DNA from: a virus
Lineage: Duplodnaviria > Heunggongvirae > Uroviricota > Caudoviricetes
IMG/VR virus record: IMGVR_UViG_3300042940_001739
Direction: 5' to 3' (one strand)
Length of the DNA: 64,000 nucleotides
In this document: positions 1-64,000 of the stretch, piece by piece
How the letters are laid out: each line of letters starts with the position of its first letter
Numbering within the stretch: the first letter of the stretch is position 1
Position numbers and translations under genes: made by a program
The notes under the pieces: model-generated
Database searches by the model: none
What the model was told of the DNA's origin: nothing
Seen by the model: the letters and a program-made list of their open reading frames with translations, nothing else

Positions 1-52
1 AATGATGATTGCGTTACGAATTCCGGCCGGAATTCGTAACGCAATCATCATT
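1..52. repeat. Perfect 52-bp palindrome (aatgatgattgcgttacgaattccgg|ccggaattcgtaacgcaatcatcatt) abutting the window edge
   Basis: Positions 1-26 are the exact reverse complement of 27-52. The centre is GAATTCCGGCCGGAATTC. It may extend beyond the window start. Confidence 0.9.
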
Positions 53-856
53 GCCGTAGTAGGCTTGATAGTTGGATTCCTTCAACCTTATTCATTTGAG
101 AAAGTTGACAATGGTTACAAAGGATTAAAAATTAGTTTAGTTGGTTCACAACGAGGAGTAACAAATTACCAATACAAGACAGGTTGGGTAGTTTATAATG
201 CTTGGACAGAACAATTAAAAGAGTTTCCATTATATCAGCAACATATCGAATATGACGACCAACAGGTAATTACTAAAGGCGGATTCCCAGCAACTATTAA
301 ACCAACATTTAACTATTCCTTAAAGGAACAATCAATTGGTGATATGTTTGTGAATCTTCGATTAGATATTAAAGAAGTAGAACAAGGTTGGTTAAAGAAT
401 GCAATTATAGGTGCCGTTAATGACGTAGCTAATACATGGGAAATTGATAGCATCTTTGAACATAGACAGTCATTTGAAGCATCTATTGTAACTGAATGTA
501 ATAAGCGTTTAACGAAATGGTTCAATGTGTCACAATTAAGAACAAATATTACTCCTCCAGAAGCATTACAAGACGCAATTATTGCTAAAACAAAAGCAAT
601 TCAACAAGCAGAAGCATCAGAGCAACAAGCATTGACAGCAATTGCTGAAGGGAAGCGTAAGGTAGCGGTTGCTAGAGCAGACTCTGCTGAGTTAATTATT
701 AATGCGGCAGCAGCTGCGCAAGCTATTAGAATCAAGCAAAATCAAATCACTCCAATGTATATTGAGTATTTGAAAGCACAAGCGTGGGATGGTAAATTAC
801 CAACCACAATTGCAGGCAACTCAGGAATGTTTTTGAATGTAGGCGGAAAAAAATAA
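2..856 (+). CDS. SPFH/band-7 (prohibitin/HflC-like) membrane protein; N-terminus unreliable because it runs through the palindrome and is possibly 5'-truncated
   Basis: TM helix IIIAVVGLIVGFL followed by an Ala/Glu/Gln-rich coiled region (AIQQAEASEQQALTAIAEGKRKVAVARADSAE) typical of the band-7 family. Confidence 0.55.
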   Translation: MMIALRIPAGIRNAIIIAVVGLIVGFLQPYSFEKVDNGYKGLKISLVGSQRGVTNYQYKTGWVVYNAWTEQLKEFPLYQQHIEYDDQQVITKGGFPATIKPTFNYSLKEQSIGDMFVNLRLDIKEVEQGWLKNAIIGAVNDVANTWEIDSIFEHRQSFEASIVTECNKRLTKWFNVSQLRTNITPPEALQDAIIAKTKAIQQAEASEQQALTAIAEGKRKVAVARADSAELIINAAAAAQAIRIKQNQITPMYIEYLKAQAWDGKLPTTIAGNSGMFLNVGGKK

Positions 857-875
857 CCCTATCATATAAGTTGAA

Positions 876-904
876 AGCCGTAGCAGAAATGTTGCGGCTT
901 TTTT
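876..904 (+). terminator. Rho-independent terminator (agccgtagc-agaaat-gttgcggct + T6)
   Basis: 9-bp stem, AGAAAT loop, T-run. Same hairpin family as 39441 and 55603. Confidence 0.6.
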
Positions 905-908
905 ACTG

Positions 909-947
909 TTCGGTTGGTTTTTAGTGATAAATTCATTATATTATAAT
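909..947 (+). promoter_or_regulatory. Class II upstream motif (GGTTGG..TTCATTATATTATAAT) directly abutting the ATG
   Basis: Shares the TTTCaTTATATTATA core with 12 other sites. Preceded by TTTTTTACTGTTCGGTTGG, which also occurs at 43027. Confidence 0.4.
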
Positions 948-1907
948 ATGAAAGAAAATGTAAATTACATTGCACCAATATACAAGTTAGCTCTTCGCGA
1001 TGCTACAACGGTACCTAGAAAGATATCATATTCACAATGGTCAATGTATGAGAAATGTCCGCAACAATGGAAACTAGCATACATTGATGGTTTAGCACCA
1101 TTCCAATCTAGCATTGATACTTGCTTCGGAACAGCGTTCCATGAAACATTACAAACATACTTAACTGTAATGTATACAGACTCAATTAAACGAGCTGATG
1201 CAATTGATTTACGTGAATTGTTAACTACCAATCTTCGCAATGAATATGCAAGAACAGTTACCGAATTAGGAGGCGAACATTATTCAAACCCATTACAGTT
1301 AGCAGAATATCTAGAAGACGGAGCTGCAATATTGCAATGGTTTAAGAATCGTCGTGCTACATACTTCTCAACTAAAGATTGGGAATTAGTTGCAATCGAA
1401 ATGGAACTATGTACACAAGCATCTCCAGCCAATCCATCAGTATTTTGGTATGGTTTTATTGATGTTGTTTTGAGAAACACAAAGACTAATGAAATCTTGA
1501 TCATTGATATTAAAACGAGTCGTCAAGGTTGGAATAAATATCAAAAAGCAGATTCAGTGAAAATGGCTCAGCTTATTGCATATAAAAATTATTTCTCACA
1601 ACAATTTGGAACACCTAAAGAAAAGATCAATGTTGAGTTCTTTATTGTGAAAAGAAAGTTGATTGAAGAGTCAATGTTCCCACAAAAGCGTATTCAACAA
1701 GTAATTCCAGCATCAGGAACAGTTACACAAAAGAAAGTTCAAAAAGCAATTGACAAATTTGTTGAAGATTGTTTTGATTTAGAAGGAAACAAGAATGCTG
1801 ATAGGAACTATATGGCATTAGCAGGTAAAGGTGCAAAGAATTGTAAGTATTGTCCGTTCAAAGAAGATTATGCAAATTGTTCTAAAGAAAATAGGATTCG
1901 AGAATAA
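948..1907 (+). CDS. PD-(D/E)XK nuclease with Cas4/RecB-like Fe-S Cys cluster (phage exonuclease-like)
   Basis: N-terminal Cys (EKCPQQW), IDVV...IIDIKTS ((D/E)xK) and C-terminal CKYCPFKEDYANC. The ORF track starts at GTG 924; ATG 948 is more likely. Confidence 0.55.
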   Translation: MKENVNYIAPIYKLALRDATTVPRKISYSQWSMYEKCPQQWKLAYIDGLAPFQSSIDTCFGTAFHETLQTYLTVMYTDSIKRADAIDLRELLTTNLRNEYARTVTELGGEHYSNPLQLAEYLEDGAAILQWFKNRRATYFSTKDWELVAIEMELCTQASPANPSVFWYGFIDVVLRNTKTNEILIIDIKTSRQGWNKYQKADSVKMAQLIAYKNYFSQQFGTPKEKINVEFFIVKRKLIEESMFPQKRIQQVIPASGTVTQKKVQKAIDKFVEDCFDLEGNKNADRNYMALAGKGAKNCKYCPFKEDYANCSKENRIRE

Positions 1908-1925
1908 AATTCATTATATTATAGT

Positions 1926-2135
1926 ATGAAAAGATACACTCACAAACATGTTTATGTATATCAGTTCGAGTTATCAGGTCGAGACAGTTCTAGAGTAGAA
2001 CATGAATATACATTGTGTACTAATGTTGACAATCCTAATTGTAAAGAAAATAGAACTTTATTAGAATCAATGTTGCGATTAGTTTACGGGCATATGCCAA
2101 AAGGTGTTAAATTTTTATATGAAAAAGCATCATGA
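1926..2135 (+). CDS. Hypothetical small protein
   Basis: ORF directly preceded by the class II motif ttcattatattatagt. Confidence 0.3.
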   Translation: MKRYTHKHVYVYQFELSGRDSSRVEHEYTLCTNVDNPNCKENRTLLESMLRLVYGHMPKGVKFLYEKAS

Positions 2136-2536
2136 CAAAAGTAGCAGTTATAGGAAGCACGGGTTGGCAGAATAAAAGAAAAGTCCAACAAACATTGCAA
2201 GAACTAAAAAAGAAATTTCAAGATGATTTAGTAGTTATTGGCGCCGGTGGCAATGAAGGAGCTAATCATATGGTTAGAAAGTACTCAATTGAATTCGGAA
2301 TTGAGTATAAAGAATTTAATCCATCTTTTTCAGGATTTAATTTATATTCAGCAATGCCAGAATCATATTATGGTAAAGCATATCATTTTAGTCAATTACA
2401 TCATCGAATGAAACTTATCGCACAACAATGTGATTATATGATGATATTAACTACAGAGACAGCGTTAGATCCTGTATTAAAGACAGCATTCACAAATGTC
2501 AAAAAATTAGAAAAACCGGTGGTTATCTTAGGATAA
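2132..2536 (+). CDS. Hypothetical protein, Rossmann-like (possible SLOG/DprA-like fold)
   Basis: VAVIGSTGW...VVIGAGGNEGA glycine-rich loops. ATGA overlap with the upstream ORF. Confidence 0.3.
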   Translation: MTKVAVIGSTGWQNKRKVQQTLQELKKKFQDDLVVIGAGGNEGANHMVRKYSIEFGIEYKEFNPSFSGFNLYSAMPESYYGKAYHFSQLHHRMKLIAQQCDYMMILTTETALDPVLKTAFTNVKKLEKPVVILG

Positions 2537-2566
2537 TCATATTTATATTAAAGTTATAAGGAAAAA

Positions 2567-4057
2567 ATGGAGTTACCAAAGTTACAAAAGATTGACCCTA
2601 ACAAGCCGCAAAAAAAGAAAATTTTGTTGTTAGGCGATGATTTTCGATTACCTTCTGGAATTGGAACAGTTAGTAAAGAGATTATTTTAAATACAGTTAA
2701 AGAGTTTGATTGGATTCAATTAGGAGCTGCAATTAATCACCCAGATGCTGGCCAAGCATTTGACTTATCTCAAGAAATTGCAAAAGAAACTGGAGTTGAA
2801 GATGCCTCAGTTAAATTGATTCCTTGGAACGGTTATGGAGATAGAAATATTCTATTTGCAATTATTAATCAAGAACAGCCAGATGCAATTCTTCATTTTA
2901 CTGACCCTCGTTATTGGACATGGCTATATGCAATTGAGCATGAGATAAAAACAACATTCAATATTCCAATTACATATTATTCAATTTGGGATGATTTACC
3001 ATATCCTATGTGGAACGCGCCATTTTATGCTAGTTGTGATATGATTATGGGAATTAGTAAGCAATCAGATAATATACATAGAGAAGTTCTTAAACAGAAC
3101 GGTATTCCAGTAATTAATTATGATGAAGGCGATTCATTACCGATGGATAAGAAATGGAATCAGGTTTTAACTGGTTATGTGCCACACGGATTGAATCATA
3201 ACATATTTAAGCCATTATCTGCATCAGACGATCTTTTGATTTCAATGAAGAAACAAATCAAAGAAACGCATAAAGTTGATTTCGTTGTAATGTGGAATAA
3301 TCGTAATATTCGTAGAAAACAACCAGGAGATGTAATTTTAGCATTTAAAACGTTTGTAGATAAATTACCAGAAGAACAACGTAGCAAAGTAGCATTGTTA
3401 ATGCATACACAGCCAGTAGATGAAAATGGAACAGACCTAAGAGCTGTTTGGAAGACATTAGCACCTGATTGTAAAGTTATCTTTTCAGAACAAAAAATGT
3501 CTGCACAAGATCTTAATGCAATGTATAATGTAGCAGATGTTGTAGTTAATATCGGATCAAATGAAGGATGGGGACTTAGCTCAACTGAAGCAATCTTATC
3601 AGGAACACCGATTATTAACAATGTAACGGGTGGATTACAAGACCAATGTGGTTTTGAAGATGAACATGGTAATTGGCTTAGATTTGATGGTGAATTTTCA
3701 ACTAATCACACCGGGAAATTTAAAAAACATGGATTATGGGTTCAACCAGTATTCCCTAGCAATAGATCATTGCAAGGATCACCACAAACACCTTATATTT
3801 TTGATGATCGAGTAAAATTTGAAGATGTAGCAGAAGCAATAGCATATTGGTACAATATGACAGAAGAAAATCGTACTGCTGCTGGATTTGAAGGTAGAAC
3901 ATGGGCGTTAGCTAATGGGTTGACAGCAGAACAAATGGGTAACAAAATGATATCAATGTTCCGCGACTTATTTTCAATGCATAGAGAATTAAGACCGTTA
4001 TTTACGGTAACAAAAGTTGAACCAACAAGATATCAATTAACAGGAATTGTAGAATAA
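2567..4057 (+). CDS. Glycosyltransferase, GT-B fold (GT1/GT4-like)
   Basis: EGWGLSSTEAILSGTPII matches the EX7E-type donor-binding motif of group-1 glycosyltransferases. Confidence 0.55.
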   Translation: MELPKLQKIDPNKPQKKKILLLGDDFRLPSGIGTVSKEIILNTVKEFDWIQLGAAINHPDAGQAFDLSQEIAKETGVEDASVKLIPWNGYGDRNILFAIINQEQPDAILHFTDPRYWTWLYAIEHEIKTTFNIPITYYSIWDDLPYPMWNAPFYASCDMIMGISKQSDNIHREVLKQNGIPVINYDEGDSLPMDKKWNQVLTGYVPHGLNHNIFKPLSASDDLLISMKKQIKETHKVDFVVMWNNRNIRRKQPGDVILAFKTFVDKLPEEQRSKVALLMHTQPVDENGTDLRAVWKTLAPDCKVIFSEQKMSAQDLNAMYNVADVVVNIGSNEGWGLSSTEAILSGTPIINNVTGGLQDQCGFEDEHGNWLRFDGEFSTNHTGKFKKHGLWVQPVFPSNRSLQGSPQTPYIFDDRVKFEDVAEAIAYWYNMTEENRTAAGFEGRTWALANGLTAEQMGNKMISMFRDLFSMHRELRPLFTVTKVEPTRYQLTGIVE

Positions 4058-5289
4058 TGAGAAAAGTAGTTATAGCGTCGCCAGTAGCGACACAGTCAGG
4101 ATATGGTCATCATGCACGTGAAATTATCACAAACATTATTGAACAACGCGGCAAAGAATGGGATGTTAAATTAGTTTCATTACCGTGGGGACATACCCCA
4201 ATGACATATCCAATATCAGTAGATTTACAACTTCGTATTATTCCATTGCCATTACAAGAACAACCTGATATTTGGATTCAAGTTTCAGTTCCAAATGAGC
4301 TTCAAGCAGTAGGTAAATATAACATAGGAGTCACTGCGGGAACTGAAGGAAGTATTTGTCCTGCAGAATGGATTGACAAACTAAATGCAATGAATTTAGT
4401 AATTGTCCCGAGCGAATTTACAAAGTCAGTATTTGAAGAAACTGCAAAACAATCTAATAAAGTAATAACTACTAAAATTGAAGTAGTACCAGAATATTTT
4501 GATGAAACAGTTTATACAAACAAACAAGTTAAAAACTTAGATGAGTTAAATTCAATTGAAGAGGATTTTGCATTTTTATCAGTTGGACATTGGCTTCAGG
4601 GTCAACCCGGAGAAGATCGTAAAAACGTTAGTGGATTAGTTCATACATTTTTAAATACATACCAAGGAAAAAAAGATGCACCTGCATTAATATTAAAAAC
4701 GAGTGGTGCTACTTATAGTATCATGGATCGAATGGATATTGAGGATCGTATCAATCAAATTAGAAGCATGTTTGCTACAACGAAACTACCTAATATATAT
4801 TTAGTGCACGGCGAGTTAACTGATGATGAAATGAATTCATTATACAATCACTCTAAAGTTAAAGCAATGGTATCATTTACTAAAGCTGAAGGATTCGGCC
4901 GACCATTATTAGAATTTGCATCAACAGGTAAACCAATTATCGCTCCACACTATTCAGGACAAGCAGACTTCCTTAAGAAAGATTTTATTTGTGCATTACC
5001 TGGAGCACAAACTCCAATACACCAATCAGCTCAAAATGAGTTTTTAATTGAAGGTGCAACATGGTTTACTCCAGATTATGGATATGCTGGTAAAATGATG
5101 CAGGAGATACAAAAGAATTACAAGAAATGGTTAGAGCTAGGAAAAAGACAACGCTATTTTGTGACTTCATCATTTACTAAAACTGCAGTAGCAGAAGTAT
5201 ATGAACGTATATTATCTGATATTGATTCAGGAATAGAATCTATTCCAATGGCGATGCAATTAAAACTTCCTAATTTAGAAACACTATGA
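4057..5289 (+). CDS. Glycosyltransferase, GT-B fold (group 1)
   Basis: AEGFGRPLLEFASTGKPII motif. Start overlaps the stop of the previous gene. Confidence 0.55.
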   Translation: MRKVVIASPVATQSGYGHHAREIITNIIEQRGKEWDVKLVSLPWGHTPMTYPISVDLQLRIIPLPLQEQPDIWIQVSVPNELQAVGKYNIGVTAGTEGSICPAEWIDKLNAMNLVIVPSEFTKSVFEETAKQSNKVITTKIEVVPEYFDETVYTNKQVKNLDELNSIEEDFAFLSVGHWLQGQPGEDRKNVSGLVHTFLNTYQGKKDAPALILKTSGATYSIMDRMDIEDRINQIRSMFATTKLPNIYLVHGELTDDEMNSLYNHSKVKAMVSFTKAEGFGRPLLEFASTGKPIIAPHYSGQADFLKKDFICALPGAQTPIHQSAQNEFLIEGATWFTPDYGYAGKMMQEIQKNYKKWLELGKRQRYFVTSSFTKTAVAEVYERILSDIDSGIESIPMAMQLKLPNLETL

Positions 5290-5933
5290 AAATAACATAT
5301 GCATTAACAGTTTGTAATGAGTTTATTGAAATACAAACACTCATTACATTCTTGTTGAAAAATAAAAGATTATATGATGAAATTGTAGTGCAAATGGATC
5401 TTAACGTGGATGACATGAAAAATCAACCAGAAGATAAGAAACAAGTGTTTGCTTATATCATGAAGCTTCAAGAACATGGTCAATTAAGAGTAATATTTCA
5501 TCAATTGAATAATGACTTTGCAGCATTTAAAAATCATTTAACAGATCAATGCAACGGAGATTATATCTTCCAGATTGATGCTGATGAATTACCACACAAA
5601 AAACTTATAGAAGTTTTACCATTTGTATTAGAAGAAAATGATGATTGTGAAGTATTTTTAGTACCAAGAGTTAATACAGTAGAAGGTTTGACTTTAGGAC
5701 ATATCAACAAATGGCGTTGGAATGTAAATGATGCGGGATGGATTAACTGGCCAGATAACCAATGGCGCATTTGGAAAAAGAAACCAGAAATCAAATGGAT
5801 TAATAAAGTTCATGAAAAATTAGATGGGTTTAAAACGTGGACAATATTACCAGAAATGGAAGAGTTTGCATTATATCATCCAAAAGAAATTGAAAGACAG
5901 GAAAAACAAAACGAATATTACAACACATTATGA
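5286..5933 (+). CDS. Putative GT-A (family-2-like) glycosyltransferase
   Basis: N-terminal ITYALTVCNE resembles the GT2 N-terminus, plus a DADE (DxD-like) motif. Weak. Confidence 0.35.
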   Translation: MKITYALTVCNEFIEIQTLITFLLKNKRLYDEIVVQMDLNVDDMKNQPEDKKQVFAYIMKLQEHGQLRVIFHQLNNDFAAFKNHLTDQCNGDYIFQIDADELPHKKLIEVLPFVLEENDDCEVFLVPRVNTVEGLTLGHINKWRWNVNDAGWINWPDNQWRIWKKKPEIKWINKVHEKLDGFKTWTILPEMEEFALYHPKEIERQEKQNEYYNTL

Positions 5934-6421
5934 TAAATACAATACAACATTTAGAAAATCATTACCCAGCATTTCAAGCACAAGGCAATGCAGCACAATT
6001 TGCAATACCGTTTGCTAAACATGTATGTTCTGGAACTGGCGTAGATGTCGGATGCAATCGAGAAGAATGGAAATTCCCAGGAGCATATGCGGTAGACCCA
6101 GCAATTAATGATTATGATGCATTAAACTTTCCGTATGATAATTTAGATTATATTTTTAGTTCACATTGTTTAGAACATTTAACTAGTTGGGTAGATGTTT
6201 TAGATTACTGGACATCTAAATTAAAAAGTGGAGGAGTATTATTTTTATATTTACCTGATTATTCACAATCATATTGGAGACCATGGCATAATAGAAAACA
6301 TTTGAATATATTTACGCCAACTATCATTAAAGACTATATGCATGACAATGGTTATACAAATATATTTTCAAGCGGCGTTGATTTGAATAATGCATTTATG
6401 ATTATGGGCGAGAAAAAGTAA
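5930..6421 (+). CDS. Class I SAM-dependent methyltransferase
   Basis: VDVGCNREEW (motif I-like) and LEHL...GGVLFLYLPD (type-11 methyltransferase pattern). Confidence 0.5.
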   Translation: MINTIQHLENHYPAFQAQGNAAQFAIPFAKHVCSGTGVDVGCNREEWKFPGAYAVDPAINDYDALNFPYDNLDYIFSSHCLEHLTSWVDVLDYWTSKLKSGGVLFLYLPDYSQSYWRPWHNRKHLNIFTPTIIKDYMHDNGYTNIFSSGVDLNNAFMIMGEKK

Positions 6422-7056
6422 TGAATAATAAATTACATATCATCACAGGATATACTGAAAATATAAAACAGTTATCTGATTTATCATATGACAGTTTGCA
6501 AAAGTATTGCAATTTGCATAATATCAATCATACGCGGTATCTTATAACAGAAACAGAACGACCGCCTAGCTGGTATAAAGTTAAATTGATATTGTCAGAG
6601 TTTGAAAAAGGAGCAGAATATGTAATGTGGGTTGATTCTGACACAACAGTTATTAATTTTGATTTTAATATTTTAGATTTATTAGATGACTCTAAGATTT
6701 ATTTAAGTAAAGATATTAATGGTATTAATTGCGGTATAATGATTTGGAAAAAATCTGATACATCAATTGAGATATTAAACAAAGTCTGGTCGCTCACTGA
6801 ATTTATAAATCATAATTGGTGGGAGCAAGCAGCATTTAGAAGTTTATATGATGTAAATTTTAATGATTTACAAAATATTACAAAAATAATTAACCAGCAT
6901 GACCTAAATTCATATGACTATAATTTATATGGAATGCATTACCCAGAAGGCCAATGGTCAGCAAGTTCATTTTTAATACATTTTCCTGGGCTTTCAAATG
7001 AACGACGAATACAATTAATTAATCAATTTAAAGAACAATATGATATATCAAACTAA
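6421..7056 (+). CDS. Nucleotide-sugar transferase with DXD motif (GT32-like)
   Basis: WYKVKLILSEFEKGAEYVMWVDSDTTVI resembles the sugar-binding DXD region of GT32/capsule-synthesis transferases. Confidence 0.4.
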   Translation: MNNKLHIITGYTENIKQLSDLSYDSLQKYCNLHNINHTRYLITETERPPSWYKVKLILSEFEKGAEYVMWVDSDTTVINFDFNILDLLDDSKIYLSKDINGINCGIMIWKKSDTSIEILNKVWSLTEFINHNWWEQAAFRSLYDVNFNDLQNITKIINQHDLNSYDYNLYGMHYPEGQWSASSFLIHFPGLSNERRIQLINQFKEQYDISN

Positions 7057-7579
7057 CCCAATAGTAGCAATGGATCGTAATCACATACATTTGATCCACG
7101 CATTAATAACATGTAATAAACCAGAATCAGTGTTAGAAATTGGAATTGGCTCTGGGCTTGTAACAAATTCTATTATAGACGCATTTAATTATAATCAACA
7201 ACAAGTAAATTTAACGTGTGTTGATAATTTTTTAGACTGGAATGGCAACGCACCTATAGGATTTGAACGATTCCAGGATTCTATAAAATTTATTCACTCA
7301 AACGAAAAAGATTTTGTATCAACACACAAGTTAACGTATGATTTTATAGTTTCAGATGCTGACCATCATCATACAAATGAATGGGTTGATAAAACATTTA
7401 ATTTACTAAACCCAAATGGTATATTAATTTATCATGATGTAACAAATAAAGATTTTCCAAATCTATTTGAAATAATTCAGTTTGCTAAAAACAACAAAAT
7501 TAGATATTCATTATTCAATAAAAGTAGTTTATCTGATGAACGATGTGAACGAGGTTTATTGGTAATTTATAAAGATTAA
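7040..7579 (+). CDS. Class I SAM-dependent (O-)methyltransferase
   Basis: VLEIGIGSGLVTN (motif I) and FIVSDADHHH...NGILIYHDV. Confidence 0.5.
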   Translation: MIYQTNPIVAMDRNHIHLIHALITCNKPESVLEIGIGSGLVTNSIIDAFNYNQQQVNLTCVDNFLDWNGNAPIGFERFQDSIKFIHSNEKDFVSTHKLTYDFIVSDADHHHTNEWVDKTFNLLNPNGILIYHDVTNKDFPNLFEIIQFAKNNKIRYSLFNKSSLSDERCERGLLVIYKD

Positions 7580-7580
7580 T

Positions 7581-8300
7581 ATGATTACAGTTAAACATTC
7601 CGGAAATGTTGGTGATATTATATATTCATTGCCAGTAGTTATGCATTTAAGTAAACTCGAAAATAAGAAAATTAGATTTTATTTGAATCCAATTGACAAC
7701 CGAATGTCATTAGAATTAGCTAATGTTTTAAAACCATTATTAGATCATCAGGATTATATAGAATCAGTTGAAATATATAATAATGAACATGTTGATTATG
7801 ATTTAGATTTATTTAGAACAATGCATACGCCTGCAGGTAATTTAGGCGAATTACATGCTAAAGTTTTTGATTATGATTTTTCAATATTAAACGAACAATC
7901 TATTTTTATCGATGATTCATATAATGCAAATTTGCCAATATATGATATTATTATTAATCGTACGGAACGATATAATAATCCAAAGTTTCCATGGCAAGAT
8001 ATTTTAAATACACAATATGCAAATCACACTAAATGTTTTGTAGGAACTAGATTAGAATATGAATTGTTTATCGAAACTTATAATTTTTCTGATATAGATT
8101 ATATACCAACAACAGACTTTTTACAAGTTGCTTGGTTGATAAAAAATTCAAAAATATTCATAGGCAACTGTAGTTCGCCATATGCTATTGCAGAAACAAT
8201 GAAACATACATCTATACAAGAATCTTGTCAATGGTGTTTAACATGTTTATATAAACGACCGAATGCATATTACTTTATCAATGAGATTATACAATTATGA
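7581..8300 (+). CDS. Hypothetical; possible GT9 (heptosyltransferase-like) glycosyltransferase
   Basis: N-terminus ITVKHSGNVGDIIYSLPVVMHL resembles the GT9 RxxxxGDxxxxxP motif. Weak. Confidence 0.3.
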   Translation: MITVKHSGNVGDIIYSLPVVMHLSKLENKKIRFYLNPIDNRMSLELANVLKPLLDHQDYIESVEIYNNEHVDYDLDLFRTMHTPAGNLGELHAKVFDYDFSILNEQSIFIDDSYNANLPIYDIIINRTERYNNPKFPWQDILNTQYANHTKCFVGTRLEYELFIETYNFSDIDYIPTTDFLQVAWLIKNSKIFIGNCSSPYAIAETMKHTSIQESCQWCLTCLYKRPNAYYFINEIIQL

Positions 8301-9439
8301 CAAATAACATTTCATTACTAGTAGGCTTAAAAAATAATTTAGACTACAATAAACATTTTTACGAAACAACGAGAACATTGTATCCAGATGTAGAAATATG
8401 TTTTGTAAGTTATGGATCGACTGACGGAACTCACGAATGGTTAGAAACATTATCAGATAACAATTTGAATTATTTTTATTCAACTGAAAATAAAACATTT
8501 TCTGATACATTTAATAAAGCAGCAGAGTTAGCAACAAATGATTATGTAGCATATCTTCATAATGATATTGTGTTAGCACCAGGATTTATTGAAAATTTAG
8601 AAAAACACGTATCTGAAAATAATGTAGTTGCATATACCACAATAGAGCCGCCTATATTCGCAGATCATGAGCGTCCTGGTAAAATTATATATGATTTAGG
8701 TGACTCGTTAGAGACGTTCGATAAAGATGCTTTATATGAATTTGTTAAACAAGAACAATTAAAGTATTTAGACAAAACAGAGCCAGGCATTACGTTTTTT
8801 ATGTGTATGCCTAGAGCTAAATTGTTAGATATTGGAGGTATGGATAATTTATTCAATCCAATGTTCTGTGAAGATGATGATTTAATTCGTCGTTGGAAAA
8901 TGTTAGGGATGAATTGTTTTACTGCATTAGATTCCATATGTTATCACTTTGTTAGCAAGACATCTAGATTTTCTGAAGAATACCAAAATAGAACTCAGCA
9001 GATTGAACTAGCTTCTAATAGAAATTATATTAGAAAATGGGGAACTAAATCAAATGCCCCTAAATATGATATTGCAATTCAAGTTAAAGGATGTAATATG
9101 CAATTATTAGAATTGTTAGAACCATATTGCAATAGAATTTTTATTGATGATGAAATGGAAGTTTTATTTTCATATTATTATGAAACTGAACAACCTAAAA
9201 CTAAGTTTGATTTAAAAACTAGAATCAACACTCAAGGATATGATGTTCCGAGTGATTATCATGATATAGTTGTTGAATGTAATAAAAATTCATTTGGACA
9301 ACAAGAATTTGTTTATATAGTTCAACTTCCAGAAATTATAGAACAAAGCGGAGAGTTAGGAACATTTAAACTAGGAAACCTAACAATTACAATCAATCAT
9401 TTAAACACATACGAAAAAAATCTCGTTAATATCGAATAA
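8297..9439 (+). CDS. Putative family-2 glycosyltransferase
   Basis: Beta-strand-rich N-terminal domain with YLHNDIVL and an EDDD acidic motif. ATGA overlap with the upstream gene. Confidence 0.4.
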   Translation: MTNNISLLVGLKNNLDYNKHFYETTRTLYPDVEICFVSYGSTDGTHEWLETLSDNNLNYFYSTENKTFSDTFNKAAELATNDYVAYLHNDIVLAPGFIENLEKHVSENNVVAYTTIEPPIFADHERPGKIIYDLGDSLETFDKDALYEFVKQEQLKYLDKTEPGITFFMCMPRAKLLDIGGMDNLFNPMFCEDDDLIRRWKMLGMNCFTALDSICYHFVSKTSRFSEEYQNRTQQIELASNRNYIRKWGTKSNAPKYDIAIQVKGCNMQLLELLEPYCNRIFIDDEMEVLFSYYYETEQPKTKFDLKTRINTQGYDVPSDYHDIVVECNKNSFGQQEFVYIVQLPEIIEQSGELGTFKLGNLTITINHLNTYEKNLVNIE

Positions 9440-9509
9440 AACCATATTTATAATAAAGTTACTCTTAATAACTAGTTACGCCATTAATAATTTATAAAAA
9501 AGGAAAAAA

Positions 9510-9776
9510 ATGGCAGGAAAAGGATTTAAGCAGATCTTTAAAAACTCGAACGATTACAATGAAAAAACTATCATTGGATTTATGTCTTTCGCAGTAATGA
9601 CATTAGCAATGATTGTTGATCTAGTTACTGGATACTTCGGTAATGAATTGAAACTTAATGAGTACATTTACAATTCATTTGTAGTGGTAACATTAGGTAG
9701 TCTGGGTATTGCAGGTTTAGAAAAATTTGCAGGAAAGAAATCAGCTAGTTCAGACGAAAATTCAGAGGAACTTTAA
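9510..9776 (+). CDS. Small membrane protein, holin candidate
   Basis: 88 aa with a hydrophobic helix (IIGFMSFAVMTLAMIVDLVTGYF), immediately upstream of the endolysin. Class III motif upstream. Confidence 0.3.
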   Translation: MAGKGFKQIFKNSNDYNEKTIIGFMSFAVMTLAMIVDLVTGYFGNELKLNEYIYNSFVVVTLGSLGIAGLEKFAGKKSASSDENSEEL

Positions 9777-9794
9777 TTATAATTTAGGAGTTTT

Positions 9795-10406
9795 ATGAGT
9801 TTAAAAAGTTTACAAGAACGAGCAGGCGTTGCCGCAGATGGAGCATTTGGCCCAGGCACGCTAAAAGCAGCAATGAGTTTGTTAAAGCTAACGCCAGTTA
9901 GAGCAGCACACTTCTTTGCACAAACAGCACACGAAACGGGTGGTTTCAAAGCATTTTCAGAAAATCTTAATTATTCAGCGCAAGGTCTTCAAGGGATCTT
10001 CGGGAAATACTTCCCAGGAACTTTAGAAGAGTCTTATGCTCGTAATCCAGAAAAGATTGCTAACAGAGTTTATGCGGATCGAATGGGTAATGGTAATGAA
10101 GCTTCAGGAGATGGGTGGAAGTATCGTGGTCGTGGTGCATTACAATTGACAGGTAAAGCTAATTATGAAGCATTTGCTAAATATTTAAACAAACCAGAAA
10201 TTGTAACTAATCCAGATTTAGTAGCAACAACTTATGCATTTGAATCAGCAATGTTTTTCTTTGACAAAAACAAATTGTGGGACATTTGCGATAAAGGAGT
10301 TAGCAAAGAAACAATCTTAGCACTTACAAAAAGAATCAACGGCGGCACGCACGGATTAGCTGACCGCGAAGAAAAAACATTCAAATATTTCGGATACGTA
10401 AAATAA
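9795..10406 (+). CDS. GH19-family endolysin (chitinase-like lysozyme)
   Basis: FFAQTAHETGGF is the GH19 catalytic signature. Confidence 0.8.
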   Translation: MSLKSLQERAGVAADGAFGPGTLKAAMSLLKLTPVRAAHFFAQTAHETGGFKAFSENLNYSAQGLQGIFGKYFPGTLEESYARNPEKIANRVYADRMGNGNEASGDGWKYRGRGALQLTGKANYEAFAKYLNKPEIVTNPDLVATTYAFESAMFFFDKNKLWDICDKGVSKETILALTKRINGGTHGLADREEKTFKYFGYVK

Positions 10407-10996
10407 TGGCATATACAAGAGAACAAATAGAAGCCGCTGTTAAAGCTAAAGGATATGTTTGGTTTGAAGGCGCAAAAGACTTCGATGTTAATATCATAGG
10501 AGTAAGAAATTCAAGTACAGCAAACAAAGTAACAAATGTATTTGATGATATAATGACTGTGTCGTACAAAGAAGGTGGAGAGTGGAAATTCGCTCAATGG
10601 CCTTGTACAACTGACCCAGGAACAAAAGGTGTTAAAGAATATCATAATGCTGCAGGTGTAGCTCGTTTAGTAGAAGGACAATATAGAGGTTCTCATACTT
10701 TAGGCTTGCACCAAGGTAAATATGAGGCTCTTAAACAAGCAAAACCAGTAAAAGTTTATCGTGATGCAAATCGTGATATGACTTATGACGAGAGCAAGAT
10801 TGCTGAAGGAGTATTTGGAATTAATATTCACAAAGCAGGGGCAGATTCAACATATGTTGAGAATTGGAGCGAAGGATGTCAAGTATTCAAGAAGTCAGCT
10901 GACTTTGAAGCATTTATGGTATTATGCCGTAAAGCTGCGGCAATCCATGGTAAATCATTTACTTATACATTAATCGAATCAGCGGATATTAAATAA
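10406..10996 (+). CDS. Hypothetical protein in lysis cassette (possible cell-wall hydrolase/peptidase)
   Basis: Position only: between the endolysin and a holin-like membrane protein. No confident motif. Confidence 0.3.
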   Translation: MAYTREQIEAAVKAKGYVWFEGAKDFDVNIIGVRNSSTANKVTNVFDDIMTVSYKEGGEWKFAQWPCTTDPGTKGVKEYHNAAGVARLVEGQYRGSHTLGLHQGKYEALKQAKPVKVYRDANRDMTYDESKIAEGVFGINIHKAGADSTYVENWSEGCQVFKKSADFEAFMVLCRKAAAIHGKSFTYTLIESADIK

Positions 10997-11418
10997 TGAA
11001 AACAATTCCACTAACAATATCACTTTTAGCAACAACGACCATGACATTCATCGGTACATATTTTTATAATCTTACAATGGATTACTCCGATCAGTACTTG
11101 GGGTTGATCGCTGTGGTGTTGTTTGATGGGTTTTTTGGAATTATAGCAGGAACAAAACGAGAGGGCTTTCAAACATGTAAGGCCCTCAAAGTTTTACGTA
11201 CAGCAGTTACATGGGTCATACTTTTAACGGTATTGTTATTAGTCGAAAAAGGTTTTAAAGGTACGTCGTGGTTGAGTGAAACAATATTAGTACCATTCAT
11301 GGTATTTCAGTTATTAAGCGCCTTGAAGAATGCTTCAATGGCTGGTTTTATTAAAACAGAAGTATTAAACCGCATCATGGATGCATTTGACAAACACAAA
11401 GGAGAAAGAACCGAGTGA
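10996..11418 (+). CDS. Multi-pass membrane protein, holin-like
   Basis: Three or four hydrophobic helices in 140 aa, adjacent to lysis genes. Confidence 0.4.
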   Translation: MKTIPLTISLLATTTMTFIGTYFYNLTMDYSDQYLGLIAVVLFDGFFGIIAGTKREGFQTCKALKVLRTAVTWVILLTVLLLVEKGFKGTSWLSETILVPFMVFQLLSALKNASMAGFIKTEVLNRIMDAFDKHKGERTE

Positions 11419-13337
11419 AACACGTAACAAGATTATTATTATTTTTATTAGCATTTATCCCAATGCTAAGTTTTGGACAATCTGGACCACCAGCTCCAAG
11501 TACTGGTATTTGGGCTATTATCGATACAACTTATACAGTTGGAACAACAACTCAAGGGGTAACAGAAGCTAAATTAACTTTAAAGAATACAACATTAACA
11601 AAATACACTGGTGTCCAGTTTAGAGTATTCTATGATAAAGTAGCATTCGTAAATGCATCAGTCGCACTATTAGGTACCACTACGAACCTAGATATGCAAC
11701 AAGTAGTAAATGCAGCAAATGGATATATCACAGTAACATTGGTATATACTGGTTCAAGCTCTACTTATACATTAGCTGATCAAGAAACATTTAAAATTAC
11801 ATTTACACACGCAGCACAATCGGTATTCAACAACTTGACGTCAATTGATGACTTAACTTGGACTGGAGTTCAAACATTCCCACAAGGAGCGGCAGCACAA
11901 GACGGATCAGACGTAACATTAGGATTACATTCATATGGTGGTGAATTCATATTCCAAAATTTTGATTATCACGGAACATTTACTAACGTTACAGGAACAC
12001 CTGCTAAAAACTTAACATTAGCATTAGAGAAACGTCCTGCAACGGGTGGTAGTTGGACACAAGTAAATACTTATACAACTGATATCAATGGCGACTTTGC
12101 AATTTCAGAACCAATTGATACAACTTATTGGGATGTTCGTTTAGCAATACAAGGCGATACAATGTTAGCAGGAAATGTTATTTCAACTTCGGATGCACAA
12201 CTTGTTAATCAATGGGTATTAGGAACATCAACAATGTCTGGATTTGATTATTATGCAGCAGATGTAAATGGATCTAACAATACTACAATAGCAGATGCAT
12301 ATGGTGTATTTGGTAGAGTATCAGGAAGATTCTCTGTATGGCCTAACAACGTACAAGACGTTAAATTCTTTACAGCAACAGAATATGCAACAATTAACGG
12401 TTCAGCAACCAACTACACTGCAACAATACCAGGCGCAACTAACTTTACATTTGACATTGTACCAGGAGCACCTGATTCAGTTGTATATTATGTAGCAGTA
12501 CCAGGTGATGCAAATGGAACAGGTTACCATATGGCACGTATTACTCCAATTGAAATTTTAATTGATCCAACACCTGGAGTTGAATCTCAAATTTACAATG
12601 TTATTGACAACAAAGTAGAATATGATTTTGCAACTTCACAAATTGAGGTTAATGTACCAAGATTAACAGTTCAAGAAGGAAACGTAGTTAATATACCAGT
12701 AAAAGTGTTTACAAATGGCATTGATTTGAATGCATTGCAATTTGGATTGAAATATGATCCAGAACTATTATCATTTAGTGGTGTTTATGCAACTTCTAAT
12801 GCAACAGAGTGGTTAACTTATATTAATCCTAATGATGGACAAGTTGATTGGGGAGGCTATGACGTCACTGATAATAAAAGTCCATTAAAAGACGGCGACG
12901 AGGTTATTACAATGCAATTTGTAGCATTAAAACCACAAGCACAATGGGATAACAGTCCTTTGTCAACAACTGACAAATTTGCAGGTAGAGCAGGAACATC
13001 TAAAGACTTAACAATTACTCCAACTAATGGAATTATCCAAGTAGTTAAAATGAGTGACAATGTTATTTCAATTGATAACAATAGTATGCAAATTGTACCT
13101 AACCCAGTTAAAGATGTTGTAACAATTGTATTCAATGTATTAGAACCAACAAATGCATCGTTAACAATTAGAGATTTACAAGGAAGATTATTAATGGATA
13201 TTGTCTCAGGTCAAATACCACAAGGACAATTTTCATATCAAGCTAATTTAGGTAAATTAGCAACAGGTTTATATATTGCAACACTTTCAATGGAAAATGG
13301 AGTGTTTATAGCAGAAAAATTAGTAAAACAGGATTAA
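11415..13337 (+). CDS. Secreted protein with T9SS type-A C-terminal sorting domain (Por_Secre_tail)
   Basis: N-terminal signal peptide (LLLFLLAFIPMLSFGQ) and a C-terminal ~80 aa matching the T9SS CTD (NPVKDVVTIVFNV...LTIRDLQGRLL...GLYIATLSMENGVFIAEKLVKQD). Confidence 0.65.
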   Translation: MKHVTRLLLFLLAFIPMLSFGQSGPPAPSTGIWAIIDTTYTVGTTTQGVTEAKLTLKNTTLTKYTGVQFRVFYDKVAFVNASVALLGTTTNLDMQQVVNAANGYITVTLVYTGSSSTYTLADQETFKITFTHAAQSVFNNLTSIDDLTWTGVQTFPQGAAAQDGSDVTLGLHSYGGEFIFQNFDYHGTFTNVTGTPAKNLTLALEKRPATGGSWTQVNTYTTDINGDFAISEPIDTTYWDVRLAIQGDTMLAGNVISTSDAQLVNQWVLGTSTMSGFDYYAADVNGSNNTTIADAYGVFGRVSGRFSVWPNNVQDVKFFTATEYATINGSATNYTATIPGATNFTFDIVPGAPDSVVYYVAVPGDANGTGYHMARITPIEILIDPTPGVESQIYNVIDNKVEYDFATSQIEVNVPRLTVQEGNVVNIPVKVFTNGIDLNALQFGLKYDPELLSFSGVYATSNATEWLTYINPNDGQVDWGGYDVTDNKSPLKDGDEVITMQFVALKPQAQWDNSPLSTTDKFAGRAGTSKDLTITPTNGIIQVVKMSDNVISIDNNSMQIVPNPVKDVVTIVFNVLEPTNASLTIRDLQGRLLMDIVSGQIPQGQFSYQANLGKLATGLYIATLSMENGVFIAEKLVKQD

Positions 13338-13338
13338 T

Positions 13339-13668
13339 ATGTCAGAAGAAACAAACAACGACGGAACATGGTCAGGAATGAAAAAGACCGTTATAGGAAC
13401 ATTAACTACAGTTATCACAGGTGGTGGTGTTTGGTTATCAACAATACTATTTGGCGGGCACGAAGAGCCTAAAGAAGAAACAAAAACAGAACAACCAGCA
13501 GCAGCTGCTCCGGTAATTGTTAACGTTCAACAAAACCAAGAAAACAAACAAAAATCTGAATTCAATGGATCGCACGGCGGAACTGTAATTTATGAGAATA
13601 AGTTACCAAAAAGTGAAGAAATTAAACCAGCTAAACCAGCAGAAAAACCACAAGAAGAATCATGGTAA
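13339..13668 (+). CDS. Small membrane-anchored protein with Pro/Lys/Glu-rich tail
   Basis: TM helix VIGTLTTVITGGGVWLSTILFGG, then a PKEETKTEQPAAAAP-type low-complexity tail. Confidence 0.3.
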   Translation: MSEETNNDGTWSGMKKTVIGTLTTVITGGGVWLSTILFGGHEEPKEETKTEQPAAAAPVIVNVQQNQENKQKSEFNGSHGGTVIYENKLPKSEEIKPAKPAEKPQEESW

Positions 13669-14375
13669 GATTTTTAACTATATTATTTTTATTCCCTTTA
13701 ACACTCCTTGCTCAACCAGTAGGGAGTGTTAAAACTGAACAATACCAAGCAGACTTTGAAAAGAAGCAAAGCATTGAGGTTGTTGCTAATTATACTGATA
13801 CGATTAAAATTCCTATTCAATTATTAAAAATTGGATTCAATGATGAATTGTATGAGATGTACCCAGAACTAAAACAAAAGCGAGTAGGTTTAGGTGTAAC
13901 TAACATTGTTATTGAGTTTTTAGAATATACGGGTAGATTTACATTCACTGAAGAAAAAGAAGAAATTAAACAGCGAATGATTGCCCAGGATAAAGCATCA
14001 GATAAGGGCATCTCGTCAAATAAAATTGAAGTTAAAGGCAATGTGGTGCTAGCAAAGTACTTTGTGTATATCGAAGTATATGACTTCTCAGTTTCAGAAG
14101 ATGATGTAGTTAAGTTGAATGGTGTAAGCACAATTACACAAACAACTCAATTAGGATTGCAAATTAAATTCGTAAATGCAGAGACTGGCGAAGTAATCGT
14201 TGGATCTGGATTAGGAGAAGCAAGTACAGTTAAAACTGAATCAATATTAGGTGATATATCAGATGATGTTAAATTCAATCAATCAACAATTGGAACATCA
14301 ACTAAAAAGGCACTAGAAACAGCAGCTTCACGAATTATAACAAGATTAATTGCTAAAGGCGTATTTAAGTCTTAA
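13662..14375 (+). CDS. Secreted hypothetical protein
   Basis: Signal peptide FLTILFLFPLTLLAQP. Confidence 0.4.
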   Translation: MVRFLTILFLFPLTLLAQPVGSVKTEQYQADFEKKQSIEVVANYTDTIKIPIQLLKIGFNDELYEMYPELKQKRVGLGVTNIVIEFLEYTGRFTFTEEKEEIKQRMIAQDKASDKGISSNKIEVKGNVVLAKYFVYIEVYDFSVSEDDVVKLNGVSTITQTTQLGLQIKFVNAETGEVIVGSGLGEASTVKTESILGDISDDVKFNQSTIGTSTKKALETAASRIITRLIAKGVFKS

Positions 14376-14425
14376 GCGGTTGGATATTAACAAATTAATC
14401 ATTATATTATATAAGGAAATGTATC

Positions 14426-16036
14426 GTGAAATATATCATAGCATTTGTACTAGGGTTAGTAGCATTTAACCTCAACGCACAGAACTATGTTTATTCTTAT
14501 ACAGACCCTTGCACAGGTGTAATAAAAACTATTACAGTTCCCATTAATGGATCGATATCAGTTTCTTATTACGGTGAAGTTGGAACATTTAGTGGACAAG
14601 ACTTTCAGAATGGAGTTTTTGAAACTTGGGCAAATCAAAAGTTGTCTCAATATCAAAACATTTCTCCTTGTTCACAAATTGTCGGAGTTGCAACAACGGT
14701 TGGTGTGACTCAGTCGACTGCTATTAATACTTTGAGTATTTTAAACTCATTGTCAGCATTAGCAGATATGGCAGGCGCAACTAACATGTTAGGGGGTGCA
14801 GTAAACACAGTAAATGGGAGCTCTAGCTCTGAAAGTAATAATAACGAAAACGAAGAACAAAATGGAAATAATTCTAATAGTAGTGGGACTAGCAGTAGTG
14901 GTAATAACGGCACTAGTTCTAGCAACGTGGGAGGATCGACGAACACGCAAGTATCAGGCACAACGCAAAGCACGGGAACAAGTACAACTGCGTCAGGAAC
15001 GCAAACAACGGGAAGCGGATCAAGTAATCCTAGCTCCGAACCCACAAGCAGCTCTTCTAGTAGCACAACTACAGGAACAACTTCACAAGAAGGAAGCACA
15101 GGAAGTGAAACTACAACAGGAAGCACAGGAAGCGAAACTAGTTCAGGAACTACAAGCACTGAACCAACAAGTACAGGAAGTGACCCAGGAAGTCAAAGTG
15201 GTACTGGAGGGAACGGAGAAAATGGCACCAGCGGTGGAAATGGTAGCAGTGGAAGCACTAGTGAAACCCAAACGCAAGAAACGCCAACCACGCAAGAAGA
15301 AACCAGCAAAACAAATATAACCGGAGGTAGTACAAATACCATTCGTGGTTCAACTACAACAACAGGCTCACCTAAAAGCAAAAATGGGAATGGAGCTCCA
15401 GCAGTAATTGCATCTGCAGATTTTGTAGGATTTAATTTTAGAGATTCAGAAGTAACTACCGGTTTAAAAGCTACTGGTGGTTATACTGCTTTACGATGGG
15501 ATGGTAAACGTAGTTGGGGAGGATTATTAGATTATACATCAGCTTTGAAAGGCCCTAATGCAACGGGATTCTATGCGTGGATCAAACCAGGGCGTGTCAC
15601 TTTATTATCCGGCACTTTAACAGTAGGTTTCGAAGGACGGGGAACAATATACGGTACAATCTCTGGAGGTCAAATGATGTCCTTTAAGAAGGTTAAAAAC
15701 TTAAAGGTAGTTTATATGGCTACGGTATCATATGGTGCTGTATATCAAACACCATTCTTAGGTACAGCTGTAATTGCTGGAGGGATGTATGATTTCAAAA
15801 TAGGAAAACGAATTGACATCAAATTAATGGACCTTATGGTTTATTCTCCATATGTAAGTTATTATAATGATGTTGTAATGAAATCTCCTTATGTAATGAT
15901 TCCTAGCATCGGAACAAATATTAGCATAACAAGAAAATTCAAATTTAATATTAATGCAGGTGGAGCTTGGTCATTAGGTCAATCTACTTTAAACTATACA
16001 GTAACATGCGGAACAAGATTATTAGTTGGGCAATAG
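14426..16036 (+). CDS. Secreted protein with ~170-aa Ser/Thr/Gly/Asn-rich low-complexity linker and beta-rich C-terminal domain
   Basis: GTG start after a class II motif. Signal peptide IIAFVLGLVAFNLNAQ. Mucin-like STG tract encoded by 14800-15330. Confidence 0.5.
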   Translation: MKYIIAFVLGLVAFNLNAQNYVYSYTDPCTGVIKTITVPINGSISVSYYGEVGTFSGQDFQNGVFETWANQKLSQYQNISPCSQIVGVATTVGVTQSTAINTLSILNSLSALADMAGATNMLGGAVNTVNGSSSSESNNNENEEQNGNNSNSSGTSSSGNNGTSSSNVGGSTNTQVSGTTQSTGTSTTASGTQTTGSGSSNPSSEPTSSSSSSTTTGTTSQEGSTGSETTTGSTGSETSSGTTSTEPTSTGSDPGSQSGTGGNGENGTSGGNGSSGSTSETQTQETPTTQEETSKTNITGGSTNTIRGSTTTTGSPKSKNGNGAPAVIASADFVGFNFRDSEVTTGLKATGGYTALRWDGKRSWGGLLDYTSALKGPNATGFYAWIKPGRVTLLSGTLTVGFEGRGTIYGTISGGQMMSFKKVKNLKVVYMATVSYGAVYQTPFLGTAVIAGGMYDFKIGKRIDIKLMDLMVYSPYVSYYNDVVMKSPYVMIPSIGTNISITRKFKFNINAGGAWSLGQSTLNYTVTCGTRLLVGQ

Positions 16037-17715
16037 TATTGCTGTCAGCATTTTCACTTAATGCACAAAGTGTTATCGCCCCAGGAGCTACATCATATAA
16101 CCAAAACACATCAAATCAAAGTGCAACAGGATTTTCGGTAACAGGTTTTACCCCGGCAGCTACTTTATTGGTTACTGTTGGACTAGTTAATCCACCAGCT
16201 GGAACAACTCTTAGATTTTCAACTACAGCAGGCGTTTCTGCAAGTACAGGATATACATTAACATCTAATTTTACTAGAATTAGTTTCACAGGAACTCAAG
16301 CAAATGTTAACACAGTATTAGCATCATTACAAGTAAACACCGGATCAACACCAGGAAATCTATATATAGCAGTAACTGCAACTGAAAATCCTACAGGCTA
16401 TTTTTATTTACCATCAAATGGTCACTTTTATAAACCGGTAGCTAGCGGCACAACATATACTAACGCAAAAGCAACAGCATTAAATACAACATTTAAAGGA
16501 CAGCAAGGTTATTTAGTAACTATCACATCACCTGATGAAGATGCCTTTATTTATAATAACGTTCCGCAATCTCAAATATGGTTTGCGTTATCAGATGCAG
16601 CACAAGAAGGATATTGGAGAATAGATGCCGGCCCAGAAAATGGAACTTTAATTAAAACAGCGAATGGACAGTATGCCGGAAACATTGCTAGTCAATATAA
16701 CAACTGGGCCGGAGGAGAACCTAACAACTCAGGCGGCGAACATTATGCGGTAACTAAATGGAACGGCTCTCAATGGAACGACTTACCTAATAGTTTCTCT
16801 TGTCCTTATGTAATTGAATATGGAACGTGGTCAGATCCAGGAAATCAAACATTTACGAATTTCTATACAGGATTCGTTACTCATCAGATTGCATGTAGCC
16901 CGGCAACATCGCCAACAGCACCAACCGGAACAGATGGATCTAGATCATTAGCTGGAACAGTTTCATTGTCAGCAGCTGCACCTGCAGGTAGCACAGTAGA
17001 TTGGTATGCTAATGCAATGGGTGGCAATGTTATATCGGGAGGATTTGGAACATTATCATTTACAACTCCTAGCATTTCAGCAACAACAACTTATTATGTT
17101 CAGGCTAGAAATTCAACAACGGGTTGTGTTAGTTCATCAAGAACTGCAGTAGTAGCAACAGTAAATTACCCAACACCATTTATTCATTCAGGATTCGTTT
17201 ATGGGTCTGAAGGAGTTGGTATATCTAATATACCAGTAAAGTTGTATAGAAAATTAAATGCAGAAACTAATTATACATTACACGGAACATATACAACAAC
17301 AAGCAACGGGCAATTTAATATAACAACTACTTTAGATATTGCATCGTATAATTTTCAAATAGTAATTGATAATTTAACAATTGCAAATCCAACTGTTAGT
17401 GATGCTCAATTTTTCAATCAAAAGATTTTATCACAAGGTTTTAGTTCTAAAGACTATTATAGATTGAATACTAATAACAATGCTATATTAACCATTGCAG
17501 ATGTTTATGAAGTATATCAAAAAACTTATAGTATACCATGGAATAATGGAGTTCCAACATATAGATTATTTAATCAATCAGAATGGAATATAATCAACTC
17601 ATCAACAACTGATTTAAGAACAACTTACCCAGGACTTCAAAGTTTAACAATACAAAGTCCTACTAATAATGGAACATCAAATATTTATTTAATAAGGACA
17701 GGATATGCGAATTAA
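16006..17715 (+). CDS. Secreted C-type-lectin-domain protein (possible receptor-binding/adhesin)
   Basis: Signal peptide MRNKIISWAIVLLSAFSLNAQS. CTLD signature WFALSD..EGYWRIDAG...YNNWAGGEPNNSGGEHYAVTKWNGSQWNDLPNSFSCPYVIEYG. The track start of 15967 is likely too early. Confidence 0.6.
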   Translation: MRNKIISWAIVLLSAFSLNAQSVIAPGATSYNQNTSNQSATGFSVTGFTPAATLLVTVGLVNPPAGTTLRFSTTAGVSASTGYTLTSNFTRISFTGTQANVNTVLASLQVNTGSTPGNLYIAVTATENPTGYFYLPSNGHFYKPVASGTTYTNAKATALNTTFKGQQGYLVTITSPDEDAFIYNNVPQSQIWFALSDAAQEGYWRIDAGPENGTLIKTANGQYAGNIASQYNNWAGGEPNNSGGEHYAVTKWNGSQWNDLPNSFSCPYVIEYGTWSDPGNQTFTNFYTGFVTHQIACSPATSPTAPTGTDGSRSLAGTVSLSAAAPAGSTVDWYANAMGGNVISGGFGTLSFTTPSISATTTYYVQARNSTTGCVSSSRTAVVATVNYPTPFIHSGFVYGSEGVGISNIPVKLYRKLNAETNYTLHGTYTTTSNGQFNITTTLDIASYNFQIVIDNLTIANPTVSDAQFFNQKILSQGFSSKDYYRLNTNNNAILTIADVYEVYQKTYSIPWNNGVPTYRLFNQSEWNIINSSTTDLRTTYPGLQSLTIQSPTNNGTSNIYLIRTGYAN

Positions 17716-18154
17716 ATTATTACTTTTATTATTTTTACCATTATTTTCAATTGCACAAGAATGTGTGTTTGTTGATACAGTATATGTAACAGCAAAACTT
17801 AGAGAATTAGGAACAAAAGATATTCGATTTGGAATCAAACAAATTGTTGAAGAAGAGGTATCACAACGTTATTGTTTAGCAGAACCAGGAGCTGCAATTG
17901 CAGTTGAAGTATTTTATTTTGGAATACCTAAACAAACAATACGTATCATCGGAGTTGAAAATACAAAAACTATAACACAAGTAGGAGTTCGTATTCATTT
18001 TAAAGGAATGAAGTATGAAGGAGTTGGCGAGTCTGAAACTGAAATACAAGCTATACTAATTGAAGTTAAAGAAGGTTCAATTCCTTTTGACAAAATGACG
18101 GTTCGTAACGCACTTAAAAAAGCAATACATGAAGCAGTTACTAAAATGCCTTAG
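17705..18154 (+). CDS. Secreted hypothetical protein
   Basis: Signal peptide LLLLLFLPLFSIAQE. Confidence 0.4.
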   Translation: MRIKLLLLLFLPLFSIAQECVFVDTVYVTAKLRELGTKDIRFGIKQIVEEEVSQRYCLAEPGAAIAVEVFYFGIPKQTIRIIGVENTKTITQVGVRIHFKGMKYEGVGESETEIQAILIEVKEGSIPFDKMTVRNALKKAIHEAVTKMP

Positions 18155-18575
18155 CATTATACTACCACTAACACTTTCAGCTCAACTTAAAATTGATGAT
18201 GTTGGTGATGGTTGGAAAGGATACATTCAACAATCTTTAGAATTGATAAAACAAACAGATTCAACTAAATATAAACAATTGGTTGAAACATGCAATCATA
18301 TTGGTTATTGGAACGGAGCATACTCAACTACAGAAGATTCAACAATACTAATATCAAATCTAGAAATGCGTCGTGGGAACATACACGATCTTGCAGCAGC
18401 TCTAATTCACGAGTCAATGCACTTATATATCATACAACAACGAATCACATTATCTACTAAACAAGAAGAAACAATTTGTTATTTATATGAGTTAGAGTTT
18501 CTTTCAAAAATTCCTAATGTTGAGCCATGGCTTATTCAACATGTGCATCGTCAATTAGATGCATTGCACAAATAA
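18129..18575 (+). CDS. Small secreted protein with HExxH zinc-metallopeptidase motif
   Basis: Signal peptide LKCLSIILPLTLSAQ, then AALIHESMHLYI (HExxH). Confidence 0.4.
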   Translation: MKQLLKCLSIILPLTLSAQLKIDDVGDGWKGYIQQSLELIKQTDSTKYKQLVETCNHIGYWNGAYSTTEDSTILISNLEMRRGNIHDLAAALIHESMHLYIIQQRITLSTKQEETICYLYELEFLSKIPNVEPWLIQHVHRQLDALHK

Positions 18576-18611
18576 TTTGTATTTACGGATTATTTTCATT
18601 ATAATATCAGT

Positions 18612-18962
18612 ATGAACTATAAATACATTATAACTGCCTATATCATGTTTATGGTAGGCCAAGCGGTTGTCTGGGTACAAACAAATGGACCTATCTTATG
18701 GCCATGGGCTAAACAATGGAAATTTCCATTAATGCTTTTAGGGATTCCTATTACATGGCTGTTTATGGAAGCAACTAACTATGTTGTTAAAGGATTCGAT
18801 GGCGCTTTTTGGCCCGGAAGATTTATGTCATTTACTGCAGGAATTCTTATTTTTACTGTTATGACGTACGTTTTTAAATCAGAAGGAATAAATTTAAAGA
18901 CCATGGTATCGTTAGCATTAGCATTTGCATTAATTTTAGTACAGCTCTTTTGGAAGTCTTGA
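18612..18962 (+). CDS. Multi-pass membrane protein
   Basis: Four hydrophobic segments in 116 aa. Class II motif upstream. Confidence 0.4.
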   Translation: MNYKYIITAYIMFMVGQAVVWVQTNGPILWPWAKQWKFPLMLLGIPITWLFMEATNYVVKGFDGAFWPGRFMSFTAGILIFTVMTYVFKSEGINLKTMVSLALAFALILVQLFWKS

Positions 18963-18974
18963 TATTTATAATAG

Positions 18975-20330
18975 ATGATAACGGAATACGAAACACAAAA
19001 AACATTGAATCCTATACTATGGGATAGTGATCAATTACATTCTAATCTTCGTGTTGGGTTCATGAAAATTGCAAAAGCATTTTATGATTTCCTAGAAGTT
19101 GAAGCTGATATATTAGACGTAATAATTATTGGTAGTAGTGCTAATTATAATTGGACTAAACATAGTGATATTGATTTACATGTTGTAATCAATTATTTAG
19201 AAGTTGGCGATAATTTATATCTAGTAAAAAATTATATGCACGCCAAAAAAAGTATTTGGAATATAAATCATCCACTAAAATTAAAAGGCATGAACATTGA
19301 GCTTTATGCACAAGATTTAAACGAAGAGTTACATTCTTCAGTCGGAGTATATTCATTACTTCATAATAAATGGATAACAAAGCCATCTGCGGAACAAATT
19401 TCTATAGATGATTCTACAATTCAAACAAAGTCAGAACCATATGAATATGAAATTGATTCTTTAAGTATTGATGATCCTAGAATCGAACAAAAAATACAAA
19501 ACTTAAAGCAGCGATTGCGTCATCTTCGACAAACAGGACTTGACACAGCTGGGGAATATTCAATTGAAAATATGGCTTACAAACATCTACGTAATAATGG
19601 ATACTTAGAACGTTTACAATGGTTAGAAAAAAAGGTTGCAAATAGTCAACTAGCAATAGAAAATGTTGTAAATGAACTAGATATGAGCTCAGTAGCTAAT
19701 AAAACAAAAGATCAAGTAAAGAAGTTTGCTGATGCAATGAAAACTGAGACTAATGAGACAAAAATGGCTTTGAATATGCTTCTTCAACATCTTAATGGGA
19801 AAAAACTTAATGATGTTGAATGGAAGTGGGTTAGAAGTCAAATGGCTGATGTAGTTAAACTATTAGGGTTAACAACAATGGCGGTTGCCCCCGGAGGCAG
19901 CCTTGTAGCATTATTAGCTAAAGTACTTAAAATAGACAAGCACATGCTTCCTAAATCATTTTTAAAACAAGATGAGCAAGAAATAACAGAAGCATTGGAA
20001 TTACACATAAAAGGCGTAAAGAAACTAGAATCTGCAGATTGGGATAACATTGTTACAAAAACGGGAGCAATCACCGATCCCATGGGACAATGGAAACATC
20101 CAGGTAAATGCACAATGATTCCTACCATTAATGGTGCAATTACAATGCGCAACGTGTCTTATCCGGTATTAGGGATAGATGATACCGGTCATGCACTAAT
20201 GATGCACCCAGAACATGATTATCAGTTCCCAGGCCGCAATGTATTCGAAATACCACATACAGCACAATATCAAACAATGATAATGCAGTTACAAAATTCA
20301 CTTAATCAAGGTAGTATAGATGCAAAGTAA
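18975..20330 (+). CDS. Nucleotidyltransferase-domain protein (Pol-beta superfamily NTase) with large C-terminal extension
   Basis: IIGSSANYNWTKHSDIDLHVV equals the hG[GS]x9-13Dh[DE]h NTase motif. Confidence 0.5.
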   Translation: MITEYETQKTLNPILWDSDQLHSNLRVGFMKIAKAFYDFLEVEADILDVIIIGSSANYNWTKHSDIDLHVVINYLEVGDNLYLVKNYMHAKKSIWNINHPLKLKGMNIELYAQDLNEELHSSVGVYSLLHNKWITKPSAEQISIDDSTIQTKSEPYEYEIDSLSIDDPRIEQKIQNLKQRLRHLRQTGLDTAGEYSIENMAYKHLRNNGYLERLQWLEKKVANSQLAIENVVNELDMSSVANKTKDQVKKFADAMKTETNETKMALNMLLQHLNGKKLNDVEWKWVRSQMADVVKLLGLTTMAVAPGGSLVALLAKVLKIDKHMLPKSFLKQDEQEITEALELHIKGVKKLESADWDNIVTKTGAITDPMGQWKHPGKCTMIPTINGAITMRNVSYPVLGIDDTGHALMMHPEHDYQFPGRNVFEIPHTAQYQTMIMQLQNSLNQGSIDAK

Positions 20331-20494
20331 AGGCTTAGGTGACGACATTAAAAAGATTACTTCAGCAACGGGGTTAGATCAATTAGCAAAAAAGATAGCA
20401 CAACTACTAGATGAAGATTGTGGGTGTGATGACAGACAAACTTGGCTCAATGATAAAACAAAGAATTGGCCTATTTATAAAAAAAGGAATTTAG

Positions 20495-21103
20495 ATGGCA
20501 ATAATCAATAAGACCGGTATTACAAACGGCGGAACAATTCAAGCAGAACATATCACCCGGGTGATAGATGCATTGAGCGGCGTAAGTACTGATACGCTTA
20601 TTTTATCTGGGTCCATGACTGGATCATTGATAGGAACATTAACTGGTACAGCATCATTTGCTACATCAGCGTCTAGAGCAATTTCTTCTTCAATTGCTAC
20701 ATCAGCATCATTTGCAACTACTGCATCATTTGCCGCAAATGCTTCTAGTTTTCCATTTGTTGGAACAGCTCGAATAACTGGATCATTGATAGTTAGTGGA
20801 TCTAGCAACAACGCTACACTGAATACTAATACTACTACGATTACAGCTACGAATGAGATATCAATTTCAGGGTCATCGACAATCGTGCAAGGAACTGCTA
20901 GTACTACGAATTGGGTAGCTGATAAAAATTCAATTTTTAATTGGATGTCAGCAGGTGGAAATGGGTTCAATGGTCAATTAGTATTACCACAAGCACCGCC
21001 AGATAACCCAATAATAGGAACAATATATTTTACTGCTGGCGATCCTAGTTTTATTAATATTTGGGACGGCAGTATGTGGCGACAGTTCCAATCGATTGTA
21101 TAA
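20495..21103 (+). CDS. Ser/Ala/Thr-repeat protein, possibly fibre-like virion protein
   Basis: Reiterated SxATSASFA-type repeats, then a globular C-terminus. Weak. Confidence 0.3.
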   Translation: MAIINKTGITNGGTIQAEHITRVIDALSGVSTDTLILSGSMTGSLIGTLTGTASFATSASRAISSSIATSASFATTASFAANASSFPFVGTARITGSLIVSGSSNNATLNTNTTTITATNEISISGSSTIVQGTASTTNWVADKNSIFNWMSAGGNGFNGQLVLPQAPPDNPIIGTIYFTAGDPSFINIWDGSMWRQFQSIV

Positions 21104-21108
21104 TTAAA

Positions 21109-21741
21109 ATGGCATACTTAAACCATAATATACCAACAATAACATGTTACATTCGTAATGAGTATATGTTCAACCACGAAAAAGGAGAAGGCGAATACAC
21201 ATTAGCTGATGTACATAGTGTAGCTTCACTTGAAAAGCGCGTTCCATTATTTGAAGCGTTTTTAGAAAATGGAGTCAATTGGACAAGAAGACCGATCACA
21301 GCATTTTGTTGGAAAAAGACTGCACCTAAACTTCCTATAGAATATCATATGTATTGGGACTGTTTTAGTCCATATATCGATGTTCAAATACGACAAAGAC
21401 TAGCTGGGCTCCGTGCTGAGTTGATTGATTTTAAAGGCAAGAAACATGAAGGGTCGTATATGTTCACGTTAGATTGGGCGTGGGAGAATAAAGCTGGAGT
21501 TACTAATGTAAACTTTTCAGAAACTCCAGAACATAAGTGTGGTCATTTGTTTAAAATGGATGACGGAAACTTTTTTATTTATCCTAACAATAGAATCATA
21601 TGGAGAGATGATGCTTGGACTTATAAAAGAATAGATGCTAATCCTGGATATAAAATTGATATGAATGAATACAGTGTAGAAAACAAACGCAAAGTAGAAA
21701 CAGATTATTCATACATTACAGAATTTAAAGAAGTAAAATAA
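21109..21741 (+). CDS. Hypothetical protein
   Basis: ORF in the gene array. Start chosen at MAYLNHN. Confidence 0.3.
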   Translation: MAYLNHNIPTITCYIRNEYMFNHEKGEGEYTLADVHSVASLEKRVPLFEAFLENGVNWTRRPITAFCWKKTAPKLPIEYHMYWDCFSPYIDVQIRQRLAGLRAELIDFKGKKHEGSYMFTLDWAWENKAGVTNVNFSETPEHKCGHLFKMDDGNFFIYPNNRIIWRDDAWTYKRIDANPGYKIDMNEYSVENKRKVETDYSYITEFKEVK

Positions 21742-21751
21742 AGGTATTTTT

Positions 21752-22084
21752 ATGAAATTATATAATTTATTATTTGAGTCTAAACAAACTAATGATAAGT
21801 TTGAGGAATTTGCTGAAACACGTGGTAAGGGTGCTGCTAAGATAGCTTCCACTGCTGAAGAAAAAGGCGGGCTAGCATTATTAACATGGCATCATTTCAA
21901 AGTGAAAGCTTCGTATTATCGAAAAGCAACAGCAGGTAAATTTGATGTTGATTCTGCAAAAAAAGAATTTGCTGAGACTCTTAAAAAGATTTCATTAGAT
22001 ATGACGCCAATTGAATTTCAACGTGAAGTTGGACGTTTAGAAGTATTAGGCGAATTGATCATTCGAGATCAAAAGGGCAAATAA
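21752..22084 (+). CDS. Hypothetical protein
   Basis: ORF only. Confidence 0.3.
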   Translation: MKLYNLLFESKQTNDKFEEFAETRGKGAAKIASTAEEKGGLALLTWHHFKVKASYYRKATAGKFDVDSAKKEFAETLKKISLDMTPIEFQREVGRLEVLGELIIRDQKGK

Positions 22085-22121
22085 TATTTGGAATATATCA
22101 AACAATTCCTTATTATAAGTT

Positions 22122-22319
22122 ATGGATGAAAATTTTATAGATAAATTATTGGTTCAATCAATCAACCTAATGAAGGGTGACAAATGGTCATGGCCCGATG
22201 CATGGGATGATGAGCGCAAACTTCGTTTTTTGAATCAATGTTTAGCTTATGCAGAACGCAATGAATTTTATGAACAATGTGCAATAATACGAGATGTCGA
22301 AAAAACAATCAGCAAGTAA
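22122..22319 (+). CDS. Small protein with UVR (UvrB/C-like) motif
   Basis: LNQCLAYAERNEFYEQCAIIRDVEKTI resembles the UVR helical hairpin found in ClpC/McsA adaptors. Confidence 0.3.
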   Translation: MDENFIDKLLVQSINLMKGDKWSWPDAWDDERKLRFLNQCLAYAERNEFYEQCAIIRDVEKTISK

Positions 22320-22563
22320 GCGAGGTCAATGGGAATGTACATTGTTTGATGATGATGCAATACATGTAGACCACGTTATTAATTGTTTAATGGATGTTTG
22401 TGCGCATAACTATATTCAAGCAGTTCAATGTGCACATATAGTACACAATGCTGGCAAATGTAGTATATTTGTTGATGTTTGGGAAGAATGTGATGATGTT
22501 CAAAAAGAACTAGAACATTTAGGATTAAAAGTAACAGTTACGAAATATAATAAACATGTTTAA
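22294..22563 (+). CDS. ClpS-like protease adaptor
   Basis: LFDDD...HVINCLMDV...AVQCAHIVHNAGKCSIFV aligns by eye with the ClpS core (L.NDD, V...L, A...AH..G). Confidence 0.45.
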   Translation: MSKKQSASKRGQWECTLFDDDAIHVDHVINCLMDVCAHNYIQAVQCAHIVHNAGKCSIFVDVWEECDDVQKELEHLGLKVTVTKYNKHV

Positions 22564-22738
22564 TTGGATACATAAATTAAGAATTGGATTGCTACACGCA
22601 TCATATCATCGCAATCTAAAAAAAGCAGAACAAGCTCGAAAACAACATGATGTTTTAGAGTTTAAGAAATACGTTTATAAAGCAGAAGATGCTTGGCGCA
22701 AATTAGTTATATTAACAGAAAAATCAAAAAAATAAGTT

Positions 22739-23125
22739 ATGGGTAGAAAATCCGCACACACAGGAATGTCTCCGAAAGATCGTTCAATCAATTTAATGGA
22801 TAAGTTCATTACAAAGAATGCTAACCGTTTGAAAGATCAACCTGTCTTATCGGGACGTAGAAAAGATCCGAATATTCCAATTCATATGTGGCCTTTAAAA
22901 GATCAAATTGAATATTGGGATTCTAGAACCGAAGACGATGCATTTGATGACATGTACAGATCATATTCAACATGGTATTCTGAGTTAAAAAAGATATCAG
23001 GAGTGTATCCAGCTACATTCATAGACTTTACTACTAAATTAAAACCATTAATGGTTGAGATGTGGGAAAAGAAAATGATGCCTAAACAAGCAATCTTAGA
23101 ACTAAGAAAACACGGAGTATATTAA
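22739..23125 (+). CDS. Hypothetical protein
   Basis: ORF only. Confidence 0.3.
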   Translation: MGRKSAHTGMSPKDRSINLMDKFITKNANRLKDQPVLSGRRKDPNIPIHMWPLKDQIEYWDSRTEDDAFDDMYRSYSTWYSELKKISGVYPATFIDFTTKLKPLMVEMWEKKMMPKQAILELRKHGVY

Positions 23126-23682
23126 TGAGCAATCAGCCGCAATATAAGTATGTATATGGCCGAGGAAGAAGCTCGTTTGATCTTCCAGAGTCTGATATTC
23201 GATACGCAATGTCGAATACTAAATCAAATGCAGAAGCGGCTCGGTTTTTAAAAGTATCATTTACTACTTATAAAAAATATGCTAAGATGTATGTTGATAG
23301 AGATACTGAAAAGACTCTATATGATATGCATACAAATCAGGCAGGGGTTGGTATCACAAAAGATAGTCCTCGAGCAAGTTCAGGTCCATATGCAATTGAT
23401 GCAATATTGGAAGGCAAACATCCTGCGTATCCAACTTGGAAACTTCGCAATCGTTTGTTAGCATTAGGCATAATGCAGGAAGAATGTTGCTCGTGCGGAT
23501 ATCAGGAACGCAGGGTAACTGATGATACAGTACCATTGTTGTTAGACCACATAGATGGTGATGATACCAACCACTGCATTGATAATTTGCAAATGCTTTG
23601 TTTGAATTGTTATTATCAACAAACAGGCAATCCTTTCAAACAAGATAAAGAACAATATTGGAACTATAATTTAATGGAGTGA
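23125..23682 (+). CDS. HNH endonuclease
   Basis: DHIDGDDTNHCIDNLQMLCLNCY is an HNH motif with flanking Cys pairs. Confidence 0.65.
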   Translation: MSNQPQYKYVYGRGRSSFDLPESDIRYAMSNTKSNAEAARFLKVSFTTYKKYAKMYVDRDTEKTLYDMHTNQAGVGITKDSPRASSGPYAIDAILEGKHPAYPTWKLRNRLLALGIMQEECCSCGYQERRVTDDTVPLLLDHIDGDDTNHCIDNLQMLCLNCYYQQTGNPFKQDKEQYWNYNLME

Positions 23683-23693
23683 TATTTATTAAT

Positions 23694-24443
23694 ATGATAT
23701 CATTAAAAACATTGATTATAGAAGGACGTTATGATAGCATCGTAACCGAACTGTCTAGAAAACTTTTAAAGGTTGTAAAAGATAGTTATGCGTCTGTTCA
23801 AGATCCAAAAGGGATGTTTGCAGGACAGAAGACATACTTTGCTAGCAATGAACGTGCTCCTGATATCACTGATGATCAACAATATAAAGAATGTTATTTT
23901 GAAGAAATTAGCAATGACACGATCCCATTGGAGTTCTATGTAACACTTAAAGTTCAATGGCGCCAAGGAATGGGTGATATGATATCAGATGGCGGAGCTT
24001 ATAATGATACATCAAAGTCAGCTGAACAGCCTCCATTAATTGAAGTTATATTTGAATTAGATCCAGATCAGTATCCAAACATATTATCTGAGGTGTCAAT
24101 GCAATTGCGTGACATTCTTCGTCATGAAATTGAACATTTAACTCAATCGGGTTGGAACATCAAGATGAGTAAATGGCATCGTAATGATCAAGCACAACGA
24201 GATAAAATAACATTAGGCAAGATACCACAAGCAAAATACTATACACTACCTAAAGAAATACCAGCAATGATCCAAGGATTGTATATGCGAGCTAAAAAGA
24301 CTCGATTACCATTCAAAGATGTTGTAGATGCTAATTTACAAAAAGGTGTTGAGAATGGTGTAATAACTGCTGAGGAAAAAGAACAAATCAAAGCAGTATG
24401 GAGAAAGTACTTGCCAAGTTTAGGAATAACACAGGAATTATAA
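23694..24443 (+). CDS. Hypothetical protein with capsid-targeting-like N-terminal peptide (MISLKTLIIE) and HExxH motif
   Basis: N-terminus matches the MIxLKxL(L/I)xE family at 57.8-62 kb. HEIEH at ~aa 150. Class III motif gatatttattaat abuts the ATG. The track start (GTG 23679) is probably an artefact. Confidence 0.4.
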   Translation: MISLKTLIIEGRYDSIVTELSRKLLKVVKDSYASVQDPKGMFAGQKTYFASNERAPDITDDQQYKECYFEEISNDTIPLEFYVTLKVQWRQGMGDMISDGGAYNDTSKSAEQPPLIEVIFELDPDQYPNILSEVSMQLRDILRHEIEHLTQSGWNIKMSKWHRNDQAQRDKITLGKIPQAKYYTLPKEIPAMIQGLYMRAKKTRLPFKDVVDANLQKGVENGVITAEEKEQIKAVWRKYLPSLGITQEL

Positions 24444-24874
24444 TGGAATACATTGACGAAGCATGTTGGGATGGATACCAAAAGCGTGGAATGAAAAACA
24501 AAGGCGGCAAACAAGTACCTAATTGTGTAAAAGTTGAAACTGCTGATAACTATTGTTCAAGCTGTTTGATTGAAGCAATCAAATCGTGCGACGAAACCCC
24601 AGAATACATTAACTTGGTTGAACCAGGATTGAATGAAGCTGAATATCAAGGACGCAAAGTTCAATTAGGTAAACCAATGCGAGGCGATGTTAAGAAGTTC
24701 AAAGTATATGTTAAGAATGGCAAAGGCAACGTTATTAAAGTTAACTTTGGCGATCCTAATATGAGAATACGCAAAAGCAATCCTGCACGTAGACGTTCTT
24801 TTAGAGCTAGACATAAATGCGCAACAGCGAAAGATAGAACTTCAGCACGTTATTGGTCTTGCCGCAAATGGTAA
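24443..24874 (+). CDS. Cys-rich hypothetical protein with very basic C-terminus
   Basis: CxxC pairs and an RKSNPARRRSFRARHK tail. Confidence 0.3.
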   Translation: MEYIDEACWDGYQKRGMKNKGGKQVPNCVKVETADNYCSSCLIEAIKSCDETPEYINLVEPGLNEAEYQGRKVQLGKPMRGDVKKFKVYVKNGKGNVIKVNFGDPNMRIRKSNPARRRSFRARHKCATAKDRTSARYWSCRKW

Positions 24875-24920
24875 TTTGGAATTACGATAAATTTTTCTTA
24901 TTTTAAACAAAAAGGTTGGT

Positions 24921-25121
24921 ATGCAACATGTTTACACATCTTCATATAATATTGAAGAAATTTTGTACGAAGCTCACGCATATGGTTTGCGTGATCAAGT
25001 TTTAGAAACAGCTGGGCACTTAATGAACAACAACAAGTTTCATAATCTCGGCGAAGCATATCAAATGGCATTTGAACTAGTAATCAATGAATACGAAACC
25101 AAACATAGTACATCAAATTAG
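24921..25121 (+). CDS. Hypothetical small protein
   Basis: ORF only. Confidence 0.25.
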   Translation: MQHVYTSSYNIEEILYEAHAYGLRDQVLETAGHLMNNNKFHNLGEAYQMAFELVINEYETKHSTSN

Positions 25122-25298
25122 ATTGGGCGCATCTCGCGAATCTCAAAAGCAACAAGGGTTCTTCGATGGACGATTTGTTGCTAGGGTACAGGAATCTAAG
25201 AAAACATACACTCGCAAACAAAAACATAAAAATATACCAGAATAGGTTGGATTCTAGCTTTTTATTTCATATTATAATAATATAAAAATAAAAGAGCT

Positions 25299-26447
25299 AT
25301 GAATAACAAAAGATTTGGTACCATCACCGTAGATGGAAAAGTAATTGAAGTTGGAACAGGTAAGGACATTACCGGATTGTTCCGCAAAATTATGATTGAT
25401 AATGCAATCAGAGATGGGCAAGCATTATCATTCGACTTAGACAGTCAAATGGCCCGTAGAATTCCATTATCAGATATTCCTGATACGAACACAGCTCCGA
25501 AAGTTGAAGCTCCAAAGAATGTTGATCCAATATTTGCATTGATCAATAGTGCAAAAGATATTAAGCCAGCAGATCTGGAAATGTCTGACATTAAATGGAA
25601 GTATCTAGTTCGTTCAGCATTGCGTGGTAAAAATATCATGATGGTAGGACCTGCAGGATGTGGTAAGACACAAGCAGCAAAGGCATTGCCTGAGGCAACT
25701 AAAAGACCATTCTTCTATTTCAATTTAGGTGCAACTCAAGATCCAAGATCAACCCTTATTGGTAACACTCACTTTAAAGACGGACAAACCACATTTGATG
25801 AGTCAGCTTTTGTAAAAGCAATCCAAACAGAAAACGCAGTTGTGTTGCTAGATGAGTTATCACGAGCACACCCGGAAGCATGGAACATCTTAATGACTGT
25901 GCTAGATGAGGGACAACGTTACTTGCGCTTAGATGAGGATGTTAATGCACCTACAATCAAAGTAGCATCAGGAGTATCATTTATTGCAACAGCAAACATT
26001 GGTACCGAGTATACATCGACACGTGTATTAGACCGTGCATTAATGGATCGATTCGAAATCATTGAGGTTGATATCCTTAGCAAAGACCGTGAACAGGCAT
26101 TGTTAACTCTCCGTTATGGTAAAACGATCCCGGCAGATTTAATTCACGCAGTAGCAGACATTGCAGACTCGACTCGTAAAGAATGGAGATCAGAAGAAGG
26201 CAAACTTACCACAATGATATCAACTCGTATGACAGTTAGAGTATGTGAGTTGTTAGCAGATGGGTTCACATTGAATGAAGCTGCGGAAGTAGCAATTGTT
26301 CCTTTCTTTGATGCATCAGGAGGATCTGACTCAGAAAGAACCTTTGTGAAACAAATTATTCAAAAACATATGGCTACGGCCGAAAAAGATATTTTCAATA
26401 CCGGTGAGGTAGAAACGGATACAACTCCTGAATCCTTCCCATTTTAA
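25299..26447 (+). CDS. AAA+ ATPase, MoxR/CobS-like (AAA_5)
   Basis: Walker A MMVGPAGCGKT and Walker B VVLLDELSRA. Paired with a downstream vWA protein, as in phage CobS/CobT pairs. Confidence 0.6.
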   Translation: MNNKRFGTITVDGKVIEVGTGKDITGLFRKIMIDNAIRDGQALSFDLDSQMARRIPLSDIPDTNTAPKVEAPKNVDPIFALINSAKDIKPADLEMSDIKWKYLVRSALRGKNIMMVGPAGCGKTQAAKALPEATKRPFFYFNLGATQDPRSTLIGNTHFKDGQTTFDESAFVKAIQTENAVVLLDELSRAHPEAWNILMTVLDEGQRYLRLDEDVNAPTIKVASGVSFIATANIGTEYTSTRVLDRALMDRFEIIEVDILSKDREQALLTLRYGKTIPADLIHAVADIADSTRKEWRSEEGKLTTMISTRMTVRVCELLADGFTLNEAAEVAIVPFFDASGGSDSERTFVKQIIQKHMATAEKDIFNTGEVETDTTPESFPF

Positions 26448-26584
26448 TTTTCATAGCTCGAAAAGGAAAAGGAGTGAGCCGTTTAACCTGATAGGCATAA
26501 CGGTTAGTGTGTAAACAGCTCCATTTTTTTATATTTTGGTTGGATATTACTGAATAATTTCATATTATATAGAAAATAAGAGAT

Positions 26585-28696
26585 ATGGCAAAGAAAATAA
26601 GTTATAATGCATCGAGCTTTTGGTTAGATAAAGACTTTGATGTTTCATTCAAACGAGGTGCGAGTTTAGATTATACTAAATTAGCTGCAGCTCAACGAGC
26701 AATTGGCAATTTTGTTAATATTGTAACAGGCAAACAAATTCCAGTACAATTTCAAAGCAATGATGCTAGCTTCACAGACGGAGAGCGTGTTACCATCGGA
26801 ACTAACTTAGAAGAAGGAAACTTCGACCCAGCAGTTGGTTTAGCACTACACGAAGGGTCGCACATTGCGTATACAGACTTTTCATTGTTCAAAGGAGCAA
26901 GAAGCTTATCTAGTTCAGACTTTGCAAGACACGTTCGTTTAAGAGGCTTAGATCCGGATATGACAATGACTGACAGTCATTTTAGTATCATCAAAGATTT
27001 ATTGAATTGGATCGAGGATCGTCGCATCGACTTTAAAGTATATACACAAGCCCCAGGATACCGTATGTATTATGAAGCAATGTATAACAAATACTTTAAT
27101 GATAAAGCAATTGATAAAGCATTAGTTGCTGGTACTAAGAATAAAGAGAATTTAGATTGTTACCTTTTCCACATCATTAACTTTACTAATGTTAATAGAG
27201 ACTTAGATGCATTGACTAAATTGCGTGACATTTGGAACTTGATTGATCTTAAGAATATTGATCGTCTAGACACAACTATTGACGCCTTAGATTTAGCGTG
27301 TGATGTATATAAAATTATTAAACCTGTTATCAAACAAGAATCACAAGACGAAGTAAGTGATGTTTTCAAACAAAATGGTATGTTTGATGATGTTACAGGC
27401 AGCAGCACTGGTGCAGGCGAGAGTAATGAATCTACGGAAAGTAATGATGATGAAAATCAATCCGGTAGCGGAAGCGGCAGTGGCATTGGTAATGATTCTA
27501 ATGAAGACGATCAAGCTGAAGAAGGTATTGGCGATGGATTAGGTGATGACACAGAAGACGATATTGACCCTAAAGGATCTAATAAACACCGAAGTGATCT
27601 TAAGAAGTTAGAAAAAGCAATTCAATCTCAAAAAGACTTCTTACGAGGTAATGCTAAAAAGACAGGTCGATTATCAAAAAGCCAATCTAGATTAGTTAAT
27701 GCAATGCGTGAATCGGGTACTGAGTCTAGAGGTGTTGCTACCGACGGAAGTGGTACAATGAATGAAGTTCAGACAGTTGTGATTAAGAAATTAACACCTG
27801 CTGTGATTTGTGCAATGCCTGATTTGTTTGCAAGTGATGCAAAATATTATGCAGGAGAAGGACGACCGTTATCAGAAACTAGTTATAGTAGTCGCAAGAT
27901 TATTAATATGCAAGAAGCTGTCAATCGTGGATTGATTCTAGGGAAACAATTAGGAAATAAGTTGCAATTAAGAAATGCTGATAAGACATTGAAATCAACA
28001 CGTTTACAAGCAGGTAAGATTGATAGAAGATTGATTTCTCAGTTAGGATATGATAATGCGAATGTATTTCATAGAATCGTAACGGATCGATTCAAAAATT
28101 ATTTTATTCATATTTCAATTGATGCATCAGGATCAATGTCTGGAGATAAAATGCATGATGCAATGACAAGTGCAGTAGCAATTGCTCAAGCAGCGTCTAT
28201 GACAACAGGCATTAGAGTTCAGATATCATTCCGAGGAACTAGTAGTAGTTTGTCTAATAAAGAACAATGTGTAACCATTTATGCATATGATTCAGCTCAT
28301 GACAAAATTACAAAGATTCGTTCATTGTTTAAGTATATTAGTGACTTTGGTTGTACGCCAGAAGGATTGTCATTTAAAAGTATTATCAATGACATCAAAA
28401 AAGATGCACGAGGAGATGAATTGATTTTTATTAATTATTCAGATGGTGCACCAACGAGTGTATCTGGAGTAGCTCATTCATATAACGGAGTAGAATTTAC
28501 TAGAAAGGTTATTACAGAAATGAGACAGTTAGGTATCAACATCATTAGTTATTTCATTTACAGTGGCAACATATATAGTGAAGACAAACGAGCATTTAAC
28601 ACAATGTATGGACCGGATGCTAAATTTATTCGTCCCGATTCAATGACTGATATTAGTAAAACAATCAACGCTAAATTTTTAGAACTAGCAAAATAA
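26585..28696 (+). CDS. CobT-like protein with C-terminal von Willebrand factor A domain
   Basis: MIDAS motif DASGSMSGDK in the C-terminal third, plus an acidic low-complexity segment (DDENQSGSGSGSGIGNDSNEDD). Confidence 0.55.
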   Translation: MAKKISYNASSFWLDKDFDVSFKRGASLDYTKLAAAQRAIGNFVNIVTGKQIPVQFQSNDASFTDGERVTIGTNLEEGNFDPAVGLALHEGSHIAYTDFSLFKGARSLSSSDFARHVRLRGLDPDMTMTDSHFSIIKDLLNWIEDRRIDFKVYTQAPGYRMYYEAMYNKYFNDKAIDKALVAGTKNKENLDCYLFHIINFTNVNRDLDALTKLRDIWNLIDLKNIDRLDTTIDALDLACDVYKIIKPVIKQESQDEVSDVFKQNGMFDDVTGSSTGAGESNESTESNDDENQSGSGSGSGIGNDSNEDDQAEEGIGDGLGDDTEDDIDPKGSNKHRSDLKKLEKAIQSQKDFLRGNAKKTGRLSKSQSRLVNAMRESGTESRGVATDGSGTMNEVQTVVIKKLTPAVICAMPDLFASDAKYYAGEGRPLSETSYSSRKIINMQEAVNRGLILGKQLGNKLQLRNADKTLKSTRLQAGKIDRRLISQLGYDNANVFHRIVTDRFKNYFIHISIDASGSMSGDKMHDAMTSAVAIAQAASMTTGIRVQISFRGTSSSLSNKEQCVTIYAYDSAHDKITKIRSLFKYISDFGCTPEGLSFKSIINDIKKDARGDELIFINYSDGAPTSVSGVAHSYNGVEFTRKVITEMRQLGINIISYFIYSGNIYSEDKRAFNTMYGPDAKFIRPDSMTDISKTINAKFLELAK

Positions 28697-28697
28697 T

Positions 28698-29231
28698 ATG
28701 ACGACACACAGACAACAAAAGAACGGCCGGGTCATTATGATGCCGGTCTTTGTTTCCAATCACATCACGGATGAAATGATTGAGTTATTCCTGCAATCAG
28801 GAGAAGCAATGACTATTAATGCAGGAAAGCTATCAGAGCAAGTAGTTCTTCCATATCTAGAAAATTATTTTAATTGCCCGGGACAAGTAGTTGATGCTGA
28901 TGGCTATGATCATTTGTTTGGTACGCATCGCAATGAACACAAAAAGTTAGCAGTAAGAAAGACATCAGCAAGTGCAAAGAATATTGGAGAAAACAAACGA
29001 GGAAAGTGTGATTCAATATCATTTCATCATCCAGGTGCTAATGCAATCTTTGTTATTAATTCAGAAACATTCTATGAACATGTAATTTTGAATTATGATA
29101 AAACAGGTAACTGTTGGGATGTAAACTTTTATCAGGATATGGCACTAGAAGGCAAAGGTAAAAGAATCGGCTGTAATGCTTGGAAAAACACGGAAATGTT
29201 ATTAAAATATGCTAATAAAATTGCATTGTAA
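28698..29231 (+). CDS. Hypothetical protein
   Basis: ORF only. Start may be at internal Met 28737. Confidence 0.3.
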   Translation: MTTHRQQKNGRVIMMPVFVSNHITDEMIELFLQSGEAMTINAGKLSEQVVLPYLENYFNCPGQVVDADGYDHLFGTHRNEHKKLAVRKTSASAKNIGENKRGKCDSISFHHPGANAIFVINSETFYEHVILNYDKTGNCWDVNFYQDMALEGKGKRIGCNAWKNTEMLLKYANKIAL

Positions 29232-29264
29232 TATTTATATAAAACAGTTATAAAAGGAAAATAA

Positions 29265-30892
<1,628 letters not shown>

Positions 30893-30893
<1 letters not shown>

Positions 30894-31156
30894 TGAAAAT
30901 TTTTCCTATCTATATAAGTAAGCATGAAAGAAAGTTGGTTGACAAGATCAAGCGGCTTTCTTTGAAAAAGACAACTAAGGCACCGGTGGAGGAGATTCAT
31001 CGGTCCTTGGATGTTGTAGAACACATTATTCGAGAAGCAAATGATTTCGGCTTAACTACGCGCGTAGTAACATGGGCTTTGAAGTCAATGAAAGAAAATC
31101 CTAAACAAGATATATCCGATGCAATTATTGCAGGATATGAAACATGGATCAAATGA
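30893..31156 (+). CDS. Hypothetical protein
   Basis: ATGA overlap with the groEL stop. Confidence 0.3.
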
Positions 31157-31368
31157 GACCAGTATATAAACATGGCGACTCGGCATATATAGTTATACAG
31201 CAGAAGCTCATACACTATTTTGCAAAAACAATGGATGACCAGTATCCTAACATGGAACATGTACAAATGTATATGAAATGGTTAGGTGCTGATCATGTAT
31301 TGCGAACACAAACCCATTTCCTTTTTTGTGAAACAATTCCTGACGTAGACTTTGAAATAGTAGAATAA
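31144..31368 (+). CDS. Hypothetical small protein
   Basis: ORF only. Confidence 0.25.
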   Translation: MDQMRPVYKHGDSAYIVIQQKLIHYFAKTMDDQYPNMEHVQMYMKWLGADHVLRTQTHFLFCETIPDVDFEIVE

Positions 31369-31393
31369 TTTCTTATATTATAAAAAAGAAGTT

Positions 31394-31840
31394 ATGAAAA
31401 ACAAAGTTATATTCGATCTAGACGGCACATTAGCTTTGATCGACGAAAGAAGAGCGTTAGCCGCAAAACCAGACGGCAAAATCAATTGGAAAACATTCTT
31501 TGCGCCAGAAAATATTGCATTAGACAAACCCAATGAACCAGTTATTGAAATGTTTAAATGCTTAGCTGATCGTGGATTTGAAATGATTATTTTGTCAGGA
31601 CGTGATGCAATTAGTCGTACAGAGACTAGAGCATGGTTGAAAGAACAAGGCATCTTCCCAGACATATTATGGATGCGCCCACAAGGATCATTTACACCGG
31701 ATAATGAATTAAAGCAAACTTGGTTAGGTGAGATTGGTGTAGACAATGTATTCTGTGTATTCGATGACCGAGATAAAGTAGTACAAATGTGGAGAGACAA
31801 CGGATTAACTTGTTTCCAAGTAGCTCCGGGTAATTTCTAA
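31394..31840 (+). CDS. HAD-family phosphatase (polynucleotide 3'-phosphatase-like)
   Basis: VIFDLDGTL (HAD motif I), ILSGR (motif II) and VFDDRD (motif IV), similar to the T4 Pnkp phosphatase domain. Confidence 0.55.
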   Translation: MKNKVIFDLDGTLALIDERRALAAKPDGKINWKTFFAPENIALDKPNEPVIEMFKCLADRGFEMIILSGRDAISRTETRAWLKEQGIFPDILWMRPQGSFTPDNELKQTWLGEIGVDNVFCVFDDRDKVVQMWRDNGLTCFQVAPGNF

Positions 31841-31843
31841 ACA

Positions 31844-32257
31844 ATGAAACAGTTAATTTTATTACGAGGTTTACCAGGTAGTGGTAAGAGTACTTCAGCT
31901 AAATTGTTAGGTGCCGGTGGCGCAGGTTATGCTCATTTCGAATCTGATATGTTTTTCATGGAAGATGGCAAGTATAAGTTTGATGCAACCAAATTGCGTG
32001 AAGCTCATCAGTGGTGCCAAAATGAAGTTGAACATGCAATGTTGTTGAACCATACATCTGGACACAATAGCACAATCATTGTATCAAATACATTTACTCA
32101 GGAATGGGAAATGCAGGCATACTTTGATATGGCAGATCGTTGGGACTATCGAGTAACAACGTTGATTGTAGAGAACCGCCATGGCGGCGAGAATGTACAC
32201 GGAGTACCAGCTGACAAGTTAGAACAAATGAAAAATAGATTCGAAATTAAATTATAG
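31844..32257 (+). CDS. P-loop polynucleotide 5'-kinase-like protein
   Basis: Walker A LLRGLPGSGKST. Placed between the HAD phosphatase and the RNA ligase. Confidence 0.5.
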   Translation: MKQLILLRGLPGSGKSTSAKLLGAGGAGYAHFESDMFFMEDGKYKFDATKLREAHQWCQNEVEHAMLLNHTSGHNSTIIVSNTFTQEWEMQAYFDMADRWDYRVTTLIVENRHGGENVHGVPADKLEQMKNRFEIKL

Positions 32258-32259
32258 AT

Positions 32260-33408
32260 ATGGAAAATAACAACAGCGTATGTTACGTAGGAGTCGTAAC
32301 AGAAGTAAAAGCAATTGAAGGTGCTGACAACATTGAATTAGGTGTTGTAGGCGGATGGAATGCTATCATCAAGAAAGGTGAATACTCAGTAGGCGATTAT
32401 GTTGTAGTTGCAACTACCGATGCAGTTATCCCAAAAGAAATTTCCGATTCAATTGGAGTAACCAATTATTTGCGAAAAGGACAACGTGTAAGAACAGTTA
32501 AGCTTCGCGGTGTATATAGTGAATGCTTGATCATTCCATTTGACAGCTTGCCTCAAATGAAAACAATGTATGCTACGGGTATTGGGTATTATTGGAAAGA
32601 GGGTGAAGATTTAATGAACCTTTTAGGTATTCATAAGTATGAGCCGCCAGTAGTTCAAATTCAATTAGCATCAGGTCGTAAATTCAAATATCATCAGAAT
32701 CCAAACTTCGGAGTGTATTATAAATTCCCTAACTTGAAAAATGTATCAGGGATGTTTACAGAGGAAGATCATGTTGAAATTACTCGTAAATTGCATGGTA
32801 CGAATGCTCGTTATGGAATTGTTCGTAAGAATAAATTATCATTGTTTGACAAAGTAAAACGATTCTTTGGTAATAAGTGGGTTGGATACGAATATGTATA
32901 TGGTTCACATAATGTTGAAAAAGGATCTGACTCGCAAGGTTTCTATGATACAGATGTTTGGAGAACGGTAGCTGAGAAAGAGAATATCAAAAATGTACTT
33001 TGGGAATATGCTCGCGAGTTAACTCCTGAGGAAATTGGATCTGGTGTAGTTCTATACGGAGAAATTTATGGTGCTGGTATTCAAAAGAATTATGATTATG
33101 GTTTAACGGATATTAGATTTGCTGGTTTTGATTTAGTTATAAACGGTAGATATCAGCCTGTTATTTCAAGTCGATTGACAATCAAACATGTACTTCAATT
33201 ACCATATGTAGAAGTATTACATAAAGGTTTGTGGTCACAAGAAATCCAAGATAGCTTTGTATTCAACAACTTCATTGAAGGAACTAAAGTACCACACGAA
33301 GGAATCGTAATCAAACATATCAGTGGAGAACGAAACAAAGTAGCTAAGGTAATCAATCCAGATTATTTAATCTACGGAGAAAAACATAACGTAGGAGATT
33401 CACACTAA
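32260..33408 (+). CDS. Putative ATP-dependent RNA ligase (nucleotidyltransferase superfamily) with N-terminal OB-like domain
   Basis: K-x-(D/H)-G-type motif TRKLHGTNARYG. N-terminal tRNA-binding-like OB segment VVTEVKAIEGADNIELGVVGG. Context: after phosphatase and kinase. Confidence 0.45.
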   Translation: MENNNSVCYVGVVTEVKAIEGADNIELGVVGGWNAIIKKGEYSVGDYVVVATTDAVIPKEISDSIGVTNYLRKGQRVRTVKLRGVYSECLIIPFDSLPQMKTMYATGIGYYWKEGEDLMNLLGIHKYEPPVVQIQLASGRKFKYHQNPNFGVYYKFPNLKNVSGMFTEEDHVEITRKLHGTNARYGIVRKNKLSLFDKVKRFFGNKWVGYEYVYGSHNVEKGSDSQGFYDTDVWRTVAEKENIKNVLWEYARELTPEEIGSGVVLYGEIYGAGIQKNYDYGLTDIRFAGFDLVINGRYQPVISSRLTIKHVLQLPYVEVLHKGLWSQEIQDSFVFNNFIEGTKVPHEGIVIKHISGERNKVAKVINPDYLIYGEKHNVGDSH

Positions 33409-33713
33409 TGCTAGCACGAACTAAAATAGGAAGCTTTAGAGCAACTTGGGTGTTGAGACACCGATGGGAACTAAACTCTGATTCTATGATATCAAACTAT
33501 GAAGCTAATAACATTAAAACGAATTGGCAATTAGGAGTTTGGGTAAAGAAATATCAGGTAGTTGGTAGAGTTAGACGAGGTAGTGATCGCGATACAACGA
33601 TAAAGAAAACCTTTAACAGTAGCAATCATGTTAACTGCTACATGATAGGATTAAATTTAATTGTTGCTAAAGTTTGGGTTGAGTTTAAATTCAACCCAAC
33701 CTTTGGATTTTAA
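33408..33713 (+). CDS. Doubtful ORF (odd composition), contains strong hairpin
   Basis: ORF-track only. The 3' end is a 14-bp hairpin. Confidence 0.15.
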   Translation: MLARTKIGSFRATWVLRHRWELNSDSMISNYEANNIKTNWQLGVWVKKYQVVGRVRRGSDRDTTIKKTFNSSNHVNCYMIGLNLIVAKVWVEFKFNPTFGF

Positions 33714-33716
33714 TAA
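33670..33716 (+). terminator. Strong hairpin (aaagtttgggttga-gtttaaat-tcaacccaaccttt) followed by a T-run
   Basis: ~14-bp stem with one mismatch, then ggatttt. Confidence 0.4.
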
Positions 33717-33856
33717 GGAACTGATGAACAAAGAACAAGCAAAAGACCAATTGATTGAATTATTAATGAATCAAGTAGTAGACTTAACATTGATGTCTAA
33801 GATAGAATTAGGCGATGATGTAATTGAAGAAATACGAAGACTGAAAGGTATTATCA

Positions 33857-34834
33857 ATGAGTAACATAGAACATGATTATCTTAGACTCCTTAAGGATAT
33901 CCTAGACAACGGAGTCAAGAAAGAAGATCGAACAGGTACTGGAACAATCTCAGTATTTGGAAGACAAATTAGACACAAGATGTCTGAAGGTTTCCCTTTA
34001 CTGACTACTAAGAAGATGCCTTTCAATTTAATTGCAACGGAATTGATTTGGTTTTTGATGGGGGACACGAACATCAAGTTCCTTGTTGATAACAATTGTC
34101 ACATTTGGGATGGTGATGCATATAAGAACTATTGTGTATCTTACAAAGACGGTCACGAGTTTTATGAAGATGAAGAAGTAAAACGTTCATACACACAAGA
34201 AGAATTTATCAACAAAATCAAAACAGATGATGAGTTTGCTAAGAAGTGGGGTGATTTAGGTCCTGTGTATGGGAAACAATGGAGAGAATGGAATTGCTAT
34301 AAATGGGATAAGATTGATTTCGATACTCGAATAGAATACACTGACCAAATCGCAAACCTAATCGATGATCTTAAAACAAACCCTGATAGTAGAAGACTAA
34401 TGGTTACTGCCTGGAATCCTGCAGAATTAGACCAAATGACACTTCCTCCTTGTCATTATGGGTTTCAATGCTATGTCAGAGATGGTAAGTACCTCTCTTT
34501 AATGTGGAATCAAAGATCAGTTGATACATTCTTAGGTTTACCATTCAATATAGCATCTTACGGTTTGTTATTAGAAATGATTGCTCGAGAAGTTAATATG
34601 ATCCCTGATGAATTAATTGGAAATTTAGGCGATGTACATTTATATTCAAATCATATTGAACAAGCTCGGGAACAGATTACAAGAGAGCCATTGAGATTAC
34701 CTACATTAAAAATGAGTTCAGGTCACAATTTTAGAGCAGCATTGAAAGCTAACAAAGATGAGATTGATTTGAATGATTTTATTCTGTTAAATTATAATGC
34801 TCACTCACATATTAAAGCACCTTTAAGTAATTGA
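33857..34834 (+). CDS. thyA: Thymidylate synthase (ThyA)
   Basis: EDRTGTGTISVFG, GDLGPVYGKQWR and LPPCHYGFQCYV (catalytic Cys) motifs. Confidence 0.85.
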   Translation: MSNIEHDYLRLLKDILDNGVKKEDRTGTGTISVFGRQIRHKMSEGFPLLTTKKMPFNLIATELIWFLMGDTNIKFLVDNNCHIWDGDAYKNYCVSYKDGHEFYEDEEVKRSYTQEEFINKIKTDDEFAKKWGDLGPVYGKQWREWNCYKWDKIDFDTRIEYTDQIANLIDDLKTNPDSRRLMVTAWNPAELDQMTLPPCHYGFQCYVRDGKYLSLMWNQRSVDTFLGLPFNIASYGLLLEMIAREVNMIPDELIGNLGDVHLYSNHIEQAREQITREPLRLPTLKMSSGHNFRAALKANKDEIDLNDFILLNYNAHSHIKAPLSN

Positions 34835-34845
34835 TATTTATTAAT

Positions 34846-36897
34846 ATGAAACATATACTATTAGCATTAACATTAATGCAATCCATCTTCAGCTACACGC
34901 AGTGTGTAGGAGTACAGTCAGCAACAATTACACCGCCAGCTCCTGCAGGAGGCTATCTACCAAACACTCAAGTAACTGTGTGTTACACGATGGTAGGTTG
35001 GCCTGGATTAAGTGTTGGTGCCAATTGGTTGGAAGGATTTTCTATTACTGCAGGCCCAGGCTGGAATGCACCACAACCAGTTACCGCACCAGCAGATTGT
35101 AATGGGGGAACAACCACAGGATGGTTATGGATGAACTCAGTTACTTCAACAGCAACGGGACAGACTGCAGGGCCAGGATATTTTTATGAAGGACCTACCG
35201 GGCCACAAGACAACAACCCAGGCAATGATTGGGGAGATCAAGGCAATTGTACTTGGACTATGTGTTTCTCAGTTACAACGAAGCAATCATGTTTACCACT
35301 TAACCTCAACCTAGCAGTAACAGCAGGAGCAGATGGAACGTGGGGTTCGTGGTCTAATTCAAGTTGCCCAACAACACCTTACTCAGTATACACAGGAACA
35401 CTCAATGTACCAATCGTAACGGTTGCTAGCACAGTAAAGAAAGACACATGTGGTTTAGGATTAGGATCAATACTAGTAGTACCTAGTTCAACAACATATA
35501 CTGGACCATATACCTATACATGGACTCCTAATGTAGGAAACACAGCATTCATAGGAGGTTTAACGGCAGGAACATACTCAGTTCAAATTGGATATAACAA
35601 CGGATGCATTAAGTCAGCAACATATGTAGTAGGCAATGTTCAACCAACGTATGCAGCAACATCAACCGTTGTATCATGTTATGGAGATGCAACAGGCACA
35701 GCTACCGCAACAATGACACCACCAATTGGAAACATATCTTATAATTGGTCAAACACACAAACAACGCAAACTGCAACGGGACTAGCAGCAGGACCATATA
35801 CATGTACTATTAGCAATACATTGGGATGTACTAGCACAGTACCAGTAACTATAACACAGAACCCTCAACTGCTAATACAGAACTTGTCATTGACTAATGC
35901 AACCTGCGCAGATTCAGATGCTATAATTACATATAACGCAGTAGGAGGCGTCTCTCCTTATCAATATGCACTTAACGGTGTAGGTTCAACAAATAATGAA
36001 GATTCATTAGCAGGAGGCAACTATATTATATATGTACAAGACAATCTAGGATGCAACACTGATAGCACAGTAACATTGTTATCACCAACCGTTATTACTC
36101 CTAGCATTTCTCCTAATGTAACATTGCAATGTACTCCAGGGACATTTATATTTACAAACACATCGACTCCAGCAGTTAACATAGACAGTACTATAGTAAA
36201 TTGGGGTGATGGCAACATAGACACAACCACAACGTACGCACCTATACAGCACGTATACAACACGCCGGGACTTTGGGATATCATTGTATCAACGATTTCT
36301 GATTATGGTTGTGTGTATAGCGATACATTGTATACGTTGGTTGAAACAACTCAGCCGCCAACGGCTCAATTTACTATACAACCTAACCCAACTACTGTAT
36401 ATAATACACACGTGACTTGCGATGATTGGTCGTCAGGAGTGCCTGTGCAATGGTATTGGTCAGCTCCAGGTGCTATACCGATGTCAAGCACACAACTTGA
36501 GCCATGGTTCATGTTCCCAGAAGTAGCCGGCGAACATTACATTACTTTGACAGTAACAGATGCTTATGGTTGTTGGGACACAATAACACACAAGTTCATT
36601 ATAGAAGATGCCATGTTGATATTCGTCCCTAATACATTTACTCCGGGTGGAGCAGATGAATGGAACAATGTATTTCGATGGTCGATACTAGGAATCAATG
36701 AATCAGAATTCTATATGGAAATTTGGAATCGTTGGGGACAAATAATCTGGGAGTCACGAGACCCACACTCATATTGGGATGGAACATGTAATGGGCAACT
36801 AGTACCTGATGGTTCATACAGCTGGGTTATACGAGCAACTAATAAATTAGATGCAGGTAAAAGATCTTTTATAGGAACAATTAACGTTATAAAATAA
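34846..36897 (+). CDS. Secreted repeat-rich protein with T9SS type-B (gliding-motility-associated) C-terminal domain
   Basis: Signal peptide MKHILLALTLMQSIFSYTQ. C-terminus FVPNTFTPGGADEWNNVF...MEIWNRWGQIIWESRD...WDGTCNGQLVPDGSYSWVIRA matches the CHU_C / type-B CTD. Class III motif abuts the ATG. Confidence 0.65.
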   Translation: MKHILLALTLMQSIFSYTQCVGVQSATITPPAPAGGYLPNTQVTVCYTMVGWPGLSVGANWLEGFSITAGPGWNAPQPVTAPADCNGGTTTGWLWMNSVTSTATGQTAGPGYFYEGPTGPQDNNPGNDWGDQGNCTWTMCFSVTTKQSCLPLNLNLAVTAGADGTWGSWSNSSCPTTPYSVYTGTLNVPIVTVASTVKKDTCGLGLGSILVVPSSTTYTGPYTYTWTPNVGNTAFIGGLTAGTYSVQIGYNNGCIKSATYVVGNVQPTYAATSTVVSCYGDATGTATATMTPPIGNISYNWSNTQTTQTATGLAAGPYTCTISNTLGCTSTVPVTITQNPQLLIQNLSLTNATCADSDAIITYNAVGGVSPYQYALNGVGSTNNEDSLAGGNYIIYVQDNLGCNTDSTVTLLSPTVITPSISPNVTLQCTPGTFIFTNTSTPAVNIDSTIVNWGDGNIDTTTTYAPIQHVYNTPGLWDIIVSTISDYGCVYSDTLYTLVETTQPPTAQFTIQPNPTTVYNTHVTCDDWSSGVPVQWYWSAPGAIPMSSTQLEPWFMFPEVAGEHYITLTVTDAYGCWDTITHKFIIEDAMLIFVPNTFTPGGADEWNNVFRWSILGINESEFYMEIWNRWGQIIWESRDPHSYWDGTCNGQLVPDGSYSWVIRATNKLDAGKRSFIGTINVIK

Positions 36898-36901
36898 AAA
36901 T

Positions 36902-37324
36902 ATGGAAGCATTAAATACACACCCAATCAAAAAAAGTGACCTAGGTTTTCACGGCAATCTATTCGGAGGTAAACTCTTATCATGGATAGATGCTTCCGCC
37001 GCAGGATACGCTATGCAATTGTGTGATACGCCCCGTATGGTGACAGTATCAATTGATCAATGCAACTTCGAACGTCCAGCAAAAGAATCTCAATTGCTAA
37101 AGATATATGGAGAGCCTGTTAGGGTAGGTAACACATCAGTAACATTATATATGGAAGCACGTGCGCATAATGTATATACCGGCAAACAAGATCTTGTATT
37201 AAAAACTAATACTACATTTGTTCAGATTGATGAAGGAGGCAATGCAATACCTTTAGGTGAAAAGGCAAAAGAGCGTATACGCAATCTTTTATTAGAAAAA
37301 TCTAAGGGAGAACTTGGAAAGTAA
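36902..37324 (+). CDS. Acyl-CoA thioesterase, hot-dog fold (YciA-like)
   Basis: HGNLFGGKLLSWIDASAAGYA...VTVSIDQCNFERPAK pattern. Confidence 0.6.
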   Translation: MEALNTHPIKKSDLGFHGNLFGGKLLSWIDASAAGYAMQLCDTPRMVTVSIDQCNFERPAKESQLLKIYGEPVRVGNTSVTLYMEARAHNVYTGKQDLVLKTNTTFVQIDEGGNAIPLGEKAKERIRNLLLEKSKGELGK

Positions 37325-37358
37325 TTGATTTTTCTTTATAATATATAAAAATAAAGAG

Positions 37359-37511
37359 ATGGAAATTATTAAATTGATTAACGACACATGGCAATTGATT
37401 GACGAACAAGGATCAGTATTAAAACAAGGTACTTGGGATGACTGTTCAGATCGATTATGTGAAATTGAAAATGAACAATACCGAGACTTTTTATTGATGA
37501 CTGGTATTTAA
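37359..37511 (+). CDS. Small hypothetical protein (50 aa) immediately upstream of the tRNA cluster
   Basis: ATG preceded by the class II motif tttctttataatatataaaaataaagag. Stop 3 nt before the first tRNA. Confidence 0.3.
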   Translation: MEIIKLINDTWQLIDEQGSVLKQGTWDDCSDRLCEIENEQYRDFLLMTGI

Positions 37512-37514
37512 TAT

Positions 37515-37596
37515 GCCTAGGTGTTGGAATTGGTAGACATAACGGTCTTAGAAACCGTGGCTGAAAAGCGTGAGAGTTCGAGTCTCTCCCAAGGTA
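37515..37596 (+). tRNA. tRNA-Leu (anticodon TAG), type II with long variable arm
   Basis: GGAATTGGTAGAC D-loop; anticodon stem ACGGT/ACCGT with loop CTTAGAA; T-arm GAGAG-TTCGAGT-CTCTC. One acceptor mismatch (5:68). Confidence 0.55.
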
Positions 37597-37648
37597 CACA
37601 GACAGTAACGGTAGCGCGTACGCAAGGTTTAAACGCCGTTACTAGCAT

Positions 37649-37720
37649 GTTCCGTTAGTGAAGCGGTCAACACGCTGCACTTTCACGGCAGAGGCACGGG
37701 TTCGATTCCCGTACGGAATA
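37649..37720 (+). tRNA. tRNA-Glu (anticodon TTC), tentative
   Basis: Cloverleaf by hand: acceptor GTTCCGT/ACGGAAT, T-arm ACGGG-TTCGATT-CCCGT, anticodon loop CTTTCAC. 31:39 mismatch. Confidence 0.4.
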
Positions 37721-37725
37721 CATAT

Positions 37726-37798
37726 TGCGGGGTGGAGAAGATGGTATTCTCGGCGGGCTCATAACCCGAGGACGCAGGTTCGAATCCTGTCCCCGCTA
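37726..37798 (+). tRNA. tRNA-Met, initiator type (anticodon CAT)
   Basis: Close to the E. coli tRNA-fMet pattern: GCGGGGTGGAG..., anticodon stem with three G:C pairs (CGGGCTCATAACCCG), unpaired 1:72, T-arm GCAGG-TTCGAAT-CCTGT. Confidence 0.6.
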
Positions 37799-37862
37799 CT
37801 AGAGCGATCCACCGTGCGCTATATAAAAAAGGTTGCGTTGGCAATGTTACACGGTGGACGAT

Positions 37863-37946
37863 GCCCGGGTGGTGGAATAGGTAGACACGCCGGACTTAAA
37901 ATCCTGTGCCTGTATGGGCGTGCGGGTTCAAGTCCCGCCCCGGGTA
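37863..37946 (+). tRNA. tRNA-Leu (anticodon TAA), type II
   Basis: GCCCGGGTGGTGGAATAGGTAGACAC...CTTAAAA...GCGGGTTCAAGTCCCGCCCCGGGTA, near-identical architecture to E. coli leuZ. Confidence 0.65.
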
Positions 37947-38071
37947 CAAAGAGAAGTGGCAAGCTGTAGTAATAATTAGGAGCCTAAACCGCGAAAAAGG
38001 GTTAATAGTAGCGAATCCGGAGGCATTGTTATTACCAGTAACCCCGAAAGACCCGAAGCTTCTCTTTATTT

Positions 38072-38145
38072 GGTCTTTTAACTCAGTTGGTTAGAGTAGC
38101 TCGCTCATAACGAGAAAGTCCCAGGTTCGAGTCCTGGATGGACCA
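38072..38145 (+). tRNA. tRNA-Met (elongator) or tRNA-Ile2 (anticodon CAT)
   Basis: TAACTCAGTTGGTTAGAGTA D-arm, loop CTCATAA, T-arm CCAGG-TTCGAGT-CCTGG. Acceptor has one mismatch. Confidence 0.5.
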
Positions 38146-38182
38146 CAAAATATATAATTAATTAAATAAAAAGTTAAATAGT

Positions 38183-39094
38183 ATGAAACACGCATTATCA
38201 TCTAAAGGATTGTCATTATCTCAAGCACAATCAATTTCAAATCTTTGTAACCAAAGAAGCCGAGACATTCAATCAAATATTTCAGTAATCAACAATGCTG
38301 AAAAGATACTTAAGTTCGAAGGAGCAGATTTAGTATCGCAAACTGGTAACCCAATGCCAGCAAACATTGTTGAATTGTTACAAGAAAAGTCTCGTTTGCA
38401 TGCAACTCAAGCATTCTTAATGGAAAACATCAAAGCTAAGGAGGAGTTGCTAGCAAATGAACGAAGAGCGTCATTACGATTTGAAAAAGAGTCTCCAAAC
38501 TCTCCGGATTTTGAATATGCAGAAGAATTAGATCATGTATCTGAGTCTTGGGGTTGGGATCAATTGACAACGTCTCAGTGGGAAGAATACTTAGAAGCTG
38601 AAGCTTACGCATCTCATATTGGTCAATTTATTCATAAAGGTGGCAAATTAGATGAGTTGCGTAAGGAATTACCAACTATGGAATTGTTAGAGTGGGCAGA
38701 AATTGAAACTGGAAAGAAAACTCCAGTGCAAGTTGAGAAACATCACACGTTATCAGGGTTGTCAGCAATTCACGAAGAATTATCCATGTTGCACCGAGGA
38801 TATGAACAACGAGTTAACTATTTCAAGGCTATGGTTAAGAATGCAGTAACCGTTGAAAATGCTAGACGAGAGCGTGTAAATGCAGACGAGGCCGCGCGCG
38901 TTAATCAAATCAATGACGTATTGAAGTCTGATTATGACACGCTTCGAAGAGAATGGATTGAAGCTAGAAAACAAGCAGAGTTTGCTTTCAATGAAGCTAA
39001 GCAAAAAGAAATTGCAAGAATTGCAGCATTGAGAATTGAAGTTCCAGCTCGATTCCAACCAGTAGTTGATGAGTTCCTTAAAGGATTAGAATAA
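38183..39094 (+). CDS. Hypothetical protein (coiled-coil rich)
   Basis: ORF only. Confidence 0.3.
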   Translation: MKHALSSKGLSLSQAQSISNLCNQRSRDIQSNISVINNAEKILKFEGADLVSQTGNPMPANIVELLQEKSRLHATQAFLMENIKAKEELLANERRASLRFEKESPNSPDFEYAEELDHVSESWGWDQLTTSQWEEYLEAEAYASHIGQFIHKGGKLDELRKELPTMELLEWAEIETGKKTPVQVEKHHTLSGLSAIHEELSMLHRGYEQRVNYFKAMVKNAVTVENARRERVNADEAARVNQINDVLKSDYDTLRREWIEARKQAEFAFNEAKQKEIARIAALRIEVPARFQPVVDEFLKGLE

Positions 39095-39101
39095 TTGGGT
39101 T

Positions 39102-39141
39102 AGCATACGGGATAAGCACAAGCCGTGTCTCGTATGCTTTT
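39102..39141 (+). terminator. Rho-independent terminator (agcatacg...cgtatgct + TTTT)
   Basis: 8-bp stem, 21-nt loop, T-run. Confidence 0.5.
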
Positions 39142-39149
39142 ATGTTGGA

Positions 39150-39440
39150 TGATGAAGTTTTTTATGATATATAAAGATACATATAAACTACATTTAGGAA
39201 ACCTGCTCTGGTGGGTTTCATGACTCTGCGCTAATGCGCTCACATCCGCTTCCTTTACAAACTACCAAAACTGAGATAGAACTCAATTGATAGACAGGTT
39301 AAGTACCTAGCGGCGTACAATTGGCTATCGAACGGACTTAGTTTTTGATTTTGTCTTTGCAGTAAGGGAAGGTCTTTGATTTGGCATTTGACTATGATTT
39401 AGTCTATATGCTTTATCATCCAGCAACTCGATATTATTAT
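39150..39440 (+). ncRNA. Candidate non-coding transcript between two terminators
   Basis: ~290 nt with no ORF longer than 24 aa, bounded by the terminators at 39102-39141 and 39441-39467. Internal hairpin gaaacc-tgctctggtg-ggtttc. Confidence 0.25.
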
Positions 39441-39467
39441 GCCCTAGCAGAAATGTTAGGGCTTTTT
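39441..39467 (+). terminator. Rho-independent terminator (gccctagc-agaaat-gttagggc + T5)
   Basis: Conserved hairpin family with the AGAAAT loop. Confidence 0.55.
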
Positions 39468-39503
39468 ATTTGGATATATAAACATTATTCTATATAATAT
39501 AGT

Positions 39504-40244
39504 ATGAAGATTACATTGATAAGCGATACACATACAAAGCATCGTAATATTGGTACTGCAAAAGATTATCGCAAAAATAATCAGCCGTTGGATTTGCCTG
39601 GTGGCGACATATTGATTCATGCCGGCGACTTTATGAACTCAGGTTATAATCCGATGGAAGCGATGGAGTTCTTTAAGTGGTTTGATGAAATAGACAATTA
39701 TGATACAAAAATATTCATTGCCGGCAATCATGATCGTTGGATGCAAGATGCGTCGGAAGAAGCACGAGGCATCTTAACGGGATATAAGACCATTGAATAT
39801 TTGCAAGATGAAGATCTTGTTTTGTACTTTGATGGACCAAATGGAGATCATCCAGAAGATAATGTTCGCATCTATGGTTCACCTTGGCAACCGGAATTCT
39901 TCAATTGGGCATTTAATTTGCCTCGCAATGGAGAAGAATTGAAAGCACGTTGGGATGAAATTCCAGAACGCACAGACATTTTAGTAACACATGGACCTCC
40001 CTTTGGTTACCAAGATATTCCAGGTGGACAAAGTATACGAGTTGGATGTGAAATGTTGCGTTATCGAATAGATGAAATTAAACCAAAAATCCACGTGTTT
40101 GGACATGTTCATGGTGGTTATGGTCACTATTACAACGGTCATACACATTTCTTCAATGCTTCAGTATTAGACGAAAGATATAGTTATACAAACCTTCCAT
40201 TCACATTCGAATGGAACCAAACAACAAATGAAATAACATGGTAG
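39504..40244 (+). CDS. Calcineurin-like metallophosphoesterase
   Basis: ISDTH, GDFMN and GNHD motifs. Class II motif upstream. Confidence 0.65.
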   Translation: MKITLISDTHTKHRNIGTAKDYRKNNQPLDLPGGDILIHAGDFMNSGYNPMEAMEFFKWFDEIDNYDTKIFIAGNHDRWMQDASEEARGILTGYKTIEYLQDEDLVLYFDGPNGDHPEDNVRIYGSPWQPEFFNWAFNLPRNGEELKARWDEIPERTDILVTHGPPFGYQDIPGGQSIRVGCEMLRYRIDEIKPKIHVFGHVHGGYGHYYNGHTHFFNASVLDERYSYTNLPFTFEWNQTTNEITW

Positions 40245-40588
40245 GCGGAGTAAACCCTAAAATATTAGTAACAATGGATGAAAACGGAAATTTAAAGTTA
40301 GATGAATCAATGGAATCATTATTTAATCCAAAGCCCAAATGGAAACTAGTTCGAGAGCGTGATGGAATAACTAAACAATCAGATTCTATCAAATGGTTAG
40401 AATGGAATGAAGAAGGCCGATTTAAAGCATCTCACGATGAACCTGCAATTGGTTTTTCATTGCTAATGAGTCCATTCAATGATGCGTTTACTTGGCAGAC
40501 AACGGATATAACTGAAATTGTTGAACAGCGTGATGGATACATTAAATTCCATACAAAGAATAGTACATACGAATTATTTAAGCTATGA
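40238..40588 (+). CDS. Hypothetical protein
   Basis: ORF only. Confidence 0.3.
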   Translation: MVGGVNPKILVTMDENGNLKLDESMESLFNPKPKWKLVRERDGITKQSDSIKWLEWNEEGRFKASHDEPAIGFSLLMSPFNDAFTWQTTDITEIVEQRDGYIKFHTKNSTYELFKL

Positions 40589-41154
40589 TAGAGAAAATAA
40601 GACTTTGGTGGAAGTTCGATGGACGATACATGCACAAACAGTTTGCTCGTGGAGTAAAGAACTTATGGAGATGGTTTCCGACTATTTGGAAAGATCGAGA
40701 TTGGGATGGACACTACATCTATGAATTGATCCGTAAGAAGTTAGAATTTCAAGCTGAATTTATTGGCGGTAGAGATATTCATACTGATGCAAAGCGTGAT
40801 GCTGAGAGAATGAGACTTGTAGCTCGACTGATAAAACTACAGCAAGAAGAAACCTACGGAATGGAGTATATGGATTATCATGATCAAGACGTCAATTGGA
40901 TTGATATTGATGATCGCCCAGGATATGTTGAAGCAGTGTTCGATGAAAAGTCAGAAAGGTTTGATGAGTTCTTTGCAAAGTACCCTAGACAGTATAAGCG
41001 AGTAGCTAATGGTGAAATCAATCGATACCGTCGCGAGTTTGCTGATAAAGATAAACAATTGATTGCTATGGAGATTGCTCATGAGAATCAAGCACGTTGT
41101 CAGAAGTTATTGTTCAGCATCATGCATGATCATATTGAAAGATGGTGGGATTAA
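40585..41154 (+). CDS. Hypothetical protein
   Basis: ORF only. ATGA overlap. Confidence 0.3.
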   Translation: MIEKIRLWWKFDGRYMHKQFARGVKNLWRWFPTIWKDRDWDGHYIYELIRKKLEFQAEFIGGRDIHTDAKRDAERMRLVARLIKLQQEETYGMEYMDYHDQDVNWIDIDDRPGYVEAVFDEKSERFDEFFAKYPRQYKRVANGEINRYRREFADKDKQLIAMEIAHENQARCQKLLFSIMHDHIERWWD

Positions 41155-41165
41155 ATAAATAAATT

Positions 41166-41426
41166 ATGATGAATTTTATTAGAAGTACATGGGCTCCGGC
41201 AATTGTTTGTATCGTTGTTGTTATTGCAATATCAATTAGCGTGATTTTTGTAATAGAAAAAGAAGAACATAGTTGCAATCGAGTTGTCTTTCTCGAAGGA
41301 GAATTAAGTAGAGATGTTAATTCGATTGAATACTTAGGTCAAGGCAACGTTGCTAGGATACATTATTGTGATGGCAAAACAGAAGAGATGCCTACATCAC
41401 GCATTGTTAAAGTTATTATAAAATAA
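41166..41426 (+). CDS. Small membrane-anchored protein
   Basis: N-terminal TM APAIVCIVVVIAISISVIFVI. Confidence 0.3.
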   Translation: MMNFIRSTWAPAIVCIVVVIAISISVIFVIEKEEHSCNRVVFLEGELSRDVNSIEYLGQGNVARIHYCDGKTEEMPTSRIVKVIIK

Positions 41427-41428
41427 GT

Positions 41429-41662
41429 ATGAAAGGTATTATTGTTAAAACAAAGGACAAGTGTGTTATTGAATATGAAACAGGCACAGTGCCTTTAAAG
41501 GTATCGCTACCTATTCATCCAGATGACATCAAGCAAGTTGAATCAGGTCAACTAGTAGAATTCATGATAGTTGATGAGTTTACTCATCCGCAACTATTCT
41601 ATAATGTAGGTTGGGGCGATGGAATAACTTGTGGAAAAATAATTAGCCAATTGGTTGGATAA
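41429..41662 (+). CDS. Hypothetical small protein
   Basis: ORF only. Confidence 0.3.
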   Translation: MKGIIVKTKDKCVIEYETGTVPLKVSLPIHPDDIKQVESGQLVEFMIVDEFTHPQLFYNVGWGDGITCGKIISQLVG

Positions 41663-41699
41663 TTCAAATTGTTTTCTTATTATATAGAAAATAAGAGTT

Positions 41700-41882
41700 A
41701 TGGAACAATTAGCAATCATTGCATCATTATGTAGCCTCCCGGCAGTATTATTCATGATGATGGCAAACGTAACCGGGTCTGGCGCTAGCAAGACAATCGG
41801 ATTTATCTTTTTGAAAATACCATCATTTATTACATTGATTGTACTAGTTGTGATGGCATTGAAAGCACTTAAATTAATCTAG
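41700..41882 (+). CDS. Small two-helix membrane protein
   Basis: Hydrophobic throughout. Class II motif upstream. Confidence 0.3.
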   Translation: MEQLAIIASLCSLPAVLFMMMANVTGSGASKTIGFIFLKIPSFITLIVLVVMALKALKLI

Positions 41883-41883
41883 A

Positions 41884-42159
41884 ATGACACATAAAAGAAA
41901 CTTAAGAACAACATTGTTACTCCAACTTCGAAGGATAGGTTGGCTTTGCAAGAAACCAACGGAACCTTCAAAACGTTTGCGTGTAGCACGTACGATTTGG
42001 CCTGAGGATCGTACTTCGTCAATTGAAGCTGAGCGTCATGTTTGGGTTGAAACAAAGAAGTCAGGTAGAAAGAATTGTCAATTCGACAGCAATACAATGT
42101 CTTGCCCATGCGGAGTTAAGTCAGTAGAGCAGTTCATGAATGGATGTGTTAAAAAGTAA
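41884..42159 (+). CDS. Basic hypothetical protein
   Basis: ORF only. Confidence 0.25.
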   Translation: MTHKRNLRTTLLLQLRRIGWLCKKPTEPSKRLRVARTIWPEDRTSSIEAERHVWVETKKSGRKNCQFDSNTMSCPCGVKSVEQFMNGCVKK

Positions 42160-42176
42160 TCCCTTAAAACAAGTAT

Positions 42177-42494
42177 ATGAAGATCACAAAAGAAATGGTA
42201 ATGAAGAATGCTAAGAATGTGTTAACAGTAACAGCATTTGCAGCAGTCGCAACAGCAGCTTTTCAATTAGGAGCTAAGTATCAATCGGGTAAAAAAGAGC
42301 AAGTAGCAGTAGAAAATCCATACGCTCATGCATTCTCTCCAGAGGAAATATCAATTGCAGTTAATGAATCATCCGAATTGATTATGATTGAGCGCAAGAC
42401 AGGAAAGTATATTGTATACTCAGATGCAATTGGTCAAACAATCTTCGGAATGTACGCTAACCGTTTACACCAAGAGGCAAATGGTATTAAATAG
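42177..42494 (+). CDS. Small membrane-anchored hypothetical protein
   Basis: TM VLTVTAFAAVATAAF. Confidence 0.3.
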   Translation: MKITKEMVMKNAKNVLTVTAFAAVATAAFQLGAKYQSGKKEQVAVENPYAHAFSPEEISIAVNESSELIMIERKTGKYIVYSDAIGQTIFGMYANRLHQEANGIK

Positions 42495-43005
42495 TATCAA
42501 AGTAGGCGTTGTGGTAGGTGCATTGGCAGTTACCACATTTGCCGTTACGGATACAACGAGTCCTCCACAACAAGATTCAGTAGTCCGTAATCCGGAAAGA
42601 ATAGATGTTGCAAGTCCACCTTGTTTGCAAATGTATAAATACATCAAAGCCTATGCAGACACATTTGACATTCCATTAAGGTTTGCATTTGGTATTGCTA
42701 GAGTTGAAACAGGATACACAGGACCAATGCAATGGAGATATCAGCCAGCACAAACATCTTGCGCAGGAGCGGTAGGTCCGATGCAGGTTATGGTTGCAAC
42801 AGCAAGGTATATCAATAAAGATGATGTAACCAAAGAAAGGTTAAGAACTGATATCAAATACAATATTAGAACTTCAATGAAGCTATTGCGTAGGTTGTAT
42901 AATTTGCGAGGTGATTGGAAGCTAGTATTTGGAGAGTACAACACCGGTAGGCCATGTGTTAATGGCTATGCACATAAAGTTTATAACCATCAGATAGCAT
43001 GGTAA
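42484..43005 (+). CDS. Lytic transglycosylase, SLT domain, with N-terminal membrane anchor
   Basis: FGIARVETGYTG (catalytic Glu) and GPMQVM motifs. The track ORF 42388 overlaps the upstream gene; ATG 42484 is preferred. Confidence 0.55.
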   Translation, partial: VLNSIKVGVVVGALAVTTFAVTDTTSPPQQDSVVRNPERIDVASPPCLQMYKYIKAYADTFDIPLRFAFGIARVETGYTGPMQWRYQPAQTSCAGAVGPMQVMVATARYINKDDVTKERLRTDIKYNIRTSMKLLRRLYNLRGDWKLVFGEYNTGRPCVNGYAHKVYNHQIAW

Positions 43006-43010
43006 CAGAA

Positions 43011-43033
43011 AGGCTCCTTCGGGAGTCTTTTTT
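43011..43033 (+). terminator. Rho-independent terminator (aggctcc-ttcg-ggagtct + T6)
   Basis: TTCG tetraloop hairpin followed by TTTTTTACTGTTCGGTTGG, the same 3' context as at 899. Confidence 0.6.
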
Positions 43034-43088
43034 ACTGTTCGGTTGGATTGTTAATATATTTTTCTTATTATATAGAAAATAAAAAGCT

Positions 43089-43718
43089 ATGATTAACAAT
43101 ATAAAACAAATAAAACCGTTACTGAACTTTTCGAAGCCAGGCGACTTTTATATGCTTTATGTTTTTAAGCGTAAGAAAGATCAACCCGAAGGCGAGCGAG
43201 ACAATCATCAATCAGTAAGAACTATTAAAACTTATTGTATTGAAAGTATTGACCATCTAGAACGTCGTTATGATGAGGTAATGGAACTATGTGAGATGTT
43301 TAAGGCTCGTGCTTATATCCATGTACAGAAACAAAATCATTTTGATGTTAGTTTGAATATGATGGTTGCACTTGCTCAACGCATTCAAGATGGCAACATG
43401 AAGCAACAAGGTTTATTTGATTCTGTTGTAGGTCAAATTAAGACACAAGAGAAACGTTGGGTAATTGATATTGACAATGTTTCGATAGATGCCTTTGCTC
43501 ACGCTCCATACTATATTCAGATGAGATTATATATTGATGAACTACAAGAGGAAGCTGGCGTAGATCAAACTAAGACATTCATAAAAACTAATTCTGGTTT
43601 TCATATCATTACGCAACCTTTCAATACAAAGAAGTTTGCCGAAAGATATCCAGATGTTGATATACAAAAGAAGAACCCGACACTATTATATTACCCAAAT
43701 AGTTTAACAAACAAATAA
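43089..43718 (+). CDS. Hypothetical protein
   Basis: Class II motif upstream. Confidence 0.3.
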   Translation: MINNIKQIKPLLNFSKPGDFYMLYVFKRKKDQPEGERDNHQSVRTIKTYCIESIDHLERRYDEVMELCEMFKARAYIHVQKQNHFDVSLNMMVALAQRIQDGNMKQQGLFDSVVGQIKTQEKRWVIDIDNVSIDAFAHAPYYIQMRLYIDELQEEAGVDQTKTFIKTNSGFHIITQPFNTKKFAERYPDVDIQKKNPTLLYYPNSLTNK

Positions 43719-43728
43719 AATAAATAAT

Positions 43729-43986
43729 ATGAATCCATTAGACTTAAGTCCGGAACAGCAAGAAGCTTACAATGAGTTTCTAAAAACAATTCAAGATCAA
43801 ATTGATCCGCGTGATTACTTAGCTCCATCAATGCGAGAGATTGCTAAGATGCCATTGGACCAATTGGAAGAAGAAAACAAATTAGTTGAATCAAAACAAT
43901 CAACACGTAGTCGTTCACAACGAGACTTGATTCAAAGTCGTTGGGAGTATGAACAAACAAAAGCAACCGTAGAACAACCAGAATAA
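43729..43986 (+). CDS. Hypothetical small protein
   Basis: ORF only. Confidence 0.3.
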   Translation: MNPLDLSPEQQEAYNEFLKTIQDQIDPRDYLAPSMREIAKMPLDQLEEENKLVESKQSTRSRSQRDLIQSRWEYEQTKATVEQPE

Positions 43987-43987
43987 A

Positions 43988-44509
43988 ATGAGTATAGTAC
44001 GATTCATAGCAGACCTTCACTTGGGTCACAAGTTTATGGCAACACATCGAGGTTTCGCAAGTGTGGAAGAACATGATGAACACATCATCACACAATGGAA
44101 CTCAGTTGTACACAAACGTGATACTACATACATATTAGGAGATGTCACTATGGAAAAGGCTGAACAATATGCATTGTTAGATCGACTCAATGGCGCCAAA
44201 CGAGTAGTGTTAGGCAACCACGACTTACCAAAACATGTTCCTAAACTATTAGAGCACGTTCAATCTGTATCCGGTATGGAGAAGTATAAAGGTATATTCC
44301 TGACACACTGCCCTATCCACACAATGGAATTGGAACACAGAGTAAGTCGCAACATACACGGACACATTCACTCAGCACTTGTTATGTACCCGGTAAGATT
44401 ATTTGGTATTAAACTATTTGATCGAGTAGATCGTCGTTACCATTGTGTTTCTTGTGAGCATGTAGACTTCATTCCAAGAACTTTAAAAGAATTAGGAATT
44501 GAACGGTAA
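43988..44509 (+). CDS. Calcineurin-like metallophosphoesterase (Ser/Thr phosphatase-like)
   Basis: ADLHLGH, GDV and GNHD motifs. Confidence 0.6.
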   Translation: MSIVRFIADLHLGHKFMATHRGFASVEEHDEHIITQWNSVVHKRDTTYILGDVTMEKAEQYALLDRLNGAKRVVLGNHDLPKHVPKLLEHVQSVSGMEKYKGIFLTHCPIHTMELEHRVSRNIHGHIHSALVMYPVRLFGIKLFDRVDRRYHCVSCEHVDFIPRTLKELGIER

Positions 44510-44735
44510 ACACAGAACTCAAAAAGAAATCTGGTCAGGCTATATGAGAACGCTTGGCCAGGTTTTAGCAATCGGACCTATCTTATGGATATGGCGAGTT
44601 GTAACCAAATTGTTTAAACCTAAGGAACCGGTTGTGATTAAGAGGCAAGCTCCGCCGCCGCCTAGGCATTTTGATCAATTCACAGCTAATATGGCAGAAA
44701 TACGTAACATTTTAAACCAAATGCAAAATGAATGA
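44499..44735 (+). CDS. Small membrane protein
   Basis: TM VLAIGPILWIW. Confidence 0.25.
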   Translation: MNGKHRTQKEIWSGYMRTLGQVLAIGPILWIWRVVTKLFKPKEPVVIKRQAPPPPRHFDQFTANMAEIRNILNQMQNE

Positions 44736-45471
44736 TAAATATTTAGAAATGATGCGACAATATATGGGTATGAATAACATGATTACTGATTCAGACTTAA
44801 ATGGTATGGGGCCTATGTTGCGACCTAAAGAGTTTTATCAAAACGAAATTACTAAAACAGCATTTGATTCAGAAACTTTAGCTCGTATGATCGAGCGATC
44901 TATGTGGCCGGTGCACCGGCCGTCGCAATATATTACTGATACTAAAGCACTCGAGCGAGTATTAACAAGCAATCAGTATATTGATTTTAATACTGAGTTG
45001 CGTAACTGCGTGCCTTCTTCTTTCTTTCAACCATATGAAATCGTTACAGGTTCAAAAAGTTTTGAAGTTACTTGGGAACGTTTCCGAGAGTATTGTGAGC
45101 AACATACATTGTTCGCAGTAGCAACAATTGTTGATACTATTAACCCAAATCATCATACTTTCGATATTATATTCATTGAGTCTGGTAAGAATACGAATGC
45201 TATGACTCCGTTTATTTACACTGATTCATTTCGAAGATCTACCATGGGCTTAAATGGGCCTATGCATGATGAGATAGTTCATATATTTAAAAATGAAAAT
45301 ACCGGATGGTCTTTTTGTATTGTTAGAACAGTAACCATTAACGCTGTACAAAGAGTAACTAGTTTGCCGAATCATAGACAGTTCGGTGTCGATCAAAATG
45401 AAATTACTCGTATAATCAAACAGTTTACTGACAATTTAGATGATCTAGATAATCCATATACAATTTATTAA
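44728..45471 (+). CDS. Hypothetical protein
   Basis: ORF only. Contains the 16-bp palindrome GGCCGGTGCACCGGCC. Confidence 0.3.
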   Translation: MNDKYLEMMRQYMGMNNMITDSDLNGMGPMLRPKEFYQNEITKTAFDSETLARMIERSMWPVHRPSQYITDTKALERVLTSNQYIDFNTELRNCVPSSFFQPYEIVTGSKSFEVTWERFREYCEQHTLFAVATIVDTINPNHHTFDIIFIESGKNTNAMTPFIYTDSFRRSTMGLNGPMHDEIVHIFKNENTGWSFCIVRTVTINAVQRVTSLPNHRQFGVDQNEITRIIKQFTDNLDDLDNPYTIY

Positions 45472-45520
45472 AGGTTGGAATTAAATGTATTATTTCTTAT
45501 AATATAGAAAAGAAAGATAT

Positions 45521-46909
45521 ATGACAATCAAACAAATTTTTGACGAAATAGCAGCAGAGCCAGGTACAAACCAAAAGATGGTTATCTTGGGTAAATACCG
45601 AGACAACAAACTCTTAGAACAAGTGTTGTACCTGGCTAATTCGAAGCGTGTCAAATTTTATATCAAGCAACTCCCGGAGTATCTATTTTTTCCTAGTGGT
45701 GAAATGGGATTAGATTCAGCATTAGACGCATTGACTGAATTATCTTCAAGAAAGGTAACGGGTCATTCAGCTATTGGTCATTTGGTTCATATATTATCAT
45801 CATGCACGCCAGATGACTCTTATATCATTGAGCGTATCATTGAGAAAGATTGTCGCTTAGGAATGGGTACAACAAACATCAACAAAATATTTAAGGATCT
45901 TATTGAAGATACTCCTTACATGGGAGCAATTTCATTTGATGAAAAGAAGGCACGTGCAGTGTTTAACAACGACAAACGTGCTTATTCACAGATCAAAATG
46001 GATGGACGTTATTGCAATGCAATTATTCGTAACGGCGAAGTTGAATTAGAATCTCGTCAAGGTGAGCCAACCATAGTAACTGGTGCAACCTTTTTGCAAG
46101 AGTTAGCAGACTTTCCTGATTGTGTATTGAATGGAGAGTTGACTATCGATGGAGTATCTCGCTATGAGTCTAACGGAATCATTGCATCTATCATCAGCAT
46201 CTTAAGTAAAAAGGAATCGCGAGGTCCTGCAGAGACATTGAAACATATTGCTAAGTTCCAACAAAAACATGGAGACTTCTCTGTGGCATTAGAGTCAATA
46301 CGCTTTACGGTTTGGGATACAATCACAGTAGATGAATACTTTGATCAACGTTCGACAACACCTTATTCAGAACGCATTGTTAACTATTCAACGGCACTAT
46401 ATGATTTGAAACCTACAATGATATCTGCAGTTGAAATGCACGATGTAGCAACATATGAAGAAGCAATCCGATACTTCCAAGAAGCATTAGCAGATGGCCA
46501 AGAAGGAACAATACTTAAGGCAATTGATGGCGGATGGAAAGATGGTAAACCAAATTGGCAAATCAAAATGAAACTTGAAATGGATGTGGATCTTCGCATC
46601 ACAGGTTTCAATTATGGTACCGGAAAGAATATCAACGTCATATCTTCGGTTAATGCTGAATCAAGTGATGGTAAGGTTGTTACTCGTCCGACAGGCATTA
46701 ACGAAGCTATGATGCAATACATTACCGACAATCAAGAAACATTGTTAGGTAGCGTTGTGGAATGTAAGTGTTCCGGATTGTCTCAAGACTCTGATGGTAA
46801 CTATTCATTGTTGCATCCAGTATTCAAATCGTTGCGTGATGATAAAGACACTTGTGATGACTTGCAATCAATCATTGCAATTGAAAATATGGTTAAAGGA
46901 TTAGCGTAA
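45521..46909 (+). CDS. ATP-dependent DNA ligase
   Basis: Motif I KMDGRY (KxDG). Motif IV/V region EGTILKAIDGGWKDGKPNWQIKMK. Class II motif upstream. Confidence 0.7.
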   Translation: MTIKQIFDEIAAEPGTNQKMVILGKYRDNKLLEQVLYLANSKRVKFYIKQLPEYLFFPSGEMGLDSALDALTELSSRKVTGHSAIGHLVHILSSCTPDDSYIIERIIEKDCRLGMGTTNINKIFKDLIEDTPYMGAISFDEKKARAVFNNDKRAYSQIKMDGRYCNAIIRNGEVELESRQGEPTIVTGATFLQELADFPDCVLNGELTIDGVSRYESNGIIASIISILSKKESRGPAETLKHIAKFQQKHGDFSVALESIRFTVWDTITVDEYFDQRSTTPYSERIVNYSTALYDLKPTMISAVEMHDVATYEEAIRYFQEALADGQEGTILKAIDGGWKDGKPNWQIKMKLEMDVDLRITGFNYGTGKNINVISSVNAESSDGKVVTRPTGINEAMMQYITDNQETLLGSVVECKCSGLSQDSDGNYSLLHPVFKSLRDDKDTCDDLQSIIAIENMVKGLA

Positions 46910-47094
46910 TGAGTGCAGTGAATCGTCCCAACATGAACTTTGATAACGAACGCAAAGAACATATACCTTACTCAGCTACACAGCAACCTAAGGATATGAA
47001 GGCATTGTATGATAAACTTATGAATTCTCCGGACATTAAGCCTCATACGGTAAGAGATAGACAAGTATATAACAAATGGTTTAAAGCAAAATAA
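46909..47094 (+). CDS. Hypothetical small protein
   Basis: ORF only. Confidence 0.25.
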   Translation: MSAVNRPNMNFDNERKEHIPYSATQQPKDMKALYDKLMNSPDIKPHTVRDRQVYNKWFKAK

Positions 47095-47095
47095 T

Positions 47096-47317
47096 ATGAT
47101 GTTAATAGTAGTAATAGACGCATTGATCTTAGTTGGATTGATATTAGCTCTAAGAGATAACAACAAGCTTGTTAATGAAATGCTAAAGTTCCAGTTAGTA
47201 ACTAGTTCTCATATTGAAGAGCTTTGCAAAGAAGTAGCTGATTTAGTACAACGGGTTGATGAATTAGAAGCACAAGCAAAAAAACAAGGATGGCCTTATG
47301 ATCCTACAAAAAAATAA
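47096..47317 (+). CDS. Small membrane-anchored protein
   Basis: TM MLIVVIDALILVGLILAL. Confidence 0.3.
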   Translation: MMLIVVIDALILVGLILALRDNNKLVNEMLKFQLVTSSHIEELCKEVADLVQRVDELEAQAKKQGWPYDPTKK

Positions 47318-47320
47318 ATT

Positions 47321-47563
47321 ATGAAAAAGTTATTGGTATTAGTTGCAGTAGCAACCATTATGACTTCATGTGGTAAGTCAGATTACAAATACACAATCGT
47401 AGACAGCAACGGCGCCCGTTACGGAGCAGACTTCTACAACGAAACCGGTGAAGGTTGCATCTTATTCAATGATAAGAATTGTGGATGCAGCGACACAGAA
47501 GGACCAGGAACACCAACCAGATTGTGTGGATCATATACAATTGTAGAGAATCAAACAAAATAA
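47321..47563 (+). CDS. Putative lipoprotein
   Basis: Signal peptide plus lipobox-like IMTSCG. Confidence 0.35.
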   Translation: MKKLLVLVAVATIMTSCGKSDYKYTIVDSNGARYGADFYNETGEGCILFNDKNCGCSDTEGPGTPTRLCGSYTIVENQTK

Positions 47564-47564
47564 T

Positions 47565-47762
47565 ATGTTTACAGGATTTTACGATTTTATGGATGAGGCG
47601 TATGCTAACGAACTTAAGGTATCGGTTGAAACGTGGATCACAGTTATTGAAGACCAATGCACAATGGAAGAAGCTAAGTTCATTACGGATGCTATATGGG
47701 ACGAGACTGAAGACATTGAAAAAGCCAAACAATTATTTTACAGCAAACTTAAAGAACAATGA
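47565..47762 (+). CDS. Hypothetical small protein
   Basis: ORF only. Confidence 0.25.
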   Translation: MFTGFYDFMDEAYANELKVSVETWITVIEDQCTMEEAKFITDAIWDETEDIEKAKQLFYSKLKEQ

Positions 47763-48007
47763 CACAACGAGAAATTGATAACGCAGTCTCAATTATTAAT
47801 GAAGCTAACACACAGCTTCGCGTAGCAAAAGATAAACTAGATACGCAAGAATCGATCATCAATGCACAAACTGAGATGATTGAAATACTGAAATCTAATC
47901 TGCAAGCCCGAGACAAACTGATCACAATATTAGAGTCACAGTTACGGATTCAAGATGCAGCATTGGATCGCAATTCAGACAACTCAAAACAATTGCTTAC
48001 AGATTAA
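47759..48007 (+). CDS. Hypothetical coiled-coil protein
   Basis: ORF only. Confidence 0.25.
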   Translation: MTQREIDNAVSIINEANTQLRVAKDKLDTQESIINAQTEMIEILKSNLQARDKLITILESQLRIQDAALDRNSDNSKQLLTD

Positions 48008-48140
48008 ACACAATGAAACGAGTAATGAGTCAAGATGAGATTAAACTTTGGATAGATAGATGGTCAAAATTAAAACCTTCACCTAAAAGAGATATGGTGA
48101 TAAAAATTTGGTCTAATTTAATTACTAAATAACAAACACA

Positions 48141-48335
48141 ATGGAAAAAACAGCAGTAGAATGGTTGATTGAAAATTCTCATATAATTCCTAAAAATGAA
48201 CTAAATAAAAGAGAGTTAATTAAACAAGCCAACGAAATGTTTGAGCAACAGATTGAAGATGCTTGGAAAGATGGTTTTTTTGAGAAAAGCGATTCATCTA
48301 AAATATACTACCATAAAACCTTTAAAATAGAATAA
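48141..48335 (+). CDS. Small paralog family member (MEKTAVEWLIE...)
   Basis: N-terminus and KMFE(Q/K)QI(E/I)DA shared with the next ORF. Confidence 0.3.
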   Translation: MEKTAVEWLIENSHIIPKNELNKRELIKQANEMFEQQIEDAWKDGFFEKSDSSKIYYHKTFKIE

Positions 48336-48584
48336 ATGGAAAAGACAGCAGTAGAATTTTTAGTAGAAACTTTTGTAAGACATTTTGGTACTGGATGGCT
48401 TGCTGATGAAACTATAAAAAAAGAAATCGAGCATGCCAACAAAATGTTTGAGAAACAGATTATTGATGCTTCAAATGAAAGTTACTTAAATAGTGAATTA
48501 ATAAAGAGAAGTGTTAAAAATAAAAATGTATTTTCTGTTGGAGAACAATACTACAACGAAACCTTTAAAAAACAAAAACAATGA
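48336..48584 (+). CDS. Small paralog family member (MEKTAVEFLVE...)
   Basis: Tandem duplicate of 48141..48335. C-terminal YYNETFKKQKQ is repeated again at 48583-48717. Confidence 0.3.
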   Translation: MEKTAVEFLVETFVRHFGTGWLADETIKKEIEHANKMFEKQIIDASNESYLNSELIKRSVKNKNVFSVGEQYYNETFKKQKQ

Positions 48585-48714
48585 AAAAACCAAAACATAT
48601 TAGAACTGAACCTATAAAAAGTTCAATAACGGGAAAACGAATAGGTACAAAATACATTTATGATGAAAAAGAATTAATGCAATATTACAACCCAACCTTT
48701 AAACAACAAAAACA

Positions 48715-49056
48715 ATGAAAAAATTAAAATTATATCTTGGTGCAGTAATTGTGATAGTTATTATGATTATTTTACAACTTAATCATAAAGATACTGAGGC
48801 TGTCGACATTAGTGGTAACTCTCGAGAAGTTTCTCTAGGAGAAGAGTTCACAGGTCGTGTTATAGAGATAATACCAAATTCAAGTCCTAAACAGCAATAC
48901 AGAAACATCCTTATGGAATGTGAAGATGGTACTAAAGTTTATTTTACCGTAACATTATCTGATGCTGATAAATGTAGTGTAGGCAGTGAAATAAAGATAA
49001 AAGTAATATCTGACACTTGGTTCTATAGAAATGATGTTGATGTGGATACTATTTAA
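48715..49056 (+). CDS. Membrane-anchored hypothetical protein
   Basis: TM LYLGAVIVIVIMIIL. Confidence 0.3.
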   Translation: MKKLKLYLGAVIVIVIMIILQLNHKDTEAVDISGNSREVSLGEEFTGRVIEIIPNSSPKQQYRNILMECEDGTKVYFTVTLSDADKCSVGSEIKIKVISDTWFYRNDVDVDTI

Positions 49057-49194
49057 AAACAGAACAATGAAACAAGATAAAACATGGCTATTGCTACCAA
49101 TGTTTGCATATAGCAAATATAGTGATGGAACTCAGGAGATTTCTTTTGGGTGGATAATAAAAACATTTTTTATTAAATTTTAAATCAGAATAAG

Positions 49195-49392
49195 ATGAGC
49201 TATATAAAATGTGTTTCGTGTGGTAAACAAGAATTTAAAGATTATTCAACTCCGAATATTCATTATTCAGCAGAAGAAAATGACACACGTAATTTTAAAT
49301 GTAAGTGGTGTTTAAGTTTTGAATCATTAAAAGTTGGTGAATGGTATCAAACCGCTGATGGAGAATATCACCAAAAACAAGAAGAACAATGA
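49195..49392 (+). CDS. Zn-ribbon small protein
   Basis: CVSCGK...CKWC cysteine pairs. Confidence 0.3.
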   Translation: MSYIKCVSCGKQEFKDYSTPNIHYSAEENDTRNFKCKWCLSFESLKVGEWYQTADGEYHQKQEEQ

Positions 49393-49561
49393 AAGATAAA
49401 AATTCGTTAATACCAAGTGATGCACATTCATTAGAGGTATTTGCTATAAAAGATTGTGATGAATCTCCAACAGGTAAACAAGCATTTATTGGTTTTAAAA
49501 TTAGTAATGGTGATTTTCATTTTATACAAGTTCCATACACAGAACCTAAACAACAAGCCCA

Positions 49562-49795
49562 ATGACACTTAAAGAATACATAGAAGGATTACAATTGTTC
49601 GCTAAGGAGAATCCAGATGCATTAGAGTTACAAGTTATTACCGCCGCAGATGATGAAGGCAATGGATACAAGCAAGTTCATTACAGTCCAACGAAAGGAA
49701 ATTATGATAACGATGATGATAGTTTTATTTCAGACGTCTGCTTTGAAGAATGGGACATGGAAGATGCTGAAGTCAACGCAGTCTGTGTAAATTAA
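49562..49795 (+). CDS. Acidic hypothetical small protein
   Basis: ORF only. Confidence 0.25.
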   Translation: MTLKEYIEGLQLFAKENPDALELQVITAADDEGNGYKQVHYSPTKGNYDNDDDSFISDVCFEEWDMEDAEVNAVCVN

Positions 49796-49807
49796 AATAA
49801 CCTCAAA

Positions 49808-49832
49808 GTGTCTGCTTCGGTAGGCACTTTTT
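49808..49832 (+). terminator. Rho-independent terminator (gtgtctgc-ttcg-gtaggcac + T5)
   Basis: 8-bp stem with two G:U pairs, TTCG loop, TTTTTACTG tail. Confidence 0.55.
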
Positions 49833-50272
49833 ACTGGGCGTCCAAACTAAGTAGAAGATTAGCAGTTTACGGATAAGCTTCTAAATAATAATATTGCAAC
49901 GAAGAGTAACGTAACGAATACAACAAGTATTATAAGTATATGTGTTAATAAGAGAACGTAGAGTAAGACTCGAACAAGTAAGTATTTAATTTTACCCTGG
50001 CCCAGCAAGACTCTGGTGTCTAATAGAAAGATGACCTTCATAGATATTGTCAATGTTTCCCAGTATAATATTGATACATTCTATGTATGGTAGTAGAGAA
50101 ACGGTGTCTAGTAAAGGAATGTAAGGATGGTAATGCCCCTTTCAGCCGTTCCTATTTATTTACGCGGGGCATAGACTCTATATTGCCGGCCTCTGAATAT
50201 CAGTAATCCATACAGGCCTAAATGTTCTTAAACGCGAACTAAGAGGCTGGAGATGGAGGAGAGGGTATAGGC

Positions 50273-50550
50273 TATTTTTAGTCCAATACCAACGTATTTT
50301 TAGACGTAAGCACTGATTCTATTTTTAGAAGGATATCCTATTTTTAGATCACGATTCATTTTTAGATGCGTTGTGTCATTATATATAGTATCCTGAATGC
50401 TTCTATTTTTAGACGGATTAGTTCTATTTTTAGAAGCTTATGTGTTATGGGTTCTATTTTTAGACGATTTTTAGAGCAATATGCCGTTATTTTTAGAATC
50501 TATTTTTAGATGCATGCCGCACTTTTAGAACGTATATGCGGTTTTAGTTC
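50273..50550. repeat. Iteron-like array of ~13 direct repeats, core (C)TATTTTTAGA(N)G
   Basis: Copies start at about 50273, 50296, 50319, 50338, 50357, 50403, 50424, 50454, 50466, 50488, 50500, 50520 and 50541. Spacing is mostly 19-23 bp. No ORF. Confidence 0.7.
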
Positions 50551-50600
50551 GGTTTGCTAGCTATTGAGAGACGAAACTTTCCGGAATATTTGCGCGCGTA

Positions 50601-50650
50601 TGGTTGGATTCTAGACATAGATTTCATATTATATAAATGTAAATAAGAAG
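50601..50650 (+). promoter_or_regulatory. Class II promoter-like motif (tGGTTGGATt...TTTCATATTATATAAatgtaaataag) with no protein gene downstream
   Basis: Same bipartite motif as upstream of 26585, 41700, 43089 and 45521. Confidence 0.4.
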
Positions 50651-50940
50651 GAAGGGTTATTATCCAACCAAATGCTGAAAGGCGGCCACAAGGATATTAA
50701 ATATAGATACGTATTGGGAAAGGTCTATCCTATAAACAGAACATGGATCAAACCGGTATGGCAACCACAAGCTACATGTAGCTAACACCGTCATACCATA
50801 AATGTCGGCAGGGTCCGGGAATAACGCGCTCGAAAGACGCACCCGGCGGTCCGACGTTAGGTAAGCTGATCGGGTTTCTCTCTCTTTACCTTGATCGGGT
50901 AGTAGTCCGGGCATCGTTTAGGCGGTGCCTATACTGCTGA
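50650..50940 (+). ncRNA. Candidate structured non-coding RNA (GC-rich island in AT-rich DNA)
   Basis: ~290 nt at roughly 50% GC with imperfect long-range complementarity (gtcggcagggtccggg...cccggcggtccgac). Largest + ORF is 41 aa (50672-50797). Sits downstream of a class II promoter motif and upstream of the first class I promoter. Confidence 0.3.
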
Positions 50941-50967
50941 AAACATTTTCGAAACTTTTTTCCGAAA

Positions 50968-51002
50968 AGATTAGGATCGCATTGATATTATACTTATCTT
51001 TA
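50968..51002 (+). promoter_or_regulatory. Class I bipartite promoter AGATTAGGAT-N15-CTTATCTTTA (copy 1)
   Basis: Exact boxes with 15-bp spacer. ATG of a 51-aa ORF 26 nt downstream. Confidence 0.55.
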
Positions 51003-51027
51003 TATTATTAATTAAAAAGAGAGATAT

Positions 51028-51183
51028 ATGTATAGTTTGAATTGTAGTTATTATGAGAAAGAGTTTACCAGCATCGACGAGTTGTTGGATGATGTAATGT
51101 ATTCGGGCATGGATCCGAATTATGAAATTACCCGTAACGGTGTTAGCACGGGAGAAACGTTAGCAGATTTAATTAGTTATTAA
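51028..51183 (+). CDS. Small acidic hypothetical protein (51 aa)
   Basis: ORF directly behind class I promoter copy 1; below the track's 60-aa cut-off. Confidence 0.3.
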   Translation: MYSLNCSYYEKEFTSIDELLDDVMYSGMDPNYEITRNGVSTGETLADLISY

Positions 51184-51198
51184 TATAAAAAAGAGACT

Positions 51199-51432
51199 AT
51201 GAGTTTAAGAGAAAGATTGATTGCAGTAGGATTTGTACCAGTTGACCTTAAGGCCGGCAATGTTAAGATAGGAGACAACATTGCGAATAATAATATGATA
51301 TTCGGCGAGTTGATTAAAATTACCAAGAAAGGTAATTATGTAGTTCGCTTTGATATGGACTATGCAGATGAAAAGCCGTCAAAGTTTCCACCGGAAGTGT
51401 TTGAAAGATTCTTCCTTGTAGATAAAAGATAA
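51199..51432 (+). CDS. Hypothetical small protein
   Basis: ORF only. Confidence 0.3.
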   Translation: MSLRERLIAVGFVPVDLKAGNVKIGDNIANNNMIFGELIKITKKGNYVVRFDMDYADEKPSKFPPEVFERFFLVDKR

Positions 51433-51457
51433 ACTTTTCTGAAACTTTTCTTGGAAA

Positions 51458-51492
51458 AGATTAGGATCGCATTCTAAAAATGCTTATCTTTA
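51458..51492 (+). promoter_or_regulatory. Class I bipartite promoter (copy 2) plus leader element aagcaattagggaatggtcc
   Basis: Exact boxes with 15-bp spacer. Confidence 0.55.
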
Positions 51493-51535
51493 TTATAAGC
51501 AATTAGGGAATGGTCCTTAATATAAAAAAAGAGAT

Positions 51536-51910
51536 ATGAAAAAAGAAGCAAAAGTAGAATTTGGAATTGTAATTACAAAGCCATGGAGTTCAGAGATGTA
51601 TGCTCACAATGAGCAAGTAGCAGATGTGGTTCGCGAGACGGTATTAGGAATGTGGAATGATGCAATAAATGAATTCCAAGAGGATAAGGGAGAAGAGTTT
51701 ATGTCCGATGTTGAATGGATTTTAGCTCCAGAAAAATTAGAAAACGTCCAAAGAGCTATTACATGTTACGGGTTTGGATATGGATATGATGTAGCAGCAG
51801 TATCTGAAAGAGTAATACAAGAATTAGAAGATGCTCCTTTATTCCGTTTAAAAGAGATAGCAGAAGATTTAGAGATTGAATTAGAAAAAGGGTTTGTTGG
51901 CTTTAGTTAG
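51536..51910 (+). CDS. Hypothetical acidic protein
   Basis: ORF behind class I promoter copy 2. Confidence 0.35.
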   Translation: MKKEAKVEFGIVITKPWSSEMYAHNEQVADVVRETVLGMWNDAINEFQEDKGEEFMSDVEWILAPEKLENVQRAITCYGFGYGYDVAAVSERVIQELEDAPLFRLKEIAEDLEIELEKGFVGFS

Positions 51911-51931
51911 CCAGCAAACTTTTCTGGAAAA

Positions 51932-51966
51932 AGATTAGGATCTGAACATTAAAATGCTTATCTTTA
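51932..51966 (+). promoter_or_regulatory. Class I bipartite promoter (copy 3)
   Basis: Exact boxes with 15-bp spacer. Confidence 0.55.
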
Positions 51967-51978
51967 TAAAAAAAGGCT

Positions 51979-52128
51979 ATGAAAAGATTAAAAGTAAGAA
52001 CCGTAGAGCAACAAATCAAAGAAGGTAAAATTGAGTGCATCACTGACATTAAATTGGGTTATGTTGAAATCCGCAGATGTGCAACCGGTGTGAGAGAAAC
52101 CATTAAAGTTATTCGAAACAAATATTAG
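51979..52128 (+). CDS. Small basic hypothetical protein (49 aa)
   Basis: ORF behind copy 3; below the track cut-off. Confidence 0.3.
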   Translation: MKRLKVRTVEQQIKEGKIECITDIKLGYVEIRRCATGVRETIKVIRNKY

Positions 52129-52156
52129 AAAAAGGTTGTTTCCGAACATTATAATG

Positions 52157-52166
52157 CTTATCTTTA
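52157..52166 (+). promoter_or_regulatory. Degenerate class I promoter (-7 box CTTATCTTTA retained, upstream box diverged)
   Basis: aaaaaggttgtttccgaacattataatgcttatcttta. Confidence 0.35.
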
Positions 52167-52182
52167 TAAAAAAGAAAGAGAT

Positions 52183-52362
52183 ATGAAAAGGAAATTAGAA
52201 TTGCAATTAAGAGCTGAATATAATGTATATCAGGCTAAAGCTCATCCCGAGGATCAAATGTCGTTTATGGATTATGTACAGCAATTAGGCAGATTCCATG
52301 GATTTAAGGTTAATGTAAAAACATCATGGGATTTAGATTATGTAATAACCTTTACAAAATAA
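52183..52362 (+). CDS. Small hypothetical protein (59 aa)
   Basis: ORF behind the degenerate promoter. Confidence 0.3.
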   Translation: MKRKLELQLRAEYNVYQAKAHPEDQMSFMDYVQQLGRFHGFKVNVKTSWDLDYVITFTK

Positions 52363-52439
52363 TTTAAACAAAGTTTGCAAAAAGGTTGGATCGCATTGAT
52401 ATTATCGGTATATTTAAGTATTAATTTAAAAAGAGAGAT

Positions 52440-52700
52440 ATGGAAAGAGAATTTAAGATTGATTTAGTGTTAGCAACGGAGATAGCACAGTTTTTGGAAA
52501 CATTGCTTGAGGCAGAGTTGAATGAGGAATTTGATTCAAGCCGAGCATGTACAGACACTTACCTGGACCAATTTGATCCGAATGGCTTTGTCCCGTTTAA
52601 TCAGCTAATGCAAGCGCTTATTAAAGCCGGCGTGGTAATTCCGCAAATAGCTCCGGAACAAGGCATTGGATTGGATAATTTGCAAAGACGATTCCAGTAA
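52440..52700 (+). CDS. Acidic hypothetical small protein
   Basis: Preceded by the variant promoter aaaaggttggatcgcattgatattatcgg. Confidence 0.3.
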   Translation: MEREFKIDLVLATEIAQFLETLLEAELNEEFDSSRACTDTYLDQFDPNGFVPFNQLMQALIKAGVVIPQIAPEQGIGLDNLQRRFQ

Positions 52701-52724
52701 AAAAGTTTAAAAAAAGTTGCAAAA

Positions 52725-52759
52725 AGATTAGGATTCGAAAGATAAAATGCTTATCTTTA
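52725..52759 (+). promoter_or_regulatory. Class I bipartite promoter (copy 6)
   Basis: Exact boxes with 15-bp spacer. Confidence 0.55.
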
Positions 52760-52778
52760 ATAAAATAAAAAGAGAGAT

Positions 52779-53174
52779 ATGAAAAAAGTAAATTTAGCAG
52801 AACAATTGAATGCGTTTGCATCAGGCAGAATCATTGACAGTGAAGGATCAGAAAATGATTGTTTTAACTTTTATGATTGGTTCTGCAAAGATTCATCATT
52901 AGAGCGCAAAGCAAATGCATTGTTCCCAAAGGTAAAAAAGTTTGTTGCAGCAACTCAAGTTGACATCTTGGATACATATGTGTTCTTTAAAAATAATTGT
53001 CCGATGAATGGACCATTATATGATGATTTCCGTATATGTGATGAGAACGGAGTTTTATTCACAGTAATTCCTAAATGCGGTCATACCGGCAAAGCTGAAA
53101 TATGGGGAAAGAATGATTCCGGCGTATTTGAATGCTTAAAACAAGCAGAAACATTTTCGAAACTTTTCTCCTAA
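52779..53174 (+). CDS. Hypothetical Cys-containing protein
   Basis: ORF behind copy 6. Confidence 0.35.
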   Translation: MKKVNLAEQLNAFASGRIIDSEGSENDCFNFYDWFCKDSSLERKANALFPKVKKFVAATQVDILDTYVFFKNNCPMNGPLYDDFRICDENGVLFTVIPKCGHTGKAEIWGKNDSGVFECLKQAETFSKLFS

Positions 53175-53175
53175 A

Positions 53176-53210
53176 AGATTAGGATTCGAAAGATAAAATG
53201 CTTATCTTTA
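53176..53210 (+). promoter_or_regulatory. Class I bipartite promoter (copy 7) plus leader element aagcagaaagggaaatggttcc
   Basis: Exact boxes with 15-bp spacer. Confidence 0.55.
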
Positions 53211-53255
53211 TATAAGCAGAAAGGGAAATGGTTCCCAATCATAAAAAAGAGAGAA

Positions 53256-53447
53256 ATGGCAATAGGCAAAAAAAATTCAGGAAAGTTTCAGCAAGATGCA
53301 GTAATTGGTCAATTTGCAAGAGATGCACGTAGAGCAAGAGAAATTAGTCCAATCGTTAAAGCAGCTTTAGCAGCAGGAGAGCGCAACCGAATCTACCGCG
53401 CAGAGCAAGAAGCTAAGGCTAAATTGAATCCGCGCTTCGTAAGATGA
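53256..53447 (+). CDS. Small basic hypothetical protein
   Basis: ORF behind copy 7. Confidence 0.3.
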   Translation: MAIGKKNSGKFQQDAVIGQFARDARRAREISPIVKAALAAGERNRIYRAEQEAKAKLNPRFVR

Positions 53448-53542
53448 TAATGGCGGCGATAGGTATCACGATGGCGGCGATAGTCGTAACGGGATTAGTA
53501 GCATCAATAGTATCAATAATAGATTCACGTAAATAAAGAGAG

Positions 53543-54283
53543 ATGGCAAAAAGAATTCATGTAAGCACCGGAGCTATAGTAGCAACAGCAGAGAGCACAA
53601 CGCAGTATATGCGTGAGATTAAAAAGTTAGCAACCTTGACACGAGAGCAAGAGATTGAGTTAGCAAACCAAATCCAAGCGGGAGACACACGCGCTATGAA
53701 TAAATTGGTTGAGTCTAATTTGCGATTTGCGATCCAGGTAGCTAAGCAATATCAAGGTATGGGATTGCAGTTAGAAGACCTTATTGGGTTCGCTAATGTA
53801 GGATTGTTTGAAGCCGCTGAGCGTTTCGACCCAACTAAAGGCGTCAAGTTTATTACCTTTGCAGTATGGTATATCAGAGCCGAGCTTCAGAAGGCACTCA
53901 ATGATTTGTCCCGTGTTGTAAGGATCCCATCACACCGTACGGCAACTGAGGAGTATTCAACCAAGAGTATTTCAACTCCGGTAGGCGATGATGATAACAA
54001 AGAGACTTATGCGGATCGCTTCTTAGAAGCTGAGGCAACACGATCAGGCAGAGACCGCGCGGACATGACATTTGATATCAATCGAGCATTGAGTCAATTG
54101 AAGCCTAAGCAAGAAGAAGCCATTCGTCGCAATTATGGGATCGGTATGGAGTATGCTCAGAGCATGGAGCAGATTGGTGAAGAGATGGGCATCACAAATG
54201 AGCGCGCTCGTCAATTGGTCCGTCAAGCTGAGATTGCATTAGCAGGCTTACCAGGCATCAAGCTATTGGAACAATACCTGTAA
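53543..54283 (+). CDS. Sigma-70-family RNA polymerase sigma factor (phage-encoded)
   Basis: Region 2 (LRFAIQVAKQYQGMGLQLEDLIGFANVGLFEAAERFDPTKGVKFITFAVWYIRAEL) and region 4 HTH (SMEQIGEEMGITNERARQLVRQAE). Confidence 0.7.
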   Translation: MAKRIHVSTGAIVATAESTTQYMREIKKLATLTREQEIELANQIQAGDTRAMNKLVESNLRFAIQVAKQYQGMGLQLEDLIGFANVGLFEAAERFDPTKGVKFITFAVWYIRAELQKALNDLSRVVRIPSHRTATEEYSTKSISTPVGDDDNKETYADRFLEAEATRSGRDRADMTFDINRALSQLKPKQEEAIRRNYGIGMEYAQSMEQIGEEMGITNERARQLVRQAEIALAGLPGIKLLEQYL

Positions 54284-54307
54284 CATTTCTGAAAAAAAGT
54301 TTCAAAA

Positions 54308-54342
54308 AGATTAGGATTCGAACATTATTATACTTATCTTTA
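54308..54342 (+). promoter_or_regulatory. Class I bipartite promoter (copy 8) plus leader element aagcaattagggaaaggtcc
   Basis: Exact boxes with 15-bp spacer. Confidence 0.55.
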
Positions 54343-54387
54343 TTATAAGCAATTAGGGAAAGGTCCTTAATTTAAAACCAAAGAGAG

Positions 54388-54510
54388 ATGAGAGATTTTT
54401 TAACATTAGCATCAGTAGCAGTAGGAGGAATCCTTTTAGCAGGAGGTAACGACTTAGGAATATTGTTTGTATTCCCGGGAATTATTTACACAATCAGAAC
54501 CGCAGAATGA
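54388..54510 (+). CDS. Tiny membrane protein (40 aa)
   Basis: Hydrophobic LASVAVGGILLAGG...ILFVFPGIIY; behind copy 8. Confidence 0.25.
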   Translation: MRDFLTLASVAVGGILLAGGNDLGILFVFPGIIYTIRTAE

Positions 54511-54611
54511 TACCAGAAGGATTCACACCGGAGGAGTTTAAGCGCGTAGTGACTCAAGCAACCTTAGCTGTAAGCGCATTGATATATGTTGAACTTTATA
54601 ATTAAGAGACG

Positions 54612-54758
54612 ATGAAAAGAGAGATGAAGCCGTTAGAAGAAAAGATCAAAGCATTGAGATCAATCATGGAGTATTGGGAGTGTTTCTTCCAAGATGATGA
54701 AGTAGGCCAAGCATTAGCTGAGGTTGAAGCAGAATTAGACAAGTTCCGATTCAAGTAA
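54612..54758 (+). CDS. Small hypothetical protein (48 aa)
   Basis: ORF only. Confidence 0.2.
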   Translation: MKREMKPLEEKIKALRSIMEYWECFFQDDEVGQALAEVEAELDKFRFK

Positions 54759-54782
54759 AAAAGTTTCAAAAAAGTTCCAAAA

Positions 54783-54817
54783 AGATTAGGATCCTATCAT
54801 TATTAACCTTATCTTTA
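54783..54817 (+). promoter_or_regulatory. Class I bipartite promoter (copy 9)
   Basis: Exact boxes with 15-bp spacer. Confidence 0.55.
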
Positions 54818-54838
54818 ATAAAATAAAAAGAGAAAGAT

Positions 54839-55051
54839 ATGTTAAAAGACGCAATCGCATTATTAAGTCAGTTCGGATTAGTTGATGGTAACACATTACC
54901 AGACTCGACGCCAGGCACACAGTATCAATTTAGAAGTTGTTCTCCGAACCTAATAGTACCAGCACCAGGTATGAAAACAGTTATATCAGGCCTTTTAAAG
55001 GATCATGGGTACACGGTTAAAGCAATCGGAACAATGTTAAAATTAGTTTAA
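54839..55051 (+). CDS. Hypothetical small protein
   Basis: ORF behind copy 9. Confidence 0.3.
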   Translation: MLKDAIALLSQFGLVDGNTLPDSTPGTQYQFRSCSPNLIVPAPGMKTVISGLLKDHGYTVKAIGTMLKLV

Positions 55052-55076
55052 AAAAAGTTTAAAAAAAGTTACCAAA

Positions 55077-55111
55077 AGATTAGGATCGCATCATTATTAT
55101 CCTTATCTTTA
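55077..55111 (+). promoter_or_regulatory. Class I bipartite promoter (copy 10) plus leader element aaggaagttagggaatagtccc
   Basis: Exact boxes with 15-bp spacer. Confidence 0.55.
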
Positions 55112-55165
55112 TTATAAGGAAGTTAGGGAATAGTCCCACAGTTTAAAAACCAAAAAAGAGAGATT

Positions 55166-55582
55166 ATGAAAAAAATTGAATTGATTGCAAAGTTAGAAGG
55201 CGCTAAAGAATTGACGTCAGTAGTATCGATCGACTTAGTATTGACAGCATTAAGTATGTTGGAAGACGAAGCTCCAAAAGGCTTCAGCCTCAAAGGCGCG
55301 CAGTTTGACTTGTTAATGGACAAGATCCAAAGTGCCGTAGACCAAATGGACCGACGCGAGTTGATAGATAAAGACTCCGCGGAGTTTGAGTTAGATTGGA
55401 ATAATGTAGTTAGCTTAAGTGATGTATCAGTCGACTTTGATTATGTATACAATAGCATCCGCGACGAGTTGGAGGAGCTTGTTGAAGACGAAGAAGAAGA
55501 TGAGGAAGCTGAAGCAGACGAAGAAGGTCCTGTTTATCCTGAGGAGTTAGATGAGTTAGCTGAATTAGACATAGAAGAATAA
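55166..55582 (+). CDS. Hypothetical protein with poly-acidic C-terminus
   Basis: EELVEDEEEDEEAEADEEG tail. Confidence 0.35.
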   Translation: MKKIELIAKLEGAKELTSVVSIDLVLTALSMLEDEAPKGFSLKGAQFDLLMDKIQSAVDQMDRRELIDKDSAEFELDWNNVVSLSDVSVDFDYVYNSIRDELEELVEDEEEDEEAEADEEGPVYPEELDELAELDIEE

Positions 55583-55602
55583 GATATATCTCTCAGTCCA
55601 AA

Positions 55603-55624
55603 GCCCTAGCAGAAATGTTAGGGC
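55603..55624 (+). other. Conserved hairpin gccctagc-agaaat-gttagggc (third copy, no T-run)
   Basis: Identical to the terminator hairpin at 39441. Confidence 0.5.
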
Positions 55625-55647
55625 ATTAGGACGTAAAAAAAGAGATA

Positions 55648-55797
55648 TGATAAGAAGCAAAAAAGAAATCCAGGACGCAAATGCATTATTAATAGCAATG
55701 CACGTATTCATTGTAGCCAATAACATGAAGCATCTATTCGGCGATGCACTCAATACAATTGGAGCCGCAATTGCTGAAATCCACCAGGAAAAATAAT
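55648..55797 (+). CDS. Small hypothetical protein (49 aa)
   Basis: ORF only. Confidence 0.2.
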
Positions 55798-55815
55798 TGA
55801 AACTTTTCTTGAAAA

Positions 55816-55850
55816 AGATTAGGTTAATTGAAATAAAATGCTTATCTTTA
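55816..55850 (+). promoter_or_regulatory. Class I bipartite promoter (copy 11, upstream box AGATTAGGTT) plus leader element aagcagaaagggaaaggccc
   Basis: 15-bp spacer conserved. Confidence 0.5.
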
Positions 55851-55895
55851 TATAAGCAGAAAGGGAAAGGCCCAAGACGCATTTATAATTAAATC

Positions 55896-56852
55896 ATGAG
55901 AGAGATGATGAACGTATTTGAACCAGTAAGAGTAAAAGGTAAATTAGTAGCAAAAAATGTTAAGTCAGGAGAGATTGCAGGAAAAGATTTGATCCGACAC
56001 ATTCAATTGCTTAATGCAGAAAAGAATCGTCAGTTGTTAATGGTTGCTCCAAACGGCAGAGTAACAAGACTTGATAGTACCACAACAAGCTCAACACCAT
56101 CAGCACCTAGCAAGATGTCATTCATGTCAGTAGTTGAGACTAGAGATCCTGAGACAATGTTTGGCAACTTGGAGCGTCTGACTAAAATGGTAGGGCGAGG
56201 CATTCAACCATCATTGGTCATCACAGGTATGGCAGGTGTCGGCAAGACGCACCTTGTTAAAGAGACACTAAAGCAAATGGGCTTGAAGGAGTCATATGAC
56301 TTTGAGCATTTCAAAGGTAAAGCAACCGCGGCAGGTTTGTATATGACATTGTATGCTAACTCAGACAAGATTGTAGTATTAGATGATTGTGATTCAGTAT
56401 TCAAAGATGATGATGCAGTCAATATCCTTAAGGCGGCACTTGACTCATATGACACTCGTCAGATCTCATATATCTCAACGAAGCCTTTGAAAGATGAGTT
56501 TGGCGAACCGATCCCATCACGCTTTGAGTTCACAGGTAAGATCATTTTTATCTCAAACATCAACCAAAGCAAATTAGATGAGGCGATCCGTAGCCGTAGC
56601 TTTGTAGCAGACATTAGCATGAACACTGAGCAAATGTTTACAAGAATGGAGCAGTTGTTACCTACCATGGAGTCACGTATTCCATTAGCGGCAAAGCAAC
56701 AAGCATTAGATGTTATGAAGGCGCTCCACGCTAAGTATGACGGAGTAGACATCAACCTAAGAAGTTTTATCAAAGCATCACGAATTGCGGCGATGGGCTT
56801 CCCGGCAGATGAAGTAGAGAATTTAATTGCAGAGCAGATCATCGCGGCATAA
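55896..56852 (+). CDS. P-loop NTPase (AAA-like ATPase)
   Basis: Walker A VITGMAGVGKTHL and Walker B KIVVLDDCD. Confidence 0.5.
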   Translation: MREMMNVFEPVRVKGKLVAKNVKSGEIAGKDLIRHIQLLNAEKNRQLLMVAPNGRVTRLDSTTTSSTPSAPSKMSFMSVVETRDPETMFGNLERLTKMVGRGIQPSLVITGMAGVGKTHLVKETLKQMGLKESYDFEHFKGKATAAGLYMTLYANSDKIVVLDDCDSVFKDDDAVNILKAALDSYDTRQISYISTKPLKDEFGEPIPSRFEFTGKIIFISNINQSKLDEAIRSRSFVADISMNTEQMFTRMEQLLPTMESRIPLAAKQQALDVMKALHAKYDGVDINLRSFIKASRIAAMGFPADEVENLIAEQIIAA

Positions 56853-56928
56853 GACATATCATATCTCTCAATATGAAAGAGGCCGGCATCGAAAGGTGTC
56901 GGTTTCTACTGTAAAATAAATCAAACAA

Positions 56929-56963
56929 ATCGGCAAAAAGATTAGGATCCTATCCCGATAAAC
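56929..56963 (+). promoter_or_regulatory. Class I bipartite promoter (copy 12) plus leader element tagcaattagggaaaggccc
   Basis: Exact boxes with 15-bp spacer. Confidence 0.55.
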
Positions 56964-57025
56964 CTTATCTTTATATATAGCAATTAGGGAAAGGCCCTAA
57001 GCTTAATTAACTAATAAGAGAGAGT

Positions 57026-57226
57026 ATGACAAAAGTAAAAGAGTTTGTAGCAGCAGAGTTAAAAGGATTAGAGAGAAGCTTCATTGCAACTCCAGACCGC
57101 AGAGAGTACCTAGAGTCATTTGCAAAAGCAAATCAAGGAAGCATGGACTTAGTGCTAATGCAAATGGCAATTCAATTCGGAGCCAAGCTAGCATTAGAGA
57201 ATGTACAAGAGTTATTAGGTAAGTAG
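57026..57226 (+). CDS. Hypothetical small protein
   Basis: ORF behind copy 12. Confidence 0.3.
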   Translation: MTKVKEFVAAELKGLERSFIATPDRREYLESFAKANQGSMDLVLMQMAIQFGAKLALENVQELLGK

Positions 57227-57249
57227 TATTAATATATAACAAGAGAGAC

Positions 57250-57486
57250 ATGACAAAGAAAGAGATGATCCAAAACATTCAGAAGCTAGAAGCAATATTC
57301 TTTTTGAATGCAAAGCAATTAGAATTAGACTATGGCAAAGACGAGCCAATGTATCGTTCAGCAATTAACAAATGGTTAGGAGTCAACATGTTGATGCAAG
57401 ACTTAGACATTGATGGAGATTGGTCATTGCCAGAAGCTAGGGAAGCAGCAGACTTGATATGCCTTATATCCAAGAAGCGAGCCTAA
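57250..57486 (+). CDS. Hypothetical small protein
   Basis: ORF only. Confidence 0.3.
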   Translation: MTKKEMIQNIQKLEAIFFLNAKQLELDYGKDEPMYRSAINKWLGVNMLMQDLDIDGDWSLPEAREAADLICLISKKRA

Positions 57487-57506
57487 GCCAAATATAGCCA
57501 GAACAT

Positions 57507-57533
57507 GGGGGGAGTAATAGCCCCCCTTTTTTT
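57507..57533 (+). terminator. Rho-independent terminator GGGGGG-agtaatag-CCCCCC + T7
   Basis: Perfect 6-bp G:C stem plus T7. Confidence 0.65.
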
Positions 57534-57580
57534 GTGGGGTAGCCCCCCTAGTATAGACCCCTTTGACCCCCCATGATTTA

Positions 57581-57609
57581 GGGGGGTGGGGGAGGGTTTC
57601 GTTAAGGGG
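57581..57609 (+). other. G-quadruplex-type motif GGGGGGTGGGGGAGGGTTTCGTTAAGGGG
   Basis: Four G-runs of at least 3, with loops of 1, 1 and 9 nt. Embedded in a region of G and C homopolymer tracts (57507-57625). Confidence 0.4.
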
Positions 57610-57815
57610 TAGAACACCCCCATCTAGATAGTGGTGCTAATATATGTTTTTCTAGCGCGGGAAGATTTTTTGCTGAGGGAGAAGACTCTTTATTGTATAT
57701 GGCGGTGCCATAGAGCTATTATTAATATATAGTACGTTTCGGAGCCTCCCTACGCTAACGCTTCAGTCAGCACCTCACGTAGCCACCAAATTAACGATCT
57801 CCGATATTTATTAAT

Positions 57816-58310
57816 ATGATAAAGATGAAACACATCCTGCAGGAAATTGGAGAAGCTACGTTAGAGCCATATGCATATCGCATCAACTTCACAATAAACC
57901 AAGCACACTTTCGCACAGATGCAGCAACCCAATACGAAGTTGACTTTCGTACGGACGTCCAGGGTGTAATGGAAATACACTTTGCGGTAATAGATGATTC
58001 CGGAAGACCAGATCAATACACAGAAACAAATGAAGGGGTAACTTTGCGTGTTATGTCAACCATCACATCTATCATAAAAAAAGCAGTAGCGCGGTTATCC
58101 CCTCGCGAGATTGTAATATCAGCTGCTAAATCAGATCAACGTCGTATGCGTTTATATCGTCAATATATTGCTAAGCATTTAACGGGCTATGACGAAGTGG
58201 CATCTGATGCGGCTTGGTCTACATATAAAAAGACTCCTAAATTTGATTTAATGGGAATATGGAAGCGAAGCACACAATATGATGCTACGGGAATCAAGGA
58301 TGCACAATGA
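57816..58310 (+). CDS. CTS-family protein 1 (MIKMKHILQE...), hypothetical
   Basis: N-terminal MIxxKxILxE. C-terminal QYDATGIKDAQ shared with the next gene. Class III motif abuts the ATG. Confidence 0.45.
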   Translation: MIKMKHILQEIGEATLEPYAYRINFTINQAHFRTDAATQYEVDFRTDVQGVMEIHFAVIDDSGRPDQYTETNEGVTLRVMSTITSIIKKAVARLSPREIVISAAKSDQRRMRLYRQYIAKHLTGYDEVASDAAWSTYKKTPKFDLMGIWKRSTQYDATGIKDAQ

Positions 58311-58747
58311 TACGATTAGCATCTTTATTAGCGGAATCGGTCAGCATGCTCACAGCAACACAACGCATTGAGTCATTGCCACGTGGCACCATATTTTCAG
58401 ATGCTAAAAATATAACAAGCATTTTTGCGACTAGTAGATATGCATGGAATCAAGTAGCGGCTGCTGTCGACACCAACGCTGCGGATGGTCGAATGCGATC
58501 GGTAAGTATTCAAGACATACACATAACACAACCAAACATTCAAAGCAGCAAAGTCGTACAGATTCTGCGCAGATTACCCGAGTTGCCCGCTATACGCGTC
58601 GCGCAATTTGCAGATGGTTCGTTAGCTATCGCGGATGGCCATCATCGTCTTGTAGCCAATTGGGCATTAGGAAACCAACGCGTCCAAGTAATAATCGTGC
58701 CAGCATCATCACAATATGATTGGACGGGTATAAAGGATAAACCATGA
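58307..58747 (+). CDS. CTS-family protein 2 (MIRLASLLAE...) with ParB/Srx-like nuclease motif
   Basis: LAIADGHHRLVANWA (DGHHR motif of the ParB-like nuclease domain). C-terminal QYDWTGIKDKP. Confidence 0.45.
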   Translation: MIRLASLLAESVSMLTATQRIESLPRGTIFSDAKNITSIFATSRYAWNQVAAAVDTNAADGRMRSVSIQDIHITQPNIQSSKVVQILRRLPELPAIRVAQFADGSLAIADGHHRLVANWALGNQRVQVIIVPASSQYDWTGIKDKP

Positions 58748-59358
58748 TTAGATTAAAGGATTTATTAGCGGAAATCTCTCTGGGGAGCGTGACACCGTAC
58801 GCGACCCAATTTGTATGGCAGGACAATTGGGGCGACGCAGAATCATTCGAAGCAAAGTTTGAGGCCGATTCCCAGCCCATCACCATGACCATGACCAAAT
58901 GGAAACACAGTCAGCACGGAGACACCGGAGAATGGCAATTTGCTTATTTTGTTCGTAGCAAAGACGGTGAAGGTTGGACAACCACTACTCGCCAATCAGC
59001 GGCTCAAGGCGAATTAAACACATTTCGTCTTTTCAAGACAATAGGTGAAGCAATTCGCGATTTTGCCAATACGCAGCCCGGAGTGGATGTGATTGATGTT
59101 AGCGGAAGCGACACATATGACGCCAAGGGCGCACAAAAAACTAGAATATACACGGAATTGTTGCAAAGCAACTCTGACTTAGCAGCATTCAAAGTAGTGC
59201 AAGGGGCAACTCGTTTATTCCTGGTTCGCAAGACAGCAGGAGCGCAGCCTGATGCTACTGGTATTGAAGATGCTGATGATTATTGGACACCCGATGGAAG
59301 TGAGGATGCCACTCAATGGCGTGCTAATCGCGATGGCTCACAAACTGCATCATTTTAA
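58744..59358 (+). CDS. CTS-family protein 3 (MIRLKDLLAE...), hypothetical
   Basis: Shared N-terminus. C-terminal region contains DATGIEDAD. Confidence 0.45.
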   Translation: MIRLKDLLAEISLGSVTPYATQFVWQDNWGDAESFEAKFEADSQPITMTMTKWKHSQHGDTGEWQFAYFVRSKDGEGWTTTTRQSAAQGELNTFRLFKTIGEAIRDFANTQPGVDVIDVSGSDTYDAKGAQKTRIYTELLQSNSDLAAFKVVQGATRLFLVRKTAGAQPDATGIEDADDYWTPDGSEDATQWRANRDGSQTASF

Positions 59359-59370
59359 AACAAGGAAATT

Positions 59371-59901
59371 ATGATACGTTTAAAACGATTGCTTCATGAA
59401 TGGACGGGAGAATCATGGACATCTTGTCGACAATGGGCTTCACAACGCGGCAAGTACTTGGGCAGTGAAGAGGGCGTGTATGTAGGCGTCGAACTAACTA
59501 CTACACAATTTCAACTTACCTATGTAGGACCTGGGGTTGGAATTAGTCTTGCCCATGCAAAGGGTGGCACGGGCGATACATTGCATCAACTTTTCAATGT
59601 ATTGATTTGTGAAATTAATCCATGGTTAGCTGACAACAAGATTCGTCCTAACATTGCTGACATCACAACTAGATGCTCTGCACGCGATGCGGACTTTGAA
59701 TTGGTTATACAAGTACCACTTGAGCCGTCGGATCGCCCATGGCAAATGAATCATCGAGGTGGATGGGGACATGATCCTGGTGTAGGAGCAGTTAAATCTG
59801 CTTCGCCTGATACACCTGATCGTGAAATTGCTACTGAAATCACCATGATACCGAATGGTGGCGGGAAAATCACAACGCACTTTGCTGTATTCCCAATGTA
59901 A
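59371..59901 (+). CDS. CTS-family protein 4 (MIRLKRLLHE...), hypothetical
   Basis: Shared N-terminus. Confidence 0.45.
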   Translation: MIRLKRLLHEWTGESWTSCRQWASQRGKYLGSEEGVYVGVELTTTQFQLTYVGPGVGISLAHAKGGTGDTLHQLFNVLICEINPWLADNKIRPNIADITTRCSARDADFELVIQVPLEPSDRPWQMNHRGGWGHDPGVGAVKSASPDTPDREIATEITMIPNGGGKITTHFAVFPM

Positions 59902-59981
59902 ACGGATGTAGCCCTGAAAGGGGTTACGAACGTACTATGTTTTACAACGTACTATATTTATTTTTAAATTGCAAGGAAACA

Positions 59982-60506
59982 ATGATCAAACTAAAATCAA
60001 TACTTAAAGAAGGTTTTGCGTGGGAACGTGAACCTGGTAAGCCTTTACCTACCTTAGAACAAACAACTGCGGCATACGCTGCCAAAATGGGTGAACAAAG
60101 CGCTGAGCAACCTCTCTCTAATCCAATGGAAACGCCACTAAAAGAATCTGATGATATCTTTGATGAAATTGCTGATGAATTAGGAATCTCTTCAGAAGAA
60201 TTTGATTCAGCTTTAAATAAATCAATGGCTGAGCTAGATATCATTGAAAAAATATATATGAGTGATCATTATACAAAAGCAGAAGCAATGAGTATGATTG
60301 CTGATATGCTTGATGTTGATATCAATGAAGCTGCTGATGGTGTTAAACCTGATTACATTGATGCTGATGGCGATGGTGATGAAGAAGAGTCAATGAAACA
60401 AGCATTTGTTGACAAAGAAGATATGAACGAGTCATTTGCACGTCGTTTAATGGGTAACCTTAAAGGGTCTGAACATATTTTAACGGAAACGTTTAAACGT
60501 AAATAA
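59982..60506 (+). CDS. CTS-family protein 5 (MIKLKSILKE...), acidic
   Basis: Shared N-terminus. The track start of 59937 is probably too early (aaggaaacaATG favoured). Confidence 0.45.
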   Translation: MIKLKSILKEGFAWEREPGKPLPTLEQTTAAYAAKMGEQSAEQPLSNPMETPLKESDDIFDEIADELGISSEEFDSALNKSMAELDIIEKIYMSDHYTKAEAMSMIADMLDVDINEAADGVKPDYIDADGDGDEEESMKQAFVDKEDMNESFARRLMGNLKGSEHILTETFKRK

Positions 60507-60536
60507 AGAGCGTCTGCTACCTTAGACGGTATAGTT

Positions 60537-60569
60537 AAGAGCTTGGGGTTTCGACCTCGAGCTTTTTTT
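60537..60569 (+). terminator. Rho-independent terminator (gagcttggggt-ttcg-acctcgagc + T7)
   Basis: Hairpin plus T7. Confidence 0.5.
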
Positions 60570-60661
60570 GTGTCCCATATTTATTAATATAATAAGTTAT
60601 TTCTTTTAAGTTGGGAGGCCAACAATGTTATTAGTTTAGTTTTAATTTAAAGGAAATAGCT

Positions 60662-60811
60662 ATGGCAGCAAAAAAAGTAAACAGCAATAGTGCAAAGATG
60701 CATATCTCGAAACCGAAGGTTAAAAGACCTGGAGTTCATGCTAAAACTAAAACAAGTAGAAGCAAGAATGCAACTAATTATACTAAGGCATATGTAAGTC
60801 AAGGAAAATGA
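60662..60811 (+). CDS. Small very basic protein (49 aa, Lys/Arg/Ser/Thr-rich)
   Basis: MAAKKVNSNSAKMHISKPKVKRPGVHAKTKTSRSKNATNYTKAYVSQGK. ATGA overlap with the next gene. Below the track cut-off. Confidence 0.35.
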   Translation: MAAKKVNSNSAKMHISKPKVKRPGVHAKTKTSRSKNATNYTKAYVSQGK

Positions 60812-62187
60812 TAAAATTAAGATCTATATTAAACGAAATTATTACTGAGAAAACATCAGATAAGAAACTTCGAGTATTGTTTGTTGGTGATTCACAAACT
60901 GCAGCAGATTGGAGTTATGCTCGTATATTAGTACGATCTAAACAAATTGATGGAACGATTGTTGCTAAAAATGGAGCTTCAACATCTGCTATTTTAACAA
61001 TGCTTCAAAATAGCTTATCTGATAAGTATGATATTGTATCAATAATGGGTGGTGGTAATGATGGCGCTTCAAAATCGCCAGTAAATGCTATTAGAAATTT
61101 TGAAACAATGTTTGATATGGTACGTAACGTTGGAGCAAAATTAGTTGTTATAACTAATCCAACAAAAGATTTTGTTACTCCTGGAGATGCTTATTATAGA
61201 AAAGGCGGATACCCAGCTAACGATAAAATATCAGATTGGCTTCAAACTCAAACGTCTGCAGATGTTATAATTGATACTGGAGATTTCACGGAAATTGATT
61301 TTACAAAAGATCACGTTCATTTAGATTCGGACGCTCACAAAAAAATTGCAAGTCAATGGAAACGTCAAGTATTAGATTTAATTGATGTGGATTCAACCAA
61401 AGAAATTAAACCAGAAGACACTGCATTATTGCAAGTAGGCGATAAAGGTCCTGATGTTTTTAAAATGCAATCTGCTTTAATTAAATTAGGATATTCAGTT
61501 GGCCGCGAAGGTGTTGATGGTATTTTCGGCCCTCATACAAAAAGTGGATTAATTAAATTCCAACATGACATTACACAAGACCCAACCGGGAAATTAGATA
61601 CAATAACAAAAAATATTTTATTTAAAAAAGCTGGAGAAATTGGAACTGACACATCTGCGGGCGAAGAAGACACTGATATGTCATTAGCTTCATTGATTGG
61701 AATAGGATCAATATCAGGTGCAAATTATTCAGATCCAATATTAAAGCAAGCCGCAGCTTTGTTGGCTGGTTTTGAAGGATTCCGTTCTGAAGCTTATTGG
61801 GATGTTAATAATTGGAGAATTGGATACGGAAGTAGCACGGTAACTGATGCATCTGGTAACATTGAACATTTATCTGCAGATAGATCAGAAAAACCTGATA
61901 TAACTGTTACTAAGGAAGATGGAATTCGAGATTTATCACGTAGGCTGTCTGACGAGTTTATTCCGAAAGTATTACAACATGCAGACGGATTAAATAAAGG
62001 TACTGTTTCAGCATTAGTATCAATTGCATATAATTATGGTAGTTTACCTAGCAATGTTATCAGTGCAATGAAAACAAAAAATATAAATGATATTGCACAA
62101 GCAGTATTACAATTAAAATCACATAACGGCGGCATCAATGCAAAACGAAGACAAAAAGAAGCTGCTTACATATTAAATAGTAAATAA
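60808..62187 (+). CDS. CTS-family protein 6: multidomain SGNH/GDSL hydrolase + peptidoglycan-binding domain + GH24 (T4-lysozyme-like) muramidase
   Basis: MIKLRSILNE N-terminus. GDSL block I VLFVGDSQT and block V DHVHLDSDAH. PG_binding_1 repeat (LQVGDKGPDVFKMQSALIKLGYSVGREGVDGIFGPHTKSGLIKFQ). Lysozyme motif GFEGFRSEAYWDVNNWRIGYGS. Confidence 0.55.
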   Translation: MIKLRSILNEIITEKTSDKKLRVLFVGDSQTAADWSYARILVRSKQIDGTIVAKNGASTSAILTMLQNSLSDKYDIVSIMGGGNDGASKSPVNAIRNFETMFDMVRNVGAKLVVITNPTKDFVTPGDAYYRKGGYPANDKISDWLQTQTSADVIIDTGDFTEIDFTKDHVHLDSDAHKKIASQWKRQVLDLIDVDSTKEIKPEDTALLQVGDKGPDVFKMQSALIKLGYSVGREGVDGIFGPHTKSGLIKFQHDITQDPTGKLDTITKNILFKKAGEIGTDTSAGEEDTDMSLASLIGIGSISGANYSDPILKQAAALLAGFEGFRSEAYWDVNNWRIGYGSSTVTDASGNIEHLSADRSEKPDITVTKEDGIRDLSRRLSDEFIPKVLQHADGLNKGTVSALVSIAYNYGSLPSNVISAMKTKNINDIAQAVLQLKSHNGGINAKRRQKEAAYILNSK

Positions 62188-62196
62188 AGGTAGAAA

Positions 62197-62571
62197 ATGT
62201 TTGAAAAATTAATATCAACACTAATGGCATCACGTGATCAAGCACATGTTTTTCATTGGCAAACAACTGGTGCAGGATCTTTTGCTGCACATAAAGCATT
62301 AGGTAAATATTATGATGCAATACCTGATATGATTGATGCATTAGTAGAAGCATATCAAGGTAAATATGGTATCCTTAAAGGATTTGCGCCGGCGGAAAAA
62401 TTTGATGAATATAGTCAAGCTACAGCGCTTAAGTATTTTAAAGGATTAGCCACATTCATTGATCGTGCTTACGATAAACTAGATCCTAAAGACACAAACA
62501 TTATCAACCAATTAGATACATTCAAAGATTTAATATATACAACAATATATAAATTAGAAAATTTACAGTAA
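62197..62571 (+). CDS. Hypothetical protein
   Basis: ORF only. Confidence 0.3.
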   Translation: MFEKLISTLMASRDQAHVFHWQTTGAGSFAAHKALGKYYDAIPDMIDALVEAYQGKYGILKGFAPAEKFDEYSQATALKYFKGLATFIDRAYDKLDPKDTNIINQLDTFKDLIYTTIYKLENLQ

Positions 62572-63113
62572 TGAATATTTTTGATATCAACAACCCTCGA
62601 CACAAACAAATCCTTAAGGAAGAGATAGCACGTGCTAAGCGTCTTATGGAACAATCTTATAGTGCTGACCGCATTTGGGATTTAATGACACCTGAAGATC
62701 GTAAGGAAGCGTTATACGTAGCCAAAGAACCAAATCCAGACGCATTACTCAATGTTACTTGGGATGAAGTTCCAGCAGACACACAAGATTTAATTGATTT
62801 AGATCCATATCGTTTAGCTCGTACAGATCAAGGCGGTGGCTCAATGTTGCGAGGAACTGCTTATGCTGTTAAACAAAATCCAATTGCTGAGCCGTTTGTG
62901 AAAAAGTTTTTAGAAAAAGTTGGTCGCGCTGAGTTAACTGATTTAACTGTTGATCAAGCATATAAATTGAACATAGCAGTATGGCAATATATAAATTCAA
63001 AAAAGCCAGCAGCAGCTCCTAGACCAGAAACACCTACATCACCAGATTTTGATCCATATGATAGAGAAAATCCATCACGTGGATATATGGGTGCAATTTA
63101 CCGCGGAGATTAA
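62571..63113 (+). CDS. Hypothetical protein
   Basis: ORF only. ATGA overlap. Confidence 0.3.
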   Translation: MNIFDINNPRHKQILKEEIARAKRLMEQSYSADRIWDLMTPEDRKEALYVAKEPNPDALLNVTWDEVPADTQDLIDLDPYRLARTDQGGGSMLRGTAYAVKQNPIAEPFVKKFLEKVGRAELTDLTVDQAYKLNIAVWQYINSKKPAAAPRPETPTSPDFDPYDRENPSRGYMGAIYRGD

Positions 63114-63115
63114 CA

Positions 63116-63310
63116 ATGAAAACAGACTTCATACGTATTATATCAATTAGTTCAGATGCGTCTGAGTCTGTACATTATGTGAATCAATCTCATATACAAC
63201 AAATTTATGAGAAAAAAGGTAAAATTGTTATCGAACTTACTAGTTATGATACAATTGAAACTGCAGGCTACACTTTAGATGCATTTATGGAGCGTTTTAT
63301 TAAAGTGTGA
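63116..63310 (+). CDS. Hypothetical small protein
   Basis: ORF only. Confidence 0.25.
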   Translation: MKTDFIRIISISSDASESVHYVNQSHIQQIYEKKGKIVIELTSYDTIETAGYTLDAFMERFIKV

Positions 63311-63347
63311 TATTTATTAATATATTTATAAACAAATAAAGGTTAAT

Positions 63348-63533
63348 ATGACATCACAAGAAATCTATGAAGCAATGGAAGCACATTGGTTAACATTTAA
63401 AGAAAACCATGATCGCTTTCAAGAAAAACAAGTTAAAGCTGCAGGCGTTAGAGCTCGCAAATCAATTAATGAGATGAAAAAATTAGTTAGCAAATATCGT
63501 TCAACTCAATTAGCAGAAGCAAAAGCAGCATAA
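63348..63533 (+). CDS. Hypothetical small protein
   Basis: Class III motif gatatttattaatat 25 nt upstream. Confidence 0.3.
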   Translation: MTSQEIYEAMEAHWLTFKENHDRFQEKQVKAAGVRARKSINEMKKLVSKYRSTQLAEAKAA

Positions 63534-64000
63534 TGGAAACTAAATATAATATACAACAAACTTTACGCACACTAATTGCTGAACAAGCAACTGGGCCAGC
63601 AAAAGTTACCGACAACGCTCCGAAAGATGCAGTAGACTCACCATTTACGCCAGCAGAAGAAAAGTTTTTAGGTAAATTTGATGCATATGGTTCGCGTCAT
63701 TTAGGTATATTATATTCTCCTAGCGATGCTGGGGTTCGTGAATTCATAACAAGAAGTGGAGCTGATTTGAATATCACTCCAGGAATTCTTTTAAGTTTAA
63801 TACGACATAACATTATTAAAGTAGTTCCATATACCGGATTCGGAAGAAATACTGATTATACATTGGAATTGCAATTATCATTAGATGATGTTGCTGGATT
63901 AGGCGACGCAGATAAAGAAAAAGCTCAGGTAGGAGCCGCAGGTGGTGGCGCTGCTCCTACTCCTGGTGCCGAAGAAACACCTCCAGCTCCACCAGCACCG
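63533..64000 (+). CDS. Hypothetical protein, 3'-partial (runs off window)
   Basis: Open frame from ATG 63533 to the window end. Ala/Pro-rich at the end. Confidence 0.35.
   Translation, partial: METKYNIQQTLRTLIAEQATGPAKVTDNAPKDAVDSPFTPAEEKFLGKFDAYGSRHLGILYSPSDAGVREFITRSGADLNITPGILLSLIRHNIIKVVPYTGFGRNTDYTLELQLSLDDVAGLGDADKEKAQVGAAGGGAAPTPGAEETPPAPPAP

What the first reader, a model, noticed from the sequence alone, without database searches (positions are those of the whole stretch)
31394..38145. tRNA-repair trio (HAD 3'-phosphatase, P-loop 5'-kinase, RNA ligase) encoded 4 kb from a five-tRNA cluster
The order phosphatase (DLDGTL), kinase (GLPGSGKST) and ligase (KxHG nucleotidyl-transfer motif with N-terminal OB domain) reproduces the T4 Pnkp + Rnl1 healing-and-sealing pathway, which counters host anticodon nucleases such as PrrC. 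The phage also carries its own Leu, Glu and Met tRNAs. Together these suggest the host deploys tRNA-targeting abortive-infection nucleases and the phage both repairs and replaces tRNAs. The ligase has His in place of the usual Asp in motif I (KLHGTN), an unusual variant worth checking.
Basis: partly seen in the sequence, partly recalled or inferred. Interest (0 to 1): 0.6.

Follow-up and report, generated by a model that had tools for sequence, protein, structure and literature searches.

The report
Phage RNA-break repair gene trio
A large phage of a Bacteroidota host carries three back-to-back genes (a 3'-phosphatase, a 5'-kinase and an RNA ligase) that together can mend cut RNA; this is a recognisable variant of the classic T4 repair pathway, not a new kind of system.

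Summary
Three abutting + strand genes encode a T4-Pnkp-type HAD 3'-phosphatase (31394-31840), a small P-loop kinase (31844-32257) and an ATP-dependent RNA ligase (32260-33408). Five tRNA genes lie 4.1 kb downstream.

- **Ligase family:** it is not Rnl1-like. It has the Rnl5 (DraRnl/NgrRnl) architecture, with an N-terminal OB domain, an adenylyltransferase domain and no C-terminal domain. Its active-site motifs resemble T4 Rnl2, a nick-sealing ligase.
- **Motif I:** KLHGTN is not unusual. T4 Rnl2 has EKIHGTNF, and 111 of 111 diverse family members have K-x-H-G.

In 80 related viral contigs the kinase lies within 8 kb of the ligase in 62. The phosphatase does so in only 6. In four cultured phage lineages the same kinase family sits next to Rnl1-type ligases, with metallophosphoesterases beside it or nearby. 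tRNA arrays are often close by.

The module is best read as an RNA end-healing and sealing system. tRNA as the target is plausible but unproven. This is a new member of a known kind.

The parts
31394..31840 (+). Standalone HAD-family polynucleotide 3'-phosphatase (probably also a 2',3'-cyclic phosphodiesterase) of the T4 Pnkp C-terminal-domain type, 148 aa
   Evidence: PF25109 HAD_PNKP at E 2.5e-29. Matches phrog_415 and phrog_505 'polynucleotide kinase' at E 1e-36 to 7e-38. Best solved relatives are the C-terminal domains of C. gingivalis Pnkp1 (4xrp) and T4 Pnkp (1ltq, 5uj0), aligned to the very C-terminus. T4 residues D165, D167, T169, S211, R213, D254, K258, D277 and D278 align with D8, D10, T12, S68, R70, D103, K107, D124 and D125; R176 aligns with K33. 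Roles of these residues are taken from PMC3592404.
31844..32257 (+). Small P-loop polynucleotide 5'-OH kinase candidate (137 aa), in a family distinct from the T4 Pnk kinase domain
32260..33408 (+). ATP-dependent RNA ligase with Rnl5 architecture (N-terminal OB domain about residues 1-132, adenylyltransferase domain about 150-382, no C-terminal domain) and Rnl2-like motifs
   Evidence: PF21189 plus PF09414. TIGR02306 (DRB0094) scores 94 bits, below its cut-off of 151. The family profile hits NgrRnl at E 5.5e-20. Residues aligned to NgrRnl are D54/D53, K126/K121, E268/E227, F290/F248 and E347/E312. Residues aligned to T4 Rnl2 are K177/K35, H179/H37, E268/E99, D291/D120, E347/E204 and K363/K225. 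The protein ends 19 residues after motif V.
33486..33713 (+). Small ORF of unknown function directly after the ligase, with a weak terminator-like hairpin (4 G-C pairs, T-poor tail) at 33674-33699. This may be the end of the operon.
   Evidence: Called as a 75-aa gene on the source contigs. It follows the ligase in L011/L092 and L094 and matches no Pfam or PHROG family.
37515..38146 (+). Cluster of five tRNA genes (Leu-TAG, Glu-TTC, Met-CAT, Leu-TAA, Met-CAT). It is a neighbour of the module; a functional link is not shown.
   Evidence: ARAGORN and Rfam RF00005 at 44-63 bits. Relatives carry arrays of up to 22 tRNAs within 8 kb of the ligase.
43988..44509 (+). Small metallophosphoesterase (173 aa). 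Possible additional 3'-end healing enzyme; tentative part.
   Evidence: phrog_547 at E 2e-43. It is 29-33% identical to the phosphoesterase encoded next to the kinase homolog in Vibrio phage Ceto and E. coli phage LL12, and about 1.4 kb from it in Pseudomonas phage Pyxpy02. It lies within 8 kb of the ligase in 15 of 80 relatives.
39504..40244 (+). Calcineurin-like metallophosphoesterase (246 aa). Tentative part.
   Evidence: PF00149 at E 1.6e-16. It weakly matches the phosphoesterase portion of phrog_8238, a 737-position family annotated 'RNA ligase' whose N-terminal part also matches the window's kinase. It lies within 8 kb of the ligase in 23 of 80 relatives.

Best explanation
The three genes form one co-directional, almost gap-free unit that encodes an RNA end-healing and end-sealing pathway.

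**Proposed mechanism.** Host or rival ribonucleases that cut by transesterification leave a 2',3'-cyclic phosphate (or 3'-phosphate) and a 5'-OH.
1. The HAD enzyme uses Asp8 as nucleophile and Asp10 as acid-base to remove the phosphate and give a 3'-OH.
2. The P-loop kinase uses Lys15/Ser16 to hold NTP and Asp35 as general base to put a phosphate on the 5'-OH.
3. The ligase is adenylylated on Lys177, transfers AMP to the 5'-phosphate, and joins it to the 3'-OH.

Because the ligase has the Rnl5/Rnl2 nick-sealing design, the break it seals is most likely held in a duplex-like context. Examples are a stem of a tRNA or rRNA, or two halves of a cut tRNA kept together by the rest of the fold.

**Shown here.** Family assignments, conservation of catalytic residues, the kinase fold, and conserved kinase-ligase linkage.

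**Inferred.** The enzyme activities, the order of steps, RNA as substrate, and the role as a counter-defence.
For: - **Phosphatase.** HAD_PNKP at E 2.5e-29, and all T4 Pnkp phosphatase catalytic residues are kept. In T4 this domain alone converts RNA 2',3'-cyclic phosphate to 3'-OH (PMC3592404).
- **Kinase.** The best PDB sequence hits and the best structural matches are polynucleotide or tRNA-end kinases. The catalytic Asp35 is invariant in 142 family members.
- **Ligase.** Rnl5 OB domain plus an adenylyltransferase domain with the catalytic Lys, Glu, Phe, Glu and Lys.
- **Linkage within the lineage.** The kinase is within 8 kb of the ligase in 62 of 80 relatives, far more than any other window gene; the next highest count is 30. 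HAD-kinase-ligase are abutting, as in the window, in L094. In L091, L005 and L011/L092 the same order holds with a 0.8-1.4 kb insert before the ligase.
- **Linkage in cultured phages.** The same kinase family (44-48% identity) sits next to a ~300-aa ligase in four lineages: Pyxpy02, phiA009, LL12 and Ceto. Pfam confirms the ligase as Rnl1-type in LL12 and Pyxpy02. A metallophosphoesterase is adjacent to the kinase in LL12 and Ceto and about 1.4 kb away in Pyxpy02. The kinase thus recurs with non-homologous ligases and phosphoesterases, as expected for a repair partner.
- **5'-OH ends.** A dedicated 5'-kinase implies 5'-OH ends, which are typical of RNase cuts (established knowledge).
Against: - No activity was measured.
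- The kinase lacks counterparts of T4 Arg38, Glu57 and Arg126, so its acceptor site differs from T4 Pnk.
- The ligase scores below the TIGR02306 equivalog cut-off. No ligase with K-x-H-G plus an Rnl5-type OB domain has been characterised, to my knowledge.
- The phosphatase is near the ligase in only 6 of 80 relatives, so the 'trio' is a feature of a sub-lineage.
- The physiological substrates of Rnl5 and Rnl2 ligases are unknown, and DraRnl is implicated in radiation survival (PMC5397189).
Confidence: 0.7

Rival explanations
1. One reading: a tRNA anticodon-loop repair system equivalent to T4 Pnkp plus Rnl1. It would be aimed at host anticodon nucleases (PrrC, RloC or VapC-like) and work together with the phage tRNA genes, which replace depleted tRNAs.
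For: - The healing enzymes are as in T4.
- tRNA genes are 4.1 kb away.
- 34 of 80 relatives have tRNA genes within the fetched flanks, and 21 of them have at least 5.
- In E. coli phage LL12 the kinase, phosphoesterase and Rnl1-type ligase lie 3.5 kb from a tRNA array.
- A review of jumbo phages already links phage tRNAs, RNA ligases, polynucleotide kinases and HAD phosphatases to defence against RNases (PMC7824862).
Against: - The ligase is not Rnl1 or Rnl4, the families described as tailored to stem-loop breaks. It has the Rnl5/Rnl2 nick-sealing design (PMC4408790).
- The related loci share ancestry, so proximity to tRNAs may simply be inherited gene order.
- thyA, a secreted adhesin-like gene and a thioesterase lie between the trio and the tRNAs.
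- The host and its nucleases are unknown.
Confidence: 0.3
2. A DNA, or RNA-DNA hybrid, nick-repair module. The phosphatase and kinase would clean 3'-phosphate and 5'-OH ends in DNA, and the ligase would seal nicks whose 3' end is ribonucleotide. This is the role proposed for DraRnl in radiation-damaged Deinococcus.
For: - The only physiological evidence for an Rnl5 ligase is radiation survival in Deinococcus, and the authors leave open whether Rnl5 and Rnl2 ligases repair DNA, RNA or both (PMC5397189).
- T4 Pnkp-type enzymes also act on DNA ends (established knowledge).
- The trio sits in a nucleotide-metabolism neighbourhood next to thyA.
- In another phage lineage a standalone HAD_PNKP gene lies 1.7 kb from an Fpg/Nei glycosylase gene; that enzyme class leaves 3'-phosphates.
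Against: - The same kinase family pairs with Rnl1-type RNA ligases in cultured phages.
- It lies near tRNA arrays.
- 5'-OH ends are far more typical of RNA cleavage than of DNA damage.
Confidence: 0.15
3. Unrelated metabolic enzymes that are adjacent by chance: a nucleotide or nucleoside kinase and a sugar or nucleotide phosphatase serving dNTP metabolism beside thyA, with only the ligase acting on RNA.
For: - Automatic names given by sources to close kinase homologs include adenylate kinase, uridine kinase and NMP kinase.
- Weak NCBIfam hits include adenylate kinase, far below its cut-off.
- thyA lies 450 nt downstream of the ligase.
Against: - The HAD protein matches the Pnkp-specific Pfam model four-fold above its cut-off, while generic HAD models fall below theirs.
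- The kinase-ligase linkage is seen in 62 of 80 relatives and in unrelated cultured phages.
Confidence: 0.03

Closest known systems
Bacteriophage T4 Pnkp (pseT) with T4 RNA ligases Rnl1 and Rnl2
   Same: - The same three chemistries are present.
- The HAD phosphatase is homologous to the Pnkp C-terminal domain, with all catalytic residues kept.
- The kinase fold is closest to the T4 Pnk domain.
- Ligase motifs I and III closely resemble those of T4 Rnl2: EKIHGTNF and GEFAGPGIQKNVDY in T4 against RKLHGTNA and GEIYGAGIQKNYDY here.
   Different: - In T4 the kinase and phosphatase are one polypeptide, kinase first. Here they are two genes, phosphatase first, so this is not a frameshift-split pnkp.
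- The kinase belongs to a different family (phrog_2071). It is only 20-23% identical to T4 Pnk and lacks R38, E57 and R126.
- The ligase lacks the Rnl2 C-terminal domain and the Rnl1 fold, and has an N-terminal OB domain instead.
Rnl5 family: Deinococcus radiodurans DraRnl and Naegleria gruberi NgrRnl
   Same: - The domain organisation matches: an N-terminal OB domain plus an adenylyltransferase domain, with no C-terminal appendage.
- The OB domain aligns with NgrRnl at E 1e-15, including counterparts of D53 and K121, which hold the ATP gamma-phosphate and metal (PMC7261155).
- Homologs in phages of Aeromonas, Caulobacter, Mycobacterium and Sinorhizobium are already reported (PMC4408790).
   Different: - Motif I is KLHG, not KLDG. 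In NgrRnl, D172A is tolerated.
- The adenylyltransferase domain matches NgrRnl only weakly (12 bits).
- The TIGR02306 score is below its cut-off.
- Here the ligase is tightly linked to a Pnk-type kinase. DraRnl is instead co-operonic with a DEDDh-like exonuclease gene.
Bacterial Pnkp-type repair systems (Clostridium thermocellum Pnkp/Hen1; Capnocytophaga gingivalis Pnkp1-Rnl-Hen1)
   Same: - These also combine a kinase, a phosphoesterase and a ligase as a heal-and-seal set.
- Pnkp1 (4xrp) is the best solved match to the HAD protein (E 7e-14) and is among the top matches to the kinase.
- It comes from a Bacteroidota organism, as the host here probably is.
   Different: - No Hen1 methyltransferase was seen among the genes annotated around the trio; the rest of the window was not scanned.
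- The ligase here is of a different family.
- The proteins are separate and small, not multidomain.
Kinase-phosphoesterase-Rnl1-type ligase clusters of cultured phages (Vequintavirus LL12, Vibrio phage Ceto, Pseudomonas phage Pyxpy02, Aeromonas phage phiA009)
   Same: - The same kinase family is present at 44-48% identity.
- A homolog of their small phosphoesterase is also encoded in the window at 43988-44509.
- LL12 has a tRNA array 3.5 kb away.
   Different: - Their ligase is a ~300-aa protein: PF09511 Rnl1-type in LL12 and Pyxpy02, and annotated as RNA ligase 1 / tail attachment protein in Ceto and phiA009.
- Where a 3'-end enzyme was seen near the kinase (LL12, Ceto, Pyxpy02) it is a metallophosphoesterase, not a HAD protein.

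Membership tests
T4 Pnkp-type HAD polynucleotide 3'-phosphatase (PF25109) | Profile match above the curated cut-off | tested here: met
   102.7 bits against a cut-off of 27.6, covering 3-143 of 143 profile positions
T4 Pnkp-type HAD polynucleotide 3'-phosphatase (PF25109) | DxDxT motif with the Asp nucleophile and Asp acid-base, plus the Ser/Lys phosphate contacts and the Mg-binding Asp-Asp | tested here: met
   D8, D10, T12, S68, K107, D124 and D125 align with T4 D165, D167, T169, S211, K258, D277 and D278. Roles are from PMC3592404.
T4 Pnkp-type HAD polynucleotide 3'-phosphatase (PF25109) | Fusion to an N-terminal kinase domain, as in T4 Pnkp | tested here: not met
   It is a standalone 148-aa protein, and the kinase gene lies downstream rather than upstream. 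Standalone forms exist in other phages.
T4 Pnkp-type HAD polynucleotide 3'-phosphatase (PF25109) | 3'-phosphatase and 2',3'-cyclic phosphodiesterase activity on polynucleotides | not testable with these tools
   Needs an enzyme assay
Polynucleotide 5'-OH kinase (T4 Pnk / CthPnk clade of P-loop kinases) | Walker A P-loop GxxxxGK(S/T) | tested here: met
   G9-L-P-G-S-G-K15-S16; K15 is invariant in 142 family members
Polynucleotide 5'-OH kinase (T4 Pnk / CthPnk clade of P-loop kinases) | General-base Asp that contacts the 5'-OH (T4 Asp35) | tested here: met
   D35 aligns with T4 D35 and is invariant. Its role is from PMC2831316.
Polynucleotide 5'-OH kinase (T4 Pnk / CthPnk clade of P-loop kinases) | Arg38-Glu57 salt-bridge network that binds the acceptor's 3'-phosphate | tested here: not met
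   The aligned residues are F38 and L51. The acceptor site must be built differently.
Polynucleotide 5'-OH kinase (T4 Pnk / CthPnk clade of P-loop kinases) | Lid arginines, and the Val-Pro pocket for the 5' nucleoside (T4 R122, R126, V131, P132) | tested here: inconclusive
   R112, V121 and P122 align with R122, V131 and P132 and are 96-98% conserved. R126 aligns with a variable position. This is a sequence alignment only.
Polynucleotide 5'-OH kinase (T4 Pnk / CthPnk clade of P-loop kinases) | Fold closest to known polynucleotide kinases rather than nucleotide kinases | tested here: met
Rnl5 RNA ligases (DraRnl/NgrRnl) | Signature N-terminal OB domain homologous to that of NgrRnl | tested here: met
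   PF21189 at E 7e-13. NgrRnl residues 11-128 align at E 1e-15, with D53 and K121 counterparts D54 and K126.
Rnl5 RNA ligases (DraRnl/NgrRnl) | Adenylyltransferase domain with the motif I Lys, motif III Glu, motif IIIa Phe, motif IV Glu and motif V Lys | tested here: met
   K177, E268, F290, E347 and K363. E268, F290 and E347 align with NgrRnl E227, F248 and E312. K177 and K363 were placed through T4 Rnl2 K35 and K225 and correspond by motif to NgrRnl K170 and K326, whose essential roles are described in PMC7261155.
Rnl5 RNA ligases (DraRnl/NgrRnl) | No C-terminal domain after the adenylyltransferase domain | tested here: met
   The protein ends 19 residues after the motif V Lys363
Rnl5 RNA ligases (DraRnl/NgrRnl) | Score above the NCBIfam equivalog cut-off for TIGR02306 (DRB0094 family) | tested here: not met
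   94.2 bits against a cut-off of 151.15. It is a divergent subfamily with K-x-H-G in place of KLDG.
Rnl5 RNA ligases (DraRnl/NgrRnl) | Sealing of 3'-OH(RNA)/5'-PO4 nicks in duplexes | not testable with these tools
   Needs an enzyme assay
Rnl1 (T4 RNA ligase 1, tRNA anticodon-loop repair) | Match to the Rnl1 adenylyltransferase family (PF09511) and the Rnl1 C-terminal tRNA-specificity domain | tested here: not met
   No PF09511 hit at E up to 0.01. The ligases next to kinase homologs in LL12 and Pyxpy02 do match PF09511.
Rnl2 (T4 RNA ligase 2 / trypanosome REL1) | Motif I of the EKIHGTNF type and an Rnl2-like motif III | tested here: met
   RKLHGTNA and GEIYGAGIQKNYDY here against EKIHGTNF and GEFAGPGIQKNVDY in T4
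Rnl2 (T4 RNA ligase 2 / trypanosome REL1) | Rnl2 C-terminal domain, and a TIGR02307 score above its cut-off | tested here: not met
   TIGR02307 scores 19.9 bits against a cut-off of 197. There is no sequence after motif V to form a C-terminal domain.

The most novel reading that the evidence does not exclude
Two linked readings remain open.
- The small kinase family (phrog_2071, mostly annotated 'ATPase' or 'AAA domain protein') may be a widespread, dedicated RNA 5'-OH kinase. It would combine interchangeably with different ligases (Rnl5-like here, Rnl1-like elsewhere) and different phosphoesterases (HAD or metallophosphoesterase), close to phage tRNA arrays.
- Its tight linkage to the Rnl5-like ligase may mean that the long-unknown physiological job of phage nick-sealing RNA ligases is repair of RNase-cut structured RNA (tRNA or rRNA stems) during infection, rather than DNA repair.
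Probability: 0.3. Interest if true: 0.55.

Novelty: new member of a known kind. Interest (0 to 1): 0.3.

Why it matters
Phage heal-and-seal RNA repair is a textbook counter-defence, and large phages are already known to combine tRNAs, ligases, kinases and HAD phosphatases (PMC7824862). The trio itself is therefore expected.

What it adds is context for an open question. The physiological substrates of Rnl5 and Rnl2 nick-sealing ligases are still unknown (PMC5397189). Here an Rnl5-architecture ligase is persistently linked to a polynucleotide-kinase-like gene, in 62 of 80 environmental relatives. That argues for substrates with 5'-OH ends, which are RNase products.

It also suggests that many phage genes annotated only as 'ATPase' are end-healing kinases.

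Tried and rejected
- **Single-sequence AlphaFold2 of the kinase.** It gave pLDDT 42 and was discarded. A 142-sequence alignment was needed.
- **Near-identity DNA search in cultured phages.** Only thyA matched, in Flavobacterium phage immuto, so no annotated close relative exists there.
- **hhalign of the ligase family against T4 Rnl2.** It aligned only motifs III-IIIa. The other motif correspondences come from a 112-sequence MAFFT alignment.
- **phmmer of the single kinase sequence against the PDB.** It was inconclusive (E about 0.05-0.3). Profiles were needed.
- **Pakpunavirus (Zigelbrucke) ligase homolog.** No kinase or phosphatase is annotated next to it, so the linkage may not be universal.
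- **Sigma-70 promoter scan.** The count matched shuffled sequence (33 against 32.3), and terminators were 6 against 4.6. It is uninformative, and Bacteroidota promoters differ anyway.
- **The 124-nt spacer between tRNAs.** It folds with z = -2.0 only, which is not notable.
- **Burroughs and Aravind 2016 (RNA repair systems).** The paper is not held in the library.
- **Frameshift-split pnkp.** I considered this and rejected it. The gene order (phosphatase then kinase) is opposite to the T4 domain order, and the kinase belongs to another family.

Full report
**What is there.** The window is AT-rich (about 35-40% G+C here) and almost entirely coded on the + strand. Three ORFs abut each other at 31394-31840 (148 aa), 31844-32257 (137 aa) and 32260-33408 (382 aa), with gaps of 3 and 2 nt. 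Independent gene callers on the source metagenome contigs call the same three genes. The identical ligase protein occurs on at least 15 contigs from ENA, JGI and Logan assemblies, the longest 164 kb. Upstream lie a MoxR-like AAA protein and GroEL. Downstream lie thyA, a SprB-repeat/PKD/CHU_C (type IX secretion) protein, a 4HBT thioesterase, five tRNA genes at 37515-38146, and two metallophosphoesterases. The type IX secretion signal points to a Bacteroidota host. The only cultured-phage DNA match is thyA of a Flavobacterium phage. The stated observation is therefore correct in every positional detail.

**The phosphatase.** The 148-aa protein matches Pfam HAD_PNKP end to end (E 2.5e-29, 102.7 bits against a cut-off of 27.6). 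Generic HAD models fall below their cut-offs. Its best solved relatives are the C-terminal phosphatase domains of Capnocytophaga gingivalis Pnkp1 and T4 Pnkp, aligned right to the shared C-terminal ...QVAxGxF. An alignment with T4 Pnkp, translated from NC_000866, places D8, D10, T12, S68, R70, D103, K107, D124 and D125 opposite T4 D165, D167, T169, S211, R213, D254, K258, D277 and D278. These include the nucleophile, the acid-base, the phosphate contacts and the Mg ligand defined for T4 (PMC3592404). The same paper shows that the T4 domain alone converts an RNA 2',3'-cyclic phosphate to a 3'-OH. The 'sugar phosphatase' alternative is not supported.

**The kinase.**
- **Sequence searches.** The single sequence gives only AAA_33 and weak PDB hits. 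A family profile ranks polynucleotide and tRNA-end kinases first among 177,635 PDB sequences: T4 Pnk (E 1.7e-5), a Mucorales tRNA-ligase-type kinase, Pnkp1, PSTK and, further down, CthPnk.
- **Active site.** K15, S16, D35 (the general base), T83, R112, V121 and P122 align with T4 K15, S16, D35, T86, R122, V131 and P132 and are 96-100% conserved. T4 R38, E57 and R126 have no counterpart (roles from PMC2831316).
- **Conclusion.** This is a polynucleotide-kinase-like enzyme of a separate family (phrog_2071, E 2.6e-40) with a differently built acceptor site.

**The ligase.**
- **N-terminal domain.** Pfam finds the PHA02142 OB-fold domain at residues 12-93 and the RNA_ligase adenylyltransferase domain at 171-365. 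The best solved relative is Naegleria NgrRnl, the structural prototype of Rnl5 (E 5.5e-20 with a family profile). The OB domain aligns well, including D54 and K126 opposite NgrRnl D53 and K121, which hold the ATP gamma-phosphate and second metal (PMC7261155).
- **Adenylyltransferase domain.** It aligns weakly with NgrRnl but keeps E268, F290 and E347 opposite E227, F248 and E312. A 112-sequence alignment with T4 Rnl2 pairs K177, H179, E268, D291, E347 and K363 with K35, H37, E99, D120, E204 and K225.
- **C-terminus.** The protein stops 19 residues after motif V, so it has neither the Rnl2 nor the Rnl1 C-terminal domain. It does not match PF09511 (Rnl1).
- **Cut-offs.** It scores below the equivalog cut-offs of both TIGR02306 (94 against 151) and TIGR02307 (20 against 197).
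- **Conclusion.** This is a divergent sub-family with Rnl5 architecture and Rnl2-like motifs. It is very large in metagenomes: 6,554 cluster representatives at E up to 0.001.

**The 'unusual' His.** NgrRnl motif I is KLDG (PMC4408790), so His does differ from the Rnl5 prototype and from DNA ligases. However, T4 Rnl2 reads EKIHGTNF. All 111 sequences examined (110 representatives of 50%-identity clusters plus the query) have K-x-H-G, and the commonest octamer, EKIHGTNF, is identical to T4 Rnl2. In NgrRnl the corresponding D172A change is tolerated. The His is the family norm.

**Is the trio a unit?**
- **Linkage counts.** I fetched 80 of 268 related viral contigs (67-80% ligase identity) and asked which window genes recur within 8 kb of the ligase. 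The kinase does so in 62 of 80 loci. It is upstream on the same strand in 61 and abuts the ligase in 19. Half of the 18 loci without it have less than 3 kb of upstream sequence. The next most frequent genes reach only 30, 23 and 20. The HAD phosphatase is found in 6.
- **Close HAD relatives.** Among 41 HAD relatives, those with at least 65% identity mostly have the kinase next to the HAD gene, 7 nt downstream in six loci. One (L094) has HAD-kinase-ligase abutting as in the window. L091, L005 and L011/L092 keep the same order with a 0.8-1.4 kb insert before the ligase.
- **Conclusion.** Kinase-ligase is the conserved core, and the HAD gene is an addition in the window's sub-lineage.
- **Other candidate 3'-end enzymes.** One is the 246-aa metallophosphoesterase at 39504-40244, found in 23 of 80 relatives. 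The other is the 173-aa one at 43988-44509 (phrog_547). It is homologous to the phosphoesterase encoded beside the kinase homolog in cultured phages.

**Independent support from cultured phages.** Kinase homologs of 44-48% identity occur in 626 phage records.
- In Pseudomonas phage Pyxpy02 and Aeromonas phage phiA009 the kinase overlaps the end of a ~300-aa ligase gene.
- In E. coli phage LL12 (Vequintavirus) the arrangement is ligase, then kinase and metallophosphoesterase, with a tRNA array 3.5 kb away.
- In Vibrio phage Ceto (Demerecviridae) the order is ligase, a small ORF, kinase, phosphoesterase.
- The LL12 and Pyxpy02 ligases match PF09511, the Rnl1 family. Those of Ceto and phiA009 are annotated as RNA ligase 1 / tail attachment protein.

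One kinase family thus recurs with non-homologous ligases and phosphoesterases. This is the strongest contextual argument that it is the 5' end-healing partner. Some GenBank records already call it a putative polynucleotide kinase.

**tRNAs.** The five tRNAs are genuine. Of the 80 relatives, 34 have confident tRNA genes in the fetched flanks and 21 have five or more, with arrays of up to 22. The position of the array relative to the ligase varies. These phages are related, so the counts are not independent. In the window, thyA, a secreted protein gene and a thioesterase lie between the trio and the tRNAs. The association is suggestive and not demonstrated. The host and its nucleases are unknown, so the anticodon-nuclease scenario could not be tested.

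- Whether the target is tRNA is uncertain (about 0.3). The literature describes Rnl1 and Rnl4 ligases as tailored to stem-loop breaks, and Rnl2 and Rnl5 ligases as sealing duplex nicks (PMC4408790). The physiological substrates of Rnl2 and Rnl5 remain open (PMC5397189).
- A DNA or RNA-DNA nick-repair role is a minor rival (0.15).
- The 'unrelated metabolic enzymes' reading is essentially excluded (0.03).

**Novelty.** Phage Pnkp plus ligase repair is classical. Rnl5 homologs in phages are reported, and a jumbo-phage survey already describes tRNAs, RNA ligases, polynucleotide kinases and HAD phosphatases as a counter-RNase toolkit (PMC7824862). The particulars here are modest variations: separate genes in phosphatase-kinase order, a non-T4 kinase family, and an Rnl5-architecture ligase with Rnl2-like motifs. 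I rate it a new member of a known kind, with interest 0.3. The most useful by-product is the consistent kinase-ligase linkage, which favours RNase-type breaks as the natural substrate of these nick-sealing ligases.

Noticed in passing
window 43988-44509 (+) and 39504-40244 (+): Two metallophosphoesterases lie downstream of the tRNAs. The 173-aa one (phrog_547, E 2e-43) is 29-33% identical to the phosphoesterase encoded next to (Ceto, LL12) or near (Pyxpy02) the kinase homolog in cultured phages. The 246-aa one weakly matches part of phrog_8238, a long family annotated 'RNA ligase' whose N-terminal part also matches the window's kinase. The phage may have redundant 3'-end healing enzymes.
   Followed up: partly
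window 37726-37799 and 38072-38146 (+): The two tRNAs with anticodon CAT look different in kind. By eye, the first has initiator hallmarks: a U-U mismatch at 1:72 and three G-C pairs at the base of the anticodon stem. The second resembles tRNA-Ile2 (CAU, lysidine) or an elongator Met.
   Followed up: no
window 34831-36897 (+): A phage-encoded 688-aa protein has SprB repeats, a PKD domain and a CHU_C type IX secretion sorting signal. It sits between thyA and a 4HBT thioesterase. It suggests a Bacteroidota host and a phage protein exported through the host's type IX secretion system.
   Followed up: no
window 25299-26447, 29268-30893 (+): The phage encodes a full-length GroEL (541 aa) and a MoxR-like AAA ATPase. 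A ClpS-like gene lies further upstream on the source contig.
   Followed up: no
window 33857-34834 (+): The thymidylate synthase is 325 aa against a 266-position Pfam model, so it carries roughly 60 extra residues. The thyA matches in relatives vary between about 700 and 1350 nt, which hints at variable inserts.
   Followed up: no
L102:5992-6450 and L102:8165-8998: In a different lineage of 100-180 kb viral contigs, a standalone HAD_PNKP phosphatase has no kinase or ligase homolog within 6 kb. In the one locus annotated (L102) it lies 1.7 kb from an Fpg/Nei-type DNA glycosylase gene and 2.2 kb from two tRNAs. A DNA 3'-phosphate clean-up role is possible there.
   Followed up: partly
window 40585-41154 (+) and 43089-43718 (+): Two ORFs of unknown function (189 aa with no family match; 209 aa in phrog_14949) are the genes most often found near the ligase after the kinase, in 30 and 20 of 80 relatives. 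They might belong to the same functional neighbourhood.
   Followed up: no
window 37948-38071 (+): The 124-nt spacer between tRNA-Leu(TAA) and the last tRNA folds into a long imperfect hairpin (-29.8 kcal/mol, z = -2.0). This is not clearly above chance.
   Followed up: yes

What the first reader, a model, noticed from the sequence alone, without database searches (positions are those of the whole stretch)
50273..50550. Iteron-like array: about 13 direct copies of TATTTTTAGA in 280 bp inside a 1.2-kb gene-free region
The short AT-rich repeat recurs with roughly two-helical-turn spacing (19-23 bp), on one strand only, in the largest non-coding stretch of the window (49.8-51.0 kb). The array sits at the transition between the gene array and the early promoter module. 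This is the classic look of replication-origin iterons or a multi-site regulator array (repressor or anti-terminator). It is not a CRISPR: the repeats are only 10 bp and the spacers are irregular and tiny.
Basis: seen in the sequence. Interest (0 to 1): 0.65.

Follow-up and report, generated by a model that had tools for sequence, protein, structure and literature searches.

The report
Conserved protein-binding repeat array in phage
A large uncultured phage of Bacteroidota-type bacteria carries 13 same-strand copies of a 12-base motif just upstream of its early genes; relatives keep the array, so it is almost certainly a docking platform for one DNA-binding protein, most likely a replication origin or a gene-switch control site.

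Summary
Window 50272-50548 holds 13 same-strand copies of (T)CTATTTTTAGA: 8 exact 10-mers, 3 with one mismatch and 2 degenerate. No exact copy lies elsewhere in the 64 kb. More than 25 related uncultured phage contigs have 8-24 copies at the same place. The motif is kept while spacers diverge. Copies favour a 10.75-11 bp helical phase. One lineage has mostly switched to TATTTTTCG. A matrix built only from relatives ranks the window's 11 best sites all inside the array.

So this is a single-locus array of sites for one sequence-specific dsDNA-binding protein. It is not CRISPR, not chance and not an RNA motif.

The setting is conserved: array, a 30-bp conserved block, a probably phage-sigma-type promoter, an RNA with hairpin loops antisense to the shared early-gene leader, then about 12 early promoters, a phage sigma gene and an AAA+ gene.

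Function is unresolved:
- replication-origin iterons activated by the adjacent promoter (about 0.4);
- operator or enhancer array for that promoter (about 0.3);
- packaging or terminus recognition (about 0.12).

No binding protein was identified.

The parts
50272..50366 (+). Array cluster A: 5 copies of (T)CTATTTTTAGA, with 11-mers starting at 50272, 50294, 50319, 50338 and 50356
   Evidence: PWM scores 15.7-19.9 bits
50367..50402 (.). Gap between the clusters (TGCGTTGTGTCATTATATATAGTATCCTGAATGCTT), AT-rich. The 47-bp step is kept in relatives L001, L003 and L006.
50403..50548 (+). Array cluster B: 8 copies starting at 50403, 50424, 50454, 50465, 50487, 50500, 50519 and 50538. The last two are degenerate. 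The spacing pattern 21, 30, 11, 22 is shared with relatives.
50547..50577 (+). Conserved block GTTCGGTTTGCTAGCTATTGAGAGACGAAAC. The family consensus is GTTCGGTTnnCTAGCTATACrGAGTAAAC. It lies between the last repeat and the promoter and is also kept in the TCG-motif lineage.
   Evidence: Alignment; L150 and L151 sequences
50602..50635 (+). Class II promoter-like element GGTTGGAT-N17-TATTATATA. The same consensus precedes genes near 905, 14390, 25250, 26540, 43040 and 45475. Inferred to be read by the phage sigma factor.
   Evidence: It sits 0-100 bp after the array in nearly all relatives.
50804..50855 (+). Highly conserved GC-rich element GTCGGCAGGGTCCGGG..CGAAAG..CCCGGCGGTCCGAC, 93-96% identical in relatives whose flanks are about 70% identical
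50866..50898 (+). Hairpin whose loop UUCUCUCUCUUU (50876-50887) is antisense to the early-gene leader AAAGAGAGA
   Evidence: (I14)
50969..51003 (+). First class I (early) promoter GATTAGGAT-N17-TATCTTTA. It is the first of about 12 near-identical copies up to about 57000.
50103..50183 (+). Conserved modules upstream of the array: a GGTGTCTAGTA box (also at 50015-50025), the hairpin ATGCCCC...GGGGCAT (50133-50172), and TAGACTCTATAT (50172-50183)
   Evidence: (D9)
49807..49832 (+). Hairpin AGTGTCTGC-TTCG-GTAGGCACT followed by T5, directly after the last upstream gene. It is terminator-like, and the consensus scan did not list it.
   Evidence: Read from the sequence; one search found no terminator
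53543..54283 (+). Phage sigma-70-family gene (regions 1.2, 2 and 4) in the early module. It is conserved in all array-bearing relatives.
55896..56852 (+). AAA+ ATPase of 318 aa with a confident N-terminal beta-beta-alpha-beta-beta domain. It is as conserved as sigma. It is a candidate array binder or initiator, but this is unproven.

Best explanation
Shown by comparison: the array is a set of 13 binding sites on double-stranded DNA for one sequence-specific protein. Each site is a small semi-palindrome (TCTA-TTTT-TAGA). Sites tend to lie on one face of the helix. Bound protein would therefore form a long phased nucleoprotein complex immediately upstream of a phage-type promoter.

Inferred: the protein is phage-encoded. 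Also inferred, and my preferred function, is that this complex is the phage's replication origin. The repeats would act as iterons. An initiator loaded on them would distort the AT-rich array and the adjacent AT-rich promoter (GC 23-25% at 50600-50640). Transcription from that promoter, once the early-expressed phage sigma is made, would help open or prime the origin, as at lambda, T7 and T4 origins. Forks would then run co-directionally with the one-strand gene array. The neighbouring conserved AAA+ protein with a small N-terminal domain is the best, but unproven, candidate initiator.
For: Reality and uniqueness:
- 11 of 13 copies fall within 300 bp, against at most 3 in simulations.
- A position matrix built only from relatives ranks the 11 best sites of the whole window, on both strands, inside the array: 14.3-20.8 bits against 12.8 for the best site outside.

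Selection on the motif:
- More than 25 IMG/VR contigs, with sigma 60-81% identical, carry 8-24 same-strand copies at the syntenic place, with diverged spacers.
- The core TA[T/C]TTTTAG is near-invariant in 325 distinct sites, which were picked by their TTTTAG core.

Specific recognition:
- The L150/L151 lineage has mostly GTATTTTTCGT at the same place, with the same block and promoter downstream.

dsDNA level:
- Pair distances peak at 10.75-11 bp, z about 8.8 over 18 arrays.
- Extra foldability is equal on both strands, z -2.8 and -2.9.

Iteron-like form:
- Inverted sub-repeats converge on an A/T tract, as described for RepA_N iterons in PMC7145576.
- The array is AT-rich at 25-33% GC, against about 45% in the flanks.
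- It lies in the largest non-coding stretch and is a single locus.

Promoter adjacency:
- A class II promoter lies 0-100 bp downstream in nearly all relatives.

Candidate initiator:
- A conserved AAA+ gene, which JGI names 'Cdc6-like AAA superfamily ATPase' and which has faint Hda/RFC matches, lies 5.3 kb downstream in every relative that extends far enough.
Against: - There is no direct evidence of initiation here. Cumulative GC skew rises straight through the array.
- Pfam, PHROGs and NCBIfam scans of about 75 window proteins recognised no initiator (RepA_N, lambda O-like or DnaA-like).
- The AAA+ protein could not be classified. The AF2 model had pLDDT 60, and Foldseek returned only generic AAA+ matches.
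- Copy number (8-24) and irregular spacing (11-47 bp) exceed those of classical iteron origins.
- By my own knowledge, large lytic phages often initiate by R-loops or recombination rather than iterons.
- The tight coupling to one promoter fits a transcriptional role equally well.
- The phasing statistic pools related arrays, and in the window alone it is weak (0.20 at 10.5 bp).
Confidence: 0.4

Rival explanations
1. Operator or enhancer array for the adjacent promoter. A phage protein polymerises on the repeats and activates or times the class II promoter at 50602-50635. That promoter drives an RNA carrying hairpin loops antisense to the early-gene leader. The array would then be the control element of the early-to-middle switch.
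For: - The array always ends 0-100 bp from this promoter, in a fixed orientation.
- In L118, L123, L138, L140 and L147, copies overlap the -35-like element or the spacer.
- The window promoter's own spacer holds degenerate copies (TCTAGAcaTAGAT).
- The RNA region carries conserved anti-leader hairpins in 20 of 23 loci.
- Variable copy number and irregular spacing are typical of homotypic site clusters in regulatory DNA.
- The conserved AAA+ protein with an N-terminal domain next to the sigma gene could be an enhancer-binding-type activator. Foldseek's top hits include sigma-54 activators, but on a poor model.
Against: - Thirteen to 24 sites is far more than known bacterial or phage operators use for one promoter.
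- The six other class II promoters in the window have no such sites.
- The array persists in L149-L151, where no anti-leader loop was found.
- The sigma here is sigma-70-type, which does not need AAA+ activators.
Confidence: 0.3
2. Packaging or terminus recognition site. The repeats bind the small terminase, like lambda cosB R sites, P1 pac hexamers and SPP1 pac boxes, or they are terminus-adjacent repeats like T7 SRL/SRR. The conserved block at 50547-50577 would be the cut or boundary site. The early genes would then be packaged last and injected first.
For: - The array lies exactly between the end of a 50-kb co-directional gene array (with lysis and auxiliary genes) and the first early promoter. 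That is where T7-like and T5/SPO1-like genomes have their ends (own knowledge).
- A unique conserved 30-bp block adjoins the array.
- The sites are helically phased and AT-tract-centred.
- The array is a single locus.
- Several contigs break within 1 kb upstream: L120, L134, L139, L140, L122 and L352.
Against: - The contig ends are not at homologous positions, and L118 reads through where L120 stops.
- The breaks are explained by the hypervariable upstream region.
- No terminase gene is in the window.
- The array is longer than known pac or cos binding regions.
- No read data were available to test for fixed ends.
Confidence: 0.12
3. Intrinsically curved, UP-element-like DNA with no dedicated binding protein. 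Phased T5 tracts would bend the DNA and stimulate RNA polymerase at the neighbouring promoters.
For: Each unit has a T5 tract. The units are phased at about 11 bp. The early promoters also carry phased AAACTTTT tracts upstream.
Against: The flanking bases CTA and AGA are as conserved as the T tract. One lineage changed A to C at a single flanking position in most copies. Neither is needed for curvature.
Confidence: 0.05
4. RNA-level element. The array is transcribed, and the repeated UAUUUUUAGA motifs titrate an RNA-binding protein, like a CsrB-type sponge.
For: All copies are on the transcribed strand. Read-through from upstream genes is conceivable in relatives where the upstream gene ends only 30-70 bp before the array.
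Against: - There is no conserved promoter upstream.
- In the window, a hairpin followed by a T-run separates the last gene from the array.
- Helical phasing at about 11 bp has no meaning for RNA.
- Extra foldability is the same on both strands.
- There is no Rfam match.
Confidence: 0.03

Closest known systems
Iteron-type replication origins of plasmids and phages (P1 oriR/incA, lambda ori, P4 ori/crr, and RepA_N-type iterons of pSK41/pTZ2162 and the PLE satellite)
   Same: Both are multiple same-orientation direct repeats at one locus. Preferred spacing is in multiples of one helical turn. The unit is a semi-palindrome converging on an A/T tract, as RepA_N iterons are described in PMC7145576. 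The surroundings are AT-rich. Repeats abut or overlap a promoter, as in P1, F and pSC101 (own knowledge). The motif changes in a mostly concerted way between lineages.
   Different: The unit is shorter (11-12 bp against 17-22 bp). There are more copies (8-24). Spacing is irregular. No Rep, O or RepA_N gene is adjacent or detectable. The promoter drives a small RNA or peptide rather than an initiator. Replication function is untested.
Promoter-dependent origins of lytic phages (T7 phi1.1A/B with an AT-rich region; T4 oriF/oriG middle promoter with an unwinding element; T4 oriE with iterons). Cited from my own knowledge.
   Same: A middle-type promoter sits next to AT-rich DNA at the early/middle boundary of a lytic phage. 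What lies downstream of the promoter is poorly conserved between clades, which suggests that transcription itself matters.
   Different: Those origins, apart from oriE, have no long repeat array. Here the transcript carries conserved hairpins that have a plausible function of their own.
Terminase recognition sites and terminus-adjacent repeats (lambda cosB R sites, P1 pac hexamers, SPP1 pacL/pacR boxes, T7 SRL/SRR heptamer arrays beside the terminal repeat). Cited from my own knowledge.
   Same: Clusters of short direct repeats flank a unique conserved segment. The site lies at the junction between the last late genes and the first early genes. The sites are phased and centred on an A/T tract.
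   Different: No terminase gene is nearby. No terminus has been demonstrated. The array is longer and has more copies than cos or pac sites.
Plasmid centromeres made of short iterons (R1 parC: two sets of five 11-bp repeats flanking the parMR promoter). Cited from my own knowledge.
   Same: The repeats are about 11 bp, lie in two clusters and are associated with a promoter.
   Different: No ParM/ParR or ParA/ParB genes are conserved here. The weak ParB-like match of window 58307-58747 is absent from relatives. The spacing is not contiguous. The genome looks like that of a lytic phage.
CRISPR arrays
   Same: Both have direct repeats separated by unique spacers.
   Different: The repeat is only 11-12 bp and the spacers are 0-36 bp and irregular. 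No cas genes are present. Orthologous 'spacers' are conserved by descent rather than acquired. A genuine CRISPR array with a 66-bp period does exist in distant relatives L037-L045, which shows the contrast.

Membership tests
Iteron-type replication origin | Three or more direct repeats of one motif, in the same orientation, at a single locus | tested here: met
   13 copies on the + strand. The top 11 PWM sites of the window are all in the array.
Iteron-type replication origin | Repeats spaced in register with the DNA helix | tested here: inconclusive
   The family-wide peak is at 10.75-11 bp with z about 8.8. In the window alone it is weak (0.20), and individual spacings are 11-47 bp.
Iteron-type replication origin | A cognate initiator protein that binds the repeats, usually encoded nearby | tested here: not met
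   Pfam, PHROGs and NCBIfam found no Rep, O, RepA_N or DnaA-type protein among about 75 window proteins. The only candidate is an unclassifiable AAA+ protein 5.3 kb away. Binding cannot be tested with these tools.
Iteron-type replication origin | An adjacent AT-rich unwinding element | tested here: inconclusive
   The array is 25-33% GC, and 50600-50640 is 23-25% GC. However, that stretch is a promoter, and no unwinding was modelled.
Iteron-type replication origin | Replication actually starts there | not testable with these tools
   This needs marker-frequency data or replication assays. GC skew shows no inflection, which is uninformative when all genes are on one strand.
RepA_N-type iterons | Semi-palindromic direct repeats whose inverted sub-repeats converge on a poly-A tract (PMC7145576) | tested here: met
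   TCTA-TTTT-TAGA, from the sequence and the logo. The sub-repeats are only 3-4 bp.
RepA_N-type iterons | A RepA_N (PF06970) initiator encoded by the element | tested here: not met
   No such Pfam hit in the window proteins scanned. The rest of the genome is unseen.
CRISPR array | Repeats of 23-50 bp with spacers of similar, regular length, usually with cas genes | tested here: not met
   The repeat is 11-12 bp and the start-to-start spacing is 11-47 bp. TRF found no period. No cas domains were found (the Pfam calls).
Terminase pac/cos recognition site | A genome terminus or packaging start maps at or next to the repeats | tested here: inconclusive
   Contig ends cluster upstream but are not homologous. 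No reads were available.
Terminase pac/cos recognition site | Terminase small-subunit gene adjacent (usual for pac and cos) | tested here: not met
   No terminase in the 64-kb window.
Bacteroidota sigma-A promoter (-33 TTG / -7 TAnnTTTG; own knowledge) | A -7 box TAnnTTTG with TTG about 20 nt upstream, found in front of genes | tested here: not met
   The motif reads TAttTTTAg, with an extra A before the G. Its variant is TAttTTTCg. The logo shows no preference upstream within its 14-nt range, which does not reach -20. The motif does not recur before genes.
Plasmid-type centromere (parC/parS/sopC) | Partition ATPase and adaptor genes next to the repeats | tested here: not met
   There is only a weak, non-conserved ParB-like match, E = 3e-4.

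The most novel reading that the evidence does not exclude
The array, the phage-sigma-type promoter and the anti-leader hairpin RNA are one machine for shutting off early genes. A phage protein, possibly the conserved AAA+ protein with its small N-terminal domain, polymerises on the 13 phased sites. It acts as an enhancer-like platform that drives very high, timed transcription of a small RNA. The RNA's UUUCUCUCUCUU loops pair with the AAAGAGAGA(U)AUG leader shared by almost all host-takeover mRNAs and silence them together. That would be a phage-encoded, sigma-70-linked enhancer together with a global anti-leader sRNA. To my knowledge, neither has been described for Bacteroidota phages.
Probability: 0.15. 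Interest if true: 0.8.

Novelty: new member of a known kind. Interest (0 to 1): 0.5.

Why it matters
The array belongs to an abundant, entirely uncultured clade of 100-175 kb phages. Their conserved AAA+ protein has 2286 database relatives. The T9SS sorting domains in window proteins point to Bacteroidota hosts. Nothing is known about where such phages start replication, how they package DNA or how they switch from early to middle expression.

The array is a sharply defined, experimentally tractable cis-element. It has a 12-bp motif, one locus and a natural specificity variant. A pull-down or EMSA could therefore identify its binding protein directly. Together with the promoter classes and the anti-leader RNA found beside it, the array gives a first regulatory map of this clade.

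If it is the origin, it supplies a part for building replicons or for marker-frequency studies in Bacteroidota phages. By itself, though, a repeat array in a phage intergenic region is a familiar kind of feature.

Tried and rejected
1. Known phage: megablast and blastn of the region and of 20 kb against 50,697 phage records found nothing. The nearest isolates, Cellulophaga phages phi4:1 and phi17:2, share a ligase at 52% but have different synteny and no close sigma.
2. Known RNA: Rfam at gathering and at E up to 10 gave only tRNAs and noise.
3. Tandem-repeat reading: TRF finds no periodic array.
4. Promoter reading: the motif does not recur before genes, and sigma-70-type scans are at chance level.
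5. Host or prophage origin: a scan of 185,579 bacterial and archaeal genomes for three spaced copies returned only regular tandem repeats in unrelated organisms.
6. Physical terminus from contig ends: the ends are not homologous.
7. Ligase-anchored distant relatives (L009-L080) lack the early module nearby, so they were uninformative.
9. More TCG-variant arrays: only the two contigs already known turned up. The other hits are 9-bp tandem repeats in giant-virus contigs.
10. AAA+ protein classification failed. PDB sequence and profile searches were insignificant, the AF2 model had pLDDT 60, and Foldseek gave generic AAA+ matches with TM about 0.27. Comparing N-terminal domains between the TAG and TCG lineages showed differences but had no statistical power.
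11. The TAGACTCTATAT box as a third promoter class: it is not enriched in the window.
12. Similarity between the non-coding stretches at 49.8-50.3 kb and 57.5-57.8 kb, as possible repeat boundaries: it does not exceed shuffles.
13. RNAalifold on the anti-leader hairpins failed because of indels in the stems. Single-sequence folds were used instead.
14. Literature: no paper mentions the motif in a relevant setting, and no paper describes promoters of these phages.

Full report
**1. The observation**

Reading 49500-51300 and searching for the 10-mer shows 8 exact and 3 one-mismatch copies of TATTTTTAGA on the + strand between 50273 and 50510. Two degenerate copies follow at 50519 and 50538. No exact copy occurs anywhere else in the 64 kb.

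Eleven hits within 300 bp compare with a maximum of 3 in 200 Markov simulations. No other 10-mer in the window clusters comparably.

The spacings are 22, 25, 19, 18, 47, 21, 30, 11, 22, 13, 19 and 19 bp. 'Roughly two turns' is therefore a tendency rather than a rule. TRF finds no period.

The unit is really 12 bp and semi-palindromic: TCTA-TTTT-TAGA. It has a weak downstream preference nSAAT, seen in a logo of 325 distinct sites from 23 loci.

The gene-free stretch is 49796-51027. All credible genes in the window are on the + strand.

**2. What genome this is**

DNA searches against 50,697 phage records find nothing.

The window encodes GroEL, ATP-dependent DNA ligase, RNA ligase, thymidylate synthase and a MoxR/VWA pair. 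It also encodes glycosyl- and methyltransferases, a holin/hydrolase lysis pair and five tRNAs. Several proteins carry type-IX-secretion sorting domains, which points to a Bacteroidota host.

The nearest isolates are Cellulophaga phages phi4:1 and phi17:2, with a ligase 52% identical. Their synteny differs, and no cultured phage has a close homologue of this phage's sigma factor.

IMG/VR holds many relatives on contigs of 100-175 kb. The conserved AAA+ protein has 2286 database relatives.

**3. The surroundings**

Downstream, from 50960 to about 57000, nearly every small gene has its own copy of a 45-bp promoter, AAAAAGATTAGGAT-N15-CTTATCTTTAT ('class I', about 12 copies). It fits the Bacteroidota -33 TTG / -7 TAnnTTT layout (own knowledge). 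In relatives the -33 part reads TTGACA.

The module contains a sigma-70-family gene at 53543-54283 with regions 1.2, 2 and 4. It also contains an AAA+ gene at 55896-56852.

A second promoter class, GGTTGGAT-N17-T(C/A)TATTATATA ('class II'), precedes the ligase, the MoxR gene, a PD-(D/E)XK nuclease and other genes. I infer that the phage sigma reads this class. One class II promoter sits at 50602-50635, 55 bp after the last repeat.

**4. Conservation**

The six closest relatives by ligase identity (at least 81%) carry 10-17 copies at the same place. Anchoring on the sigma gene shows an array of 8-24 TTTTAG-core copies, 1.7-7 kb upstream of sigma. It is present in essentially every contig with sigma at least 60% identical that extends far enough.

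The motif is retained while the spacers diverge. Part of the spacing pattern (47, 21, 30, 11, 21-22) is shared between the window and relatives whose intergenic DNA is only about 70% identical.

The order of elements is constant:
- the array;
- a conserved block, GTTCGGTTnnCTAGCTATACrGAGTAAAC (window 50547-50577);
- the class II promoter, 0-100 bp from the last repeat and overlapped by repeats in L118, L123, L138, L140 and L147;
- about 350 nt of variable sequence;
- the first class I promoter.

Genes upstream of the array are not conserved between relatives. Sigma and the AAA+ protein downstream are conserved.

**5. Evidence that the array is a protein-binding array on dsDNA**

(a) A matrix trained only on relatives puts the 11 top-scoring sites of the entire window, on both strands, inside the array. 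The recognising factor therefore has one target locus.

(b) Pair distances between copies in 18 arrays peak at 10.75-11 bp. The z-score is about 8.8 against random placement. The caveats are that the arrays are related, and that the window alone gives only 0.20.

(c) Contigs L150 and L151 (sigma 61% identical) carry, at the syntenic spot, an array built mostly of GTATTTTTCGT in 11-bp tandem units. The same block and class II promoter follow it. A mostly concerted A-to-C change across copies is what a change in the specificity of one binding factor predicts. It is not needed for mere curvature.

(d) The array folds slightly better than shuffles on both strands equally (z -2.8 and -2.9). That is expected of a palindromic DNA motif and not of a strand-specific RNA. 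No conserved promoter precedes the array. In the window, a hairpin plus a T-run follows the last gene.

(e) No such arrays exist in 185,579 bacterial and archaeal genomes.

I put about 0.8 on 'an array of sites for one sequence-specific dsDNA-binding protein'. That the protein is phage-encoded is an inference.

**6. Which function**

*Origin.* The form matches iterons. The copies are same-orientation repeats at one locus with helical register. The unit is a semi-palindrome converging on an A/T tract, as RepA_N iterons are described in PMC7145576. The DNA is AT-rich. The array abuts a promoter, as in the P1, F and pSC101 origins, and phage origins activated by transcription are well known in lambda, T7 and T4 (own knowledge).

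A conserved AAA+ gene lies 5.3 kb away. JGI calls it 'Cdc6-like AAA superfamily ATPase', and it gives faint Hda/RFC matches. Its N-terminal 60 residues fold confidently as beta-beta-alpha-beta-beta.

Against this reading, no initiator family was recognised, and the AAA+ protein could not be classified. GC skew shows no inflection, although that is uninformative here. Copy number and spacing are atypical.

*Regulator array.* The strict adjacency to the class II promoter, and the overlap with it in some relatives, favour this reading. So does the nature of that promoter's product (section 7). Against it, 13-24 sites for one promoter would be unprecedented, and other class II promoters have none.

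*Packaging or terminus.* The position between the last late or auxiliary genes and the first early promoter is right, and so is the unique conserved block. Several contigs, including an independent assembly of the same phage (L352), break within 1 kb upstream. However, the breaks are not at homologous positions. They coincide with the junction between a hypervariable region and the conserved early module. No terminase gene is nearby.

I therefore rank origin at about 0.4, regulator at about 0.3 and packaging or terminus at about 0.12. Curvature alone is about 0.05 and an RNA-level role about 0.03.

**7. Found beside the array**

The RNA region between the class II promoter and the first early promoter contains one to three hairpins. 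Their 12-29-nt loops carry UUUCUCUCUCUUAUU (window hairpin 50866-50898).

This loop is the reverse complement of the leader AAAAAGAGAGAUAUG. That leader precedes 15 of 17 early genes but only 2 of 92 other genes in the window.

The CU motif occurs at 7.9 per kb in this region, against 0.18 per kb elsewhere across 23 loci. All 19 hairpins examined fold with CUCUCU unpaired in the loop, while the stems differ between loci. Some relatives carry CAUAUCUCUC, which is antisense to the leader including the start codon.

This suggests a middle-phase anti-leader RNA that silences the early mRNAs. It is an inference from sequence and was not tested. It lies outside the finding's coordinates. If the array controls this promoter, the three parts would form a single early-to-middle switch.

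**8. Comparison and novelty**

The array works like iterons or other homotypic binding-site arrays. Membership in 'iteron origin' fails on the initiator criterion and is untestable on the replication criterion. It is not a CRISPR array, a centromere or a promoter cluster.

It is a new member of a familiar kind of element, in a clade where no cis-element has been described. Interest is moderate for the array alone and higher for the regulatory region as a whole.

Noticed in passing
window 50640-50960 (hairpin 50866-50898, loop 50876-50887); leaders of genes at 51028-57250: A + strand region driven by the class II promoter carries hairpin loops UUUCUCUCUCUU(A)UU. These are antisense to the leader AAAAAGAGAGAUAUG found before 15 of 17 early genes but only 2 of 92 other genes. 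The loops are conserved in 20 of 23 related loci while the stems vary. This may be an anti-leader small RNA that shuts off early genes.
   Followed up: partly
window 50960-57000: About 12 near-identical 45-bp early promoters (AAAAAGATTAGGAT-N15-CTTATCTTTAT) each precede a small gene. Phased AAACTTTT tracts lie upstream of them. This resembles a host-takeover module like that of SPO1.
   Followed up: partly
window ~905, ~14390, ~25250, ~26540, ~43040, ~45475, 50602: A second promoter class, GGTTGGAT-N17-T(C/A)TATTATATA, precedes DNA-metabolism and auxiliary genes. It is presumably read by the phage sigma factor.
   Followed up: partly
window 53256-54283 and 55166-55582: A sigma-70-family gene lacking region 1.1 is preceded by a conserved, very basic 63-aa protein. 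Further downstream lies a protein with an extremely acidic C-terminus. These may be partners or modulators of RNA polymerase.
   Followed up: no
window 50804-50855: A GC-rich element GTCGGCAGGGTCCGGG..GCTCGAAAGAC..CCCGGCGGTCCGAC is 93-96% identical in relatives whose flanks are about 70% identical. It is also present in many other clades. It has no Rfam match.
   Followed up: partly
window 50015-50025, 50103-50183: Further conserved non-coding modules lie upstream of the array: GGTGTCTAGTA boxes, and a hairpin ATGCCCC...GGGGCAT followed by TAGACTCTATAT. They are shared with L118, L128, L132 and L134, and in modified form with L150 and L151.
   Followed up: partly
window 57487-57815: A 329-bp non-coding stretch at the far end of the early module is rich in G6 and C6 tracts (GGGGGGAGTAATAGCCCCCC...). 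It contains AAGACTCTTTAT, which resembles the box upstream of the array. The similarity does not exceed chance.
   Followed up: partly
L039 15590-16430 (also L037-L045): Distant relatives carry a genuine CRISPR-like array: 13 repeats (..TTCCGTAAGGGAATCACAAC) at a 66-bp period. It lies downstream of ORFs of 753, 362, 280 and 234 aa.
   Followed up: no
window 46909-49795 compared with relatives; L352 position 1: The dozen small genes just upstream of the array have essentially no counterparts in relatives, whereas the downstream early module is conserved. Several assemblies break at this junction, so it appears to be a hypervariable or recombination-prone boundary.
   Followed up: partly
window 11463-13337, 16006-17715, 34846-36897: Phage proteins carry type-IX-secretion C-terminal sorting domains (Por_Secre_tail, CHU_C) together with cohesin, lectin, SprB and PKD domains. 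This indicates a Bacteroidota host and possibly secreted or surface-displayed phage proteins.
   Followed up: no
window 39095-39503: A 409-bp gene-free stretch after gene 38183-39094 contains hairpin-like segments and ends in a class II-like promoter. It was not examined.
   Followed up: no

What the first reader, a model, noticed from the sequence alone, without database searches (positions are those of the whole stretch)
50950..57030. Twelve copies of a fixed-spacing bipartite promoter (AGATTAGGAT-N15-CTTATCTTTA) drive a module of ~17 small genes that includes a phage sigma factor
The boxes AGATTAGGAT and CTTATCTTTA recur with an invariant 15-bp spacer. Upstream-box starts are 50968, 51458, 51932, 52725, 53176, 54308, 54783, 55077, 55816 and 56929, with degenerate copies at 52157 and 52383. 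Each sits 25-65 nt upstream of a small ORF and is often preceded by GAAACTTTTC(nnn)AAAAG. Reading TTaG as the -33 element and TAtcTTTA as the -7 element matches the Bacteroidetes sigma-A consensus (TTTG-N19-21-TAnnTTTG). These are plausibly strong host-RNAP early promoters for host-takeover genes. The module encodes its own sigma-70-family factor (53543..54283) and a P-loop ATPase (55896..56852), as expected for an early-to-middle transcriptional switch.
Basis: partly seen in the sequence, partly recalled or inferred. Interest (0 to 1): 0.75.

Follow-up and report, generated by a model that had tools for sequence, protein, structure and literature searches.

The report
Early promoter array of a Bacteroidota phage
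A 6.5-kb stretch of an uncultured freshwater phage carries twelve near-identical copies of what is most likely a strong host-type (Bacteroidota) promoter, driving 17 mostly tiny genes plus the phage's own sigma factor: a familiar early-gene design, here in a host phylum where it has apparently not been described.

Summary
AGATTAGGAT-N15-CTTATCTTTA occurs 10 times (9 exact, 1 with one mismatch), all on the + strand between 50968 and 56973, against 0 expected. Two variant copies at 52132 and 52382 still fit a generic Bacteroidota promoter pattern. All twelve are intergenic, 12-54 nt upstream of an ATG.

The phage encodes proteins with type IX secretion sorting domains and almost no Shine-Dalgarno sites, so its host is Bacteroidota.

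About 300 copies in more than 60 related metagenomic loci show this pattern of constraint:
- T-12, A-11, T-8, T-7, T-6 and A-5 are nearly invariant.
- Positions -10 and -9 vary, but not to G.
- The -33 box varies around T-W-G-R-M, with its G at a fixed distance.

This is the shape of the Bacteroidota sigma-A -33/-7 promoter (TTTG / TAnnTTTG). The one departure is A in place of G at -5.

The other 58 kb of the window has no such intergenic site. It uses two other motifs: GGTTGGAT-N17-TATTATATAG and ATATTTATTAATATGATAA.

Best reading: these are strong early promoters for host RNA polymerase. They switch on a phage sigma factor that probably reads the second motif. No transcription data exist. 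This is a new member of a known kind, comparable to the T4 and SPO1 early regions.

The parts
50968..51002 (+). Class 1 promoter copy 1 (exact). ATG of the 51-aa ORF lies 25 nt downstream.
51458..51492 (+). Class 1 promoter copy 2 (exact). Long leader with a hairpin, then the 124-aa ORF.
51932..51966 (+). Class 1 promoter copy 3 (exact). ATG 12 nt downstream.
52132..52166 (+). Class 1 variant. The upstream box is AAGGTTGTTT and the downstream box CTTATCTTTA is exact. It still fits TTG-N20-TAtcTTTA.
52382..52416 (+). Class 1 variant. The upstream box is AAGGTTGGAT and the downstream box is GGTATATTTA (TAtaTTTA). Its spacer is identical to that of copy 1.
52725..52759 (+). Class 1 promoter copy (exact), upstream of the 131-aa ORF.
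53176..53210 (+). Class 1 promoter copy (exact). It heads the operon of the 63-aa ORF, a possible 30-aa ORF and the sigma factor gene.
54308..54342 (+). Class 1 promoter copy (exact). Leader with a hairpin.
54783..54817 (+). Class 1 promoter copy (exact).
55077..55111 (+). Class 1 promoter copy (exact), upstream of the acidic 138-aa ORF.
55816..55850 (+). Class 1 promoter copy (one mismatch: AGATTAGGTT), upstream of the ATPase gene.
56939..56973 (+). Class 1 promoter copy (exact).
51028..57486 (+). Early gene module of 17 called genes: 51, 77, 124, 49, 59, 86, 131, 63, 246, 40, 48, 70, 138, 49, 318, 66 and 78 aa. In relatives the conserved ordered core is the 63-aa ORF, sigma, the 138-aa ORF, the ATPase and the 78-aa ORF. 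The other ORFs are patchy and change order.
53543..54283 (+). Phage sigma-70-family factor, 246 aa. It has regions 1.2, 2, 3.2 and 4, and lacks regions 1.1 and 3.0/3.1.
55896..56852 (+). AAA/STAND-type P-loop ATPase, about 33% identical to T4 NrdC.10 over about 150 aa.
57507..57533 (+). Terminator-like site that closes the module: a 6-bp all-G:C stem followed by a T7 run.
56979..57003 (+). Best example of the small hairpin near the 5' end of the long leaders (GGGA-loop-UCCC core). Others are at 51502-51521, 53219-53240, 54351-54372, 55126-55137 and 55863-55873.
50602..50636 (+). Class 2 promoter-like site (GGTTGGAT-N17-TATTATATAA) just upstream of the array. This position is conserved in relatives.
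26538..26572 (+). Exact class 2 site (GGTTGGAT-N17-TATTATATAG). Other class 2 sites are at 912, 14378, 25245, 39468, 41653, 43041 and 45473. They lie in front of the exonuclease, AAA ATPase, 703-aa protein/GroEL and DNA ligase blocks.

Best explanation
The twelve sites are strong early promoters read by the unmodified host RNA polymerase carrying the Bacteroidota primary sigma factor.

How each unit is built:
- Phased A/T tracts at about -60 to -40, which look like an UP element.
- A -33 element T-W-G-R-M; in this phage it is usually TTAGGA.
- An A/T-rich stretch around -18.
- A -7 element, C-T-T-A-T-C-T-T-T-A, which reads as T-12 A-11 t c T-8 T-7 T-6 A-5.

Predicted transcripts. Transcription should start about 4-5 nt after the box. 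That gives either a leader of about 17 nt or a leader of 40-50 nt that begins with a small hairpin. Both end in an A-rich translation start without a Shine-Dalgarno site (AAAAAGAGAGATATG).

The proposed cascade:
1. Transcription runs rightward through 17 genes to the terminator at 57507.
2. One early product is a phage sigma factor.
3. That factor most likely redirects the core enzyme to the second motif class (GGTTGGAT-N17-TATTATATAG), which precedes the DNA-metabolism and chaperonin genes.
4. A third motif (ATATTTATTAATATGATAA) marks a further class.

Shown here: the motif, its statistics, its placement, its conservation profile, the host phylum and the sigma domains.

Inferred, not shown: which holoenzyme reads which class, the timing and the start sites.
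For: Motif and placement.
- There are 10 strict copies against 0 expected, all on the + strand and all intergenic.
- They are the only intergenic matches to a generic -33/-7 pattern in 64 kb, 12 of 12.
- An ATG lies within about 60 nt of the box in 228 of 239 unique instances across relatives.

Host phylum. T9SS type A and type B sorting domains, SprB repeats and Ig_7 are encoded. Shine-Dalgarno cores are rare and translation starts are A-rich.

Constraint profile. In 96 near-consensus variants the mismatches fall at -9 (75), -10 (31) and -14 (19). None fall at -12, and there are 2-6 at each of -11, -8, -7, -6 and -5. G is almost never seen at -10 or -9. This matches TAHHTTTG with a weak -33 and an A/T-rich -18 in F. 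johnsoniae (PMC6847099; spacer composition).

Upstream-box flavours (TTAGGAT, CTAGGAC, GTAGGAT, TTGACAC, TTGGATC, TTTGG) coexist within single phages, with the G fixed 20 nt from the TA.

Conservation. The boxes stay exact while the genes around them drop to 70-80% nucleotide identity. Relatives whose sigma factor is 54-62% identical use CTTATATTTA. One relative with a 41%-identical sigma factor has TTTG-N20-TAtcTTTG.

Independence from the phage sigma factor. Very divergent phages carry the same design in front of larger genes and an apparent tRNA gene (by eye; not checked with a tRNA finder). Their ligase is 26-36% identical. No sigma factor of this family and no exact class 2 site was found in them.

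Logic of the cascade. The sigma gene is itself behind a class 1 site. The remaining 58 kb uses class 2 (8 sites against 0.1 expected) and class 3 (6 against 0.69).

Precedent. T4 early promoters likewise show extra consensus beyond the host elements (PMC2988021).
Against: - There are no transcription data of any kind.
- A at -5 is invariant here, whereas G-5 is nearly invariant in F. johnsoniae promoters.
- C-14, T-13 and, within a lineage, the -10/-9 bases are more uniform than host recognition alone requires.
- The most common -33 flavour (TTAGGA) is not the published TTTG.
- A class 2 site lies just upstream of the array (50602) and could supply a first dose of sigma factor by read-through. 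A self-amplifying circuit that depends on the phage sigma factor is therefore not excluded.
- Absence of the sigma factor from the divergent phages rests on 5-kb flanks and on a peptide-pattern scan of limited sensitivity.
- The host is inferred, not known.
Confidence: 0.72

Rival explanations
1. The sites are read by host core polymerase carrying the phage's own sigma factor. This would be a middle or self-amplifying class. The first sigma factor would come from read-through from the class 2 site at 50602, which would then be the true host-type early promoter.
For: - The sigma gene lies in the module and its DNA-binding helices are invariant in 24 relatives.
- The box is more uniform than a host consensus demands.
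- A class 2 site precedes the array in several lineages.
- Class 2 looks like a classical -35/-10 promoter (TTGGAT-N17-TATTAT).
Against: - The host is Bacteroidota. Classical -35/-10 promoters are reported not to work there, and T-8, T-6 and G-5 are nearly invariant in host promoters. Class 2 has A-8, A-6 and T-5.
- The constraint profile of class 1 copies the host -7 element.
- A sigma factor devoted to small variable ORFs and to itself, while ligase, exonuclease and GroEL run on host promoters, would invert the usual phage logic.
- Divergent phages show class 1 without a detectable sigma factor or class 2 sites.
Confidence: 0.13
2. Host polymerase reads the -7 box, but the conserved upstream box (AGATTAGGAT) is the site of a separate DNA-binding protein. 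That protein would be an injected or early activator or repressor, comparable to the MotA box of T4 middle promoters. Alternatively the two boxes together form an operator for a dimer.
For: - The upstream box is 10 bp long and differs from the published -33 consensus.
- The two boxes are partly inverted copies of each other (AAAGATtAGG / CCTtATCTTT). This produced the - strand hit.
Against: - Six upstream flavours coexist within single phages and share only T-W-G-R-M. No single sequence-specific binder fits them all.
- The dyad symmetry disappears in the TTGACAC and TTGGATC flavours.
- The half-site centres would be about 26 bp apart, on opposite faces of the helix.
Confidence: 0.07
3. The repeats matter mainly as recombination substrates that shuffle small gene cassettes, as PeSL elements do in T4-type phages. 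On this view promoter activity is secondary.
For: Accessory ORFs between the repeats are patchy and change order among relatives, while a five-gene core keeps its order. PeSL elements give a precedent (PMC4122927; PMC2839356).
Against: - Selection acts base by base on the boxes while the 15-nt spacer drifts, which recombination alone does not explain.
- The fixed orientation and the fixed distance to the ATG are promoter properties.
- This reading is compatible with the main one rather than an alternative to it.
Confidence: 0.05

Closest known systems
Bacteroidota primary-sigma (sigma-ABfr) promoters: -33 TTTG / -7 TAnnTTTG (TAHHTTTG in F. johnsoniae)
   Same: - The geometry is the same: the G of the -33 box lies 20 nt before the TA.
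- T-12, A-11, T-8, T-7 and T-6 are nearly invariant.
- Positions -10 and -9 are free but avoid G.
- The -33 element is weaker and variable.
- The region around -18 is A/T-rich.
   Different: - A replaces G at -5 in essentially every copy of this lineage. G appears only in a distant relative.
- C-14 and T-13 are also conserved.
- The commonest -33 flavour is TTAGGA.
- The exact 20-base motif occurs in only three contigs of 185,579 species genomes. All three are short metagenome-bin contigs that carry genes of this phage family.
T4 early promoters and PeSL cassettes
   Same: - Many closely spaced, near-identical promoters in front of small ORFs of unknown function.
- Consensus that extends beyond the host elements, plus UP-like tracts.
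- Accessory ORFs between the repeats are shuffled among relatives.
- The module even holds a homologue of T4 NrdC.10.
   Different: - The host phylum and the promoter grammar differ.
- Most units lack the terminator stem-loop that defines a PeSL.
- The switch factor here is a sigma-70-family protein, not AsiA/MotA.
Bacillus phage SPO1 host-takeover module and gp28
   Same: Early genes are transcribed by the host primary-sigma holoenzyme. A phage sigma factor made early then redirects the core enzyme to a different promoter consensus (PMC13401047 abstract). That SPO1 has a cluster of small early genes each with its own strong promoter is from my own knowledge, not checked here.
   Different: There is no sequence relationship. 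The dependence of class 2 on the phage sigma factor is only inferred here.
phiEco32 / 7-11 type phages with their own sigma factor
   Same: A phage-encoded sigma-family protein is used for temporal control (PMC8948821 abstract).
   Different: [quoted passage not shown] From my own knowledge, not checked here, their sigma factor is small and ECF-like and the hosts are enterobacteria. This one keeps regions 1.2, 2, 3.2 and 4 and scores best against RpoS/RpoD models.

Membership tests
Bacteroidota sigma-A (-33/-7) promoter | -7 element with T-12, A-11, T-8, T-7, T-6 and G-5 | tested here: inconclusive
   Five of the six positions are met and nearly invariant. Position -5 is A in this window and in its close relatives. 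G appears at -5 in a relative with a 41%-identical sigma factor.
Bacteroidota sigma-A (-33/-7) promoter | Positions -10 and -9 variable but not G (TAHHTTTG) | tested here: met
   Of 152 mismatches in 96 near-consensus variants, 106 fall at -10 or -9. Only one of those is a G.
Bacteroidota sigma-A (-33/-7) promoter | -33 element TTTG or TTG, 19-21 nt upstream of the TA | tested here: met
   The element is T-W-G with its G fixed 20 nt from the TA. Flavours include TTTGG and TTGACA.
Bacteroidota sigma-A (-33/-7) promoter | The host belongs to the Bacteroidota | tested here: met
   T9SS type A sorting domain (TIGR04183, 37.8 bits against a cut-off of 23), CHU_C type B signal (PF13585, 45.5 against 27), SprB repeats and Ig_7. 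A Shine-Dalgarno core is present in 17 of 92 genes. This is an inference from phage genes; no host was identified.
Bacteroidota sigma-A (-33/-7) promoter | Initiation by the sigma-A holoenzyme a few nt downstream of the -7 element | not testable with these tools
   Needs 5'-end mapping or in vitro transcription.
Phage early promoter class (T4 Pe type) | Active immediately after infection without phage protein synthesis | not testable with these tools
   No expression data are available.
Phage early promoter class (T4 Pe type) | Strong match to host elements, with UP-like tracts and extra consensus, clustered before small ORFs | tested here: met
   Comparison with T4.
PeSL mobile regulatory cassette | Composite of a terminator stem-loop followed by an early promoter | tested here: not met
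   The terminator scan found none on the + strand inside the array. By eye, terminator-like hairpins precede only the 55647 ORF and the 56939 promoter copy. Hairpins, where present, lie downstream of the promoter in the leader.
PeSL mobile regulatory cassette | Repeats flank ORFs that are gained, lost or swapped between relatives | tested here: met
   Presence/absence and order matrix of the 17 genes in 37 loci. Exact breakpoints were not mapped.
Classical sigma-70 -35/-10 promoter (TTGACA-N17-TATAAT) | At least 9 of 12 matches to the two hexamers at 16-18 nt spacing | tested here: not met
   The consensus scan lists none of the ten strict copies and shows no enrichment in the region, 25 found against 28.5 expected. 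Read this way, the copies are TTAGGA-N18-TATCTT, or 7 of 12.
Sigma-70 family (the 53543-54283 product) | Regions 2 and 4 present | tested here: met
   PF04542 at 53.6 bits, PF04545 at 32.7 bits and PF00140 at 40 bits, all above their cut-offs. Alignments to solved RpoS, SigA and RpoD chains.
SPO1-type sigma cascade | A distinct promoter consensus for the genes outside the early module | tested here: met
   Class 2 has 8 sites against 0.10 expected and class 3 has 6 against 0.69, all on the + strand and upstream of genes. Class 2 is conserved in relatives.
SPO1-type sigma cascade | Those promoters depend on the phage sigma factor | not testable with these tools
   Only indirect support. Glu585, Arg588 and Gln589 of the -35-reading helix are kept, and Arg584, Gln437 and Thr440 are changed.

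The most novel reading that the evidence does not exclude
An abundant, uncultured lineage of freshwater Bacteroidota phages runs a three-tier promoter cascade.

1. Host-type -33/-7 'super-promoters' switch on a compact phage sigma factor (regions 1.2, 2, 3.2 and 4).
2. That factor reads a classical-looking -35/-10 motif (GGTTGGAT-N17-TATTATATAG). The host's own divergent primary sigma factor cannot use this motif, so the phage brings an orthogonal transcription code into the phylum.
3. A third motif that contains the start codon (ATATTTATTAATATG) drives leaderless late messages.
Probability: 0.4. Interest if true: 0.65.

Novelty: new member of a known kind. Interest (0 to 1): 0.45.

Why it matters
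- It would be a rare sequence-level definition of temporal promoter classes for a phage of the Bacteroidota, a phylum whose transcription and translation signals differ from those of the model bacteria. My literature searches found no earlier description.
- About 300 natural variants amount to a ready-made mutational scan of a strong -33/-7 promoter. This could supply promoters for Flavobacterium and Bacteroides genetics.
- The phage sigma factor and the class 2 motif are a candidate orthogonal expression pair.
- The lineage is common in lake metagenomes: more than 1,200 sigma homologues were found, and the best 120 are all at least 73% identical.
- The design itself is expected from T4 and SPO1, so a specialist would find it useful and tidy rather than surprising.

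Tried and rejected
- Near-identity DNA search of the region against 50,697 phage records found no match.
- Cellulophaga phage phi4:1 was the best hit for the DNA ligase (52%). I fetched it whole and compared it. Only 3 of 113 window genes match and it lacks the motifs, so it is neither a relative nor a guide to the host.
- The scan of bacterial genomes for the motif returned three short metagenome-bin contigs, assigned to Flavobacteriales, Helicobacteraceae and Chloroflexota. They carry genes of this phage family and look mis-binned, so they give no host.
- The operator/dimer-site idea, prompted by the partial dyad symmetry, was dropped because the symmetry is absent in the other upstream flavours.
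- I tested whether sigma-factor residues co-vary with the upstream-box flavour. The recognition helices are invariant while the flavours mix within single phages, so the test does not discriminate.
- I looked for a solved or described Bacteroidota primary sigma factor for a residue-by-residue comparison. None was found among solved structures or in the searched papers. The homologue list was saturated by the phage family.
- Rfam found nothing in the non-coding stretches at 49700-51000 and 57400-57900.
- Leader hairpins are individually weak, with z-scores of -0.7 to -2.4.
- PHROG and Pfam searches of the small early proteins found nothing.
- One of my own scripts had an off-by-one anchor. It was redone. 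A counting expression returned zeros and was ignored.

Full report
**1. The observation**

The pattern AGATTAGGAT-N15-CTTATCTTTA has ten + strand matches with at most one mismatch. They start at 50968, 51458, 51932, 52725, 53176, 54308, 54783, 55077, 55816 and 56939. Dinucleotide-preserving shuffles gave none.

A weight matrix built from these copies was scanned over all 64 kb. It recovered them, two weaker sites (52132, 52382) and nothing else on the + strand.

Its 52157 is the downstream box of the 52132 copy.

The conserved block is longer than stated. AAAAG precedes the first box. A/T tracts (GAAACTTTTC or AAAAAGTTT, often twice) lie further upstream. TA is favoured 3-4 nt after the second box.

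All twelve sites are intergenic and lie 12-54 nt before an ATG.

Gene calls on identical metagenome contigs give 17 genes from 51028 to 57486. Among them are a protein with sigma-70 regions 1.2, 2 and 4 and an AAA/STAND-type ATPase. A terminator-like site, a six-pair all-G:C stem followed by a T7 run, at 57507-57533 closes the block.

**2. What the window is**

Every ORF of 150 aa or more is on the + strand. The window encodes:
- glycosyltransferases, a GroEL, a DNA ligase, an RNA ligase, an exonuclease and a lysozyme-type protein;
- five tRNAs.

It is a large phage known only from JGI lake metagenomes, with contigs up to about 98-150 kb. No isolated phage is close.

The host phylum can be inferred.
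- Two proteins end in type IX secretion sorting domains. One is type A (TIGR04183, 37.8 bits against a cut-off of 23; PF18962). The other is type B, CHU_C (PF13585, 45.5 against 27).
- One of them carries SprB repeats. A third protein carries the CHU_C-associated Ig domain.
- From general knowledge, that secretion system is confined to the Bacteroidota and close allies, so these proteins only make sense in such a host.
- In agreement, only 17 of 92 genes have a Shine-Dalgarno core, and the region before start codons is A-rich. This is as described for F. johnsoniae (PMC6847099).
- GroEL, ligase and other best hits lean to Bacteroides, Flavobacterium, Cellulophaga, Maribacter and Prevotella phages.

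**3. Relatives**

The exact 20-base motif was found in 58 stretches of about 45 viral contigs. It was also found in three short metagenome-bin contigs that carry the same phage genes.

Coding sequence in these relatives is only 70-80% identical to the window at the nucleotide level. Their sigma factors are 63-81% identical in protein. The boxes are nevertheless unchanged, which indicates strong purifying selection.

Anchoring on the downstream box alone gave 239 unique instances. An ATG lies within about 60 nt of the box in 228 of them, in two groups near 22 nt and near 42-54 nt.

The downstream box is essentially constant. The upstream box comes in flavours: GATTAGGAT, TGCTAGGAC, AGGTAGGAT, GGTTGACAC, GGTTGGATC and GATTTGG. 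These coexist within single phages and share T-W-G-R-M, with the G always 20 nt from the TA of TAtcTTTA.

Anchoring on the upstream element instead gave 207 exact and 96 near-exact downstream boxes. Of the 152 mismatches in the near-exact set:
- 75 are at -9, 31 at -10 and 19 at -14;
- none is at -12, and 2-6 fall at each of -11, -8, -7, -6 and -5;
- only one is a G at -10 or -9.

The spacer from -23 to -16 is almost free of G and C.

Lineages whose sigma factor is 54-62% identical use CTTATATTTA throughout, with up to 17 copies in 6.7 kb. A contig with a 41%-identical sigma factor carries TTTG-N20-TAtcTTTG.

**4. Comparison with host promoters**

For F. johnsoniae, Baez et al. report the following (PMC6847099):
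- T-12, A-11, T-8, T-7, T-6 and G-5 are nearly invariant.
- There is virtually no G at -10 or -9.
- The -33 element is much weaker.
- A/T-rich motifs sit near -18 and -28.
- Classical E. coli promoters are not used in this phylum.

The profile measured here has the same shape. The single exception is A at -5.

A generic pattern, T[TA]G-N19-21-TA[not G][not G]TTT[AG], hits the + strand 19 times. The 12 intergenic hits are exactly the twelve sites. The other 7 lie in sequence my simple gene caller scores as coding, one of them (50431) on a questionable 47-aa ORF in the iteron array.

So host-type promoters are confined to this 6-kb module. The classical -35/-10 scan sees no enrichment and none of the strict copies.

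**5. The rest of the window uses other signals**

Class 2 is GGTTGGAT-N17-TAT(T/A)ATATAG(A)AAA.
- It has 8 sites against 0.10 expected, all on the + strand (a further copy at 912 appears).
- It often follows a terminator directly.
- The ATG lies about 16 nt after the second box.
- It precedes the exonuclease, the AAA ATPase, the 703-aa protein/GroEL block and the DNA ligase.
- Its first box is constant in relatives.
- Its second box (T-12 A-11 t t A-8 T-7 A-6 T-5) lacks three of the positions the host factor requires.

Class 3 is ATATTTATTAATAT(G/A)ATAA.
- It has 6 sites against 0.69 expected; 5 of these are strong copies.
- In three cases the ATG inside the motif is the start codon.

The phage sigma factor aligns with primary and RpoS-type factors.
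- It lacks regions 1.1 and 3.0/3.1.
- It keeps the residues equivalent to E. coli Glu585, Arg588 and Gln589.
- It changes Arg584, Gln437 and Thr440. The numbering and the roles of these residues are from my own knowledge of sigma-70.

I therefore assign class 1 to the host holoenzyme and, more tentatively, class 2 to the phage sigma factor. The sigma gene sits behind the class 1 site at 53176. If class 1 needed that protein, the system could not start.

Further support comes from very divergent phages (ligase 26-36% identical). They carry the same class 1 design in front of larger genes and what by eye looks like a tRNA gene; I did not run a tRNA finder on those loci. No sigma factor of this family was found in their flanks or in a collection-wide scan, and they have no exact class 2 site. 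That absence rests on partial data.

**6. Other features of the units**

Long leaders usually begin with a small hairpin (GGGA-loop-UCCC).
- Variants are compensated, such as GGCA...UGCC.
- An unrelated stem pair surrounds a conserved GCCAUAAG loop in two distant phages.
- Individually the hairpins are weak, -4.6 to -8.7 kcal/mol with z-scores of -0.7 to -2.4.
- A role in protecting the 5' end from decay is plausible but untested.

Among relatives, a core of the 63-aa ORF, sigma, the acidic 138-aa ORF, the ATPase and the 78-aa ORF keeps its order. The other small ORFs are patchy and rearranged. This recalls PeSL-mediated shuffling in T4-type phages (PMC4122927), although the defining upstream terminator stem-loop is mostly missing.

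Ten small early proteins have no PHROG match, and six of those ten also had no Pfam match; five of the 17 genes were never scanned. The ATPase resembles T4 NrdC.10.

**7. Alternatives**

- A class dependent on the phage sigma factor and primed from the class 2 site at 50602 is not excluded. It conflicts with the host-like constraint profile and with usual phage logic.
- A separate binder for the upstream box conflicts with the coexistence of six flavours and with the loss of dyad symmetry in some of them.
- A recombination role is compatible with promoter function, not a rival to it.

**8. Verdict**

This is an array of strong host-type early promoters in a Bacteroidota phage, with a phage sigma factor among its products.

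It is a new member of a known kind. T4 early promoters have 'additional regions of consensus' beyond the host elements (PMC2988021). SPO1 uses host sigma-A first and phage sigma factors later (PMC13401047).

The unexplained points are the invariant A at -5, the uniformity of C-14 and T-13, and the TTAGGA flavour.

Confidence in the host-polymerase reading is 0.72. Interest is 0.45.

Noticed in passing
window 912, 14378, 25245, 26538, 39468, 41653, 43041, 45473, 50602: A second promoter-like motif, GGTTGGAT-N17-TAT(T/A)ATATAG. There are 8 pattern matches against 0.1 expected, plus one more seen by eye, all on the + strand. It often follows a terminator (TTTTTTACTGTTCGGTTGG), with the ATG about 16 nt after it. 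It is conserved in relatives and is a candidate target of the phage sigma factor.
   Followed up: partly
window 23682, 34834, 57804, 60577, 63310: A third motif, ATATTTATTAATAT(G/A)ATAA, with 6 matches against 0.69 expected, all on the + strand. In three cases the ATG inside the motif is the start codon, which suggests leaderless, possibly late, messages.
   Followed up: partly
window 50273-50510: Eleven direct copies of (T/C/G)ATTTTTAGA, eight of them exact, at irregular spacing of 11-47 nt. They sit in a non-coding stretch just upstream of the early module. There are no exact copies elsewhere in the window, and the array is conserved in relatives. It could be an origin or a protein-binding array.
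   Followed up: partly
window 50640-50950: About 300 nt of relatively G+C-rich sequence with no + strand ORF, lying between the class 2 site at 50602 and the first class 1 promoter. It contains a 46-nt piece (50804-50849) that is 85-96% identical in relatives. There is no Rfam match. It may be a non-coding RNA.
   Followed up: partly
window 57534-57815: A non-coding stretch after the early terminator, full of G runs and C runs (GGGGGG, CCCCCC). It is about 75-82% identical in many relatives. There is no credible Rfam match and its function is unknown.
   Followed up: partly
window 11415-13337, 15967-17715, 34846-36897: Phage-encoded proteins carry type IX secretion sorting domains (type A and CHU_C type B), SprB repeats, cohesin, C-type lectin and Ig_7 domains. 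The phage appears to send its own proteins through the host's secretion system to the cell surface.
   Followed up: partly
window 55593-55614, about 39437-39460, about 872-895: A recurring hairpin with a conserved loop region (GCCCTAGCAGAAATGTTAGGGC and variants). Two copies are followed by a T run and look like terminators. The copy inside the early module has no T run.
   Followed up: no
early-module start codons, e.g. 51015-51030, 52427-52442, 52766-52781: A near-identical translation start, AAAAAGAGAGATATG, precedes most early genes, and AAUAAGAGAUAUG does so in relatives. It is not a classical Shine-Dalgarno site. Some long leaders in relatives carry a decayed copy ending in ATA instead of ATG.
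   Followed up: partly
window 53256-53447 and 55166-55582: A basic 63-aa protein always sits just upstream of the sigma gene, and an acidic-tailed 138-aa protein follows it in nearly all relatives. Neither matches any family. They could be partners or modulators of the sigma switch.
   Followed up: no
window 63348-63533: A 61-aa protein matches the histone H1-like Hc1 family (PF07432, 41.6 bits). It is conserved even in the very divergent phages that share the class 1 promoter.
   Followed up: no
L140 (IMGVR_UViG_3300006802_000089) 848, 2131, 5042: Another repeated intergenic unit occurs in a relative, AAAAAGG-GTTATCTTTT-N13-GGTTATATTAATATAAG. It may be a further promoter variant.
   Followed up: no
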